Source: Nemertoderma westbladi
Lineage: Eukaryota > Animalia > Xenacoelomorpha
Assembly: GCA_032718475.1 (NCBI GenBank)
Contig: JAUCBJ010007984.1
Coordinates: forward strand, 1 to 57,973
Direction: 5' to 3'
Length of the DNA stretch: 57,973 bases
Part shown: positions 1 to 57,973 of the stretch, piece after piece
How positions within the stretch are numbered: the stretch's first letter is position 1
Layout: every line of letters begins with the position of its first letter
Made by a program: the position numbers and the translations under genes
The notes under the pieces: model-generated
What the model saw: only the letters and a program-made list of their open reading frames with translations
Told to the model about the DNA's origin: nothing
Databases searched by the model: none

Positions 1-1
1 T

Positions 2-130
2 AATCGCCCAGTGGGTCGTTTATGTTTACTGGAAAGAGACAGAAAGCTCTCCGGAAACTATGGAAGGCAAGAAACTCTTCCCACGACCACTTCCCTAATC
101 CAACCCACATCTAGGGACTCCCCAACTTAA
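2..130 (+). CDS. 3' end of a putative BEL/Pao retrotransposon Pol (post-integrase DUF5641-like terminus), cut by the window edge
   Basis: Frame from nt 2 reads NRPVGRLCLLERDRKLSGNYGRQETLPTTTSLIQPTSRDSPT*. RPxxxLCLLE resembles the usual end of BEL/Pao Pol (RP(I/V)xKLxxL(E/P)). Only ~10 informative residues. Confidence 0.55.
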   Translation, partial: NRPVGRLCLLERDRKLSGNYGRQETLPTTTSLIQPTSRDSPT

Positions 131-651
131 TATCGTTCGGAGTGGGCGTGTGACTCTATTATTTTATATTATTTTATTATTTTTATATTTCTGTATGTAT
201 TACTATGTAATTTTATTATAATCGTTTTCTTTAATTTTATTCAGTAGAATGTTATTTTAGCGATTATTTAGTAGATTAGTGCAATATATATTCGCGTTTA
301 TTACTTAATTACTTATATTATATTTAGTGTGACGGTGAGAAACAAGTGTTTTTCTCTTTCCTTACTGTCCGTATTATATTATAAATACGTAACTACAGTA
401 AGATGAAATGTCCGTACTTATTAAAGTACAATAAAGCCACTACTATATTTAAGTATTATTGGTAGGCAGAGTATTAGGAATGCAAAGTTCAGATCCTCGT
501 GTCTCGGCTAAACCAAGCTCTGGGTAGACCTTGGAAACGAATTGCCTCTTCACACTGACATTGCTTCGTGCGATATTGCTCTCATACCGTATATTAAATA
601 ATACATATAGTAGCGTGATGTCCCTATAACAGTAGCGTATAACGCAAAATA

Positions 652-972
652 AATCTGTTAAACCCTTTGACCATCTGTAATTCTAGTCGATTAAGATATC
701 GCGGCACCCACCGATATACTTGAAAGACAAATTTTAGAATCAGTGGTTAACGTCCCCAGACAAGTTCTGGAATAAATCGGTGCCCATCTCAAATATTAAT
801 TATTTAATATTTGCTAATCCAATAAATCAAAATCTGTAAAATTCAGATCCTTCAACAATTCTAGTCAATTAAGATATCGTAGCATTTACCGATATTCTTA
901 AAAAGACAATTGTCATAGAATTAAGGATCTTGTGTCCCCAGACATATTCTAGAATCAAAATATGTCCATCTA
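652..972 (+). repeat. Diverged ~180-bp tandem duplication, each copy a long stem-loop
   Basis: AAATCTGT...AATTCTAGTC(G/A)ATTAAGATATCG...ACCGATAT...AAAGACAA...TAGAAT...GTCCCCAGACA...CCATCT occurs at ~652-790 and ~831-972. Confidence 0.8.
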
Positions 973-1784
973 ATTAGTAAATAATAAAATTTCAGGGAAT
1001 AATTTAAATTCATGCCTTTTAATGAATTTAATAAATTGCCATTTTTACGCAATTTATAACATTCCCAAAATTCCATTAATTAATAGATCACGGGAGCGGA
1101 GATTTATCTTCTTATGCGTATGAGTGTGCGAAAGTCTCCCAAACATAGTCAATAGCCGATAAAATTCATAAAGTCATGTATCAAACAGGACATTGACTAT
1201 TAAAGAATTACTATTAAATAACATCCCAGATCTGTATGTATTGGAATTACCCTAATTCTACCGCTAGCTTTGCATAATGTCACCATAGCAACAACCACGC
1301 TAGAATTAGAATTGAGTTAAAAGAACAATAGAAAGCTTGTCCCGTTGAATAGCATAGGGAATACATAGCGCACTACTAGTATCCAAGGATACATAATAAT
1401 ACAGTGACATTCTGGAAGGCATTGACTAACGGACAAATGGCCCGAATGTGCGTAGTTGTGACCAGTTGTGTGGTATTTGTGAGTTTATAGGTGAATGTTA
1501 CTGCTAAAGTGTGTTTACAGTAGCTAGTCGCAATCGTGAAAGTAACCTAACTCTCCAAGGAAAACCTGAAGTACATCTAAGCCTTTGGGACGGACAGTGG
1601 AGTGACTTGTGCCGGTTATCGTTGTCGTTGTACGGCTACGTCGTTGGCGAAAGTGCAGCGACAGCGGTATATCGGCGCTGAGGATCTCACACTGTCCGGG
1701 GGCACGGGAGAAGTAGGCAGCGACGCCCGCTCGCCTAATAAATATATAAACTCATTATAATATTGGTGAACTCGTATAGCAGAT

Positions 1785-3533
1785 ATGACTGAATTAATAG
1801 AAGATGATCTTGGTATCAGGGAGAGATATACTCTACCTTTACAAGCGTTTGTCGATAGCTTGATACGCGGCGACGCTGATCCAACTACTACGGAGGATGA
1901 TGGTCGTTATATCGAACCGCCAATGTCCCAGGAGCAACTTACGCGTGAATTGGACTATAGAAAATTCACTGCTCGCTATACGCATCGTAATGGTACGTAT
2001 ATGGACTTCTTGACTACTGGTCATCCTATTGATTTACACGACACCGACGATGTCGATACCGAAAGGGAAATGGTTTTATTTAAATATCATACCCAGCGGA
2101 GTCGAAACGACAAATCGAGAATAGAACACGAGAACTCTATTCGAAATAAACTCGAAAGAGAAGACGTTGAAGAACCTGATAAACGTAGCGGCTTCAACGA
2201 ATATCTAGAATTCCTAAGAGAGACCTATCTCAATGTTGCTAGTCAACAAAACCTCGAAACTCGATATCCTCAAGGTATACATCCAGATCCTATGATGGAA
2301 CTCAAACGGCTCTATTTTACGATGATGTATCTTACCGCCGATCGACCACTCCCTGTCGTTCCAGATAGCTTCAAACAGATGGAGGAATATTGTAAAACTG
2401 GAGAGCGATCACCCGCGTTTCCCCTTCAAGACGTGCGTCTTTGGTATTACTGTGACGAATGCCCTAGACCTAACCAGCAAATCGAAAGGCATAAACATCC
2501 GCGGAGACGTTGTGCTAAACACAGTTTTACGCGATATACTTATGGGAGTTTCGAGCGAAACCTTTTCGACGTATCACCTACGGTCGCGCGCCTTAAACGA
2601 TCATTGAACAAACCCATGATCAGAGTTCCGGAATACTCGGTCAGACCTCCTCATTCCCAAGTGATACCTCAAACTCTCGATCCTAATAGTATTACGGATC
2701 CTCCCGAGCTATACTCACTGTTCAAAGATCTAGTGTTACCTGAACAGTTGATTGGTGGCACTCCGGTAGTGGGTTCGTTAGATATTCGCCAACCTTACCT
2801 CGCTGGACTAGGACGCGGTCATCTAATATCACAGTTTAACCCCTACAACCGTCCTGGCCTCCCTCCGATTCAACCTGTTACAGAAGTCGAAGAGAGCGTG
2901 ATACGAAATGCGTTGGACGCTATTCGGCAGAAAATCGGAAAGGGAACTTACGATTGCTTGGAGAAACGTAAATTGCAACAACAAGTCCAAGCGGTGAAAG
3001 AACTAGCTTTACCCCAGTTCGATAGAGAAATACAAAATCTAGAGGAGGACATCGAACGTGGACGAACCTACTCCTTACAGGAATTCCTGGACGAGCGCTT
3101 GCAACAACAAGCTGAGGAAAATCAGCTCGAGGAGAGACATATAGAGCTGACTGAGAGGGAAGAAGCTGCTTTAGCCCAACCAGAAACTCAAATTCTCGTG
3201 ACGGATCTCTATTCCAAAACGATCCTCCACCCCTCGATGGTTCCTCATTTTAAAGACAAGCTCTTTGCTACGGTACAGCCTCAACCGGTTAATACTGATC
3301 TCAGATCTCACGAGCTCATTGCTGACGCTCCTATGATACAACGTCCACCCATCGCGGCTGCTCGTGTCGATGGTGTACTTGTTGAGCCTCCGGACAATAG
3401 AGCGGATCTAGTCCGTCGCATGGTACACGATGTTAACATACGCGCTAGACCTTTGCCGGACTCATTTTATGGAATTAAGGATCATCAATTTAAAGCAATA
3501 TTACATGGTAAAACCAGAAGATCCTACGCATAG
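1785..3533 (+). CDS. Uncharacterised 582-aa protein with a CxxC...HxH...C..H motif and a coiled-coil region (accessory ORF A)
   Basis: Uninterrupted 1.75-kb ORF in AT-rich DNA; CDECPRPNQQIERHKHPRRRCAKH from residue 223; Q/E/L-rich helical stretch at ~2900-3180. No family recognised. Confidence 0.8.
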   Translation: MTELIEDDLGIRERYTLPLQAFVDSLIRGDADPTTTEDDGRYIEPPMSQEQLTRELDYRKFTARYTHRNGTYMDFLTTGHPIDLHDTDDVDTEREMVLFKYHTQRSRNDKSRIEHENSIRNKLEREDVEEPDKRSGFNEYLEFLRETYLNVASQQNLETRYPQGIHPDPMMELKRLYFTMMYLTADRPLPVVPDSFKQMEEYCKTGERSPAFPLQDVRLWYYCDECPRPNQQIERHKHPRRRCAKHSFTRYTYGSFERNLFDVSPTVARLKRSLNKPMIRVPEYSVRPPHSQVIPQTLDPNSITDPPELYSLFKDLVLPEQLIGGTPVVGSLDIRQPYLAGLGRGHLISQFNPYNRPGLPPIQPVTEVEESVIRNALDAIRQKIGKGTYDCLEKRKLQQQVQAVKELALPQFDREIQNLEEDIERGRTYSLQEFLDERLQQQAEENQLEERHIELTEREEAALAQPETQILVTDLYSKTILHPSMVPHFKDKLFATVQPQPVNTDLRSHELIADAPMIQRPPIAAARVDGVLVEPPDNRADLVRRMVHDVNIRARPLPDSFYGIKDHQFKAILHGKTRRSYA

Positions 3534-6027
3534 TCTGAAGTTTCTACCATTGATCAATCCTCTCGACCTCGTCGAACTCGAACAACTACAAAAACATCTA
3601 GATCAGCTAGTTAAACTAAACTCATTTCGAAAACCGTATAATATTTCCAGAATAGAGAAAGAAATATTACCTCCGTACAATCTTGATGGATTCATTAAAA
3701 CTCGATTAGTGCACTGGAATCTTGACGTGTTATTCGAGGAAGAAAGAATAAAACGATATGGAGATGTGGAAACCTATACTACACAATGCTTAAAGTATAG
3801 AGATTTACCCAATGCTAGCGAATGCGCTACTTTGTGGCATCCAGTGGGAATGACTCTCGAAAACGCCACTAAAGAATGGAACGAGACTCTTAACGTTATC
3901 GAGATGTATGGCGTTGTTACTTATGACAACGAAGGTAGCGTTCCGGTGGGAGAACTAGGAACTACGCGAATGATACATATACGAGGACTCGCTGGTTCTA
4001 CCCACGTATTCACTCGAGCGTGTTCCGACGTGATTGATTATTCTTTTGAAACCCTTACGGAGACACAAAAGAAACTTCGACATGGACAATTCGAGCTCGC
4101 GCAGCGTTACGTCACCGACACCGAGCGCAAACCGGCCATGGGTATCGACGGATCAATGTTACCCCAACCCGTGCTCGAAATGTTGTTTAACGAAAGAATC
4201 CTAAAAATCGGCTCAGCTGTTTATGGAGATCTCCAAAACGATTTCCGGAATATGGAAAACATTCCATACCCTTTCGTTGATACTCAGCTGATTGCTCCTT
4301 GGGCCGAAGGCCGAGGTTTCTTTCGCACTATGTATGCCAATACACCCAGCGACATTACTAAGGTACAACGGACATCCATCGGACATCTTCCCTTTCAAGA
4401 ATATGGATGGAATTTCAAAGTTGGAAATCCTACCAATTACCAGCAAGTATATGGAGATCATTACTCTCGTTTATATTTTGATGGACCATTAACTGCGCCT
4501 GGTGCCGTATATAGCTTTATGAGTGTTCCACTTCGCCCTTCCTTAGCTATATACACGATCTTTGAAAACGCAGCACTTGCCGGTTGGCTAGCCGATGTGT
4601 GCAGTCGTACCATATGCGCTCACCCATTAATACTTGGAACTAAACTCGCCAAGTTAGACGAACACAATAAGTTTATACGTTTCGAATGTTTCCGGCGCTT
4701 TCTGACTCCGTTCCATAACGTCGACAGTCAGTTCAAGGACCGCGCGCTGACCAAACTCAGTCTGAGAGACTCAGCTGCGGAGAAGCTGAGTAGCGCTGGA
4801 TTTGCCGTTTTTCAAGACGTTTGTATACAGAACTTACATTCATCTGTCATACAAAGACCCCGAATACCTACAGGTTATTCTGTCGTGGAAATACAGACAG
4901 TGGATCCACTTACTGAGACCGACGCACCCACTTCGTCTATACAGCTGGAAGATGAACCAGTATGCTTGGAATCAGAAGCGATTCAGCCTACAGCTTCCCG
5001 GAGCAGTGACAATGATTATGTCATAGAGTGGTATCAAGGTCCACAGCGTCTCACAGCGTACGATTATCGACACGCCAACTACGTTTCTCGAAAACGTTGT
5101 CGATTATGCGCATCGAGAGACCACTTCACCCCTCTAGACTCGAGCGTACCTTGCTCCTATTTCCTCGAACAACCGATGATGGAAATATATTGTGCTTATT
5201 GCAGACTTAATAACTCTCATATTTTTGCCGTCTGCCCACAATTTATGACTCAATGTCACTACTGTCAACTTAAAGGACATGAAAGTTACAATTGTCCCTT
5301 TAATCGCGATTTAGAGAGCGTAGACGAGATGATCACCCTGCGATACATCCGAGCTTGGGAAGCGAACGCGGATTTACATTGCGAATCCCGACATCGCTAT
5401 TACCCTGGACGAGCTTACGAGGGAGTTTACGCGTTCCATCCTTATCTATTCGCGTCGATTGAACAGAAAACACGCGTACCAAGTTACGAGTTAATGAAGC
5501 GTGTTGGTGAGTGTATTTCCACCAAGTTTGTCAGAAAATACCTTAGAAACGTTAATCCTAATGATATAACCACATATCACCTGATCAATTTTATCCGTCA
5601 GGACCCTGAGTATGGCGACATCTTTGTGAACTCGCATCCTGAACTACAGGAAGTATCTCGGCGACCATATGAATATCGAACACGAGAACGTGAGCTGGAG
5701 AGAACCATTAAACCAAGAAAGTTCCTCACCACTCACGGTCCACCCACCGCTAGTGTCCAGACGACCCGTCAAGGACCCGTAGGAGCTGCCGTCCTGAGAC
5801 GCGCTCTAAAGGCCGTTAGACCTCGCTCCACTGAGGTTGATATTAATCAACCAGGTACTTCGACCAGCGGGTATACCGATCGTAACCCTACACCTTCTGA
5901 TGCAATTGAATTGCACCCTTCGCCTAGGAGCTACAGCCCTCCTCGTAAAGTGGCTCGCCCCAAAGAGAAAAGGACTCTTGCTAGCCTCACGAAACTGCGT
6001 AAACGCCGTCCGCGTAAGAAAGACTAA
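3430..6027 (+). CDS. 865-aa DEDDy (RNase D/WRN/EXD/mut-7-like) 3'-5' exonuclease domain + three CCHC zinc knuckles + basic C-terminus (accessory ORF B)
   Basis: ExoI VVTYDNEG (D166, E168); LPQPVLEMLFNERILKIGSAVYGDL (ExoII D267); FVDTQL; ExoIII-like PLRPSLAIYTIFE (Y375-x3-E379). Knuckles CRLCASRDH-x9-C, CAYCRLNNSHIFAVC, CHYCQLKGHESYNC. C-terminus KLRKRRPRKKD. True start could be 3430, 3469 or 3505. Confidence 0.8.
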   Translation: MLTYALDLCRTHFMELRIINLKQYYMVKPEDPTHSLKFLPLINPLDLVELEQLQKHLDQLVKLNSFRKPYNISRIEKEILPPYNLDGFIKTRLVHWNLDVLFEEERIKRYGDVETYTTQCLKYRDLPNASECATLWHPVGMTLENATKEWNETLNVIEMYGVVTYDNEGSVPVGELGTTRMIHIRGLAGSTHVFTRACSDVIDYSFETLTETQKKLRHGQFELAQRYVTDTERKPAMGIDGSMLPQPVLEMLFNERILKIGSAVYGDLQNDFRNMENIPYPFVDTQLIAPWAEGRGFFRTMYANTPSDITKVQRTSIGHLPFQEYGWNFKVGNPTNYQQVYGDHYSRLYFDGPLTAPGAVYSFMSVPLRPSLAIYTIFENAALAGWLADVCSRTICAHPLILGTKLAKLDEHNKFIRFECFRRFLTPFHNVDSQFKDRALTKLSLRDSAAEKLSSAGFAVFQDVCIQNLHSSVIQRPRIPTGYSVVEIQTVDPLTETDAPTSSIQLEDEPVCLESEAIQPTASRSSDNDYVIEWYQGPQRLTAYDYRHANYVSRKRCRLCASRDHFTPLDSSVPCSYFLEQPMMEIYCAYCRLNNSHIFAVCPQFMTQCHYCQLKGHESYNCPFNRDLESVDEMITLRYIRAWEANADLHCESRHRYYPGRAYEGVYAFHPYLFASIEQKTRVPSYELMKRVGECISTKFVRKYLRNVNPNDITTYHLINFIRQDPEYGDIFVNSHPELQEVSRRPYEYRTRERELERTIKPRKFLTTHGPPTASVQTTRQGPVGAAVLRRALKAVRPRSTEVDINQPGTSTSGYTDRNPTPSDAIELHPSPRSYSPPRKVARPKEKRTLASLTKLRKRRPRKKD

Positions 6028-6097
6028 CTGTTTAGAGTATCTTTAGGTTTTAGAAACTGTGATTTTTATATTTTATAGACTGAAAATCCCATTTTCT

Positions 6098-6108
6098 GGG
6101 AGCGGTGT
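6098..6108 (+). promoter_or_regulatory. Putative polypurine tract / 3' LTR boundary (GGGAGCGG|TGT)
   Basis: G-rich tract abutting TGT, 70 nt after the ORF B stop, as expected for an LTR retrotransposon PPT. Confidence 0.45.
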
Positions 6109-7412
6109 AAAAGCCTTTGCTGAATTGCCCCGTTATTTTTATTATTTTTACATTAAAATACTCTGTAGTTGATTTAATTAGTGTAAGAGACCGTATTATT
6201 ACTGTATCGGTGTTTTTTAGAGGATCTAAGAGCTATTTCCTCCGTATGTGTACTGTGGAAGGCATAGTTGATGATTCTATGGCAATTCGTGACGCAAAAG
6301 GTGATAGCTACTCTTGAACAGTAGTTACTATGACGACGGTTAACAGCTGATATTCATACGTGTTGATTTTCTTTGTTCTACGGCGTCTCTCAGTTCAGTC
6401 AGCCAATCAGAGCATTTTTATGGCTCTTGTACAGAGATTTCCTAGAAATCACTCAAGGCATTATTGTGCAGTGTTTACATTCTGTCCTGAGCCAGGAGAG
6501 AGCGGCTTGGAAATATTTTGTGCTTTTCTGTTTTAGCCTAACACTAGTAGGCTTAATTATAAGGACATATATCCGTTATCAAACCACACACACACACTGA
6601 ATCACTGTGCAACTCAACTAAACAAACCAAATCTGCATGTACCATACACTGGTGCATACTATATATTGTTATACTGCTATTTACTGTCGGTTCTTCATAA
6701 TATGGTTGATGAATTATTATATTTGGAATAACGATAAATAACCCCGAAAACCCAATATTCTTGATATACCGAAGGTAAGAGAGAAGGGTTACATATAACG
6801 ATTTTGACTTATGTTAAAGTGGTTTGAAGTGAATCTAATGTTATTTGATAGACCCTACATGATTCGGTCCGTGTTCCTTTTATATGTGACTAAAATCAGT
6901 GAAGATCGGCAGATTAGTGTGCAGTATTGTGCAGCATTGTGTATGAGTGATACTGATAACGAAGCATTTCCTAAAGAATGCGCCATATATGTGAATTATA
7001 ACTAAGCCATATCGTTGTGAGTAGTTTAAGTCATAACTCTGTTTATATAGATAGAGCGCCACGTCCTAAAGGAACTGTTAATATTTCCCGAAGGTGAATA
7101 ATATTGTCAGAGATTATATAATACTGTCAGTCGAATAATACATTAGGCTTACATAGCAATAAGATTAAGCCGTCGAACCCAATCTCCCGGGTATATCCAG
7201 TGGGTGAATGATCGCGCACCGATTGGTTTCGACTAGTGTAGTGAATCAAATACTTGTCATAGGCTAAAAGTGATTTATTATCTAGAAGACATCCTAATTT
7301 GGCGGGTTAAACTGCCAAAGGTCTGAAAGCGCGAACAACCGACAATGCACTCCAATACTAGAACCAGAAAATAAAGTGTAATAAAATGTACTTTGATCAG
7401 AGTTAATATATA

Positions 7413-9246
7413 GGCTCATTCCATGAAAAGGTCAACCTCCCCACTAATTTCTAAAAATGAGATGTAGCTTTGAATTTATACTTATTTTAGGTCAAAATTT
7501 ATCGTACTTCATGAATTCAGTGCTAAAAATTGTATCAACACAGGTGGTTTATCAAAAATAGTCGAATTACAAATTATGGACCTGCTCTGCACAAAATGTG
7601 AATAAAAGTGTGCAAAAGTTTGGTTTCCTGTAGGCACTTCCTATGACCAATAAATTAACATTTCTGAGCATGTACCAAATCAAAAATAAACCCATTTTCG
7701 AATTTTTTAGGTTTCATTTAATTTCACCAGTGTTTCATTCCTCTGTAATGAAATCAATAAAGTTAATCTTGTGATGTCCCATACTTTACCTAAAATAGTG
7801 AAATTTTTAGTTTATTCACAGAGATGTAACTCAGCCTAATCACCCAGTGGAATGCAAAGCACATTTGTGTTGCGTCATTGTATAAAACAATTAGTTTCAT
7901 CTTCACTCCCTCAGAAATATCATGGCGGCCAATTGAAAATTGTCCCATACTTTACCATTAAAATGGCGATTATATTAGTGCACTGTATTAATGTAATATG
8001 TGAAGCCATGAGTGATATAATACTCTAAGGTCATAGTCGGCCGTAAGAATAGGAGTCTATATTTGAACTGAGAATCATTCCTCAGTCAAGAAATCTTTGG
8101 TTTTATGCATGTAAAGTCCCATACTTTACCAAAAAATAGTGAAATTTTTAATTTATACACATAGAAGTAGTCTAACTCAGCCCAATCACCCAGTGGAATG
8201 CAAAGCACGTTTGTGTTGCGTCATCTAAAGAAACAATTACCTGTAGTTTCATAATCTACTCCCTCAGAAACATCATGACGGCCAATTGAAAATTGTCCCA
8301 TACTTTACCATTATAATGGCGATTACATTTTAGTGCACTGTATTAATGTAATATATGAAACCTGGAGGACAGGAGTGTTATAATGCTTTAGGGTGATAGT
8401 AGGGGGAAGCATAGAAGTATGTATTTGAACTAAGAATCATTCCTCAGTTAACTAATCTTTGAGTTTATGCATGTAAAGTCGCGTACTTTACAACAAATTT
8501 CAAAAAATTTAGTTTTTTAGCAGATAAGAAGATCGGTAAGTACAGTAATTGATACATTTTCAGAAAAATGGAAAGAATTTCGAAACTTTTTACAGACTAC
8601 ATGTGTACCAAGTTTGGTTATATTTCATCAATGATTGACGGACTTATTTAGGTTTTATCAAAATTTTGAAACTATCGGTACCAACAGACAGACTGTCTGA
8701 TATGTGACCTTTGATTCCTTAAACTTCAGATTCTATCCAAACTTTTGACAGACTTCATACGTACCAGGTTTGGTTTAATTTCATCTAAAAATGACCGAGT
8801 TATACAGTATTAGCGATCAAAAATTTGACAGATGACATACAACTCCTCAAGGGCACATATGCTAAGACTTCGGGTCAATTTGTGGGCCGCCCCACATTTT
8901 GTATCCATATCTTGGTTGGAAATACTTAGTTGCACTTTATTATCACTAATTATCCAGAAATTACTGTTAGGTTAAGTGTAAGAGACCATTTTGACCATAA
9001 AATTCGTACAGGTCCCGTACTTTACTTAGCAATGTCCCATACTTTACCACACAAACCACACTGTAAAAAATTAGCAATGCAGCAATTCGTCTTATATTTA
9101 TATTTTTATTTAAGCTTAATAATACAGCTTTATCCTAAACATCAACTCAACACCGTACCTGCGCACAATTCGCTAAATTTTAGAATTGAAATCATAAAAT
9201 AAAAAAAACCATTTCGTACGAATCCGTACTTTACCTTAATTGGACA

Positions 9247-9283
<37 letters not shown>

Positions 9284-9691
9284 CAAAAGCCTCCATATAT
9301 TATAATATTAACAAACAATAATTCGAATATAAAAACGCACCAAAACAAGTACAAATATAACCCACCACCAGCTGATTCAAACTGTTACCTAGCAACAATA
9401 CAAACAATACAAATTGGTTCAGTACCCATCACCAGTCTGCCACTCTGCCACTGCCAGTACCCAACAAACCCGCCAGACCTCTAACTTCTAAGCCGTCCCG
9501 GCCAATTGGACAAGCTGGTGTTTTCTCAAAAGTGACTAAGTCCCGCCATAATCTTAGCGAAATCAAAGCTGATATTCGAAAGTTCAATCCAAGCACAATT
9601 TTGTGTACATATGTGCTGTGGATAACATTGTACAGGCAATCAAAGTTCAAAATTGTGTACGAATGTCCCGTACTTTACTTTGGAATGAGCC
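7413..9691. mobile_element. Non-autonomous TIR DNA transposon (GG...CC termini, TATA flanks; Kolobok-like)
   Basis: TATA|GGCTCATTCCA at 7409-7423 and TGGAATGAGCC|TATA at 9681-9695. Motif GTCCC(A/G)TACTTTAC repeated about nine times. Internal ~340-bp tandem duplication (~7775-8490). No transposase ORF. Confidence 0.7.
9251..9503 (-). mobile_element. 5'-truncated poly(A)-tailed retroposon with a perfect 13-bp TSD
   Basis: T-run 9250-9280; AATTGGACAAGCT at 9238-9250 and 9504-9516. Confidence 0.85.
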
Positions 9692-11199
9692 TATAATTGA
9701 TTTATTTTATAAGTGATTATTGAATTATTTATATTATTATTATATATTAGACTGCACTAAGAAATTTTTTGTAAAGCCAACATTTTGGCACATCGTGAAT
9801 ACTGATGGATGATGCTTTGAATTCTATTGGAATTTGTACGGAAGTTGTGGTTTTCTAGAATTTGCTGTTTAATTGAATCTGAATGTGTGCATGGGCTTAC
9901 GTAGATCATATACCATTACAGTGCCCGTCTCTGATTGGTCTCCAGAACATCGTCTCCTTATGCGATATTATAAAAAATAGTTCTTTACAGTTCTGTGCAG
10001 ATATTATCAGGATTTTTGGAAGACGTTTGGTCAATATGGATACACAAGCATCGTATTCCTAGAGATATAATTATTATAATCGCATTGATCTGCAGAGATG
10101 AATGACCAAATGGGCATTGACATACAGTAAAACCATATAGAAAACCAACAAATGCGCCGTAATATTAAACTACCACAGATACCTCCAGGTGTGTCAGTAA
10201 TATCAAACAAGGGAAATAATTTGAATGGGAAATCGATTCTCCACAGCTCTACCACGGAAGCCAGGAAACACAGCAACCATGCGGAGAGGCGCACCTTATT
10301 AGTATTAGTTACGCAGCAAACTTAGTAAACAAACTTATCAAACAAGTGCACAAACCCCGTCCGTCCCCATATCGTAACACAACACAACCGCAACCCCACC
10401 ATCACTCAATCGCAATTCCCCGCATAACGAAGACACGGTGAGCGAGGTGGTACGGCGGTAACCTATGGCGACCAAGGTTGTTACACACAGGGGAGGAAAT
10501 ATCGCAATTCCAAAACACATTGTGTTACACATGCACCAATAATGGCACCCGCAATACAAAAAGTAACATACAAAAACGCATGCAACATATGCAAATAAAG
10601 TTGCTGGTACCTGGGTGAAATGCCGAAAACTATCGCAACACGCACCACGGCACATAGGAACGCCGTTCGGAACCAGAACAGCAAAATCTTACCATACAGA
10701 CAGTAGTGGACACCGAAAGCCCAACATCATTATATGTGGCTGGCCACGAGAAAAGGGACCTTATGTCACCGGAGGTCGATTTTGAGTTACTAGGCCTATG
10801 AGATGCAGAATTTTCCAGAGATTTTAACAAAAAAAACGGGGTCTCAATATCTATTTCCAAAAAAAAGTTATAGCGATTTATGTGAAGGTGAATCCGGTAG
10901 CTCTTTTCAAAATAATTTTGTTATTTAAAAAAAATGGAAAATATTAATAATATCATAGCAATTCTTACTACTGTATATAGTTAGGCAGCTCAATGTTATT
11001 CGGCTATTTATACAACTTTTAACACTTTGAAACTATTAATATTGTTAATGAACTATTAAAAAAAAATTTTTGCAAAGTTTAAAAAAAAGCATGTAGGCTA
11101 ACCAAAATTTTTTTTTTAATTTAAATTTTTTTCAAAACAATAAATTTTTTTTTCAAAAAAAATTTTTTTTTACAAAATTTAAAATTATTCGTATATTGA

Positions 11200-11610
11200 A
11201 TTCATTATTGGGAGTGTTGTAGATGTCCACCTTGTCCCACCCATATTGTAGAAAGTCTCTATAAAATTTCAAGACAAACGGACAGGAATTAACAAAATGA
11301 CAGGCAATTTACATTCTAGAACATTATCGCCCCCTAGCGGCAGACATTTGAATATTACAGTCTAGGATTCATTCCCAAGTATAATTTCATATTGTAGAAG
11401 GTGTCTACAAAATTTCAAAAGAAACGGACAGGAATTAACAAAATGACAAGCAATTTACATTCTAGAACATTATCGCCCCCTAGCGGTAGACTTTTGAATA
11501 TTACAGTCTGGTATTCATTCTTCAGTGTCACTTAATATCGCATCGCAGTAGGTGCTTACAAATATTCAGAACTAACGAACAGAAATTAACAAAATGACAG
11601 CCAAAGAAAT
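11200..11610. repeat. ~146-bp tandem repeat (about 2.5 units) containing TCGCCCCCTAGCGG
   Basis: AAACGGACAGGAATTAACAAAATGACA...TATCGCCCCCTAGCGG units; motif starts at 11327 and 11473. Confidence 0.75.
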
Positions 11611-12300
11611 TTCACCTAAAATATTTTATTTTAGTTTTTCGCCGAGAAAAAAGTAAAATCAATGCCACTGTGTCACTTTTTTCCCAAAGGAAGAAAGTAA
11701 TACTTTTCATCCGATTTAGTCTTCAGTACATTAAATTTTATTTTTATTGTTTTGAAATTAATACTTAAATTATAAAATATCAGAATATTTGAGCAAATAA
11801 ATAAGCAAACCTGAACATTTTTAAGTATATGAAATGGGTTTAGCCATACTGTAAAATGTGGTTTTTATTGTTGTGACAAGCTGGAACCGGGGGAGCCTAC
11901 ATAGCGCGCACTACTGTAAGCTCTACATATCTATTCTGCTCTATATTCCAACCAAAAATTGGAAAGGGAGCCAATATAACAATATTGGACACAGAAATAC
12001 CGAGCCATTAAGTGGTCCCGACAAGCCCACTTACAGCCACAGGGAAAGGTGGATGATGCAATAGGGCCAGCTGGTGGGTGAGTTGGACCAATGGGAGGGC
12101 GGCATGTGACGTGTATCAGTCAGAGGCCACTGAATCATGTTAGCCTTCTAAAGGCAATGTATTCTACCCATATATAGTACCGGTCATTCATTGTGCAACC
12201 ATTTAGCATTCATTCCATTTATAATGCAAAGGTGAAATAATTTTTCCACCGCTACGTTGCGCTACGCTACAGTGTGCTACCGGTATTACAGTATTCAAAA

Positions 12301-14662
12301 TGCTGCAAAGCCCATAAATTTAGTGGGCCAGTAATTTCTCTTAGATAGAACCCCTGAAACAATAGGTCTAGCACGTCGAAAGTACTTGTCCCTAACTAAA
12401 ATTATATCCTCTTTCAGATGAGACAAATAAAAAGTTAATAGCTCCAGTAGTTTTCGAGTTATGAGGAGTTCCTGGCACCCATGCCATATCAACACCTTTC
12501 GGAATTCATAAAATTACACAAAAAACATCACCCTTCAAAGACTTTGGTATAACCATGAAGCCATACTATGCTTTTTTTGTTTGTTGAATTCATTATTAGT
12601 AATCGAAAGTAAAATTAGAAGCAAAATTTTCATTTTTTTATCAATATATACTAAAAGAGCACCAAACGTGCAAGTAGCACTTTTTTCAAAACGTGGTAAA
12701 TTGGCTATACAGTTTGGCTACTGAGGTTTTAGAATGTGCTGATTTCATTGGGAAGGTTTATTCCTCTACATCAAACATATCGAAAAGTTGTGTAATATAA
12801 CAACATAGGCATGTTGTTATATTAGTTATTAGTCAGTTATTTGTGCCCCTGGAGCGCGAAAAAAACAAGTAGTGGAAATATGATAATGAAAAATCACCAC
12901 GAAAACAAATTGATTTTATGTCCATGTGGTTTTTTGGGATGCTGATCACGAATAAATATGACATTTGAAAATATCGCACCTTGTTGATTACGGCTTTTTT
13001 GGATACGTGTCAAAGTGCGGACCGAAAAATACAAGTAGCACAAATTTCATAATGAAAAATCATTTACCAAATCAACCTGATTTTATAACATTTGGGGTTT
13101 TTTGGGATGCTGATCACGAATATGACACTCATAAATATCGTATTATCCATCCAACCAAATTTGATTTTTTCCCTTTGAAATTTTATGCGACTTGCATTTT
13201 TTGTCCCACCAGATTAACACGAAAAACGATAGTTGCGTTACCACGAATTATTTTTAACGAGTTGTATCGTGATTAGCGACCTTGAAAACCAGTATAGTTT
13301 CAGAATTACCAAACCTAAAGGCAAAATTTAACAGTTTCAAATTTTTGCTACTTGTACTTTTCGCTTTGGAGCACCAAAATGGCACCAAAATTGGGTTTGC
13401 ACATACCCGAAATATTTATAACTACTTTCATCGCGATCAGCTACCTCGAAAACCCATGATTGATGCATTGCCAGAAAATTTAAATTTGCCAGAAAGTTTG
13501 ACATGTTTTATCGTGATCAGCGTCCTCGACGAAATCCCTTATAACATCAAAATTGTAATTTTTGAGCCAAGATCTAAAAAATTTCTAAAGTAACCCCCCC
13601 CCCCCTCCATGGTCCAACTGATTACTGTAGTAATATAGCCCGGGCCAGATAGCAGATAGTGTTAAACGTACCGGTAACCCCAGGATAAATATCCCCGACT
13701 GAATATTAATCTCGTAATCTCTTAATTCCGCATCAAACACATAAACACATAGTAGTAGAGTAAAATAAAATAAAGTATCACTTCCTCAAATTAAACGACA
13801 CTATATTCCAGGATAGTTAATAATAATTCCCCTAAATAATATCAGTTCCTCATTATATTGAAGTCGTAATATTAATTTATCTCAGCATATCTATTATGTA
13901 TCAATAACCTTTGTCTATTAAATCCAAGATAGTAAGAACGAACTAACGAACACAGTTAAGGTGGCCACGCATATTGTCTTACTTGAGATCCTCCGAAAGG
14001 GCCGATATGTCCTCAGGGTTTCAGTTATAAGTCCCGCTGGTTTAGGGAGGAGAATAAACCTTGAGGCATTGATGCCTAACACAGTAACAGCATAATGCAG
14101 TCAGCACTATCAGCAGTAATGTAATGCCTAACGCAGTAGTACAGTGCACTGCAAATACCACATACTGAATAATTCACTACATTACCGCACCAGTACCATA
14201 GTACTGCAGTACTGAAATATAAGTGCACTACTCACTGGTTGGCACTTGGTACTTGGCACTGGTTGGCAGAATTTTCGACTGAAACATTGGCCATTTTTGA
14301 AAATACCACAATTTTATAAACCTTGCCAATGAAATCATCACATTCTAAAACCTCAGAAGCCAAACTATACGGCCAAATTACCACTTTTGGCTATTTGAAA
14401 ATTTCGAGCTACTTGTAATTTTGGTGCTCTTTTAGTGTCTATTATAAAATAAACATTGAAAGATTTTATTCTAATTTCGCTTTCGATTACTAATAATTAA
14501 TTCGACTAACAAAAAAATATAATATTTCATTATTATTTATCTCATCTGAAAGAGGACATAATTTTAGTTAGGGACAAGTACTTTCGACGCGCTAGACGTA
14601 TTGTTTCAGGGGTTCTATATAAGACAAATAACTGGCCCACTAAATTTTGGGGCTTTGCAGCA
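12301..14662. mobile_element. Non-autonomous element with long (~350-470 bp) imperfect terminal inverted repeats (foldback/MULE-like)
   Basis: 12301-12430 (TGCTGCAAAGCCC...TTTCAGATGAGA) is the reverse complement of ~14535-14662, and ~12570-12760 mirrors ~14315-14517. No clear TSD. Confidence 0.8.
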
Positions 14663-14799
14663 GCTTGGCGGGTCGTATCTATAGTAGGTCATGAGTAAAC
14701 AAAAACAAGCGCGAAATCGCGCAAAGGTCCGCTTCTACTAACGCATGAAATGTCTCCTTGAATGGCTTACTACCAATCTTACTATCAAAAAACATTCAC

Positions 14800-14872
14800 T
14801 GCGGAATGGGGGATTGAACTCAGTACCTAGAGATACCAAGTCCCACGCTCTGCCAACTGAGCCACTGGGGCC
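14800..14872 (-). pseudogene. tRNA-derived sequence (SINE head or tRNA pseudogene)
   Basis: Minus strand GGCCCCAGTGGCTCAGTTGGCAGAGCG...GAGTTCAATCCC has Pol III A and B boxes; the acceptor stem does not pair. Confidence 0.7.
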
Positions 14873-15680
14873 GTATCAATCCTTAATACCAAAACCTAAC
14901 GAGAAATTAACAACAACAACATCAACAACGGAGTGAATACTACTAGTGGTCTCGCTACGCGGACCTAAAAATAGGAATGGCGCCGAATTACACTCAGTAA
15001 TACTGTAATTATTTGTTACACTGCATTTATTTATTTTCTAAGCCAACCACAACCACACTACTCCTATTAGATGCTACCCCGTGGGCCTAATGGCACCATT
15101 TTTAGGTAAAAAAATGAAGACAATAATTTTATTCTGCGAATATTCAGCAATATTCAGCGTATCTTTCTATGTGTGTTTAATTGGTAGTAACTTCTGGAAT
15201 ATATTTTAAAATAGTTCATCCTCTCAGCTCAGTATTTACACTGGAATATATTTCGATCTGCCGTTTAATAAATACACATACGCCACGCCATAGATACATA
15301 GTTGAAAGTTTAGTGCAATTTAATCACCCGTGTATAATGTTACAATCAAGGTAGATTTATTTCGCTCACAGTCTACTTAATTAGTTTGAGCCATGTATCT
15401 GTTTCTTAGGAGAACTTAAACTTTGTGATTGTAGGACTCGATTCTGAAGGAAATTAGATCATTGGTAAGCCGTGAAATAATTAGATTTACGGCCAGTTAC
15501 AATGAAAGCAGCTACAAAATCTGCGATACTCGCCAATTAATTGTGGTTATTGAAAGTCAATCTAGTTAAAGAGATTTTGGAATGCTAACACGATAACTTA
15601 GAAAATTTCAAAGTTTAATAATGATGAACTTACGTTTCCTCACTCTCAGTGTCATTTCCTAGTTCAGACTGCTTTTAAGG

Positions 15681-15977
15681 GTTGGGTGCTATCTTCGCCC
15701 GCGGGAAATCTTCGCCCGCGGGAAAACTTTGCCCGCGGGAAAACTTTGCCCGCGGGAAAACTTTGCCCGCGGGAAATCTTCGCCCGCGTTCAATCTTCGC
15801 CCATGTCAAACCTATGCACGATTGGGGGATATGAACAGGTTACTGAGACGGCAGAGAGGGCTTTTTCTAACCAAACCAATAAACTACGTTGTTAACAATC
15901 ATTAGAGGGCGAAGATTGCTCCGGGCGAATATTGGACGCGGGCGAAGCTTTCTCGTGGGCGAAGTTTGCTGCGTAAC
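15681..15977. mobile_element. MITE with 9-bp TSD (Mutator-like) and subterminal TT(C/T)GCCCGCGGGAAA repeats
   Basis: CTTTTAAGG at 15672-15680 and 15978-15986; about seven 16-17-bp units on the left and inverted GGGCGAAG units on the right. Confidence 0.7.
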
Positions 15978-16737
15978 CTTTTAAGGTTTGCTTATCACTG
16001 ATTAGCCCAGCAAGGTTTTTAAAGAAAGCTTGCTATGGCTGGTTATGTGAGGTTACATGGTTTACATACCAAATGTAAAATGTAATACCTTTGCAACTGT
16101 CAGTCGATTGTAAGATCACCAGCCTTCGCCTGTCAGCCTATCATCTTCCTATCCTTGTTCGAGTTCAATTGGGGAGAAAATTATGAGTTTCCTGTCTTAT
16201 CTTTTCAGTCATCCCTCTACTGTATTTTAACATTCAAGGAAGAGACAACGTTGAAAGATAGCTGTCTCACCGGACCGTCCATCCATTGTTATAGTATAAA
16301 GTAATTAATCACCAAAGAGTAAACAGGTTGATTGCAAATAATTATTTGACTCACTGTCACTTCAATAATGTCAACTTTACAAACAACAATAGCAAGGACA
16401 TATAACATAGAAGTGATCAAAAATGCATTAACTGAGGCAGTCTTCTAATAAAAAAAATACTGGTCAAAAATGGAAACTAAATTGGCCTAAAGCAGCCACA
16501 GAGAATCATTTTAAAGCATGTTAGATGAAATAAATGATCCTTAAGGGACCGATTTTATATACAGAACCAAAATAAGGCGTATTACAGCCCTTCTATACAT
16601 GCAGTAGGCCTAGTTAAGTTGTAGTTAATCTTATTGTTCAAAGCACTACAATAAACTATTTAAAACAACCAGTAACCACGGTAGCTACGAATCCAACTGC
16701 ATCTAAGTAATCCATGATCTACTCAACGACAGTATAT

Positions 16738-18361
16738 TATGTGACCCAACACATAGAAAGGGGTCAATTGACAAAAAAATGGTTTTTAACTTTTTGTTGG
16801 TTTTATATAGATAATTTAACGGAGAATTTCCCATTGAAAACCATTTGTTAATATCTCTTTTCGTTTTTGAGTTATTGTAGATTTAGTAAGACAAGGTTCG
16901 GAGATAATTTCATGCAACATTCTGAGAAAATTGGATTTAAAATTTTCAAACCTTCCCGCCATTTTCAGAAACCGCTGTGATTTTTCAAACATCATTTGAA
17001 CATTTCTGAATGGAATGGATATTCAATATCATCAACATAATTATAGCATTGGAAGTTTCCATGGACAGTTATTTAATATATTTTGTCAGTTTTAAGGTTT
17101 GACAGATTCTTTACATGTATGTTTGTCTGTCTGTATGTGTCCGTCCCTTATCTTATTTTGTCTATGAAATAATAAAGAAATTGCAATACCTAGTCAAAAT
17201 ATTTGCTACTGAGGGATTTCTTGGTCGGTAATTTTTTTTATGGTGCCAGTTTTAATGTTTGTGAGAATCTACACGGTCAGTATGTTTGTATGTCATTCTG
17301 TTTGTCTGTCTGTATGTATGTATGTATGTCTGACTTACAGACATACATATAAACAGACAGTAAAGATGATGTTCAACGTAAAAATTGATATCACAAATGT
17401 CTTCGCCGACATATAAAACCCCCATAGCCATATTTTGGTTAGGGTTAAATACTTTTCTTAATTTTTTGACGGACATACATACAGACAAACAGACTGACTG
17501 ACTTACAGACATACATAGAGACAGACAGTCAAGATTTCGTAAACATGAAAATCTGACATCGAAAATGGATTCACCGACCTGGAAAACCCCCCAGAACCAT
17601 ATTTTTGTAAAGTTACATTATTTTTTCAATTTTTTAACTGACATACATACAGTTAAATAGTCTGACAGACAGACATACAGACATACATAGAAACATACAG
17701 TTAAGATGATGTTAAACGTAAAAACTGATATCGGAAATGAGTTCGCCGACCTAGAAACCCCCCATAACCATATTTTAGTAAGGTTAAATGACTTTCTTAA
17801 TTTTTTGACGGACATACATACAGACAAACAGACTGACTGACATACAGACATACATAGAGACAGTCAGTCAAGATATCGTAAACATGAAAAACTGGCATCG
17901 AAAATGGATTCACCGACCTGGAAAACCCCCCAGAGCCATATTTTTGTAAAGTTAAATTATTTTTTCAATTTTTTCACTCACATACATACAGACAAACAGA
18001 CTGACAGACAAATAGACAGACATACATAGAAAAAGACAATTAAACGTAAAACGTAAAAACTGATATCGGAAATGAGTTCGCCAACCTAGAAAACCCCCAT
18101 AGCCATATTTTGGTGAGGTTATATGATTTTCTTTATTTTTTGACTGACAAACAGACAGACAAACCGACAGACAGACATTTTCTGTAAGTACTGTAACCTT
18201 AGAAGTTATTTTTTTGGATTCTACGTTAAATTTCGATCTTAAATCAATAAAAAAATGAAATTAAAATTTTTTTTTGTTTTCTATGATTTTTTCATATATT
18301 TGAAATTTCTGGAAAATGAGATTATTTGAAATTGACCCCTTTCTATGTGTTGGGTCACATA
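16738..18361. mobile_element. Non-autonomous DNA transposon with perfect ~32-bp TIRs and internal tandem repeats with (GACA)n/(TACA)n tracts
   Basis: TATGTGACCCAACACATAGAAAGGGGTCAATT at 16738 and its exact reverse complement ending at 18361; repeated AAAACTGATATCGGAAATGAGTTCGCC...AAACCCC units at 17340-18180. Confidence 0.85.
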
Positions 18362-18929
18362 TTTACTTACTCGTATTATTGTATTAATATAATTTCATCC
18401 ATGGAAGGATTAAATCATCTCAATTATTCAGTAATAACTTCGCAACCAATATTAATAGTAGATGTGCTTTACATTGTAGATTGAGTATTTCAATTACGTT
18501 CAACTGAACTTAATTGGTTAGGGTATATATATAGGATACGGAGGTACCCCGGGGTTGTACGATAACATTAATTTTGTATATGCCATGTTAAATATGCTCG
18601 AATCTTGTCAGATGATATTGTATTATAATGGGAAATGACTTCAGAAGAAATAAAAGATAGTTGGGGATTAGTTACTTGAAACATCAAAAATTAGTTGATC
18701 AAAGTAAAAATTAGAGGGATATTATTGATGGAGAGTATTTAAATGTCGGTTGATAAAGTGGTTGGAAGTGATGCACCGTCATTGAAAGATTCCGATAATT
18801 ATTTTGGTCATAAAAATGTCGTTAGTACCTTTGCATATTTTAGGCAGTCAGGGAAATGATAAACAACAACTATTTTAAACAAAACAAATGTAGAAGGCCT
18901 TTAAGTCTCTTTATGACTAAATAGAAGGT

Positions 18930-19245
18930 CTACTATTACTACTATTACTTCTACTACTTTCGGCATGCTGCATTGTAGCTGCATTATATATATTACATAT
19001 ATATTATATATATTATTAAGAATGCTGTGCCGGCTTGTCGACGAAATTGCGCCAAAAACTCCATATCAACCATGACATTTGTTAGACCAACCGCATATTC
19101 AAGGCCAGTGTCATTTAAGAAGCGTTTCAAGAAAGTCATGGGCTGTCTACCATGCTTATTCACACAATGAGGCCGCCAAAGTACAAGATTATGTAGTGGC
19201 TGGTCCTCACGGCGAAACAATGTCTTGCGGCTCCGTTCTAGGCGA
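18930..19245 (-). mobile_element. RTE family 2, 3' fragment
   Basis: FRREDQPLHNLVLWRPH...QPMTFLKR matches the 33200-33410 region; degenerate (CTA)n tail on the + strand. Confidence 0.85.
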
Positions 19246-20239
19246 AACTAATCAAATATAGATTGCAAAATTTAATGATGCTGATGTGATATGTCACTTG
19301 CTATAGACAAAAATTAATTAATAATATAAAAACAATGAAGAAAAATTAATAAATAAAAAACATACTGTTTGTTGGTGGCACATCTGTATCAATCCATAGA
19401 AATGTTTATCATGTATTCTCGCTTTATATCACCCAGCTAAGCCAAAATACCCAATACATGATTTATTTGCGGAAGTGATACTGATGATGATTTATTTACT
19501 AGCTCAAATGCAAATCATTTTACCAGCCCATCAGTATCACTTCCAATTTCGGTTGTCCGCTGTCGGTTTCTGCTGTCGGTTTTTAATTTTATTAAATTAA
19601 TTTTTTCTTTTATAAAATTTTTTAATATACATTTTTTAAATTTGTTTATTTAATTTTATTTTTTTTAATTAAAATTTGTATTTTTGTGTGATACTCATGG
19701 GCGCCTTACGACGTTGTACGGCTGTCGTACGGCCGATAGTATAAATGGGCCTCAAGGCTGAGATTACTCCCGTAATTGAGTTATATTTCATATCCGTACC
19801 TGTGGTATTTTCGTATATTGCAAAAATAAGACAGTAACTTATGTTATTGAGTTATCGTTTATTGTTGTGGTTAGAAAAGCCCGCCAATGTAACCTGCTCC
19901 TTTCCACTAATTATGATTTCTAGGGAGAAAACTGGGGAGTGTTCTCAGCCTAGGCTGAGACGACTGGGGAGTCATTTTTGGTGGAGAGTTATCTCAGCCT
20001 GTTACACCGAGTTGATGTGCGGTTTCATTAGAGTCATTAAACTGCCACTAGGGATCCCCGCTGTCGGTTTATTCGCTGTATCGGTAGTATCCGGGGTGGT
20101 CTGTAGAGTAAGACACTAAAAAAGTTTCATTAGAAATGAGAATATCACAGTCTCTGTAAAACTCTATAAGTTAGAATCTAATTGACGTACTTTATACCCT
20201 CTACGTTTCATAAAGACAAAGTAAGGGTGTAAATGTTAC

Positions 20240-21503
20240 TCCGACAGTAGACCACCGACAGCAGACAACCGACAGCAGAAACCGACAGCGGACAACTGAC
20301 AGCAGACAACCAACATCACACAACTGACATCAGACAACCGACAGCAGACAACCGACAGCAGGCAACCGAAAGCACACAACAAACAGCAGACAACCGACAG
20401 GATACAACCAACAGCAGACAACCGACAGCATTGAACTGACAGCAGACAACCGAAAACAAACAATCAATGGCGGACAACCGAGTTTGTTTAGTTTGAGATA
20501 AATCAAATAGGCCAATTTATATAATTTAATGTTTAGAAAATGAAAAATAACAATTCATGATAGTACGGAGCCCCTCAGTGGACTCAGTGGCCGACGAAAA
20601 ACCAATATCAGACAACCGAGAGCAGACAACCGACAGCAGGCTACCAAAAGCATACAACCAACTGCAGACAAGCGTCATCAGACAACCGAGAGCAGACAAC
20701 CAACAGCAGGCAACTGACAGTAGACAACTAACAGTAAATAACCGACAGTAGACAACTGACAGTAGGCAACCATAAACAGAAACTCGAGAACAGACAATCG
20801 ACAGCAGGCAACCGAGAGCAGACAACCGACAGCACACAGACGGCAGCATACAACAGACAGCAGACAACCGACAGCAGATACCCGTCAGCAGACTAACAAT
20901 GAAAGATAACAGACAACCGACAGCATACAGTATACAACCGACAGCAGTCAAGTGACAGTACCAAACCGACAGCAGACAACCGATAATAGACTACCAGTAG
21001 CAGATACCGACACCAGACAACCGACAGCAGACAACTAACAGTAGACAACCACCAACATATAACCTACAGCAGACAACCGACAGCAGACATCCGACAGCAT
21101 ACAACCGACAGCAGACAACCGACAGCAGATACCCGTCAGCAGACTAACAATGAAAGATAACAGACAACCGACAGCATACAGCATACAACCGACAGCAGTC
21201 AAGTGACAGTACCAAACCGACAGCAGACAACCGATAATAGACTACCAGTAGCAGATACCGACACCAGACAACCGACAGCAGACAACTAACAGTAGACAAC
21301 CACCAACATATAACCTACAGCAGGCAACCGACAGCAGACATCCGACAGCATACAACCGACAGCAGACAACCGACAACAAACAAGCAATGGCGGACAACCG
21401 AGTTTGTTTAGTTTGAGTTTAATCAAATAGGCCAATTTATATAATTTAATGTTTAGAAAATGAAAAATAACAACTCATAATAGTACGGAGCCCCTCAGTG
21501 GAC
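20240..21503 (-). repeat. Degenerate 14-bp satellite (CAGACAACCGACAG)n with internal segmental duplications
   Basis: Reverse-orientation relative of the 22958 array; ~248-bp block duplicated (~20869-21365); ~125-bp unique block at ~20465-20584 repeated at ~21385-21504. Confidence 0.9.
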
Positions 21504-22957
21504 TTTTAATCCCCGTTTTATAACTTAGTATCCATGTACGCTATCATCAATTAATTAATATTGAGATAACGAACATGTATGTATAGTAAGAAAAAAAAAA
21601 CGAGGATTTCGTGTTTTAAGTTTAAGTTTAATTAGGTGATCTGATATTCCCATTGCACATATTATACAATAAATGATAATTATTTAGGTTATACGTCATA
21701 TAATAATGATACATACTATACGCTAGGTTGTGACAATACAATGAGCAATAGCGAGGCTAGTATAGCTCAATGTATTGTCTGGGAGTGTCGAGCGGGTGGA
21801 GGTAGTATGTCGGGGGTTGTGCAAATGTTACTATACAAGCTAAGCAAGAGACTGTTGGTTGCTAATGGTTGGTAAGGCAAAACTCTTCTACACTTTATGT
21901 TGCTGTTGTTTCACCGTAGTTCCGATGAGCTGTTCCAGGTAGATTAGATTAAACTGGCGGGTCGATATTAGAGAAATTAAAAAAGTACAATAAATTTTCG
22001 ATGTAGGCCTAAAGATTATGAAATGGTCCTCTCACTGACTCCTTATGATAGCGAACACTTACAACTAATAAACAGTTTTCCGTTTTGGGTTAATTTCAGC
22101 TACCAACACTACAATGAATTAAGTGAAATACATCTAATTAGTTGTTACTTATTTAATTATTATAAAGTAATAATTATATAATAATTAGTATTACTTATTA
22201 ATTTATGAGAACCAGAAAAAGTCTGCCGAAGCTCATATTCAATAAATATATTTATAATATATCTATATTATTGTATTTAATATAATCTTTTAAATAACAA
22301 CGGACAAGACAATTAGTGGCTATCTATAGTACAGCAGTGATATTACTGTAGTAGCCTTTATTAAACACATGTTCTCATGAAAAGGTTAAGTTACTTAAAA
22401 GCACTAGCTGGTGCCTAATGGAAGAGAAAGGCAAGCACAGATAAATCAATTGGAGTTATTTGTTTGTAACATGCTCCTGTTGCTATGGTTATTAAAACAC
22501 CACAATCCATCAATGACTAAGTTTCCAATTGAGTCAGACACCTGGGACTACTGATTGAATGTATTGCATTAAACAAATAATGCATATTTAGATTGCCTGT
22601 TGTTCTATCTGCAGTCGGGCCCTTGTGAAGTATACCAGAAATTCTACTGTAATATTTCACTTTTGCAGTTTACCAAAAATGTGAATAATACCAGACTTTC
22701 TCCCGTTATATTTCACTTTGCAGTTACCCCCATGTGAAGAATACCAGATTTTCACTAAAAACCCAGGTTACAGAATGGCTCAATCTAACCAAAACAATAA
22801 ACGAATTAATATCTGTACAGGTTATAAGATATCAATAAACGCTAAAATAGACTTAATACGTAGAAATTAAAAAATACAAATTCTTCCAATCAGTATAAAA
22901 TTCCAATAGAATTTCGACCAAAAAGTGAAAACTTGATATTCTTCACATGATGGGCGT

Positions 22958-23978
22958 GTCGGTTGTCAGCTGTCGGTTGTCAGCTGTCGGTTGTCAGCTG
23001 TCGGTTGTCAGCTGTCGGTTGTCAGCTGTCGGTTGTCAGCTGTCGGTTGTCAGCTGTCGGTTGTCAGCTGTCGGTTGTCAGCTGTCGGTTGTCAGCTGTC
23101 GGTTGTCAGCTGTCGGTTGTCGGCTGTCGGTTGTCAGCTGTCGGTTGTCAGCTGTCGGTTGTCAGCTGTCGGTTGTCAGCTGTCGGTTGTCAGCTGTCGG
23201 TTGTCAGCTGTCGCTTGTCAGCTGTCGGTTGTCAGCTGTCGGTTGTCAGCTGTCGGTTGTCAGCTGTCGGTTGTCAGCTGTCGGTTGTCAGCTGTCGGTT
23301 GTCAGCTGTCGGTTGTCAGCTGTCGGTTGTCAGCTGTCGGTTGTCGGCTGTCGGTTGTCAGTTGTCGGTTGTCAGCTGTCGGTTGTCAGCTGTCGGTTGT
23401 CAGCTGTCGGTTGTCAGCTGTCGGTTGTCAGCTGTCGGTTGTCAGCTGTCGGTTGTCAGCTGTCGGTTGTCAGCTGTCGGTTGTCGGCTGTCGGTTGTCA
23501 GTTGTCAGCTGTCGGTTGTCAGCTGTCGGTTGTCAGCTGTCGGTTGTCAGCTGTCGGTTGTCAGCTATCGGTTGTCAGCTGTCGGTTGTCAGCTGTCGGT
23601 TGTCAGCTGTCGGTTGTCAGCTGTCGGTTGTCAGCTGTCGGTTGTCAGCTGTCGGTTGTCAGCTGTCGGTTGTCAGCTGTCGGTTGTCAGCTGTCGGTTG
23701 TCAGCTGTCGGTTGTCAGCTGTCGGTTGTCAGCTGTCGGTTGTCGGCTGTCGGTTGTCAGCTGTCGGTTGTCAGCTGTCGGTTGTCAGTTGTCGGTTGTC
23801 AGCTGTCGGTTGTCAGCTGTCGGTTGTCAGCTGTCGGTTGTCAGTTGTCGGTTGTCAGCTGTCGGTTGTCAGCTGTCGGTTGTCAGCTGTCGGTTGTCAG
23901 TTGTCGGTTGTCAGCTGTCGGTTGTCAGCTGTCGGTTGTCAGCTGTCGGTTGTCAGCTGTCGGTTGTCAGCTGTCGGT
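22958..23978 (+). repeat. Homogeneous 14-bp satellite (GTCGGTTGTCAGCT)n, about 73 units
   Basis: Directly visible; few point variants and one 7-bp phase slip near 23500. Confidence 0.98.
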
Positions 23979-24034
23979 CGCCTGCCATCTTATCTCGGAT
24001 CTCGGATTTCCTGCAGATATCCATGGATTCCTAT

Positions 24035-26915
24035 TAGAGTTTCTGAGAATATTAAAATATTCGAATGATTTTTTTAAAGCATTCTAATATTCGAGCACTT
24101 TTATAAACAACTAAACAACTAGTTTTCACCGATGGATTAAATAATTATTGTCTGATTTTTCGATCTCCATCAATGTCCATTATTTTTTTAATTTCTACTT
24201 TGAATATAAAAGTATAATACAACTTGTCGATAATATCATTAATATAATGCAGACAAAAAGAGTGATACTAAATGTGGCAGTACATGGAAAAAAGTGACGT
24301 ATTCAGCGTTTTGTGAAAGGTAGAAAACATATTTAGATCAGCAATGTAACTATATTCGACTGTCTCTTTGTCCGTCTTTCGTACTTTAGGTTGTAGAATA
24401 TAACAAAGGCACACTAATTTGCTAAAGGTTTCACAAGATTCACTAGTTTTCCAGGTCAGTTTTCATGCTTATGCTTGACATAATATAGTCTGTCTGTCAG
24501 TCTATTTATCTGTCTGTCAATCTGTTGTTTGTCAAAATATAAGAAGACCCTCTGCTTGGCCAGTATTTTAGCTACGGTGTATTTCTGGTCTGTTATTTTA
24601 TTTTTGATGTTTGGCTGAATCTAGTCTGCCTGTTGTTTACTTTTGACAGACAGAGAGTCAGGCAGACAGACAGACTGATAGAAACACTACTAGATTCCAC
24701 CAAACACTAAAACTGACATGAGAAATGAAAACACCGAATAGGAAAACACCAAGATCTGAAATATTAGCTCTGTGGTGTGTTTCATTATTGTGAGGTTACG
24801 TCATTAACAAACATTATTTAAGACAGTATTGAGATGGAAGGTTCAAACTACGATATTTAGTCCGACACGATATCGTGTAGTTTTTGCTATTTTCCGAAGG
24901 CAAATACATATCTAGAGTTTATACTAAATATACCATTAGAAAGCCCAAATAATTTACTACAAAATGAGATGTAATCCAAAAAAATTGATGTTTGTGTCAT
25001 GTGTCCATTCTTACCTGGCAAACTGTGAATGAGGTATCTGGTCGGAAAAGTTGTGCAAAGGGGCGCCTCAAAGCCAATAGTCCCGAAGAACGTGTGGGGA
25101 AGTGGAAAAATCACTTCAGCAACTTGCTTGGGCAGCCACCAAACATCGAGGTCAGCCCTACAAGGAAAATATATGACAAGACACTACCTATAGAAACAGG
25201 GGACTTCACACCTGCCGAACTCCAAAGAAGCATTAAAAGCATGTCCAATAATAAAGCGAGTGGATTAGATGAAATCCCAGCGGAGGTATGGAAAACAGGA
25301 GTGCTAAACAGACTATTATTGAATGTTTGCAACCGGATGTTAAAAGGGGAAAAGCCTCCACCAATTTGGACTAAAGGTCAACTAAAGCCTCTCCCCAAGA
25401 AAGGAGACCTCGGTATACCAACAAACTATCGTGGGATCTGTCTGCTTGTGGTAGCTGCCAAAATATACAATAAAATGATTCTATATAGGATTAGGCCTCA
25501 CATAGAGAAACTACTGCGTAAGAGCCAAAACGGATTTCGACCAAGTAGATCAACAATAGCTCAGATACTTGCACTACGGAGACTGAGTCAACTATTAAGT
25601 CAAAGAGTCTCACCGCAGTCATGACTTTTGTGGACTTTAAGAAGGCATTCGACTCCATCCATAGAGGTAAAATGCTTGAAATCCTAAGAGCTTATGGAAT
25701 ACCAGAGGTAATCGTTGCTGGCATTGGATTGTTATATTGTGACACAGAAGCACAGGTACTCTCAACAGATGGTGAAACTGAGTTTTTCTCAATCCTGGCT
25801 GGCGTACTGCAAGGTGACACATTAGCACCATTACTATTTGTAATTGTACTGGATTACGCAATGAGGACGGCCACAAAGGGTGAAGATCTGGGATTCACAC
25901 ATCAAGAACGCAGAAGTAGTAGATATCCGTCAACTACAGTCACAGACACCGACTTCGCGGATGACATCGCCCTGCTCTCTAATACGCTAGCAGATGCACA
26001 GCTTCTACTAAATAAAGTGGAGAGGGCTGGTAAGGAGGTTGGATTGCATATAAATGCTTCCAAGACCGAATTCATGACCTTTAATGTTGATGGAAACTTG
26101 ACAACCATTGATAATAATCAACTAAGGAAGGTTGACGACTTCCAGTACTTAGGATCATGGATAGAGAGTAGCAAAAAGGACATAGAATTTAGGAAAGCAA
26201 AGGCTTGGGTAGCTCTATCAAAAATGGATACCATCTGGAAATCAGATCTCTCCAGGCACCTGAAGACTGAGTTCTTTCGAGCCACAGTGGAAAGTGTATT
26301 TTTATACGGGGGTGAGACCTGGACACAGACTAAATCACTTGAACAACGAATTGATGGTTGCTACACAAGACTACTAAGGGCAGCCCTAAACATCAGCTGG
26401 AGACAACACATGACAAACGCTGAGCTTTATGGTACAATACCACCTGTATCAACCACCCTCCGTGAACGCAGATTAAGATTCAGTGGGCACTGCTGGCGAA
26501 GTAAAGACGAGGTCATACCAGATCTACTTCTCTGGCAACCAACTCATGGAAAGCGTAGTGGTGGACGACCGGCCATAACATATATAGATCAACTTGAAAT
26601 ATATACTGAACTTGGGAGAAACGAAATTGCGACAACTATGGAGAATCGGGAAGCCTGGAAGGATCTCATTCCCACTGTCCGAGTTCGCTCGACTTAGTAG
26701 TAGTAGTGGTAGTAGTCAATTCTGTAACCGCCACAAATGCAGTTGAAAAAATCACTAAAATGACAAATAGATAATTAACTTGTGAGATTTACTTAATAAG
26801 TTAGCTTATACTTTTATTGTTCTTGTATAATATTGTAATAGTAATTATAATTTTAATACACTTAAAAGTATCAACGAATATTCGAATAGTAAAATAGCCA
26901 TTCTCAGAAACTCTA
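24035..26915. mobile_element. hAT-like non-autonomous element interrupted by an RTE LINE
   Basis: TIR TAGAGTTTCTGAGAAT (24035) / ATTCTCAGAAACTCTA (ends 26915); 8-bp flanks ATTCCTAT and ATTCTTAC (6/8 match); subterminal TATTCGAAT motifs. Confidence 0.7.
25013..26716 (+). mobile_element. RTE-clade LINE family 1, 5'-truncated; reverse transcriptase broken by a frameshift near 25590-25620
   Basis: KGDLGIPTNYRGICLL, QNGFRPSRST, FVDFKKAFDSI, GVLQGDTLAPLLF, DFADDI, FQYLGS, RERRLRFSGHCWR; the stop codon runs into a (TAG)n tail. Confidence 0.95.
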
Positions 26916-28520
26916 ATTCTTACGACGTAGTCCAAACTAACAATTTTTCTATAACTGTAAAAAGTTTATATTAAGTTGAGAAAATATTATAAATTATTGT
27001 ACATAATAAAGTGTTTCATGGTGACCTGGATTCAGCCTTCCCGATATTCGGAATATTTCCTAATGTTTTGGAAATATTTTTCGGAGAAATTATGTGGGGT
27101 CATTTATTTTTCTTTGGGGACCTATCTTTTTTTTTTCACGTGGCCCCATTTTTTTCAGTGGGGGTCCCGCAGACACCAACACCGGAGCTGATTACAGGTA
27201 CATAATTTGGTCATATTTGTGGAGGGGTATAAAACAAGTCGCGGTAAAAAGTTACATCGCTTGAGGCCAGCCTGGAAGCACAATCGCAACTGGAGATTCT
27301 GCTACCTTCAACTGACTCGAGATAGGCCTGCTGTATCTGTATCACTTCCCAGAAATCAGTTTATCCTTCCTTATCTTATAACTTACCCCACAACTGAAAT
27401 ATTCTTGTTTCGCCATAGTATAAAGGACGCCTTACATACTATTATGGAAATGGTCGATGTGCAACACATGACAAACGCCGAGCTTTATGGTACAATACCA
27501 CCTGTATCAACCACCCCCCGTGAACGCAGATTAAGATTCAGTGGGCACTACTGCTGGCGAAGTAAAGACGAGGTCATACCAGATCTACTTCTCTGGCAAC
27601 CAACTCATGGAAAGCGTAGTCGTGGACGACCGGCCATAACATATATAGATCAACTTGAAAGGGATACTGAACTTGGGAGAAACGAAATTGCAACAACTAT
27701 GGAGAATCGGGAAGCCTGGAAGGATCTCATTTCCACTGTCCTAGTTCGCTCGACTTAGTAGTAGTAGTAGTAGTCTATACTGTAACCGCCACAAATACAG
27801 TTGAAAAAAAATCACTAAAATGACAAATAGATAATTAACTTGTGAGATTTACTTAATTAAGTAGCTTATACTTTTATTGTTCTTGTATAATATTGTAATA
27901 GTAATTATAATTTTAATACACTTAAAAGTATCAACGAATATTCGAATAGTAAAATAGCCATTCTCAGAAACTCTAATTCTTAAGACGCAGTCCAAACTAA
28001 CAATTTTTCTATAACTGTAAAAAGTTTATATTAAGTTGAGAAAATAATATAAATTATTGTACATAATAAAGTGTTTCATGGTGACCTGGATTCAGCCTTC
28101 CCGATATTCGGAATATTTCCTAAAGTTTTGGAAATATATTTCGGAGAAAATATGTGGGGTCATTTATTTTTCTTTGGGGACCTATCTTTTTTTTTTCACG
28201 TGACCCCATTTTTTTCAGTGGGGTCCCGCAGACACCAACACCTGAGCGGATTACAGGTACATAATTTGCTCATATTTGTGGAGGGGTATAGAACAAGTTG
28301 CGGGAAAAAAGTTACATCGCTTGAGGCCAGCCTGGAAGCACAATCGCAACTGGAGATTCTGCTACCTTCAACTAACTCGAGATAGGCCTGCTGTATCTGT
28401 ATCACTTCCCAGAAATCAGTTTATCCTTCCTTATCTTATAACTTACCCCACAACTGAAATATTCTTGTTTCGCCATAGTATAAAGGACGCCTTACATACT
28501 ATTATGGAAATGGTCGATGT
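26404..28520 (+). repeat. ~1057-bp tandem duplication of the LINE 3' end, hAT right TIR and flank
   Basis: 26404-27460 repeated at 27462-28520 (CAACACATGACAAACGC...ATGGTCGATGT) with scattered substitutions. Confidence 0.95.
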
Positions 28521-31321
28521 TTTGTGAAAAATTGCAAGCCGGAGGCGATATAATCTTAGTATTTTTATCTGCAGCTAAATTTTACTCAGATGTTTCTGAT
28601 ATGTTTCTATCAGATATTCTAAGATTTTGGTTTTAGTATTCTCCTCAGTAATTTAGGATTATTTCTCCTCACAAAGTTACCGAAGCAAGGTCATTTAAAT
28701 TCTATGCATGACCTGACAACCCCCCTGCAGAATGGAGTGCACCAAAATAATTGATGCTGAAACTCTTCAAAACAGGCAGGCTACTCACCTTGATAAGGTT
28801 GATTGTTTGCAAAGCAGTTCTGTTAAAACAGTTGCTTCGTATGAAGTAAGCCAACCAGCACAAAAATCAAATAAAAGCACTGATACTTACTTAGTTGTAA
28901 GGCAGTGCCTACCAGTACCACGATAATTTGTTCTCCGTCCCGTTCCACAAGTATCATAATTCCATTGGAGATTTGATGATGCAGTGATGCATTGAGGCGG
29001 GCAAATATGTTAATGATATTTGAACCAATGTTTTACCCGCTTGCTTAAACACCAATCATACAGTTCAGTTTGTAGTTATATGAATTATGTGATGAAATTA
29101 TATTTCGTTTGTGCTTGAGTGGCCAATATCCATTAGTCACAGAGCTGTATTTCAAAGTTGTAAACAGAGAGCAAAGTTGTGGGCGAATTTTCTCTGAATC
29201 AAATGTGGCGGGGCATATAGGAAGGCAAAATGAAATTTTATGGCTTTCAGCAATTTTCGTGCACCATATTGGGTGCCAAAAAGTGTAATTTCTCAGATCT
29301 AGATAACCCTAAAAGATGTTCCATTCGAATCAGCGTCCCCAAAAACTCCAATCTACTTATAAATTTTGACGATCTACTGCTTTTGAAAAATGAAATTTTA
29401 TATGGCATTGAATAGTGATCGAATATCGTATCTGCAAAAAATGTCGTTTTTTTGTTTGACACCATGAAAACTGATATTTCACAGAAACCGCACCTGTTTA
29501 TTTCAAATTTAAGTCACTTTTAAAAAATCGAAATACATTACAAAACTATACCATCTGTAAGAGCGAAAAATTCTCTATCAAATAGGGCAATAAACTCAAT
29601 TTCGATTTTTTTACGAATAACGCCTATCTATATGCACCGCCACAAATAACCACAAACACAAAATGTAAAATGATGTTGTGGTTTGCCTGGCCTGTCATGT
29701 TTATGTTGAAAAGACGCATATGTTCTACTCCACATTGTCAAAGATCCCTTCATGTTTGGCATACATATAACATCGTGCTTTATAGGGTTCATGCTCTTAC
29801 TGTAGGGAAACAATGATGATATTCACAATGTGAGGTTTTACCAACTCATCCAGCCTGCTCATCATTTAAAGTATTGCCTATCAGTAAGTAATTATTATTT
29901 AACATGCAAACGTTCCCCAATTAAATTAAAACAATTAGATATATAATAAATACAAGCAAGAGTCTTTTTAATTTTGTTCTGTAGTCCACGTGTATTTGTC
30001 GAGGCCTCGAGAGTTCTCAAATCCAATTACCGAGAAGGCAGGGCATCAGCGGATTTTCGGGACAGAGGACACCGCGTTTCGTCGGTTCAGACATCGAGGC
30101 GCGTCGTCCCGCATTTACGCACTCTCCATTCGTGTTGCAAATTACCGACCTATGTTTGTGGAGCATTCGCACGTTGTAGTGACGATCGGGCATTAGGCAT
30201 GGTCCATCCGCGTTCGGCGAACATATCTATAAATATATGCACCTGCTATCAGATCTAATATCAATGGAATTATCAGTGTCGGTCAACAATTATGGGATTC
30301 GCGGCCAAGGAGAATACGAGAGCAATTGGAGTGTGTATTCCAAAGTGAGGGACCTGGGTGGGTGTCCTGTCCGCCCACTTGAAAGATAAAACTGACAGCT
30401 TTATGTATCTGCAAATAAACTATGGAAGGACTCCGCCTATTAATCTATCTGTATCTCCCGCGGTCAAGAAAAATTACAATTGTATAATTTAATGCAATAT
30501 ACTACGAAACATGCATAGTGTTTATTGCTCAATGTTGTGTGTAATCTTACCATTTCACGTGCCATATCGGCACTCGGGGCGGCCACAAAACACGGTTTTT
30601 TGTTGTCCTCAAAGCATAGTAAGCGTTCATCGTCACCTAAAATATATAAATGCTTACAATCACTGTAACATTGCGTCCATTAATTGATATTCCGATATTG
30701 TTTCCGACAACGCCCAGAGCTAAGATCGATTAGAAAACAGTGTATTATGGATTATGAAAATATTCAATCCGGTAACATGCATTACTTACAACTTCTAAGT
30801 GGGATGCCTGCTAGTTCTACTGCACAGAATACAAACTGAGTTGAGCACATTATTTAATTATTTTGTATACAGCTACATTTCTGTTACTGTTCAACGGAAG
30901 TAGTTCGTGTTTATGTCTAATTTGGGTTATAGAAGCTCAACAAGATCGCTTACCTTGTTCAAAACTAGCAGAATCATCATCATAACCTTCAATGTCGCCA
31001 TTCTCCTAAAATTAAAACGGTTAATATTTAAAAATTATAACATTTCTTTCCGTCATAAGTTTTAACAACATCAAGTTATTATATTCTCTCTCATCTTCTC
31101 ATATTCGGACAATTTAACTACAGGAAAATCAATACGATCGAAGGAAAATATGTCCATTATATATCCAGTCCAGATTGGCCACACCCAGCCTAATTGTAGT
31201 ATTCGCAAATTAACAAGGAAACATAATAATGGTGGCCATTTGAACAAAAAGGAAGATAAAAAATTTCAGATAAACAATTAATAATAATACAGTAGGCCTT
31301 CCGCCCACAGGTAATTTATCA

Positions 31322-33459
31322 CAGCTGAGCATGAGCAACAGGTATGAGGTTCTTGCCTCTGAGGCGGCAGATTACTGTGAGGGCTATACTGCCTTCACAG
31401 AAGCAGTTAAGTTAGCAGCTGCAGAAACAATTCCTGTATACCCTCGAAACAGGAAAAGGGCCCCCTGGACTGACAACAAAATCCAGAAGTGCCAAATGAC
31501 CTATATAAGGCTCAGAAAGAGTCCCGACTCAAACAGACTACAGCGGCCAAGAATGCAGTTAAGGCTGCATCTACACCCTGAACAGGCAGTACTCTGTTAA
31601 TCTACAGGAGCTAATAAACCAACAGGTTGATGCCATCAATGATGCTGACGACAACAGGCAATCATCCCAGGCATGGAAATCGATCAAATTGCTTACTGGG
31701 CGGAAAAGCCAACCAACCACCAAGGTTAAGGCTGAATCACCAGCCGATCGCCTCAATGGTTGGAAAGCCCACTTTGAAAAGCTCCTCAATAATGACAGGG
31801 TATTGCCTGATAACTTTATAGAAGTAAAAGTGTCTGAGTCTGTACTCCCAGATATTCCCATTGGCGATATCTCCTTTGCAGAAGTGAAGGCTGCTGCAAA
31901 GAGCATTAAGACCAATCGTGCCAGTGGAGTAGATGGCGTTCCCCCAGAGGTCTTTAAAATACCTGAGTGTTTAAAGCTCATCTATCCCATCATAGTAGAC
32001 ATGTACCGAACAACAAGAGTCCCACAGGAAATGAAAACGAATAAGTTGGTGCCAGTTCCCAAGAAGGGTAACCTAACACTCTATGGTTCTTTTCGGGGAA
32101 TCTCATTAATCTCGATTGCTGCAAAGCTATACAATAGAATTCTATTAAATCGCATCAGGGATCCCATTGAGAGACTGCTTCGTGGAAATCAGAATGCGTT
32201 CCGTAAAGGTCGTGGGACCATGGAGCCTATTTTGGCACTTAGAAGGATAATTGAAGAGTTATCAAAAAAGAAAGACAGGCATCTGGCTGTTATCTTTGTT
32301 GACTTCTTCAAGGCCTTTGATTCAGTCTCCCGCTCACGTATGTTCAGCATAATTTCATTATATGGGAATCCTGATGAAATTATTGCAGCAATCAGATCAG
32401 TATACGATGGTTCGACAACATTTGTGTCTACTGTTGATGGTGACACAGAACCATTTGAAGTGTTATGGGGCGTCCTCCAGGGAGACACACTTGCACCATT
32501 CTTGTTCATAATTGTGGTTGACTATGTTCTACGCATGTCCTTAGATCATCATAATGATGATGGCGTGATGATAACTCCACCTACTGGCTCCAGAAGTCGA
32601 GGAAATCCTGCCAAGTACCTAACTGATCTAGACTTTGCTGATGACTTAGGAGTACTCTCAAAATCACTAGAGGGAGCCCAACGGCTCCTCAGCTCATTAG
32701 AACATGCTGCTTCTAGTGTTGGTCTTTTTATTAACTCCAGAAAGACCAAAATTTTGACAGTTAACTTTGAAAGTTCTCAGCAAGTCTCTGATCGGATGAG
32801 CATAAGCTCAAAGGATGGTATGCTTGAGCATGTGGACGACTTCTGTTACCTGGGATCATGGATCCGGAAGTCAGGTGAGGACCTTCGAATACGTAAGGGA
32901 AAGGCATGGGCAGCCTTGAATAGGCTTTCCAGGATTTGGAAGTCACCGAGAATTAATCGGAAACTTAAGGTCCGATTATTTAGAGCAGCAGTAGTTCCAG
33001 TACTCCTCTATGGGAGTCCATGCTGGGCTCTAACTGCTGAGGACACCAAATCTCTGGATGGCACATTCACAAGAATGCTACGCCGGGTTCATTGTGTCAA
33101 GTACAATGCACACATCTCCAACCAGACACTAAATAACATTGGAGGTGTCTCATTGGTTCCCCCAAGCTAGACACTAGAACAAAATCGCGTCCGCTTTGCA
33201 GGACATTGCTTTCGCCGTGACGACCAGCCTGTGCATAATCTTGTACTTTGGCAGACTCATGGAGTGAATAAGCATGGTGGACAGCCCATGACGTTCTTGA
33301 GACGCATCTTAAAGGACACTGGCCTTGAAGATGCGGATGATCTAGCAAATGTCATGGGTGATAGGGAGTTGTGGCGGCGCAATTTTGTCGACAAGCCGGC
33401 ACAGCATTCTTAAAAATGCAGCTGCAATGCAGCATGCCGATACTAGTAGTAGTAGTAGT
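31322..33459 (+). mobile_element. RTE-clade LINE family 2, 5'-truncated, disabled RT ORF, (TAG)n tail, 31-bp TSD
   Basis: FRGISLISIAAKLYNRILLNRI, FVDFFKAFDSV, GVLQGDTLAPFLF, LDFADDL, FCYLGS; premature TAG at 33168-33170 (CTG in the 38080 copy); AGTAGGCCTTCCGCCCACAGGTAATTTATCA at 31291-31321 and 33460-33490. Confidence 0.95.
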
Positions 33460-33895
33460 AGTAGGCCTTCCGCCCACAGGTAATTTATCATCGTTTTATC
33501 ATTGTTGGTATATAAATATAAAAAATATACATGTAAAGGCGTTCTTTGTGTGCCAATTTTCTGTATAATATGTAAATGAATTCGTGGTAACATGTTCTCT
33601 GAATGAAGTATTATGAAGCAACTGGATATAGGCGTACGTATTCCTATACACTATAATCAATATTGTAAATTTAATTAATATGCCTGCTAAGTTGTTCTAA
33701 TATACGCACTACCTGTTTAAAAAAAAAAAAAAGTATTATGAAGGAATTGTAGAAAAGTCGGCTTAATAACCGCTGGTAGCAATTTTGAAACCTGTTTTAA
33801 TTTTTTTTAAATATAGATTTCAACGTGAACTTATATTTATTTTTTCACTTATATTTATTTTATTTGATATATTCAGTAATATGCCATGTAGTCAA

Positions 33896-33965
33896 TATAC
33901 CGTGATACCGTAATATATACCATACCGTAATACCATACCGTAATACCATACCGTAATACCGTAAT
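33896..33965. repeat. Short tandem repeat (TACCATACCGTAA)n
   Basis: Directly visible. Confidence 0.8.
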
Positions 33966-34430
33966 ATGCCGTGTAGCCAATGATAGTCTCACAATATTTT
34001 CATATTTGTTATATTTATTTCCTTTCGTACACAACATGTGACTGCTGGCACAGCGACAAGTCTACAATGTTTCATAACGCCTTCGAGAGAGATTGTTTGT
34101 TAGAAGACCGTTAGGACTTCTTATTAGCCTACTGTAAAAGTATTCTCTATCTATATTTATATATTATATGTATATCGGGTTAACTCCTCCGAAACTATAC
34201 GTCGTCAGTCAATGAAAGTTATATCAATCGACGCTGCTCAACCCCAGGATGTGGAAAAAAGGTTTCTAAAAAAACTATGAAAGTGTCTTTTGTTATTCCG
34301 TAAAATAGCCCCATAACACGAAAATTTCCATAGACTCAATGATAGAAACACCAGCTAGTGCTCATGGGGGCCTAGTAAACTACTACTGCTGTATTGAATG
34401 GATAGGCCCAAACTGCAGAGAAGTAGGCCT

Positions 34431-35070
34431 ATAATAACTATTTACATACTTGTGTGTGAAGTAACAATTTACTGTGTGATGATCCGAGTGGCTTTGTTAC
34501 ACGAACGAACGTTAGTGAGTGAGTGAAAATAAAGCCACGAGGATCAGAACACTGTAAAGTACTTTGGAACAAGTATGTATGTAGTTTTATTTCAAAATTT
34601 TAACATTACGGATTTATTGCACATATACATTATAAGTGATAGAAACTGCACAAATTAAATTAGTTGCTGTATAAATAAATGTAAAAATGACATAAATTAT
34701 GTTATAAATAAGTTAGCTTATATTTATGGTGGCGTTTGGAGACTTGTTATAATAATATAGCTAGGCCCTAATGGTTATTAATAGCTATACCCCGCCTACC
34801 GGTATGTAATGCAGTAGGCCTATCTGGCTGTCAGGCAAATTTCCACCTATTGTTTACGTGCGGTATCCAATGACGGCGTTAAGTAATGTCCCCGTAGTGG
34901 ACATTACTTCACACCGTCATGGGTTTCCACGTAAACAATAACACCAAATACAATATTAAATGTACAGGCCAATACAATGCTATAATGTCCTCTAAAGTTG
35001 TAAAGTGCTAAATAACAACTCGCTCTTATACTAACGGCGTTGAGTAATGTTACAATTTTGGAATAAATAA
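34431..35070. mobile_element. Palindrome-rich non-autonomous repeat (Crypton-like architecture)
   Basis: ~160-bp imperfect hairpin at 34431-34590 and a second at 34848-34940. Superfamily assignment rests on architecture only. Confidence 0.45.
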
Positions 35071-35244
35071 TTTTACAGTTTTGTAAGGTTGTGATGTGTA
35101 TATTACTCTCTCCGAGTATTTATTACTCTCTATCCCAGACAGTAAGCAAACATCAAAACTGTTAGTTTGTAATCCCCGTCAGCTGAACTTTGGTAAGTTT
35201 CAAAATCATGAGAAACATTTCTTCACACCTTGGATCTCAAGTCT

Positions 35245-35412
35245 CGAGTTCGCAGGACATTGCTTACGCAGGTGAGGACCAGCAGCCTATGCATAATCTT
35301 CTGCTTATGGCAGCCCCATGGAGAAAATAAGCATAGTGACTTTGTTGAGACGCATCTTAAAGGACACTGGACTTGAAGATGCGGATAATCTCGCGAAAGA
35401 CATGGGGGATAG
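35245..35412 (+). mobile_element. RTE family 2, degenerate 3' fragment
   Basis: GCAGGACATTGC...TGAGACGCATCTTAAAGGACACTGG shared with 33198-33360. Confidence 0.8.
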
Positions 35413-37229
35413 ATATGGGATATACGTATTGAATTGACATTGAATTGACATTGAATTTGTTATTGTTTAAATTTCCCGGAAAAGTTAAAAAGTTAAATTT
35501 ATAAATGACCACCGTTAGTTTGTTTCAGTTTGGTGTCAATGAAATTACGGTATCTAACCAATGCGCTATAACATATCCTATCGGATTTTGCCGTCCATTT
35601 TGGAGAGGGTGATTATTGTGAGACGCCGGTCGTGTAAATTAATTAATGCCCGGATACATAAGCTCATTAGTTGCTATAACTAACTTACTTACCGTTGCTG
35701 CAAATACCCACTTAGGCCTGCTATATTCTTACGGCCTAGAAATTGATAAGGTAAGAGTGGCTTCTGTTCTATATTCTCACTCTATGTCGCCGTGCACATC
35801 GCGGAAAAGAGGCAATTATTTGCTTCCCGTAATTAAATAGCAAATTCGTCATTAGGTATAGATATTTCGTTGAATTCATCGCTTATTGCGGTTTAATTAC
35901 GTCCGTTTTAACAATTGAGTTAAATAAAAGCATTGTAGAGGTAGGGATTGAACAATGAATACATAATATATATTTTTTTAGAGAGAATCGAGTCCAGAAA
36001 GGACATTTATTATTATAGTTTAAAATTCTTATATAGTTTAAAATATAAAACATTTTTTATCCTATCATGTGACGAATTTAAGGGAGATTTCAAATCTGCA
36101 AGAAGTTTTCTCATATCTTTTCCAAAACCCAAGTTAATAGCAAAAACGAAAGAGCTAGTCTAATTTTTGACAAACCTTCGAGCAGCATGATATTTTACAA
36201 TTGAATAAGGCCATTTTCATCAAAAAGGCTCTTATGGTACAGATATGAATGAAATTGCTAAACAGTTGTTTTATTAGTTATATGTTTATTAAGCATGACA
36301 AATTTCGTTGAATTTCATTCATTTTTGACAAAGTTATTGTAGAACAAAAAAATGGTATTATTTAAAATAGCGTGAAGGTTTTAATTATTCCATAAACTTT
36401 AAATACCTTTATCTCAGAATGATGTTTTTAAGAATAAGGCTATTTCTCCGCTAATTTGAACTGAAATGAGTTGAAATTTGGAACACTCGTTTAGAATACC
36501 CTTGACCATAATTCGGCACGGACAAATTTGGCTGAAAATGCCGTGGAGGCTTTTTTCATCAAAAAGGCCCAAAAAATTCATTTCATTTCAAATTTCGGTC
36601 AGAAAGTATTAGTTGTTCTGTATTAGTTGCACAGGCCCACTGACATTGTGGAGTTTCGTTGGCAGTGCTCAAGGTGATAGAGCACAGCGTGTTCCCCACA
36701 AAGAAAAGGAGCAGATATACAGTCTGTAGCCGGGTTATGGAAGCGACTCTTTTTACAGATTATATGGTAAAACACCTGTGAAAGGAGACCGCGTAATAAC
36801 ATGGCAATTTGCTATGCGAGCCTCCATCCATTTTATAGATTTGAAGGTCGGTGCTCCACAGAACTCTACCGGAATAGCCGTAACCTTCGCCGCAATGTCG
36901 TCTCTATATTTAGTAAGCGCGTCAATATCAGGTAGCTGTCGTTCAGACACTGCATACGGCCTCCACTTCGGTTTTCTCGTCACACATTGCAGAAACGAGC
37001 CTGTTTAAAAAAGTTTCATGAATATGAATTCCGAGGATTTTCCTTAAAAATATCAAATGCAACTTTAATCTTATCCAATGAGTATGGAATTGATTTTGAT
37101 AAATAATAATATATAAATAATATATAAATATATAGATAAATAATAAATAAATTTTGATTGTCCCTACACATTTTAAAACGTCAACCATGTCAGCAATTTA
37201 AAGGATAAATAAAAGGGGACTAAAGAATC

Positions 37230-37640
37230 TCCTTGGAGTACCACCTTAAGTTGACGAGTTGGTGCTGTCTTTCTGACTCCATCATACATTTCGATAAAGT
37301 TGACACTCGAAGCACTTCTATAAATCGGAAAAGCCGTCCTTTGAGACCAAATGCTGATTATAACTGCTACCTTAGTATATTGCTGCGTGGCACAGAGTCA
37401 AAAGCTTTACGGAAATCCACAAAGCATACAAGGGCTTTCTTTTTCCTTTAAATCAGGCACTGATGTCGTTAAGTAACTGGGAGATAGGTTGGGAAGTCGA
37501 GCGACCCAATAGGAACCCAAATTGTTCTGGGGGGATCATGTGATGTAGGTATTTGAGTAAGCGTCTGGCTACGAGGGCAGTTAGTACCTTGTAGGCCTTG
37601 TGTAAAAGGGCTATACCCCGGTAGTTATCTGACTCATTTC
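37230..37640 (-). pseudogene. Non-LTR reverse transcriptase fragment (third family)
   Basis: DNYRGIALLHKAYKVLT...EQFGFLLGRST, then after a break ALVCFVDFRKAFDSV. Confidence 0.85.
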
Positions 37641-37769
37641 TCCCCCCCACCCCCCCCCCCCCCCCATATTACAACGTATTACAAAGACTTGTTTTCCAGA
37701 CTCCGAGTTCGTACCCGACTCCGAGTTCGTACTGGTTCGAACGGGTCGCCGACTAAATAGATTCGAGTT

Positions 37770-38515
37770 CCTACTGCTACTACGTTCGGCATGCTACATT
37801 GCAGCTGCAGTATATATATTACATATATATTAAGAATGCTGTGCCGGCTTGTCGCCAAAATTGCGCCTCCACAACTCCCAATCAACCCCATGACATTTGC
37901 TAGATCATCCGCATCTTCAAGGCCAGTGTCCTTTAGGATGCGTCTCAAGAAAGTAATGGACTGTCCACCATGCTTATTCGCTCCATGAGGGTGCCAAAGC
38001 ACAAGGTTATGCACTGGCTGCTGGTCCTCACGGCGAAAGCAATGTCCTGCAAAGCGGAGGCGGTTCCGTTCAAGTGTCAGGCTAGGGGAGATTAATGGAA
38101 AACCTCCAATGTTGTATAGAGTCTGATTGGAGATGTGTTCATTGTACTTGACACAATGAACCCGCCGCAGCATTCTTGTGAAAGTCACATCCAGAGATTT
38201 GGTATCCTCTAAAGTTAGAGCCCAGCATGGACTCCCATATAAGAGTACTGGTACTACTGCTGCCTTAAATAATCGAACCTTAAGGTTCCGTTTTATTCAA
38301 TGAGACTTCCATATCCTGGACAGACTATTTAACCCTGCCCATGCCTTCCCCTTACGTATCCGAAGGCCTTCACCTGACTTTCTGGTCCATGATCCCAAGT
38401 AGCAGAAGTCTTCTACGTGCCAAGCAAGCCGTCTTTAGAGCTTATGCCCTTACGATCAGACTTTTCTTGAGGGATGTCTAGATTGACTATCATGATTTTG
38501 GTATTCTTGAAATTT
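37770..38515 (-). mobile_element. RTE family 2, 5'-truncated copy
   Basis: TFTRMLRRVHCVKYNEHISNQTL...RLRFAGHCFRREDQ; same 3' UTR and tail as the 31322 copy. Confidence 0.92.
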
Positions 38516-39254
38516 ATGAGTTTCTCGAGTTCCAAGTGGATCGATTAGATCTGATATAGACCTCTATGGTTCCCAATATTCTATTGATTTTTTTGTTGAC
38601 ATTTATTTTCAAGGAGTTGGCGATTGAATCTACATACTAACCACATCTAAAGAACTACGTAAATCAATTCGAATCCAAAGCACAAATCGTAAGATTCAGT
38701 TGCTGCACAACCCTTGCATTTAAGAGGATGTCATTGAGCAAAAATATAATATTATACCTCAGGCATGCAGATGGGACCCGTTCATTGAAGCGCAGCCGTG
38801 TAAAACATTGAATTAGATGCGGATATTGCTAATCGATGAATTTTGATCTGTTTTGATCTGAATCAGCCGCCTCAGCAGACTGCGGAATCCACTCCCAACG
38901 AAACTATGAAACAATGCAGGGACTTGTAATATGGTTGCTCCTGTTATGGAGCATGGCGGCATACCATATCCTAGTGATATAGTAGTACAAATACCGGACC
39001 GGTTTTCGGCACCGGGTTTCGAAATAATTATGGAAGAGAGCTTCTCCTTGGGGTGAGAATTCCCCATGCAAAAGTGGAGCCGGTGCTGCTCTAAGGCAGA
39101 CCTTGGTCGTTCATTACTGCTTGGGGTAAACTTCACAAGCACGACAAAAAAATAATGAAAGGAACCAAAACAATAAACGAGAGTTGGATATTGTATTAAA
39201 ATATATATTTAAATGTCATATGTCAGGCATTATTGGTAATAAATATTTGCTTGC

Positions 39255-39885
39255 CTTGACTTGACTTGACTAAACTCCATGCTCTAGCAAGCAAAGCCGC
39301 CTAATAAAAATACTATTGTAACCTGTCTGCAACCAGCCCCGCCTCTGGCTACTCGATGGAGGTCCCACAAATCCAAATAAAAAAAACAATTTATACATCA
39401 AGGATATAATGTAACCTTACTTAAACTACAACAAACTCATTACAGTTTTCTAGTCTAGTAGTACAGAAATGTAATATAATATTTAGAACCTGTATATCCT
39501 TATATAAGGCTGAAAGAAATTAGAATGTTCCTATAGATAAGGTCGCCTATCGCCTTAATTTCCGTCTATGCAATGCAAAACTAAGTAGTTGTTTTTGACG
39601 CAATATGCAAATCTTAATCTAACGCCCCTTTGTTCTTTGATTGCCCCGACCCGAATGATTCATTTGGGGTTCAGATTTAACGGCTTGGCCACGATAGAAC
39701 TCCATCCGTATACGGAGCTGCTGCCTGCAGTATGTACGCAAAATCGTTAATTATACGACTTTTTGTAGATTTAGAAGAGAGCGACACCAACACGCAACCG
39801 TACTTAATTTCTCACCTCTGTCGGAATAAGTGACATGCGAATATATGAGAATCCTCCCAAGTAATCAGAGAATTCATTTAGACTG
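39255..39885 (-). repeat. Unclassified ~650-bp dispersed repeat, copy 1, ending in (AGTCA)n on the minus strand
   Basis: Near-identical to 48047-48742; TTGACTTGACTTGACT at the left edge. Confidence 0.85.
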
Positions 39886-40121
39886 ACTAATACATTAAGT
39901 GTAGGGGAAATACATATAGAACTTCCATATATCCTTTTCGGCTACCTAACTAGTAAAGTGAAGCCAATGTAAAATAAGCAATTTGTGAAAATGAAGATAT
40001 TTTATTGTGTACTATACGGAAGCCCACAACTGTCAAGGACAAAACATTAATAAAACTTGGACACAATTAATTTAATTTCATAGAAAGCCATAGAAAACAT
40101 GCCATTTCAAAATTAATGGTG

Positions 40122-40210
40122 GCATTTTGCCCATAGGGCATTTCGCCCTGAGGGCATTTCGCCCTGAGGGCATTTTTGCCCTGAGGGTATTTCGCCCTGA
40201 GGGCATTTTG
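40122..40210. repeat. 17-18-bp palindromic tandem repeat (TTTCGCCCTGAGGGCA)n, five units
   Basis: Directly visible; similar in design to the subterminal repeats of the 15681 MITE. Confidence 0.8.
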
Positions 40211-43016
40211 GGGCCGGGTTTGTGGATAAAGAGGGTCGGTAACCTTGCTGTTTCCTGATATACCCCCCCCCCCCCCCCCCCATTGATAGTACACCCCCAA
40301 AATTTCCACTTAACCACCCCCCCCCCCCCCCCCCCCCCCCACGTATATAATTTTATTATTAGCTCCTTTCATTCAATTGGTAACAACATTGTCTAAATTT
40401 TTGGTTAGAAAAGGATATCTCTGTAACCTACCCTTATCCCTCAATGGGGTCAATATAATAGACAGGGTACCAAACCAATAGAGTCACACAAGAAATAAAA
40501 CAAATAAATTGATGCCAGTTCCCAAGAAGGACAACCTAACACTGGGTCTTTTCGCGCAATGTCGTTAAATTCGATTGCCGCAAAGTTATACAATATCATT
40601 GATTGGGCTGCCCAGGATTTATAAGTCACATAGAATACGTAGAAACTTATTTACTGAGACAGACTAATTATCTACCACCTTTGGATGGCACACACACAAG
40701 AATGCTACGTCGGGTCCACTGTGTCAATAAGGGTTTATTAATAATGGTTTATTTGTTAAATAGAATAAAATAACCTCGCGCAGATGTTACTTTAGAAAGC
40801 TCATATCTCAGCTATTTTACAACGAAATTCAGATTGTGATACATATTTGGAATCCTTGCATGGCCATCTTTCTAACTGTACCTATAAATCAGTATAAGAT
40901 TGAAGAATAACTGCTGTGTAACTTGTGCAATATCGACTGAGAAACCTTTTTCAAACGCTTGTAGCTAAAGAACGAAAGCAAAAATAAAAATTCTGGCTCA
41001 CCCACGGAGGAGGAGGGAGGTGAAACCAATTTACACGTATACACAATAACACATCATGTGCTCTTAATTATATTCATTGTTACTAATAATTATAATTATC
41101 ACTTATCCGTGATCACTTCTCTATAAATGTTATAGGAAATACAATTCGTTATGTTTGACAGTTCGATCGTATCAACCCTTGGAGTTTGGCAGCATGGTAG
41201 GTGATTACAATAACGGTTGCCTTGGTCGATATTATTCCCCACTAACTAATTTGCAAATGTTGTCAATCTGTTCAAAGTTGTTGTCACTTTTCGAGTTTAA
41301 TCAATCATCACGTTTTGATGCAAGTCACATAAATATGGCCGTCTAGCAATTTCTGCCATTACGAGGTAGCAATATATTTCACCCTGTCAAATTTGAGGGA
41401 CATTGTTAAAATAAAGTTGAAATTTGTTAAACATGTTATGCACACAAGACTGTTTCATCAACAAAAGCTTTAAAGGACTATCGGCGAAAAGTCGTTTATG
41501 GAAGACCTTTTCTGCAGTATGTACAACCCACAATGTTTAACACGGTAACTATTAACGCTTAAATGGGTAAAATTTACCAACCAGGGATATAAATGTGGTG
41601 CGGCTTTAACAAGTTCATTTTGGAAAGGAATGTGGTGTCTCTGTAGCAACAAAGTGCTATATTGTGAACGATGTAGTTTGTATTTTTAAAGATTCTGTGG
41701 ATTTAACGCAGAAAACCTTTGTATTTCACGCTTTCGTGACTAATTCCAACTATAATATTAACACGTTAATGTTGTTTTTACATTTAATTTTAAGTTGTTT
41801 TAAGTTATATATATTGTTTGCTGCAATTTTAATTTCAATTGATCGACCTTTTATTGAATACTAGCCACCGCACCGGGGCGTACAGGAGAAATAATAATAA
41901 TGATATCACATACTAACTTGTGTCACTCACACACAGATGTATACATACACCCAACGAGAGAGCTTTACAAATATTTTTTGACGCACACAGGCACGCAAAT
42001 GGGTGTCACTTATAAGCTTTCCCTTTCATACATACCGTACCACTATGGGTGCATCTAAATCTACGTCTATAGGTGCAAATAAGGTGTTACTAATTCACAA
42101 TTACATACTTTACATCATTCATCCATTCATAGACGACCATAACTGTATTAAATAGAATTCTAATTATTCAGTATCAAGCAGCGCTCACATGAATGCTTGG
42201 TGAATTACAGCCATATATGGATAATTATAATTTATTATTGGTGTTATGGGTGAATAATGAAAAGGTGTTTTGTAGAAAAGTTATATTATATGGGTATATG
42301 TGGGACGAGGGATTGTGGAGATTGGGATTAACAGGAAATGTACACCTTACTATATTATTTAAATCTCGACATATTTAATCAGTAACCTACCGGATATTAA
42401 CTCAATTCATTAATTGTCTTTTCTCCAGGAAAACGTACAAGTCCCTAAGAAGATGTTCAATGCTAAGGCACTGCAATACTGATATCCACTGCTATTGTAT
42501 CTGATGTTTTTACTATTCTTCAGCAGAAAGGCGTGAATAAACATTATTCTGGTAGATCCAACCCTTTTATTGATTAATTAATAATGGTATGTTTAATACA
42601 CCAACAAAATTATGATTATTAACTACTGTACCACCGATGTTTGTTGGAAACTATTACGCAGTAATTGGTAATGGACTACTTCCGATGGGTCCGTCGCAAA
42701 CTTTTCGCATTGAAGGTATCAATGTTTCAATTGATTTATACTATAATCCGTTTGCTTTTTTTTTACATCCAATTTGATGTAGAACATAGAATATATATTT
42801 GTTTTAACAACAAGATAGGCCTACACCCCAACCGGGGTAAAAGGGATATTGTTTGTATTGGGGGTATTGGTTGATATTGTTTAAAGTAATAAATAGTCTA
42901 GTAAAATGTGCACGAAAATAATAACAAAAAAACTAAGTCGTAGGTATTACAAAATCCAATATTTTCAACCCCGATATCTTCGAAGAATATACAACTTATC
43001 GCCAAAGCCGCAATGA

Positions 43017-43148
43017 AAGAATGATCTAGCAAATGTCATACGGGTGATAGAGAGTTGTGGCGGCGCAATTTTGTCGACAAGCCGGCACAGCATTCTTAAT
43101 AATGCAGCTGCAATGCAGCATGCCGATCCTAGTAGAAGTAGCAGTAGT
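43017..43148 (+). mobile_element. RTE family 2, extreme 3' end
   Basis: ATGATCTAGCAAATGTCAT...GCAGCATGCCGAT plus degenerate (TAG)n. Confidence 0.88.
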
Positions 43149-43191
43149 TCCTTAGAGTTAAAAGCTTTACGAAAACTGGGCTGTTTCTATT

Positions 43192-43250
43192 CTGGGAATC
43201 GACCTCACGACCCTCAGATTGGAAGACCGATGCTCTAACCACCTGGACAA
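43192..43250 (-). pseudogene. tRNA-derived (Gly-TCC-like) SINE head fragment
   Basis: Minus strand GTCCAGGTGGTTAGAGCATCGGTCTTCCAATCTGAGGGTCGTGAGGTCGATTCCCA. Confidence 0.6.
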
Positions 43251-43264
43251 TCTGAACATCTATC

Positions 43265-43790
43265 TACAAAGGCACGGGTCAATCAAAAAATAAATACCAT
43301 TTGGACATCAGAAGTCATCTGATTTAAGGTGAAGTGAACGGTGACTTCATGAGTCACCCTTACTTGAAGACCATGTTCTTTCGAGCCACAGTTGAAAATT
43401 TAATTGTATACGGTGGTGAGACCTGGACACTGACTAAATCACTTGAACAACGAATTGATGGTTGTTACACAAGACAACTAGGGGCAGCCATAAATATGAC
43501 ATGACAAACACCGAGCTTTATGGTACAACAACCTGAATCAACCACTCTCCATGAACGCAGATTACGATTCAGTGGGCACTGCTGGAGAAGTAAAAACGAA
43601 AGCATACCTGAGTTTCCGGCAACCAACACAAGGAAGCCACAGCCGTGTACGACCGAATATAGACCAAATTGAAATGAAAGGGATACTGGACTTTGGAGAA
43701 ATGAAAATGCAACAACTATGGATAATCGGGAACCTGGAAGGATCTCATTTCCACTATCCGAGTTCGCTCGAACTAGTAGTAGTAGTAGCA
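43265..43790 (+). mobile_element. RTE family 1, degenerate 3' fragment with (TAG)n tail
   Basis: TTCTTTCGAGCCACAGT...GAGACCTGGACAC...CCGAGTTCGCTCGA shared with 26270-26700. Confidence 0.9.
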
Positions 43791-45578
43791 TCATAGGCAA
43801 CTTTGTGGACCCATGCGCAGCATCCTAGTATATTGTCCATCCAGATTCCTGGTGTCTTCAGTAGTTAGAGCCCACCATGTGCTGCCATAGAGCAGTACCG
43901 GCTCAACAATGCTTCACGGAAAAAGCGTACCTTCAAAGTGACTGATATATCACAGCTTGTCCAGGCTCTGGATAGCACTTCTTGATGGGGATATATTCAC
44001 CAGAAATCTGAACCCATGAGCCAAGATAGCAGACGTCATTCACATGACTTACCAGTCCATAAAACGATTCAATGTTATCAGGATCAATTTTGGTTTTAGT
44101 GCTATTCACAAAAATGCCAACACAGGATGCAACCTGCTTGCAATATGTTTCACTAGTAGTCTACGACTTCACCTACAATTTCACCTACAGGTTTTAATCT
44201 CACATCCAGGGAAATTATGAATATTCAAGGATTTCCCAAAACATAGTCAAAATTAATTATGAGGAGAAATGGGGCTAGTATGTCCCATCTATGAAATAGA
44301 TGGCAGACTTTCAAATAAGTCAGTGTCTCCATTTGAAGTGGTCCCTGTAACGATTCATGACAGCTCCTTTGAATGGCTTTGCTGAGATTGAGATTGGACT
44401 AGTCCATTGATAAAATCCAAAGTAAGACTTACCTTTCTTCGGGCTGGAAGTATCCTATTTGTTTTCAATTCTTATGTGCATAGAGTATAGAGCATAGAGC
44501 AGATGAAAATTTTAGTTGTCCCACAGTAGAGAACTTAATTAATGAACTGTCAGACTGAGTGAGATTGTATAAACAAATTTTTTAAATAACATTAAAATAT
44601 ATGTACTATAATGAAAGTTTAACAAATTTCACAGGACCACTTTGACATGTTCCTCTGACTTACCAAAGCAATGGCACTAAACGGAAATATGGCAATAGCG
44701 ATAAATACGAGTATACAGCCCATGGTAAAGACGTTCGTGAACAATTAACAAATATGATTTTTATTAACAATTCCCAACTTTCTAAACCAACATTGAAGCA
44801 ATCAACTTCCTAAAAAGTTATACAATGCCTTATACAAAGAATTCCCAACATCTCAGCCAATGGCATACCAAGAATAAATGTGATTGGTTGAAGCAACACT
44901 AAAATACCTAATATTGACGGCACATTACGTTGCAAGTTTAAAGGTAAGCGGAGCTCCGGTTGTCTTTCCGCCCATTAGTCATTTTGGACGATATCCGCAC
45001 CCCCGTAGTATTCGATTCACTGAGCCAGTATACATTTCTGGACTACAGGAACCCGCCCACACCAATGCGTGACGATAGTATTATCTGATCAGTTCTCTGT
45101 GAGCCGGAACACCCCTAGCTGACTACTCCGCCGCCGTCCGCCCATCCTTAAAGTTTATAATATTCTTACAACTCACGGTAAACTGATGATATAATACCGT
45201 AAAGAGTTGGTTCAGGTTTCAAAAAAATAATGATGTAAAGGGGGATAAAGTTTAAAGTTTGTAGAATAATAATTAACGCGGGTGATTTGTTTGTATAAAG
45301 TTGTCGGTAAATAACCGTTTTTAAGTGCTAGCATTCCCCAGGGTATATCTATCTAGCTATAATATATATATAAGAAGGTTTACGGTCAAGCCATTATGGT
45401 TATTAATATTTATAAACTGGAAAGATGATACCCTTTTATGGAAATCATGTTTCTTTATTCGCTGATATATCCTATATTATACCTTTCAGTGGACTTGAAT
45501 AATGCTCTGAAACTGCAAAAATTTAGTATTTAGAATGTGCCTGGGGAACGAACCTACAGAAACATTTCTAACATGAGA

Positions 45579-45900
45579 CCTCATGATAGCTAACACGAGT
45601 TCTCGCGTAAGCTAGCCCTAATGATAGCTAACACGAGTTCTCGCGTAAGCTAGCCCTCATGATAGACAACACGAGTTCTCGCGTAAGCTAGCCCTCATGA
45701 TATATAACACGAGGTCTCGCGTAAGCTAGCCCTCATGATAGCTAACACGAGGTCTCGCGTAAGCTAGCCCCCATGATAGACAACACGAGTTCTCGCGTAA
45801 GCTAGCCCTCATGATATATAACACGAGGTCTCGCGTAAGCTAGCCCTCATGATAGCTAACACGAGGTCTCGCGTAAGCTAGCCCTCATGATAGCTAACAT
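45579..45900. repeat. 38-bp minisatellite, 8 full units plus a partial
   Basis: CCTCATGATAGCTAACACGAG(T/G)TCTCGCGTAAGCTAGC head-to-tail with no spacers. Confidence 0.95.
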
Positions 45901-46211
45901 GTCCCTCATGTTAATAAAACAAATTTTAAGTTGTTTGATTGATTGTAACCTAGGAACAGATATTGGAAGGAAAGTTACAATTGTAGCTCAGTAGTTTTTA
46001 CTTTCCTGTTCAGTATGTTGTACTTGTACATTACGCATTTCTTCTAACGGCTGTCGGTACTCTACTGATCAGCACTTGTAAATATGAATAACGAACTTGA
46101 AAGATTCATGAGACGATGAGAGAACAAAGCTTCGAAGAGTTCATCCTGAACTGACAATTCTGATTCTTAACTGACAATAAAGCCCAGAAGTTAGTACTGA
46201 ATCACGTTGAA

Positions 46212-46320
46212 CTGGAAAGTCTCGGCAAAGGTATTCTGTAGGCGGATAGATGATCGTATAGGCTGGAAATGTCTCGGCAAAGGTATTCTGTAGGCGGATA
46301 GATGATCGTATAGGCTGGAA
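46212..46320. repeat. ~51-bp tandem duplication
   Basis: GTCTCGGCAAAGGTATTCTGTAGGCGGATAGATGATCGTATAGGCTGGAAAT occurs twice. Confidence 0.9.
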
Positions 46321-46799
46321 ATAGTTAAAGGTTCAAGCGAATCAGGGATCGGGTCTCCCTAAAACATTGTCCGGACCCAGATCGCGGAAATCCTTGTGCT
46401 CTGCCCCAGAGTGGGAGAAAATCACCCAAAAAGTCGGTCTATAAAAGAGACCAAAAGAGGTAGAAAAAATGTAGTCCCTGAGAAAACAGGATGTGAACGT
46501 GAAAGGTAATACATCTATGCTATCTTGCCCGAGGTTGGGGTTACGTTGCAGCTAGTTAGAGAGCTAAGATGCTAATTGGACTGACTGCCAATACGATGAT
46601 CGCCCACACTAAAAATTATATAATTTTTTTTGTTATATACAGTAACATTTAATAAATTCGCGCGCGATTCACATCATACTAAAATACTGCGTGCAGTAGA
46701 GCGAGTGAACTCATGGTTAATATACACTACCCTTTCATTATAGCGCCTCAGCGAGTGGTTAAAGACGGCCAAGTACTGTAGGGTTGAGAACAGTGGCGG

Positions 46800-47018
46800 C
46801 ATATGATGGTATTGACATGGGAGGCCATGAGGAGCTAAATTGCGGACATACAGTACGAGGTATCAGATAGTATTTACAGGTCTATATTTTACCTGAGCCG
46901 CTAACTGAATGGTTAAAGCGTCAGACTTCCAACCCGGAGGTCACCGTCAGATCAGTTCGATCCCACCTGGACGTCATTGCCGCCTTAGTAAAAAGCTGTG
47001 CCCAACAAAAAGTTATAA
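46800..47018 (+). repeat. Dispersed repeat with an internal tRNA-like segment, copy 1 (copy 2 at ~50700-50900)
   Basis: ATGGTATTGACA...GAGCCGCTA(A/G)CTGAATGGTTA(A/G)AGCG...TCGATCCCACCTGGACGTCATTGCCG...TGTGCCCAACAAAAAGTTATAA at both loci. Confidence 0.8.
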
Positions 47019-47139
47019 TAATATGAAACCACTCATTCACCCAAAACATCAATAATGAACTAGGTGACGCCATATAGCTGCGTGACGCGAGTCGTTTACG
47101 AATTAGTGGTAACGCAGCTAGATGCACATGCAACTAGGT

Positions 47140-47505
47140 GCCGCAGCAGCATGTGCAGCTAATATTGAGAGCAATAGCTTAAATACTATATATACTGCAA
47201 TGCAGCTGCATTATACAGTATGCTGCGTATATATTACAAATGCTGTATCTGCTTGTGGTCAAAATTGCGCCACATCCTTATCACCCATTGTACTGGGAGT
47301 GTGTGTACGTTGTTCTCGAAAATAGTGAACCCACATAGCAATCTATTGTATGTACCATCCCGATATTTTCAGATACCCAGATCACGTACAGCCCATTATG
47401 GACTCCCATATAAGAGTAGGCCTACTGGTTCTACTACTGCTCGAAATAAATCGACCCTCAATTGTCATGTATTTTATGTGACTTCCAAATCCCTGACAGC
47501 CCATT
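47140..47505 (-). mobile_element. RTE family 2, heavily decayed fragments
   Basis: TGCAGCTGCATTAT, AAAATTGCGCC and GGACTCCCATATAAGAGTA shared with 37800-38330. Confidence 0.65.
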
Positions 47506-48046
47506 CAATGCACAACAGAGAGATACAGTGTAGTTATAGTTATTACATTACTAGTGTAAGTCATTGCACAGGGTTTGGAAGTCGCATAGAATATTTCGGA
47601 AACTTAAGGATCGATAAGCCGACATAGCATTCTTAATAAACGCCGCCTTACAGCATGCCAATTGTTGATTCGGATTGCCAGATGGTAGCACAATTTTATG
47701 TTAAGCCGGCATATCATGGGTAGTTTAGTAGTAGTAGTGTACTGTAAGTAATTCACCACCGCGATCTCTTCACCTACTGTAAGATTATTCTTCCGGGAGA
47801 GGTCGGTCTGTCTGTGTCCTGTGACAATATTCTGCCGAAGATCGCTATACTAGCTCTGTGTACCCGCTACTGGCGATCTGCAACTTTTATTTCCTTGTTA
47901 TACTGTATAGTTTGTAGTGATCACTGATTACTGCAGTTATAGCACACTTTCTATGCTCTAGAGAGTACATTTATTATATTTAATAAATTTAATTATCATG
48001 TCAAGCATTGTTCGAATTAAATACTCCACAACTTTTATTGGCCCAT

Positions 48047-48742
48047 TTGACTTGACTAGCTAGACTCCATGCTCTAGCAATCCTAGACTGATCTCAAAAC
48101 TCCTCCCAATCCTCTAATTAAAAATACTATTGTAACCTGTCTGCAACCAGCCCCGCCTCTGGCTACTCGATGGAGGTCCCACAAATCCAAATAAAAAAAA
48201 CCATTTATACATCAAGGATATAATGTAACCTATTTAAACCACAACAAACTCATTACAGTTTTCTAGTCTAGTAGAACAGAAATGTAATATAATATTTAGA
48301 ACCTGTATATCCTTGTATAAGGCTGAAAGAAATTAGAATGTTCCTATAGATGAGGTCGCCTATCGTCTTAATTTCCGTCTATGCAATGCAAAACTAAGTA
48401 GTTGTTTTTGACGCAATATGCAAATCTTAATCTAACGCCCCTTTGTTCTTTGATTTGCTCCGAATGATTCATTTGGGGTGCAGATTTAACGGCTTGGCCA
48501 CGATAGAACCCCATCCGTATACGGAGCTGCTGCCTGCAGTATGTACCACGATAGAACCCCATCCGTATACGGAGCTGCTGCCTGGAGTATGTACGCAAAA
48601 TCGTTAATTATACGACTTTTTGTAGATTTAGATGTGTGCTGCACCAACACGCAACCGTACTTAATTTCTCACCTCTATCGGAATAAGTGACATGCGAATA
48701 TATGAGAATCCTCCCAAGTAATCGGAGAATTCGTTTAGAACT
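48047..48742 (-). repeat. Unclassified ~650-bp dispersed repeat, copy 2, with an internal 48-bp duplication
   Basis: Matches 39255-39885; CCACGATAGAACCCCATCCGTATACGGAGCTGCTGCCTG duplicated at ~48498-48594. Confidence 0.85.
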
Positions 48743-49235
48743 GAACAGTCCAAGGGAAAATACATACTGTACATAGACCCCATATAATTGTACTGCGTGG
48801 GTCACTCTGCCTTTCAGAGGCGTTGTACGGTTTCTCAGATCCAGGTTTATGGGAATTTTTACAGCCCCCCCCCCCCCCCCCCCCCTCCCCGTAATACAAA
48901 TTTTTCAGAAAATAAATAAATAAATATATAAAAATAAAAACTGTTATGTTTCCATCTATTGGAAGCGGCTGCATTTTCTAAGATAGGACGCCCTTTAACC
49001 AGAGGGTTTTGTATAGACTAGAGTAGAGTACGAGTAAGTAAGTACAGTAAGTACATTCGGTCGTTTTTTATCGAGATAATAACTTTGCTGTCCCCGTTTT
49101 AAGGGGGTGGGGGGGGGGGGGGGCGGCTATTAGTCAGTTAGTTGGTTACATAATAGATTTTCGTAAGAATATAAATTAATATCAAAATTATTATCAAAAA
49201 TAATCCAAAATTAGTTTTGAAATTATAACCTGCGC

Positions 49236-49400
49236 TTGGGGACATGGCACCATCTGCAACCCAGTTCATCCGTCAGGCTCACAAACTGTCTGACAAGCGG
49301 GAGGTGCGATATTCTCAGTCTATTACCTGGGTGCGACGTAAACTCAGTTTTGCACTGCTCCACTCCGCTCTCGCCTGCCTCCGAGTTTACCGATCAGCAT
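49236..49400 (+). pseudogene. C-terminal fragment of a CRE-clade (restriction-like endonuclease) non-LTR retrotransposon ORF
   Basis: GDMAPSATQFIRQAHKLSDKREVRYSQSITWVRRKLSFALLHSALACLRVYRS resembles the recalled animal CRE terminus (GGMG.EA..F..RLA..LS.K....YS....W.R.RLSFALLRS...C.RGSR). Confidence 0.65.
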
Positions 49401-49661
49401 CATGCCGTCCAGTGCACTGCAACTTCGGAAACGTCAATCCTCCGTGAAAATGTTGAGACGGATCCAACACCCGCCGGATAAACGTGCTTAATAACTTTAA
49501 AATCGTATAAACTATGCGATATGGTACTGTATGTTTAATGATTATATGGACAGTGCCATTATTGTCTGGTTATTCATAGTTAATTATAATACCAATAATT
49601 GTTCATACTTTATTTTAAAAAGAAACAACCTGTTTTGTGTATACTATCGAAAAATGCAACA

Positions 49662-49800
49662 GTGAACGCAAATTAAGATTCAGTGGGCACTGCTGGAGAA
49701 GTAAAGACGAGGTCATACCAGATCTACTTTTCTGGTAACCAATACAAAGAAGGCGAAGGCGTAATGACCGGCTATGACATATTTAGACCAACTTGAAAGT
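49662..49800 (+). mobile_element. RTE family 1 fragment
   Basis: GTGAACGCAAATTAAGATTCAGTGGGCACTGCTGG...GAGGTCATACCAGATCTACTT shared with 26462-26540. Confidence 0.88.
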
Positions 49801-51381
49801 GTTACTCAACTTCCGTCAAATATTGAGAGGTTCGTCAACTTTAGTTTAACTCTAGTTTATAACGATTATTTTTATTATAATCGGTTCCCTTATTAAGCAC
49901 AAACTCGTCCCTTTTCCCGGCTAAAGTAATTGGCAAACTATTTCAAAGCAACTACAATTTCATGAATATATAATTTGGTAAATCCCACGAGAAATATATT
50001 TCATGCATACCGCTCCAATTCAGTCCACTGCAATATGTAATGCATCATATATTAAATAAGGTAGCGGTAATGATGACTGCTACTCCAGTTTCCGGTGAAG
50101 CGTGCTTTATGAAACGCTTTGGTTGTCAGAATAACAAATGATTCACGTCCATAATATTAATTAGATTTCCAAAGGGACTCATGCAGTGCAGATGCACCCT
50201 TCCTCGTCGATAAGTGTTGTATTGTGTAGGAGGACAAACACAATAGATTTGGGGAGAGCAAGCCTACCTACAGTAATATGCAAAGTATTCGCAATCTGAT
50301 AGTTTAGGGGGTGTGGCTCAATCATTATTGAAATAGTTAAAGTTGTACTATATCGTTGTTTTTGCCACCGGAGTTATATACCGTATTGATAAATTAATAC
50401 ACGATTAATAATCTCATTAGTAGCTGGGCAAAAATCCAATACAGAAAAAATTGCCTCTGGTGAATAGAAGTATAAAACGCCCGTATCTCGAAATCTATTT
50501 CTCAACGAAATTCAGATTTTGTTACAGATCTGAAATCCTCGCAACGCAAGCTTTCTATTGATATGAAAAAAAAACCTCCATCGTGGGTATCATTGACCCC
50601 GACCTCTCAAATGACCTCTATGAGATCCTATCTCGCCCTCTCGCACCCGCTAACAACACGGGAGCGCAGGCGGGAGCGCAACACGGGTGAACACAGTATG
50701 ATATTATGGTATTGACAGATGGGAAGCCATGAGGAGGTAAATTGCGGACATACAAGGTATCAGATAGTATTTACAGGTCTATCCTTTACGTGAGCCGCTA
50801 GCTGAATGGTTAGAGCGCCAGACTTCCAAGGTCACCCGGTCGATCCCACCTGGACGTCATTGCCGACTTTGCAAAATCTGTGCCCAACAAAAAGTTATAA
50901 AAACTAACTTCACCGAGTGAGTATGCCAGAAACACACCGAGGAAAAATGGCGAAACGCCGCCTTTTATAGACTTTTGGTGTGTCAGAGGTCAATCATGTT
51001 TGTTGCACAAATTAATAAGTTTCCCGTTTAACCGTAATTAAAAGTTATAATTAATATTGCTTCATTCTGTCAATCATTGTTATAACCCCAGGCGAGCGAG
51101 GGACCGTCTGGGCCCTGTTATCAAGAGTCCCACCCAGACAGTGCACGTGCACCTTATTACCCCGAGTGGGATTTTAATTACCCTAGATAAAAATACGGTG
51201 GCTTGTTGCCAAATGTTTCCATTTTTTAAATCCATTTTTAATAAATATTATATTTCCTTTTTTTTTCACCCTGGTGATAAACTGGTATTTGCCGGCCTCA
51301 GCTTTAGACACAAGCTTTCCAGTCTAAAGACAGGTTCGTCATAATAAATTATAACGTGCTAATCACAATGAACTGGAGCTC

Positions 51382-51725
51382 TGACAATTCGCCCGCTAGC
51401 GGCAGACAGAGGAACAGTAAAATTCTGCCTGTGTGTAGAATTTGTAATTAAGCAATGCTCATAGGCTTCTACTGCCAAACTTCAGATGAATCTGATGGTT
51501 GGTTCTATAATTACAGCTACATTTACTTTTCTGTCAATTCTCCCCCCAGCGGCAGACAGAGGAACTGTAAAGTCTGTCTGTGTGTACAATTTCTAATTAA
51601 GCAAATTTCAGAAGAATCTGATGGTTGGTTCTATAATTACAGCTAGTACTTTTACATTCTGTCAATTCGCCCCCTAGCGGCAGATAGAGGAACTATAGAA
51701 GACTATCTGTGTGTAGAACTTCTAA
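51382..51725. repeat. ~130-150-bp tandem repeat (three units) with the TCGCCCCCTAGCGGC motif
   Basis: CAATTC(G/T)CCC..(T/C)AGCGGCAGA(C/T)AGAGGAAC with motif starts at 51389, 51539 and 51667. Confidence 0.8.
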
Positions 51726-52926
51726 ACTTTTGATAGACTACATGCGTACCAAGTTTAGTTCATTTACATCCATGATTGCCCGACTTAATAGAGTTCAGAC
51801 ATTGCGGCCACATACACACAGCCACAAACAAACAAAAAACGAATATTAGCTGCAGGAACTCGAGCAGAGCTCCAGTGATACAGTAAATTTTATTACAGTT
51901 CCTAAGTCTTAAGTAGGCCTATCGAACTAGAAAGCCAGCAAGGTGGCTATAAGAAGACCGTCTATAAGACAACAAAACCGAAAAAACTAATATTTTATAT
52001 ACCTCTCCCTCCATGCAGCTATTGAGAAAGCAGATAGTCTTGGCCAGTTCGCAACAGACAACCCACCGCAATCAAGCGGACTGCTTGCTACTTCTCTCTA
52101 CCCAGCTAGCAACTACAGTACCGGTAGAGTTCAATAATTAATTACCTTAACGTTGCTATGATATAGATAAAAATCCTTCCCCATTCACTATCACTAATAT
52201 AGGCAAATTCGATACTGCTAAGAGAATATTATTACATATGTATACACTATTTAATTTTTAATCAATAAATAATCATACATCTTTATATTATTATCTTACT
52301 CGAATAAAATAAAAACTTTGTGAGAATGTAACACGGCGAATCGACCTGTGCTATTTTTATACAGCGTGAGCTTAATTTTACAATCTTAAATAATTAATTA
52401 CCGAAGTAAGAACCCAAATAATCGAAAAATTTATTTGTGTAGTTTACCACCAAGTAGAGCACGTACCCTTTCAATTCAATATCAATGTGCACAAACAAAC
52501 ATACATACAGACAAACACAAACCCAAACAGACGTTTCTTTAACGCAATAATTTTTAATGTACGTTTAAATCCTTTTTTTGTCCTTTTTTTGACTTTTTAT
52601 GTCCTCCAGAAATCTACCGTTAGGTTCCATTCTCTACTGCTGTTCTCTCAGGCTATCAGTACCGGTATTAGTTTTTTTTTACTTTTTATGACCTCCAGAA
52701 ATTTACCGTTAGGTTCCATGCTACTGGTTTCTCTACTGCTGTACTCTCAGGCTATCAGTACCGGTATTAGTATATAGAGCACTATTTTGCAGTATTGCAT
52801 GTACAGATGTAGGTATAGAGCAGGTATTTTAGGTATTTTAGTACCGGTACCGGCACCGGTACTACTGTAGGCCTACTGTGTAGCCTACCATTTAAATACG
52901 GTACTGGCAGGCCTACCGGCTGACCG

Positions 52927-53590
52927 GTTGTTTTGGTTAGAAAATCCCGCCTCTGTAATCTGATCCTTTCCCTGATTTGGTAAAGTGACCGTTTATTGTT
53001 TTGGTTAGAAAGGCCCGCCTCTGTAACCTGCTCCTTTCCTTCATTTTGTAAAGTGACTGTTTATTGTTTTGGTTAGAAAATCCCGCCTCTGTAACCTGCC
53101 CCTTTCCCTCAATTAGTTAAGTGATCGTTTATTGTTTTGGTTAGGAAATCCCGCCTCTTTAACCTGCTCATTTCTCTCAATTGGTAATGTTATCGTTTAT
53201 TGTTTTGGTTAGAAAATCCCGTCTCTGTAACCTGCTCCTTTCCCTGATTTGGTAAAGTGACTGTTTATTGTTTTGGTTAGAAAATCCCGCCTCTTTAACC
53301 TGCTCCTATCTCTCAATTGGTAATGTTATCGTTTATTTTGGTTAGAAAATCCCGTCTTTGTAGCCTGCTCCTTTCCCTGATTTGGTAAAGTAACTGTTTA
53401 TTGTTTTGGTTTGAAAATCCCGCCTCTGTAACCCGCTCCTTTCCCTCAATTAGTTAAATGATCGTTTATTGTTTTGGTTAGAAAGGCCCGCCTCTGTAAC
53501 CTGCTCCTTTCCTTCATTTGGTAAAGTGACTGTTTATTGTTTTGGTTAGAAAATCCGGCCTTAACCTGCTCCCTTCCATCAATTGGTAAT
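52927..53590. repeat. ~68-bp minisatellite, about 10 units, with dispersed monomers elsewhere
   Basis: TTTATTGTTTTGGTTAGAAAATCCCGCCTCTGTAACCTGCTCCTTTCCC...; related single units at ~19855-19905, ~15835-15885 (minus) and ~57887-57942. Confidence 0.95.
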
Positions 53591-54576
53591 TGTTTTTGGC
53601 TATAAAATGAGTGTTTTGCTACGTCATGTGGTAATCGATTATCGACAACAACCACAAACTATTAAATTTAGAGTGTTTTACCACAGGCGCATATGGAAAT
53701 CTATCTCATAGTCTATATAAATCATGGAATCATGGAATGTTTTGGCACAGGCATAGTGAAACCAACTGACCGACAGACCAGAAATTAACAGATTTTGAAT
53801 GTTTTGGCATAGGCATGTTGAAATCAACTGTCTGACAGTCCAGAAATCAGCAGTCTGACAGTTTGAAGAAATACATACATAAAAAGTCATTAAAAGGACA
53901 ACAAAAGTCATTAAAGGGACAACAAAAGTCATTATGCACAATTCGTAAAAAAAGGAGGACAAAAAAAAGTCAAATAAAAGGACATAAAAAATCACTGCCT
54001 TTTTTTAACAGCAATAAGCTCTGACCACTAGTGGTCTTCTAATAATTGAAAGAAAGCCTCGAAACGCGGTAAATTCAAATTGTTGAACCAGTTGATATGC
54101 GGAAGTTAAATAGTGAGATCTGAGTTATCTGGATGTGACAGTCTGACAGTGTGAAGCTAAGCATGGACTAACTGACTAAGGCAGTAAGGTAACGGATACC
54201 GGATGCCGGACGTGAAGTTAAGAATCCAAGAACACCAGGTGCCTCTATACCGGCTGACCGGTCGCGCGGTCGGTACCCAATTCCGGACTGAATAGGCCTA
54301 TTGCAGTATTATACAGTTAAATTTATATAGACCTACTTGAATTGAATTGATTTGATTTAATGACACATCAGTTAAAATTTCCACATACAAGAAATATCAC
54401 CGGTACATAGGGCAATAAAATGCACTCAGCCGTGCATGAGGCACCACAGAGTAACTTGCTACTTACTGACTTACAGACTTAGGCCTATACAGTTTTGCAG
54501 TTACCGGTACAGATACAGAGATACATATATTATATAATCTTACTTATGGTACTAGGCATACCACTTACCGACCGAT

Positions 54577-57093
54577 ATGGTTCGCGTTTTTAACTGCCAT
54601 AATTTCAAATCGCAACGTGTTGTTTGCCCCGAATTTGAGCCGTTATCAGTCTCTACGGCTGGTTCCCTGGTCTTTGTTGCCACTTCCAATTGTCGTGTCG
54701 AGGTTTACCGTTACCAAGACAACCAGGATGAGGTTCAGTTGTATCGCAATCTGCGAACGATCGCTCTCCCGGTTCGAATATATTACCAGGATCAATTGGA
54801 CTACATAGTGACGGTTGAAGCGGTAAAAAAGCGCCAGGCGCGCGCTTATAGCGTCCGGGTTTACTTTAACTGGCGAGTCGCCGACCTGAACGCTGCCACA
54901 TCGATCCGTCTCCCGGGGCAACGGGTTCTCGACCAACCGGTGGCCGAGGGGTCGACAACCCACTTCGCGATAGAACTAACTCCCCCTCGCTCGTCGCCCG
55001 GGGGCGGCCCGGTTATCCCGACCGTCGCAGTCTGCCGTCGCAACGGTACAGTCGCTCTCGCTTCCGCAACCAACGTCGTCATCTACTCCTTGGAACGCAG
55101 CCCCACTTCCGGCGACCTCGACTTCGTTAAAGCCTACACGCTGAAGTTTTCCTTCGCTATAAAGAAGATGGTGATTATGGAGAACCTCGTGGCTGTCCGT
55201 TCGTCCGAGGAGCTGCACGTTGTTTGTCTCGCTGTTGCCAAGACGTCGAGTTCCCCTAAACGGCGCCAGTCGGAGTTCCTCCTGGTGGGTTCGGGAGAGT
55301 TCGGACAGGAGCGTGTGGTCTCCTCCGTGGAGGCGGTCTCCTCGCCTCCGGGGTCGTCCGGTTCCTCCGACGATAAAACCATGGAGTTCGTTGTCGTCGA
55401 GGGCGACGAGTTCAACGACATGCGTTACCATGACGACGGGAAGAACCCCAAGGAGGTGCGTGGCCCCGCGCGTCACGTGATCGGCCATCCGGCCAGTGTG
55501 AACCTGCAGCACGAGGCCTTCCACGGGCGCGAGATCGGCCTTCAGACGCTCCTCTACAAACGGGTAGGCCCGGATGATTTCGGCAAGTTACGTCATCTTA
55601 ACTTCCTTCCGGTTTACAATCAATCCATCGAATCCGACGAGGTAATTAATTATATTAGTGCGATTAACTTAGTTACGTTTTCGAACAACTTACTGAGTGT
55701 CTGTTTGTTTATCGGCAGTCAGATTATGGGTCACATGTACGACCTTACTGGCCAGGTCACCCAGATCAGCGACTACCACTTCCCTATGAACACCGTCAAA
55801 GTTGTCTTCGATTCTTCCCTTTGCTACGGAGTCACCGGTAACGGAGTCGAAGTACAGACTAGTCGACACACCACGGTCGCCCTCTCCCTCGAGGATTCCA
55901 ACGACAATATGAACCAGACATGTCCGACGCCGCCCTCCTCCCAGCCCTGCATCCTCGGTCACCACAGCTTCATCGGGGTCTACGATATAGCGGTTAGTGA
56001 TTACGCTGTTGTGCTTCTCTGTAAGGCTAAAGATAGTAAAACCTCCTGGAGTGTCTACATAGTAGGCAAGGAGGATCCTGTGAAGCTCTACCATTCTCTG
56101 TGCGAGTTAGGTACGTGCATCGAGCAATCCTCACCACCCGCGTACCGCAACCTCCTTATTGAAGGTCATCTTTTACTGCGAACCGAGAACTTTATAAAAG
56201 GATATCGCGATGAAACAGTTCGACAGGCTTATTTGGATTCCTGCCGTTTATTGGGGCATTTCTACGCCAGTCACGAAAGTTCGGAACCGCATTACACCCT
56301 ACCGTATTACAACATGAGTCAGTTGACTATTGAAGAGATTGTAGCAGAATCTGCCGCGTTCAACAGGACTTACGTGGATGAGGCATCTTCCCCGATATCT
56401 TTAGGGAGTCCGGGGTTTATGTACTACCTCAATGTGGTTATTGTTGATAAAGATCGCGAGCAAGTTGTCACGGAAGAGACGGCCAATATTATAATTAAAC
56501 TGTTCGCGACGCGAGACCCCGTAAGCCTTCCACTAATCCTTCTGGATTCCTGGTTGGGTTCTTACGATGTTGACGCGACTGTAGAGGAACTCGACAAAGT
56601 TAAGGTGGACATCATCGACAGTCAGCTGAATACTCTTTTAATGGCCGAGGTTAAACTCCACGCCGCTAAAGGTGATTCTAATAAAGTTCTAAGTGTCATC
56701 GATAGTTTAATTGAAAGAACTACCGAGAATTCTCCGTGTAATTTATTCATTACCGGTGTTTGTCAGAGGCCGTCTTTACTGGTGCGAAACAAAGTCTGGA
56801 CGAAGTTAGCAGAAATTCTCATCTCCCACCGACCCAGTTTGCTTATAGATACTCTTTGGGAGTGCGCCCTCAGTAAACGGATCCCATTGGATGTCGCCAT
56901 AGAGACGTTGTCTTCTAATGCTATCAGTGAGAAGGAATATCTAACAATATTTCTAGAACGTTTAGTCCGTTGTGCTGCTACTGTTACTAAGCGGTTGGCT
57001 ATTCGGCCCAGCCAACTGCTGCAATTAATGCCGGGACGGTGTTCTGTACTTTTTGTTTTGCCAATTGTGCTACTTGATTACAGTACGCAGTAA
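54577..57093 (+). CDS. HPS3: Hermansky-Pudlak syndrome 3 protein homologue (BLOC-2 subunit), 838 aa, single ORF
   Basis: MVRVFNCHNFKSQRVV...EP...LVFVAT..CRVEVY...DYIVTVE...VRVYFNWR; EVRGP; LLY(K)R; LLIEGHLLLR; LPYYNMSQL. The C-terminal LMPGRCSVLFVLP resembles the recalled HPS3 end (VLPEDGTATFFLP). Confidence 0.9.
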   Translation: MVRVFNCHNFKSQRVVCPEFEPLSVSTAGSLVFVATSNCRVEVYRYQDNQDEVQLYRNLRTIALPVRIYYQDQLDYIVTVEAVKKRQARAYSVRVYFNWRVADLNAATSIRLPGQRVLDQPVAEGSTTHFAIELTPPRSSPGGGPVIPTVAVCRRNGTVALASATNVVIYSLERSPTSGDLDFVKAYTLKFSFAIKKMVIMENLVAVRSSEELHVVCLAVAKTSSSPKRRQSEFLLVGSGEFGQERVVSSVEAVSSPPGSSGSSDDKTMEFVVVEGDEFNDMRYHDDGKNPKEVRGPARHVIGHPASVNLQHEAFHGREIGLQTLLYKRVGPDDFGKLRHLNFLPVYNQSIESDEVINYISAINLVTFSNNLLSVCLFIGSQIMGHMYDLTGQVTQISDYHFPMNTVKVVFDSSLCYGVTGNGVEVQTSRHTTVALSLEDSNDNMNQTCPTPPSSQPCILGHHSFIGVYDIAVSDYAVVLLCKAKDSKTSWSVYIVGKEDPVKLYHSLCELGTCIEQSSPPAYRNLLIEGHLLLRTENFIKGYRDETVRQAYLDSCRLLGHFYASHESSEPHYTLPYYNMSQLTIEEIVAESAAFNRTYVDEASSPISLGSPGFMYYLNVVIVDKDREQVVTEETANIIIKLFATRDPVSLPLILLDSWLGSYDVDATVEELDKVKVDIIDSQLNTLLMAEVKLHAAKGDSNKVLSVIDSLIERTTENSPCNLFITGVCQRPSLLVRNKVWTKLAEILISHRPSLLIDTLWECALSKRIPLDVAIETLSSNAISEKEYLTIFLERLVRCAATVTKRLAIRPSQLLQLMPGRCSVLFVLPIVLLDYSTQ

Positions 57094-57973
57094 TAAATTA
57101 TATCGAATTGATGTGTATATATTTTATTTAATTCTACATATTTATGCGATTTAACTGCTGCACCCCAAACGCTAACCGGAACCAATAGTGTAGTTGTAAA
57201 TAATTAATTAAGTAAATACTTGAATAATTAATTTGATATGATATGATATTATAATTTTATCCAAATCCAAAGTCAATCTGTTTTTCTGTTCTATATTCCC
57301 TTTACAACGAAACCGTCGCTATTTCACGATTGATTTCGTATTAACCTGTATTTCTGCACATCTGTGTCGGAAGACATAAGTAACTATTCCCCAGCGATAT
57401 GTTAATATTCATGAAAAGTTACGGATGTCCCGTCCCGGATGACCCTATCCCAGAACCAAATTACATATTTTTTATATTCCCAAGAGTCTTCTTATGATTG
57501 TCTCAGATGGATTATAGATCAAAACTTAAACATTTTGTAGTGTGGCAATATTCATTTTTGGGCACCACAAAATTTAGTACCTTGACACATTTAATATTTT
57601 ACATTTTATATTTAGCCTTAGAATGTACAATGCTTTGTTCAAGTGGACAGAATGCGGCACTACAAATGCAAAGAAATACCAGCTGTTAATATAAATACAC
57701 AAATGAACTAGCAGTTAACGAAAAAGGGGACGTTCATAAAGTACCTATGTCACGCAAATTTTCAGATAGGGGGGGAAACTCAACGCAATAAAAATTAATC
57801 CCTCTCCAGGGGAAATTCGGCGCAAATAACAGTGCTCTCAAAAATTACTCTCAAAAATATAACTGTAATCTGTTCTATAGTGTTTAGTTTATTGTTTTGG
57901 TTAAAATACTGATTGGTGTCACTGTAACCTGCTCCTTTCCCTAAATTGAGAATTTAACATTGAGGCGGGATAT

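Follow-up and report, generated by a model that had tools for sequence, protein, structure and literature searches.

Our analysis revealed that the left end of the window, a 57,973-nt stretch of Nemertoderma westbladi (assembly GCA_032718475.1, contig JAUCBJ010007984.1, positions 1-57,973, forward strand), likely consists of a single high-copy repeat (bases 1-7337) representing the 3′ half of an LTR retrotransposon. The end of a pol-like frame, a spacer, two accessory open reading frames (ORF1 and ORF2) and a TG...CA terminus very probably belong to one element, likely of the BEL/Pao group, and neither accessory gene encodes an envelope. Our tentative reading is that ORF2 encodes an active RNase that acts in trans and protects the RNA of the element from host small-RNA silencing. 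DEDDy nucleases are known as cargo of LTR elements; what is described here is a variant with an orphan ORF1, a D-E-D-E motif and zinc knuckles (Table 1).

Table 1. Features of the repeat unit (all on the plus strand; positions in the window).
Feature	Position	Remarks
Last 42 codons of pol-like frame	2..130	RPVGRLCLLE at 5-34; open to window edge
First purine-rich tract, GGAGTGGGCG followed by TGT	139..151	Rival LTR start; possibly relic of an older 3′ end
About 135-nt unit in two copies (679-812, 857-992)	679..992	Each with small stem-loop; 73% alike, E 6e-12
Long sense-strand RNA hairpin (predicted)	1581..1703	49 pairs including 10 G-U; ends 81 nt before ORF1 ATG
Overlapping AATAAA and TATA-like motifs	1737..1750	35-48 nt before ORF1 ATG; motif scan
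ORF1, 582 aa, orphan	1785..3533	Cys/His cluster at residues 223-246; Gln/Glu-rich at about 395-465
ORF2, 865 aa	3430..6027	Length counted from first ATG; start tentative
Branch-point-like CTAAAC and acceptor-like TTTCCAG	3616..3650	Inside ORF2; possible splice entry
DEDDy-type 3′-5′ exonuclease domain (putative)	3925..4566	D166, E168, D267, Y375, E379
Zinc-knuckle region	5098..5295	CX2CX8HX2C, CX2CX3HX4C, looser first Cys pair with His and Cys
Basic tail	5935..6024	14 Lys/Arg in last 30 residues (residue count)
Polypurine-tract-like GGGAGCGG	6098..6105	Directly before TGT at 6106
3′ LTR (likely), 1,232 nt, TGT...ACA	6106..7337	Right end from contigs; left end from purine tract and TGT

Extent and affiliation of the repeat

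Copies of the repeat were examined via contigs from four studies (runs X1, X4 and X5 among them). In X1, 52,511 contigs mapped to the repeat, with 12,695 at 99% identity or more, 19,914 at 95-99%, 16,030 at 90-95% and 3,872 under 90%. All 30 bins were covered in three of the four runs and 28 of 30 in the fourth. Contigs from other copies joined positions 40 to 1281, 99 to 235, 250 to 468, 777 to 1252, 2159 to 4999 and 3135/3142 to 5881-5888, and divergent contigs spanned 452-789, 760-1079, 1212-1541, 1505-1919 and 6085-6494. Since other copies link pol end, spacer and ORFs, the ORFs are neither host genes nor chance neighbours, and the possibility raised with the original prediction that they are single-copy host genes was not borne out, both lying inside a multi-copy repeat.

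The end of the element, previously placed at 6860, was moved to 7337 based on contig ends and a drop in depth. One X4 contig (7092-7337, depth 340) stops exactly at 7337, loose ends after 7337/7338 were found in X5 (one contig) and X4 (two unlike contigs), and coverage collapses afterwards: a summed depth of 1.03 million shrinks to 7,750 once the bin after 7366 is reached. The right end is supported in two studies; among the 18 of 84 rows listed, neither of the two loose-end rows behind 7337/7338 was PBS-like. At the other end of the likely LTR, the predicted purine tract before TGT is present, with 7 purines in 8 nt, which fits the roughly 10-nt polypurine tract that precedes the 3′ LTR in BEL/Pao. 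The junction makes 6106 a candidate LTR start only, since no loose end before 6106 was seen among the 18 of 84 rows listed and two contigs cross the position unbroken.

The pol-like terminus (NRPVGRLCLLE...) ends as predicted at position 130, with the stop codon TAA at 128-130, and contigs continue upstream of base 2 (46 in X1, 5 in X5). Assignment to BEL/Pao is likely and draws on the ten-residue motif RPVGRLCLLE, which we take to resemble the C-terminus of BEL/Pao integrase (DUF5641). Pfam searches with 42 and 20 residues of the pol terminus gave no hits, and only about ten residues of DUF5641 would fall in the window. BEL/Pao elements have a Gag with a triple Cys-His box and the order PR-RT-RH-IN; here gag, RT, RNase H, 5′ LTR and PBS would lie upstream of base 1 and outside the window, as would the left flank for a TSD, and our searches found no related locus for the upstream part. 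Besides the RPVGRLCLLE motif, the element shares with Belpaoviridae an animal host, a polypurine tract before a likely TG...CA LTR near the range of 0.2-1.2 kb, and extra gene space 3′ of pol. By estimate, the full length would be about 14 kb (7.3 kb visible, about 5.5 kb of gag-pol taken from the internal length of Sinbad, and a 1.2-kb 5′ LTR). In env-bearing BEL/Pao elements (Roo, Tas, Cer7, mosquito elements) the third gene encodes a membrane glycoprotein, whereas neither ORF here contains a hydrophobic segment; env is optional in the family (PMC8742986, PMC3118150, PMC13524379, PMC554778). Elsewhere in the window, a 535-aa open RT frame at 31563-33170 contradicts the earlier statement that every other transposon-derived ORF is truncated or disrupted.

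Two accessory genes

Both predicted ORFs are present and intact, overlap by 104 nt with ORF2 in the +1 frame, and are the only ATG frames of more than 105 aa in positions 1-12000. That both are intronless is less certain, given the branch-point- and acceptor-like site inside ORF2. The view that they are not env was borne out, the best 19-residue Kyte-Doolittle means being 1.07 and 1.19; with no hydrophobic 19-mer above 1.2, env was rejected for both.

For ORF1 no homolog and no Pfam family were found. Its designation as a Zn/coiled-coil protein found no support from the tools used, which revealed a single Cys/His cluster and a heptad score of 1.25, compared to a mean of 1.16 and a maximum of 1.48 in 100 shuffles. 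The gene is nevertheless clearly kept by selection: of the 22 variants listed, 18 leave the protein unchanged (p 5e-6, where transitions alone would give an expectation of 0.337), as do 14 of 16 among the sites segregating between copies. ORF1 is thus under purifying selection, which agrees with the earlier argument that such long open frames imply youth or selection. None of 12 listed indels fell in coding sequence, which makes up 60% of the unit, a count biased by the choice of rows by depth, depth being lower inside the ORFs. For ORF2, 3 of 9 listed variants were synonymous, which is no synonymous excess, and 6 were private to the window copy.

The prediction that ORF2 encodes a DEDDy exonuclease with zinc knuckles was supported by several comparisons. 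NCBIfam RNase D (TIGR01388) matched residues 246-291 (E 0.00096-0.011), at 15-18.5 bits far under the cut-off of 299, and alignment to a named RNase D gave 27% identity over 106 aa (16.6 bits, versus at most 6.5 over 500 shuffles). ORF2 itself had no match to Pfam PF01612; in the Atlas, it was placed with PF01612 clusters at 0.91-0.92. Only one distant relative was found, a 648-aa protein from one ENA contig (P0004; 30% identity, E 2.8e-7), with an alignment that begins near ORF2 residue 120. Exonuclease, linker and CCHC knuckles follow one another as in ORF2, and the insert before ExoIII and the Y-x3-E are shared as well, but the protein differs by a shorter N-terminus and by lacking a 30-residue insert after ExoI. 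Its three knuckles match retroviral nucleocapsids (E 1e-4), and those of ORF2 match Pfam zf-CCHC_3 below the cut-off (E 0.0049). One Atlas cluster, at 0.92, consists mostly of Rotifera, which we note as a lead only.

With respect to the catalytic residues, the ExoII Asp (D267, P0004 D130, RNase D D88) and the ExoIII Tyr (Y375, P0004 Y229, RNase D Y154) each fall into one column in both alignment modes. In ExoI, D166/E168 pair with P0004 D62/E64 in two alignments and in one of two modes of a third, though not in another alignment or in the other mode, and the ExoI of RNase D was aligned in neither mode. The last catalytic Asp is replaced by Glu at Tyr+4 (E379, P0004 E233), giving D-E-D-Y-E in both proteins, so that the motif reads as DEDDy-like rather than canonical. 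DEDDy exonucleases have an RNase H-like (DnaQ) fold; two AlphaFold predictions for ORF2 had low pLDDT (31 and 30). ORF2 departs from RNase D, WRN, EXD and Rrp6 (TIGR01388, PF01612) by a Glu in fourth place, by two insertions and by carrying both CCHC knuckles and a basic tail, the latter likely for nuclear localisation or RNA binding. Neither Pfam nor NCBIfam detected HRDC, and on this ground and the low bit scores RNase D or Rrp6 proper was rejected. ORF2 probably encodes an active 3′-5′ RNase.

The precedent named in the original prediction is published: a DEDDy ORF3 occurs in the bdelloid rotifer LTR elements Juno and Vesta and is shared with Athena/Terminon elements (Rodriguez, Kenefick and Arkhipova 2017, PMC5408684). 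There, too, an RNase D-like ORF without a transmembrane segment lies 3′ of pol in the place of env, with catalytic residues apparently kept and a Cys-His-Cys motif in some (PMC5408684). Juno and Vesta are retrovirus-like, with dUTPase, GPY/F, LTRs of 159-551 bp, the motif DEED and one ORF3 each, in which DEDDy and GDSL can be fused. Compared by description, the element here differs by its likely BEL/Pao affiliation, 1,232-nt LTR, D-E-D-E motif, C-terminal CCHC knuckles, second orphan ORF and 1.65-kb spacer with a long hairpin.

The spacer and the boundaries of the unit

The predicted 1.65-kb spacer between the pol stop and ORF1 was confirmed (131-1784, 1,654 nt); a motif scan revealed 7 AATAAA and 3 TATA-like sites. 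The stem-loops of the repeated unit have no strand preference, since folding z-scores are -2.1 to -3.0 whichever strand is taken, and 2 of 25 consensus pairs are changed on both sides. The long hairpin ahead of ORF1 is a new observation. It is predicted to fold at -70.9 kcal/mol (z -7.5; none of 300 shuffles as stable) versus z -1.9 for the minus strand, a repeat computation giving -7.6 and -2.4, for a segment picked post hoc after an earlier result. No Rfam family matched.

It is quite improbable that a BEL-like element ends in an LTR from 149 and that the ORFs with 6106-7337 form a second unit, be it a chance neighbour or a cassette that was captured 3′ of the old LTR and is now co-mobile. 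Ordinary elements do end with a purine tract and TGT shortly after the pol stop, and such a second tract (139-148, TGT from 149) lies 8-20 nt past it. The AATAAA and TATA-like sites also fit an LTR, as does the depth of single spacer contigs. It reaches that of the LTR contigs (X5 52.7 vs 15-40; X4 1,049 vs 320-1,213), whereas lower values would be expected for an internal region, even if depth does not equate to copy number. However, contigs from other copies bridge or jump every junction in 149-1919, which excludes a one-off neighbour. Furthermore, no homology was found between 149-1784 and 6106-7337 (2 + 9 alignments against shuffles; nhmmer), and the hairpin has a sense-strand bias. The objection considered in the original prediction, an LTR start near 149 that leaves the ORFs outside, was thereby tested and is disfavoured.

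Possible functions of the ORF2 protein

For the single element favoured here, contigs of other copies give an indication of how ORF2 may act. In each of three listed joint forms, 2,717 nt net are skipped, which removes nuclease and knuckles. Derivatives without ORF2 thus occur in several variants, and ORF2 is dispensable in cis. A counter-silencing role is the one we tentatively put forward. ORF1 and ORF2 would be made from a subgenomic RNA, by an internal start near 1743 or by splicing, and the hairpin could act in cis to direct export, packaging or translation. Binding of single-stranded RNA would fall to the knuckles, the basic tail would carry the protein into the nucleus, and the nuclease would trim or destroy silencing RNAs or their precursors, so that the protein, acting in trans, would shield element RNA. 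We prefer this over a step in reverse transcription since the enzyme type occurs both in LTR elements and in Penelope-like Terminons, two groups with different ways of copying themselves.

Somewhat unlikely, in our view, is that ORF2 acts on nucleic acid of the element itself, as a private module of the Rrp6/Air2 kind that would trim cDNA ends, the tRNA primer or the 3′ end of the subgenomic or genomic RNA. No named protein matches better than RNase D, the knuckles are similar to fingers of the nucleocapsid and Air2 types, and 3′-end processing of element RNA is the role put first for the rotifer ORF3s in a study that holds no activity assay and doubts a silencing role limiting the element (PMC5408684). 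The lack of AATAAA in a motif scan of 6106-7337 would also fit but says little, since about 1.0 is expected by chance; no HRDC was found, and the ORF2-less derivatives would require supply in trans. It is quite unlikely that the nuclease fold is weak or inactive and, in the manner of host EXD1 or Maelstrom, serves to bind RNA as a decoy or scaffold. Glu in place of the last Asp, some 30 additional residues separating ExoI from ExoII and the unstable ExoI alignment point that way, but ORF2 and P0004, at 30% identity, both appear to retain the tyrosine and all four acidic positions. Nidovirus ExoN proofreads RNA synthesis, and an analogous proofreading of reverse transcription could permit the unusually long genome estimated here, beyond the 4.2-10 kb of the family. 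This is very unlikely, as far longer LTR elements (e.g. Burro) are listed without such a domain and the named protein closest to ORF2 is an RNase rather than a proofreader of a polymerase.

The counter-silencing reading has a bolder version, which we consider unlikely: the element would belong to a BEL/Pao lineage some 14 kb long with a two-protein counter-defence module. In this module, a strongly selected orphan would accompany an active RNase of the D-E-D-E type that has zinc knuckles and destroys host piRNAs or siRNAs. The hairpin would control the module, nuclease-deleted derivatives would parasitise it, and P0004 would point to its presence in a distant animal. Such an animal retrotransposon would possess an anti-silencing nuclease of its own. 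If the BEL/Pao assignment is true, the element adds a third unrelated retroelement group with a DEDDy-type nuclease, which would suggest a general advantage rather than a rotifer oddity. Together, a high-copy family and natural nuclease-deleted derivatives make the question of nuclease activity and substrate raised in 2017 testable.

Anatomy and ends of the element

Bases 1-7337 of the window are the 3' part of a real high-copy LTR element that carries a two-gene, non-env cassette. The pol-like terminus, spacer, two open frames and polypurine tract (PPT) followed by TGT described in the original prediction match what is there, and the two frames overlap by 104 nt. Both proteins are devoid of a hydrophobic segment, which rules out env, in agreement with the earlier view. 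The element probably belongs to BEL/Pao, a label based on its end structure and on the pol-terminus motif RPVGRLCLLE, which we take to be BEL/Pao-like; we do not file it as a member. Belpaoviridae are defined as elements of 4.2-10 kb with one to three genes (PMC8742986). Among the papers listed by the literature searches, none describes an exonuclease ORF in a BEL/Pao element; one search did not catch the slash spelling, and the set lay outside Repbase and subscription journals.

Features of the element and of the remaining window
Feature	Position	Strand	Description	Basis
Pol-like frame	2-130 (stop at 128-130)	+	NRPVGRLCLLE; open to left window edge	frame translation
Second tract similar to GGGAGCGG|TGT	139-151	+		seen in sequence
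Spacer	131-1784		1,654 nt, pol-like stop to ORF1	sequence
Duplicated unit in spacer	679-992
Hairpin in spacer	1581-1703		49 pairs, 10 of them G-U
ORF1	1785-3533	+	582 aa
ORF2	3430-6027	+	865 aa; +1 frame relative to ORF1
GGGAGCGG|TGT	6098-6108	+		seen in sequence
Likely 3' LTR	6106-7337		1,232 nt
Tandem duplication	7735-8135, 8075-8497		81% alike
14-nt-unit arrays	20225-21504, 22817-24000		opposite orientation, about 2 kb apart
RTE-like LINE pieces	24989-26697, 27192-27758, 31563-33170	+	RVT_1 matches
RTE-like LINE piece	37679-38296	-	RVT_1 match
68-nt tandem repeat	52857-53629		related single units near 19847, 40362, 57918
HPS3 gene	54577-57093	+	single 838-aa open frame	Pfam

Seven of eight listed sequencing runs, from four studies, contain the stretch or part of it, the best-matching of which may be the window's own sample. 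Contigs aligned to 1-7600 numbered 52,511, 13,030, 565 and 241 in four runs, most of them 90-99% alike. Three runs left none of the 30 bins empty, and the fourth filled 28 of them. Past 7366 the summed depth drops more than 100-fold in runs X1 and X3. A second alignment used 5950-7450 and runs X4, X5, X6 and X7, the last of which gave 0 matching contigs. Since one X4 contig stops exactly at 7337, and since unlike continuations follow 7337/7338 in X4 and X5, we place the right end at the ACA at 7337 and not at 6860 as first proposed. The left end of the likely 3' LTR is placed by PPT|TGT alone; neither a loose end before 6106 nor a PBS was seen in the 18 rows displayed, out of 84, for the second alignment. 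In X1, X3 and X5, depth is lower and variation greater in the 5' half of the LTR (6154-6660) than in its 3' half, as would be expected if subfamilies differ in U3. The tandem duplication listed in the table is a duplication of the repeat in or beside which the right end of the element falls.

Linkage of the cassette to the element

That the ORFs belong to the element, as predicted, is borne out by contigs of other copies that link them to the pol end, the spacer and the LTR side. Joints in other copies connect 40 with 1281, 99 with 235, 250 with 468 and 777 with 1252; further stretches (452-789, 760-1079, 1212-1541 and 1505-1919) are bridged by divergent contigs. ORF1 is tied to ORF2 by joints from 2159 to 4999 and from 3135/3142 to 5881-5888, and contigs at 5427-5964 and 6085-6494 extend towards and into the LTR. 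This linkage is pieced together from parts, none of the listed pieces covering the whole unit and some joints being single contigs. Chance adjacency is nevertheless unlikely, because wherever a junction is placed from 149 to 1919, some other copy runs across it. Single-copy host genes, named originally as a refuting case, are ruled out by contigs from many copies.

A possible two-unit reading, in which an older 3' LTR was retained inside the element after capture of the cassette, draws on the spacer contigs being about as deep as the LTR contigs, contrary to the simple picture; depth is a poor measure here, and we rejected it as a proxy for copy number. However, sequence comparison detected no relatedness between spacer and LTR, and a joint from 6154 to 213 that might be read as such homology sits on a shared AT-rich 21-mer.

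The spacer also contains a hairpin overlooked in the original prediction. Its z score is -7.5 on the sense strand versus -1.9 on the opposite strand, and this strand bias suggests an RNA-level signal. The hairpin was chosen after the fact; when 109 fixed windows were scanned, the one overlapping it scored -3.7, and two windows in the duplicated unit, which folds equally on either strand, scored -5.0 and -4.3. Rfam gave 0 matches in 1-7600, hairpin included.

The cassette proteins and their variation

The original assignment of ORF2 as a DEDDy exonuclease with zinc knuckle held for the exonuclease homology and the knuckles and had to be modified for the fourth acidic residue. Pfam returned a weak knuckle match only and NCBIfam matched RNase D at residues 246-291 (E 0.001-0.011). 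The sole match in a plasmid search was a gene annotated as rnd, whose product is 27% identical to ORF2 over 106 aa and scored 16.6 bits against it versus a maximum of 6.5 in 500 shuffles. In the Atlas, an unnamed cluster (0.93) ranked above the 3'-5' exonuclease clusters (0.91-0.92), for which 162-165 features were shared, fewer than the 170 typical of true members. A HMMER search of 1.84 billion representatives passed one protein, the unnamed 648-aa P0004 from one ENA contig (E 2.8e-7, 30% identity), which has the layout of ORF2, three knuckles and weak PF01612 and zf-CCHC matches. D267 and Y375 of ORF2 are in register with D88 and Y154 of RNase D, D166/E168 pair with D62/E64 of P0004 in three of five alignments, and ORF2 and P0004 both have Glu at Tyr+4. 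Comparison with P0004 overturned an apparent absence of the fourth acid as a misalignment. By its residues, ORF2 is predicted to be DEDDy-like with a D-E-D-E set, and not RNase D proper. Word-seeded protein search with ORF2 and phage tblastn gave no matches, and its exact sequence is not on record.

ORF1 is a real, conserved and unexplained protein. Pfam, word-seeded protein, NCBIfam, Atlas, PHROGs, PDB and related-locus searches gave no relatives, the full HMMER run having covered ORF2 alone; its best Atlas match (0.77) was under the usable level, and its exact sequence is not on record. PHROGs gave nothing significant, related-locus scans found no related loci, and PDB sequences gave only non-significant matches to either ORF. 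The proposed zinc/coiled-coil label was not borne out: ORF1 has a single Cys/His cluster, and its stretch rich in Gln and Glu has a heptad score no higher than that of shuffles.

Open frames had been taken to imply youth or selection, and the ORF1 variants agree with selection. In ORF1, 18 of 22 listed variants were synonymous, where transitions alone would give an expected fraction of 0.337 (p 5e-6; 40 rows shown, with 1,157 further rows outside the test); of the sites segregating between copies, 14 of 16 were synonymous. For ORF2, where 3 of 9 rows were synonymous and 6 of the 9 were private to the window's copy, this test did not demonstrate selection; its score omits three tail rows from the 5950-7450 alignment. 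None of 12 listed indels fell in coding sequence (p 2e-5), a count biased by picking rows by depth, which favours flanks, and with 95 further indels outside it.

In X1 and X3, three forms of joint all skip a net 2,717 nt and so lack nuclease and knuckles; they are one derivative lineage with several variants, and they indicate that ORF2 is dispensable in cis. An X4 contig of depth 2,918 joins 2159 (ORF1 codon 125) to 4999 (codon 524 of ORF2), and would keep the frame provided that no letters intervene. This joint may mark an abundant relative in which the ORF1 N-terminus is fused to the knuckles and the nuclease is absent.

Candidate roles of ORF2 and other features of the window

Anatomy, copy number, selection on ORF1, homology of ORF2 and its loss in derivatives are established. 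As to function, ORF1 and ORF2 would be expressed from a subgenomic RNA, the ORF2 knuckles may bind RNA, its basic tail could give nuclear import, and the putative nuclease would be active on a presumed substrate. DEDDy ORF3s occur in Terminons and in the rotifer elements Juno and Vesta, and the paper describing them reports no activity assay (PMC5408684); further sources treat other known systems (PMC3118150, PMC13524379, PMC554778, PMC5718144, PMC6338049, PMC8556966, PMC6431247). We tentatively place counter-silencing first, since LTR elements and Terminons both have this enzyme type and all that otherwise unites them is an RNA exposed to host silencing. A role of ORF2 in processing the RNA ends of the element itself ranks just below. 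An inactive scaffold ranks after RNA-end processing, followed by the two-unit reading with its older internal LTR, and proofreading is last. A missing AATAAA was dropped as evidence.

The window as a whole is animal-like, with an HPS3 gene and RTE-like LINE pieces. A frameshift interrupts the first LINE piece, behind which its 3' end recurs as a 1,060-nt duplication, and the 14-nt-unit arrays yield spurious long frames. The Hermansky-Pudlak syndrome 3 gene, in which no intron is apparent, matches the two HPS3 domains of Pfam at E 1.6e-31 and 1.7e-25.

Follow-up and report, generated by a model that had tools for sequence, protein, structure and literature searches.

A predicted variant DEDDy exonuclease gene under purifying selection in a highly repeated, likely BEL/Pao, retrotransposon of Nemertoderma westbladi

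Within the window (the whole 57,973-nucleotide stretch of Nemertoderma westbladi DNA that was analysed; all features below lie on its + strand), the open reading frame ORF2 (protein P0001; 3412..6027, 871 residues from stop to stop) is under strong purifying selection among the copies of its element, i.e. it is a maintained gene. Its product almost certainly contains a domain of the DEDDy 3'-5' exonuclease fold. In our preferred reading, ORF2 would serve as an accessory gene, kept by selection, of an LTR retrotransposon that is highly repeated and likely of the BEL/Pao type; its D-E-D-E exonuclease and zinc knuckles would together shorten host RNAs through which the element is silenced or destroyed. 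Taken as a whole, this host-facing RNA-trimming role would be the best explanation of the sequence, with a probability that we put at about 0.4.

The exonuclease domain of the ORF2 protein

ORF2 overlaps the preceding ORF1 by 122 nt and is in the +1 frame relative to it. Sequence comparison places its real start upstream of Met147, because the likeness to a distant relative, P0003, reaches approximately residue 129. Residues are numbered here from stop to stop; the original prediction counted from the Met at 3430, hence its numbers are 6 lower. The domain itself (3850..4620; residues 147-403) was delimited by sequence comparisons and a structural model. It contains ExoI, D172-N-E174 (3925..3933; D172 codon 3925-3927, E174 codon 3931-3933), which aligns with D-V-E in P0003 and D-T-E in RNase D and lies on strand 1 of the model; an ExoII segment, LPQPV..ILKIG..D273 ..FVDTQ (4156..4290; D273 codon 4228-4230, FVDTQ beginning at 4273), which was picked out by profile, position-matrix and NCBIfam comparisons; and ExoIII, PL-x6-Y381-x3-E385-N (4528..4569), in which Y381-T-I-F-E385 has its Tyr codon at 4552-4554 and its Glu codon at 4564-4566. 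The residues first described as D166, E168, D267, Y375 and E379, together with FVDTQ, are thus all present in the frame at 3412-6027, under the new numbers. The spacing PL-x5-Y that had been given for ExoIII has to be corrected to PL-x6-Y, which is also the spacing of WRN and RNase D (PMC3706591 Fig. S1). The long insertion claimed between ExoI and ExoII is real and consists of 29 residues (about 4009..4095) that are missing from P0003; a second insertion, of ~25 residues, precedes ExoIII and is common to the ORF2 protein and P0003.

The ORF2 protein had no match to DNA_pol_A_exo1 (PF01612) in Pfam, where P0003 scored E 0.2, far below the cut-off, and a PDB sequence search with the exonuclease domain found no match. 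The only matches among 18,950 NCBIfam models were two RNase D models (E 0.011 and 0.08), at residues 252-297. In the ESM Atlas, 25/30 matches were in a DNA_pol_A_exo1 set, at 0.92, with 164/256 features in common, slightly under the 170 typical for same-family matches. A two-sequence profile of the ORF2 protein and P0003 scored 35.5 (E 9e-5) against 69 reference RNase D/NrnC domains, which are bacterial and were extracted from six frames; the best of 100 shuffles scored 20.9 and the reversed control 9.7, and hhalign aligned ExoI and ExoII across 87 columns. When 301 bacterial genomes were searched blind with this pair profile there were matches at E<=0.5 in 58, and in genomes G001-G121, 18/24 matches fell within the PF01612 annotations listed (counted by eye; 149 further annotation rows). 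With a position matrix for RNase D/NrnC, the ExoII segment was the best site in both proteins (shuffle P 0.003 for the ORF2 protein, 0/300 for P0003), as was DTQ (P 0.03 in both). ExoI and ExoIII of the ORF2 protein were not significant alone, being outside the top 3 matrix sites (P 0.13 and 0.79), and were assigned because they align through P0003. At the level of sequence, homology to RNase D is demonstrated for the ExoI-ExoII part of the domain.

Homologue searches among near-length proteins returned 0 of 4444 candidates for residues 90-700 of ORF2, 0 of 1631 for the exonuclease domain and, for residues 40-270 of P0003, P0003 itself alone among 1303. No related locus was confirmed in viral, metagenome or genome contigs, phage sequences gave no match, and plasmids gave a single chance match (E 6).

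An AlphaFold model from the single sequence was unusable (pLDDT 31), and a model guided by a 47-row alignment, 45 rows of which are RNase D/NrnC, had pLDDT 67.6 and pTM 0.66. The trimming of this alignment was picked to bring all four residues into register, and the fold match is therefore partly circular. In the guided model D172 and E174 lie on strand 1, D273 on the helix after strand four, and Y381 and E385 on the long last helix; these secondary-structure positions of the four acids match DEDDy. The model matched diDNase, Klenow, WRN, RNase D, Nibbler and EXD1 with VIA Z of 11.7-10.1 (EXD1, 10.5) over ~150 aligned residues at rmsd 3.2-4.3, and Egalitarian with Z 9.8. Foldseek placed RNase D, EXD2 and NrnC first (best E 7.4e-3, RNase D), and its viral matches were likewise 3'-5' exonucleases and polymerases, none of them at E<=0.001. 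The AlphaFold and Foldseek check proposed with the original prediction came out in part: DEDDy structures were matched, but with a partly circular model and with no Foldseek match of any kind at E<=0.001. The type of domain that had been claimed, DEDDy/DNA_pol_A_exo1, is backed by the profile comparison, the ESM Atlas, NCBIfam, the genome search and the guided model. With the WRN/EXD2/mut-7-Nibbler/RNase D/NrnC group (PF01612) the ORF2 protein has in common the fold (Z 10-12), the order of motifs and PL-x6-Y; it differs in the Glu at ExoIII, in the two insertions and in that no HRDC or helicase domain was seen. The model singles out no subfamily within the WRN/EXD2/mut-7 group, the fold scores being tied within ~1.

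Glutamate at the ExoIII position

P0003 (648 residues) was the sole homologue found when 1.84 billion proteins were searched with HMMER (E 7e-8, 30% identity). It has the layout of the ORF2 protein, i.e. exonuclease and then zinc knuckles, and the motifs D-x-E, D, DTQ and W-x2-PL-x3-Q-x2-Y-x3-E-N, the last being an ExoIII of canonical spacing with Glu, which BLAST (E 3e-13) aligned with YTIFEN. Neither protein has lost the Tyr or any of the four carboxylates, and the YxxxE that had been noticed in place of YxxxD is thus seen in both. The original prediction had overlooked this glutamate common to a distant relative, as well as the C-terminal CCHC knuckles.

The ORF2 protein departs from the canonical Y-x3-D in that Tyr381 is retained and the Asp is replaced by Glu385. 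Asp is found at this position in 69/69 reference domains and in all nine rows of the alignment in Fig. S1 of the Dada paper, one row of which is without the Tyr (PMC3706591). The register of the motifs varied with the alignment used. In MAFFT alignments of P0003 with RNase D, ExoI and ExoII were in register in 40/40 settings and ExoIII in 32/40. For the ORF2 protein with all 84 references the figures were 26/40 for ExoI, 40/40 for D273 of ExoII and 2/40 for ExoIII; with 45 references ExoIII was in register in 24/24 settings and ExoI in 0/24; and with the N-termini of the references trimmed all four motifs were in register in 45/54 settings. Two other assignments were rejected. hhalign set the ExoIII of RNase D on a Y-G motif without an acid, which we discarded because a proline-rich loop follows that motif and YxxxE-N precedes a hydrophobic helix in both proteins; and a rival ExoI register, D209-x-S, was given by alignment A3, in which case the two strands that should follow are missing.

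The glutamate is best read, from these alignments, as a family trait, because P0003, at 30% identity, carries an identical YxxxE-N. In other copies of the element no change was seen at the YTIFE codons among the 40 differences listed (75 further), which is weakly consistent with this. We regard the ORF2 protein as a variant DEDDy, in which the fold agrees and the canonical ExoIII is absent. The Glu may impair catalysis, because Asp is invariant in the references and in the nine Dada rows.

Selection on ORF2 and the possible role of its product

The copy differences listed are those judged best supported (40, with 75 further). Between 3880 and 4620, 35/40 of them leave the protein unchanged, where 23% would be expected from the possible changes (P 8e-18), and pN/pS for the exonuclease domain is 0.04, or ~0.14 in the worst case that 12 further sites in the public run X1 are all replacements. 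In ORF1, 8/9 of the copy differences listed are silent, and both frames are free of indels among the 12 listed (42 further). There is also a deleted subfamily, in which contigs from runs X1, X2 and X3 (2 samples) join 3142 to 5883; since copies without 3142-5883 exist, ORF2 is not needed in cis.

The zinc-knuckle region (5098..5295) has two CCHC knuckles (C594, C615) and a CxxC..H unit (C563) before them. In Pfam it scored E 0.004 with zf-CCHC_3, below the cut-off, and the pair profile scored best with retroviral nucleocapsid proteins (E 0.003). The likeness of the knuckles to nucleocapsid, AIR2 and Lin28 fingers points to single-stranded RNA, and we consider it quite likely that the substrate would be RNA, held by the knuckles. 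The basic C-terminal tail (5950..6024; 48% K/R) is a possible nuclear or nucleolar signal.

In DEDD enzymes four carboxylates bind two metals, and a Tyr positions the attacking water. Because D-E-D-E and the Tyr are all kept in the ORF2 protein, activity is somewhat likelier than a dead binding fold, and on balance the domain would be active with two metal ions, Glu replacing the ExoIII Asp. The insertion before the ExoIII helix that is common to both proteins may make room for the longer Glu side chain.

Whether the target would lie on the host side (small-RNA guides or surveillance RNAs) or be the element's own nucleic acid is about even. Exonuclease genes of a similar kind have been described from Gypsy-like, Penelope-like and DNA transposons (PMC5408684, PMC3706591). 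This recurrence across unlike replication chemistries, combined with rarity in BEL/Pao elements, would be easier to reconcile with a host-facing role than with a core step of replication.

The strongest alternative, which we think possible but clearly less probable than our preferred reading, is that the exonuclease is active and has the nucleic acid of the element itself as its substrate, trimming the 3' end of the element's RNA, primer remnants or cDNA ends, with the knuckles carrying it into the particle as a second nucleocapsid. The score of the knuckles with retroviral nucleocapsid proteins speaks for this, as does an ExoII of the WRN/Dada type (LP..L..LL...I.K.G...D), WRN being an enzyme that acts on DNA. 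A role of this kind has, moreover, already been proposed for the rotifer and Dada exonucleases, and the authors of PMC5408684, in the text available, favor 3'-end processing of element RNA and say that activity is unproven. It is weakened by the presence of gag and pol alone in most BEL/Pao elements (PMC3118150, accessible part) and by the copies that are without the domain, although these could be helped in trans.

Slightly less probable again is an RNA-binding fold of the EXD1 or Egalitarian kind, with weak catalysis or none, which would bind 3' ends or small RNAs and shield or sequester them uncut. The invariance of the ExoIII Asp in the references would be consistent with this, the model has EXD1 and Egalitarian among its structural matches, and EXD1 and Maelstrom are described as DEDD derivatives that have lost activity but still bind RNA (PMC5408684). 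Against it, the four acidic positions and the Tyr are kept in two proteins that are only 30% identical. Dead DEDD folds usually lose carboxylates outright, which we also count against binding without cutting.

Our preferred reading of a host-facing role also has a more specific form, in which D-E-D-E and knuckle proteins would be an active anti-silencing family that shortens piRNA or siRNA guides from the 3' end and would so have allowed the BEL/Pao element to become very abundant; this we consider improbable as it stands. The case bears on whether animal retrotransposons make enzymes directed against small-RNA silencing; if the anti-silencing reading were true, the ORF2 product would count as such an enzyme, a counter-defence protein of an LTR retrotransposon in an animal. 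Because the domain is compact and has clear limits, a direct assay of its activity and substrate is feasible.

Exonuclease genes in transposons are already known from rotifer LTR elements, Terminons and Dada. A DEDDy ORF3 is described, in the accessible text, for the bdelloid rotifer LTR elements Juno and Vesta (PMC5408684) and for Athena/Terminon retroelements (PMC5408684, PMC6431247). Like ORF2, it is an RNase D-like DEDDy gene in an extra frame after pol, with similar proposed roles; its motif is changed to DEED, as against D-E-D-E here, a comparison by description rather than by sequence (PMC5408684). Unlike the rotifer elements as described there, the present element has two extra frames, knuckles on the exonuclease frame and strong purifying selection. 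The selection test in the available part of PMC5408684 covers the env-like and GDSL frames only and found neutrality, and the words BEL and Pao do not occur in its main text. Dada DNA transposons of Laccaria and Ectocarpus carry a DEDDy domain, also transposon-borne, whose ExoII segment (LP...L..ERILK.G...DL) is by eye very similar (PMC3706591, accessible part). In Dada, however, the domain is inserted in a DDE transposase and keeps the ExoIII Asp, whereas here it has a separate frame of an LTR element.

A literature search in which few subscription papers were covered found no exonuclease in BEL/Pao elements, no D-E-D-E or DEDE site, no D501E data and no strong purifying selection on a transposon-borne exonuclease gene. 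Exonuclease domains may also occur in nematode Cer BEL-like elements, and priority for BEL/Pao is therefore uncertain. ORF2 adds a likely third retroelement class (BEL/Pao) with an exonuclease gene, evidence that this gene is retained by selection, and a natural exchange of Asp for Glu where the references are invariant.

The carrier element and its other features

The transposon origin claimed for ORF2 is borne out, in that it lies in a highly repeated element, and can be narrowed to an LTR element that is likely of the BEL/Pao type. In four public runs (X1-X4, of which X4 is guessed to be RNA-derived), contigs cover 1 to ~7337 without a break. Matching contigs number 28,505 (X1), 52,469 (X2) and 13,018 (X3), with identities from <90 to >99%; the carrier is a very repeated, diverse family, for which contig depth is not a copy number. 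Cover collapses near 7337 (last-bin ratio 0.09-0.28, compared with 0.35 expected for an end at 7337), and one X4 contig enters unrelated DNA at 7337.

The 3' end of an upstream frame runs off the window (2..130; RPVGRLCLLE at 5-34, stop at 128-130), and its 42-residue tail has no match in Pfam. In Sinbad, a BEL/Pao element, pol ends in ..RKLCLLE.., a purine tract is followed by TGT, and the LTR ends in AACA (PMC554778, accessible part). The end of the upstream frame resembles the Sinbad pol end in the ..LCLLE motif, a comparison by eye over 42 residues. At the 3' end of the element there is a polypurine-tract candidate (6098..6105), purine-rich and directly before TGT in a Sinbad-like junction, and a TG..CA 3' LTR candidate (6106..7337; 1232 bp, TGT...AACA), whose length of ~1.2 kb is at the top of the range of 0.2-1.2 kb reported for BEL/Pao (PMC3118150, accessible part). 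The parts would likely follow one another as pol, a spacer of 1.6 kb in which a hairpin and a TATA-like box lie, ORF1, ORF2, the purine tract and the LTR, and the whole element is inferred to be ~13 kb or more. Unlike the usual BEL/Pao element of 4.2-10 kb, it has ~6 kb with two non-env frames between pol and LTR; the extra genes named for BEL/Pao elements in the available part of PMC3118150 are env-like. We consider that ORF2 is very probably carried by a BEL/Pao element, and say this no more firmly because reverse transcriptase, RNase H, integrase and the 5' LTR would fall before the first base of the window.

It is very unlikely that ORF1, ORF2 and 6106-7337 make up an element of their own, non-autonomous or nested, with the BEL/Pao element already ending upstream of them in an LTR from ~149: a second purine tract followed by TG does lie at 139-150, right after the pol-like stop, the whole stretch is spanned by no contig, and summed depth (not a copy number) is greater over 1-2750 than over 2750-5750, but cover is unbroken in the four runs, no junction to unrelated DNA within 130-6106 is among those listed, and 6106-7337 has BEL/Pao-like ends. 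A comparison of 1-1800 with 6001-7500 showed no likeness (best E 0.058), which is neutral on this point.

ORF1 (protein P0002; 1785..3533) is an orphan of 587 residues from stop to stop, counted from 1770; it has no transmembrane segment and a PDB sequence search gave no match. An env role was rejected for both ORF1 and ORF2, neither of which has a hydrophobic segment (maximum Kyte-Doolittle 19-residue means 1.19 and 1.07). A -1 frameshift from ORF1 to ORF2 was also rejected, as the heptamer at 3489 does not have the right phase and ORF2 lies in the +1 frame. A splice fusion found no support, as 0/3 candidate donors (3000-3650) are in phase with the acceptor-like AG at 3650. Rfam gave 0 matches over 1-9000. 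A TATA-like box (1743..1750), ~40 nt upstream of the ORF1 ATG, is a possible internal promoter judging from its sequence and position. The spacer before ORF1 contains a long G-U-rich hairpin (1606..1683), picked by eye, with z -2.94 (0/200 shuffles), which ranks 2nd among 182 windows. In keeping with an animal host, the 57,973-nucleotide stretch also carries an HPS3 gene.

A deleted subfamily and the accessory ORF1

In contigs from three public sequencing runs, position 3142 was joined to position 5883, with approximately 23 other letters at the junction. These contigs represent a deleted subfamily of the element, which lacks the exonuclease and the zinc knuckles encoded by ORF2. The accessory ORF1 (1785-3533) is an orphan, with no match to its protein in Pfam, NCBIfam or PDB sequence searches, and is apparently under purifying selection. 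Its protein contains a CxxC..H..H..C cluster at residues 228-248 and an acidic stretch rich in Gln and Glu at approximately residues 400-470.

The homologue P0003 provided a lead to another group of proteins combining an exonuclease with knuckles. P0003, the sole homologue found for the ORF2 protein, matched a 57-member cluster in the ESM Atlas (score 0.86), in which all members carry DNA_pol_A_exo1 and 61% carry zf-CCHC; Euglenozoa are its most frequent source.

The non-coding spacer of the element

The spacer contains a long, G-U-rich hairpin (1606-1683; z -2.94), which may serve as a packaging, export or translation signal, and a direct repeat whose copies (679-812 and 857-992) are 73% identical. 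Further purine tracts lie at 139-150 and 1092-1099, the latter identical to the tract preceding the 3' LTR candidate. After the tract at 139 come TG and an AT-rich stretch, an arrangement that is possibly the relic of an LTR start.

Other repeats and an HPS3 homologue

Elsewhere in the window there are two minisatellite arrays of 14-bp units (20241-21401 and 22957-23978), the units being related and on opposite strands. The second array accounts for three long ORFs, which are spurious. Tandem or dispersed repeats were also found at 7735-8497 (unit ∼350 bp), 11242-11520 (∼146 bp), 17332-18178 (∼168 bp) and 52928-53589 (∼68 bp). Broken pieces of non-LTR retrotransposons occupy 24989-26697 and 31563-33170, as well as 27192-27758 and 37679-38296; RVT_1 matches were obtained in three of the five frames scanned. 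An HPS3 homologue with both Pfam domains present, an indication that the host is an animal, lies at 54556-57093, and because it forms a single open frame of 845 codons, it appears to be intronless across this interval.
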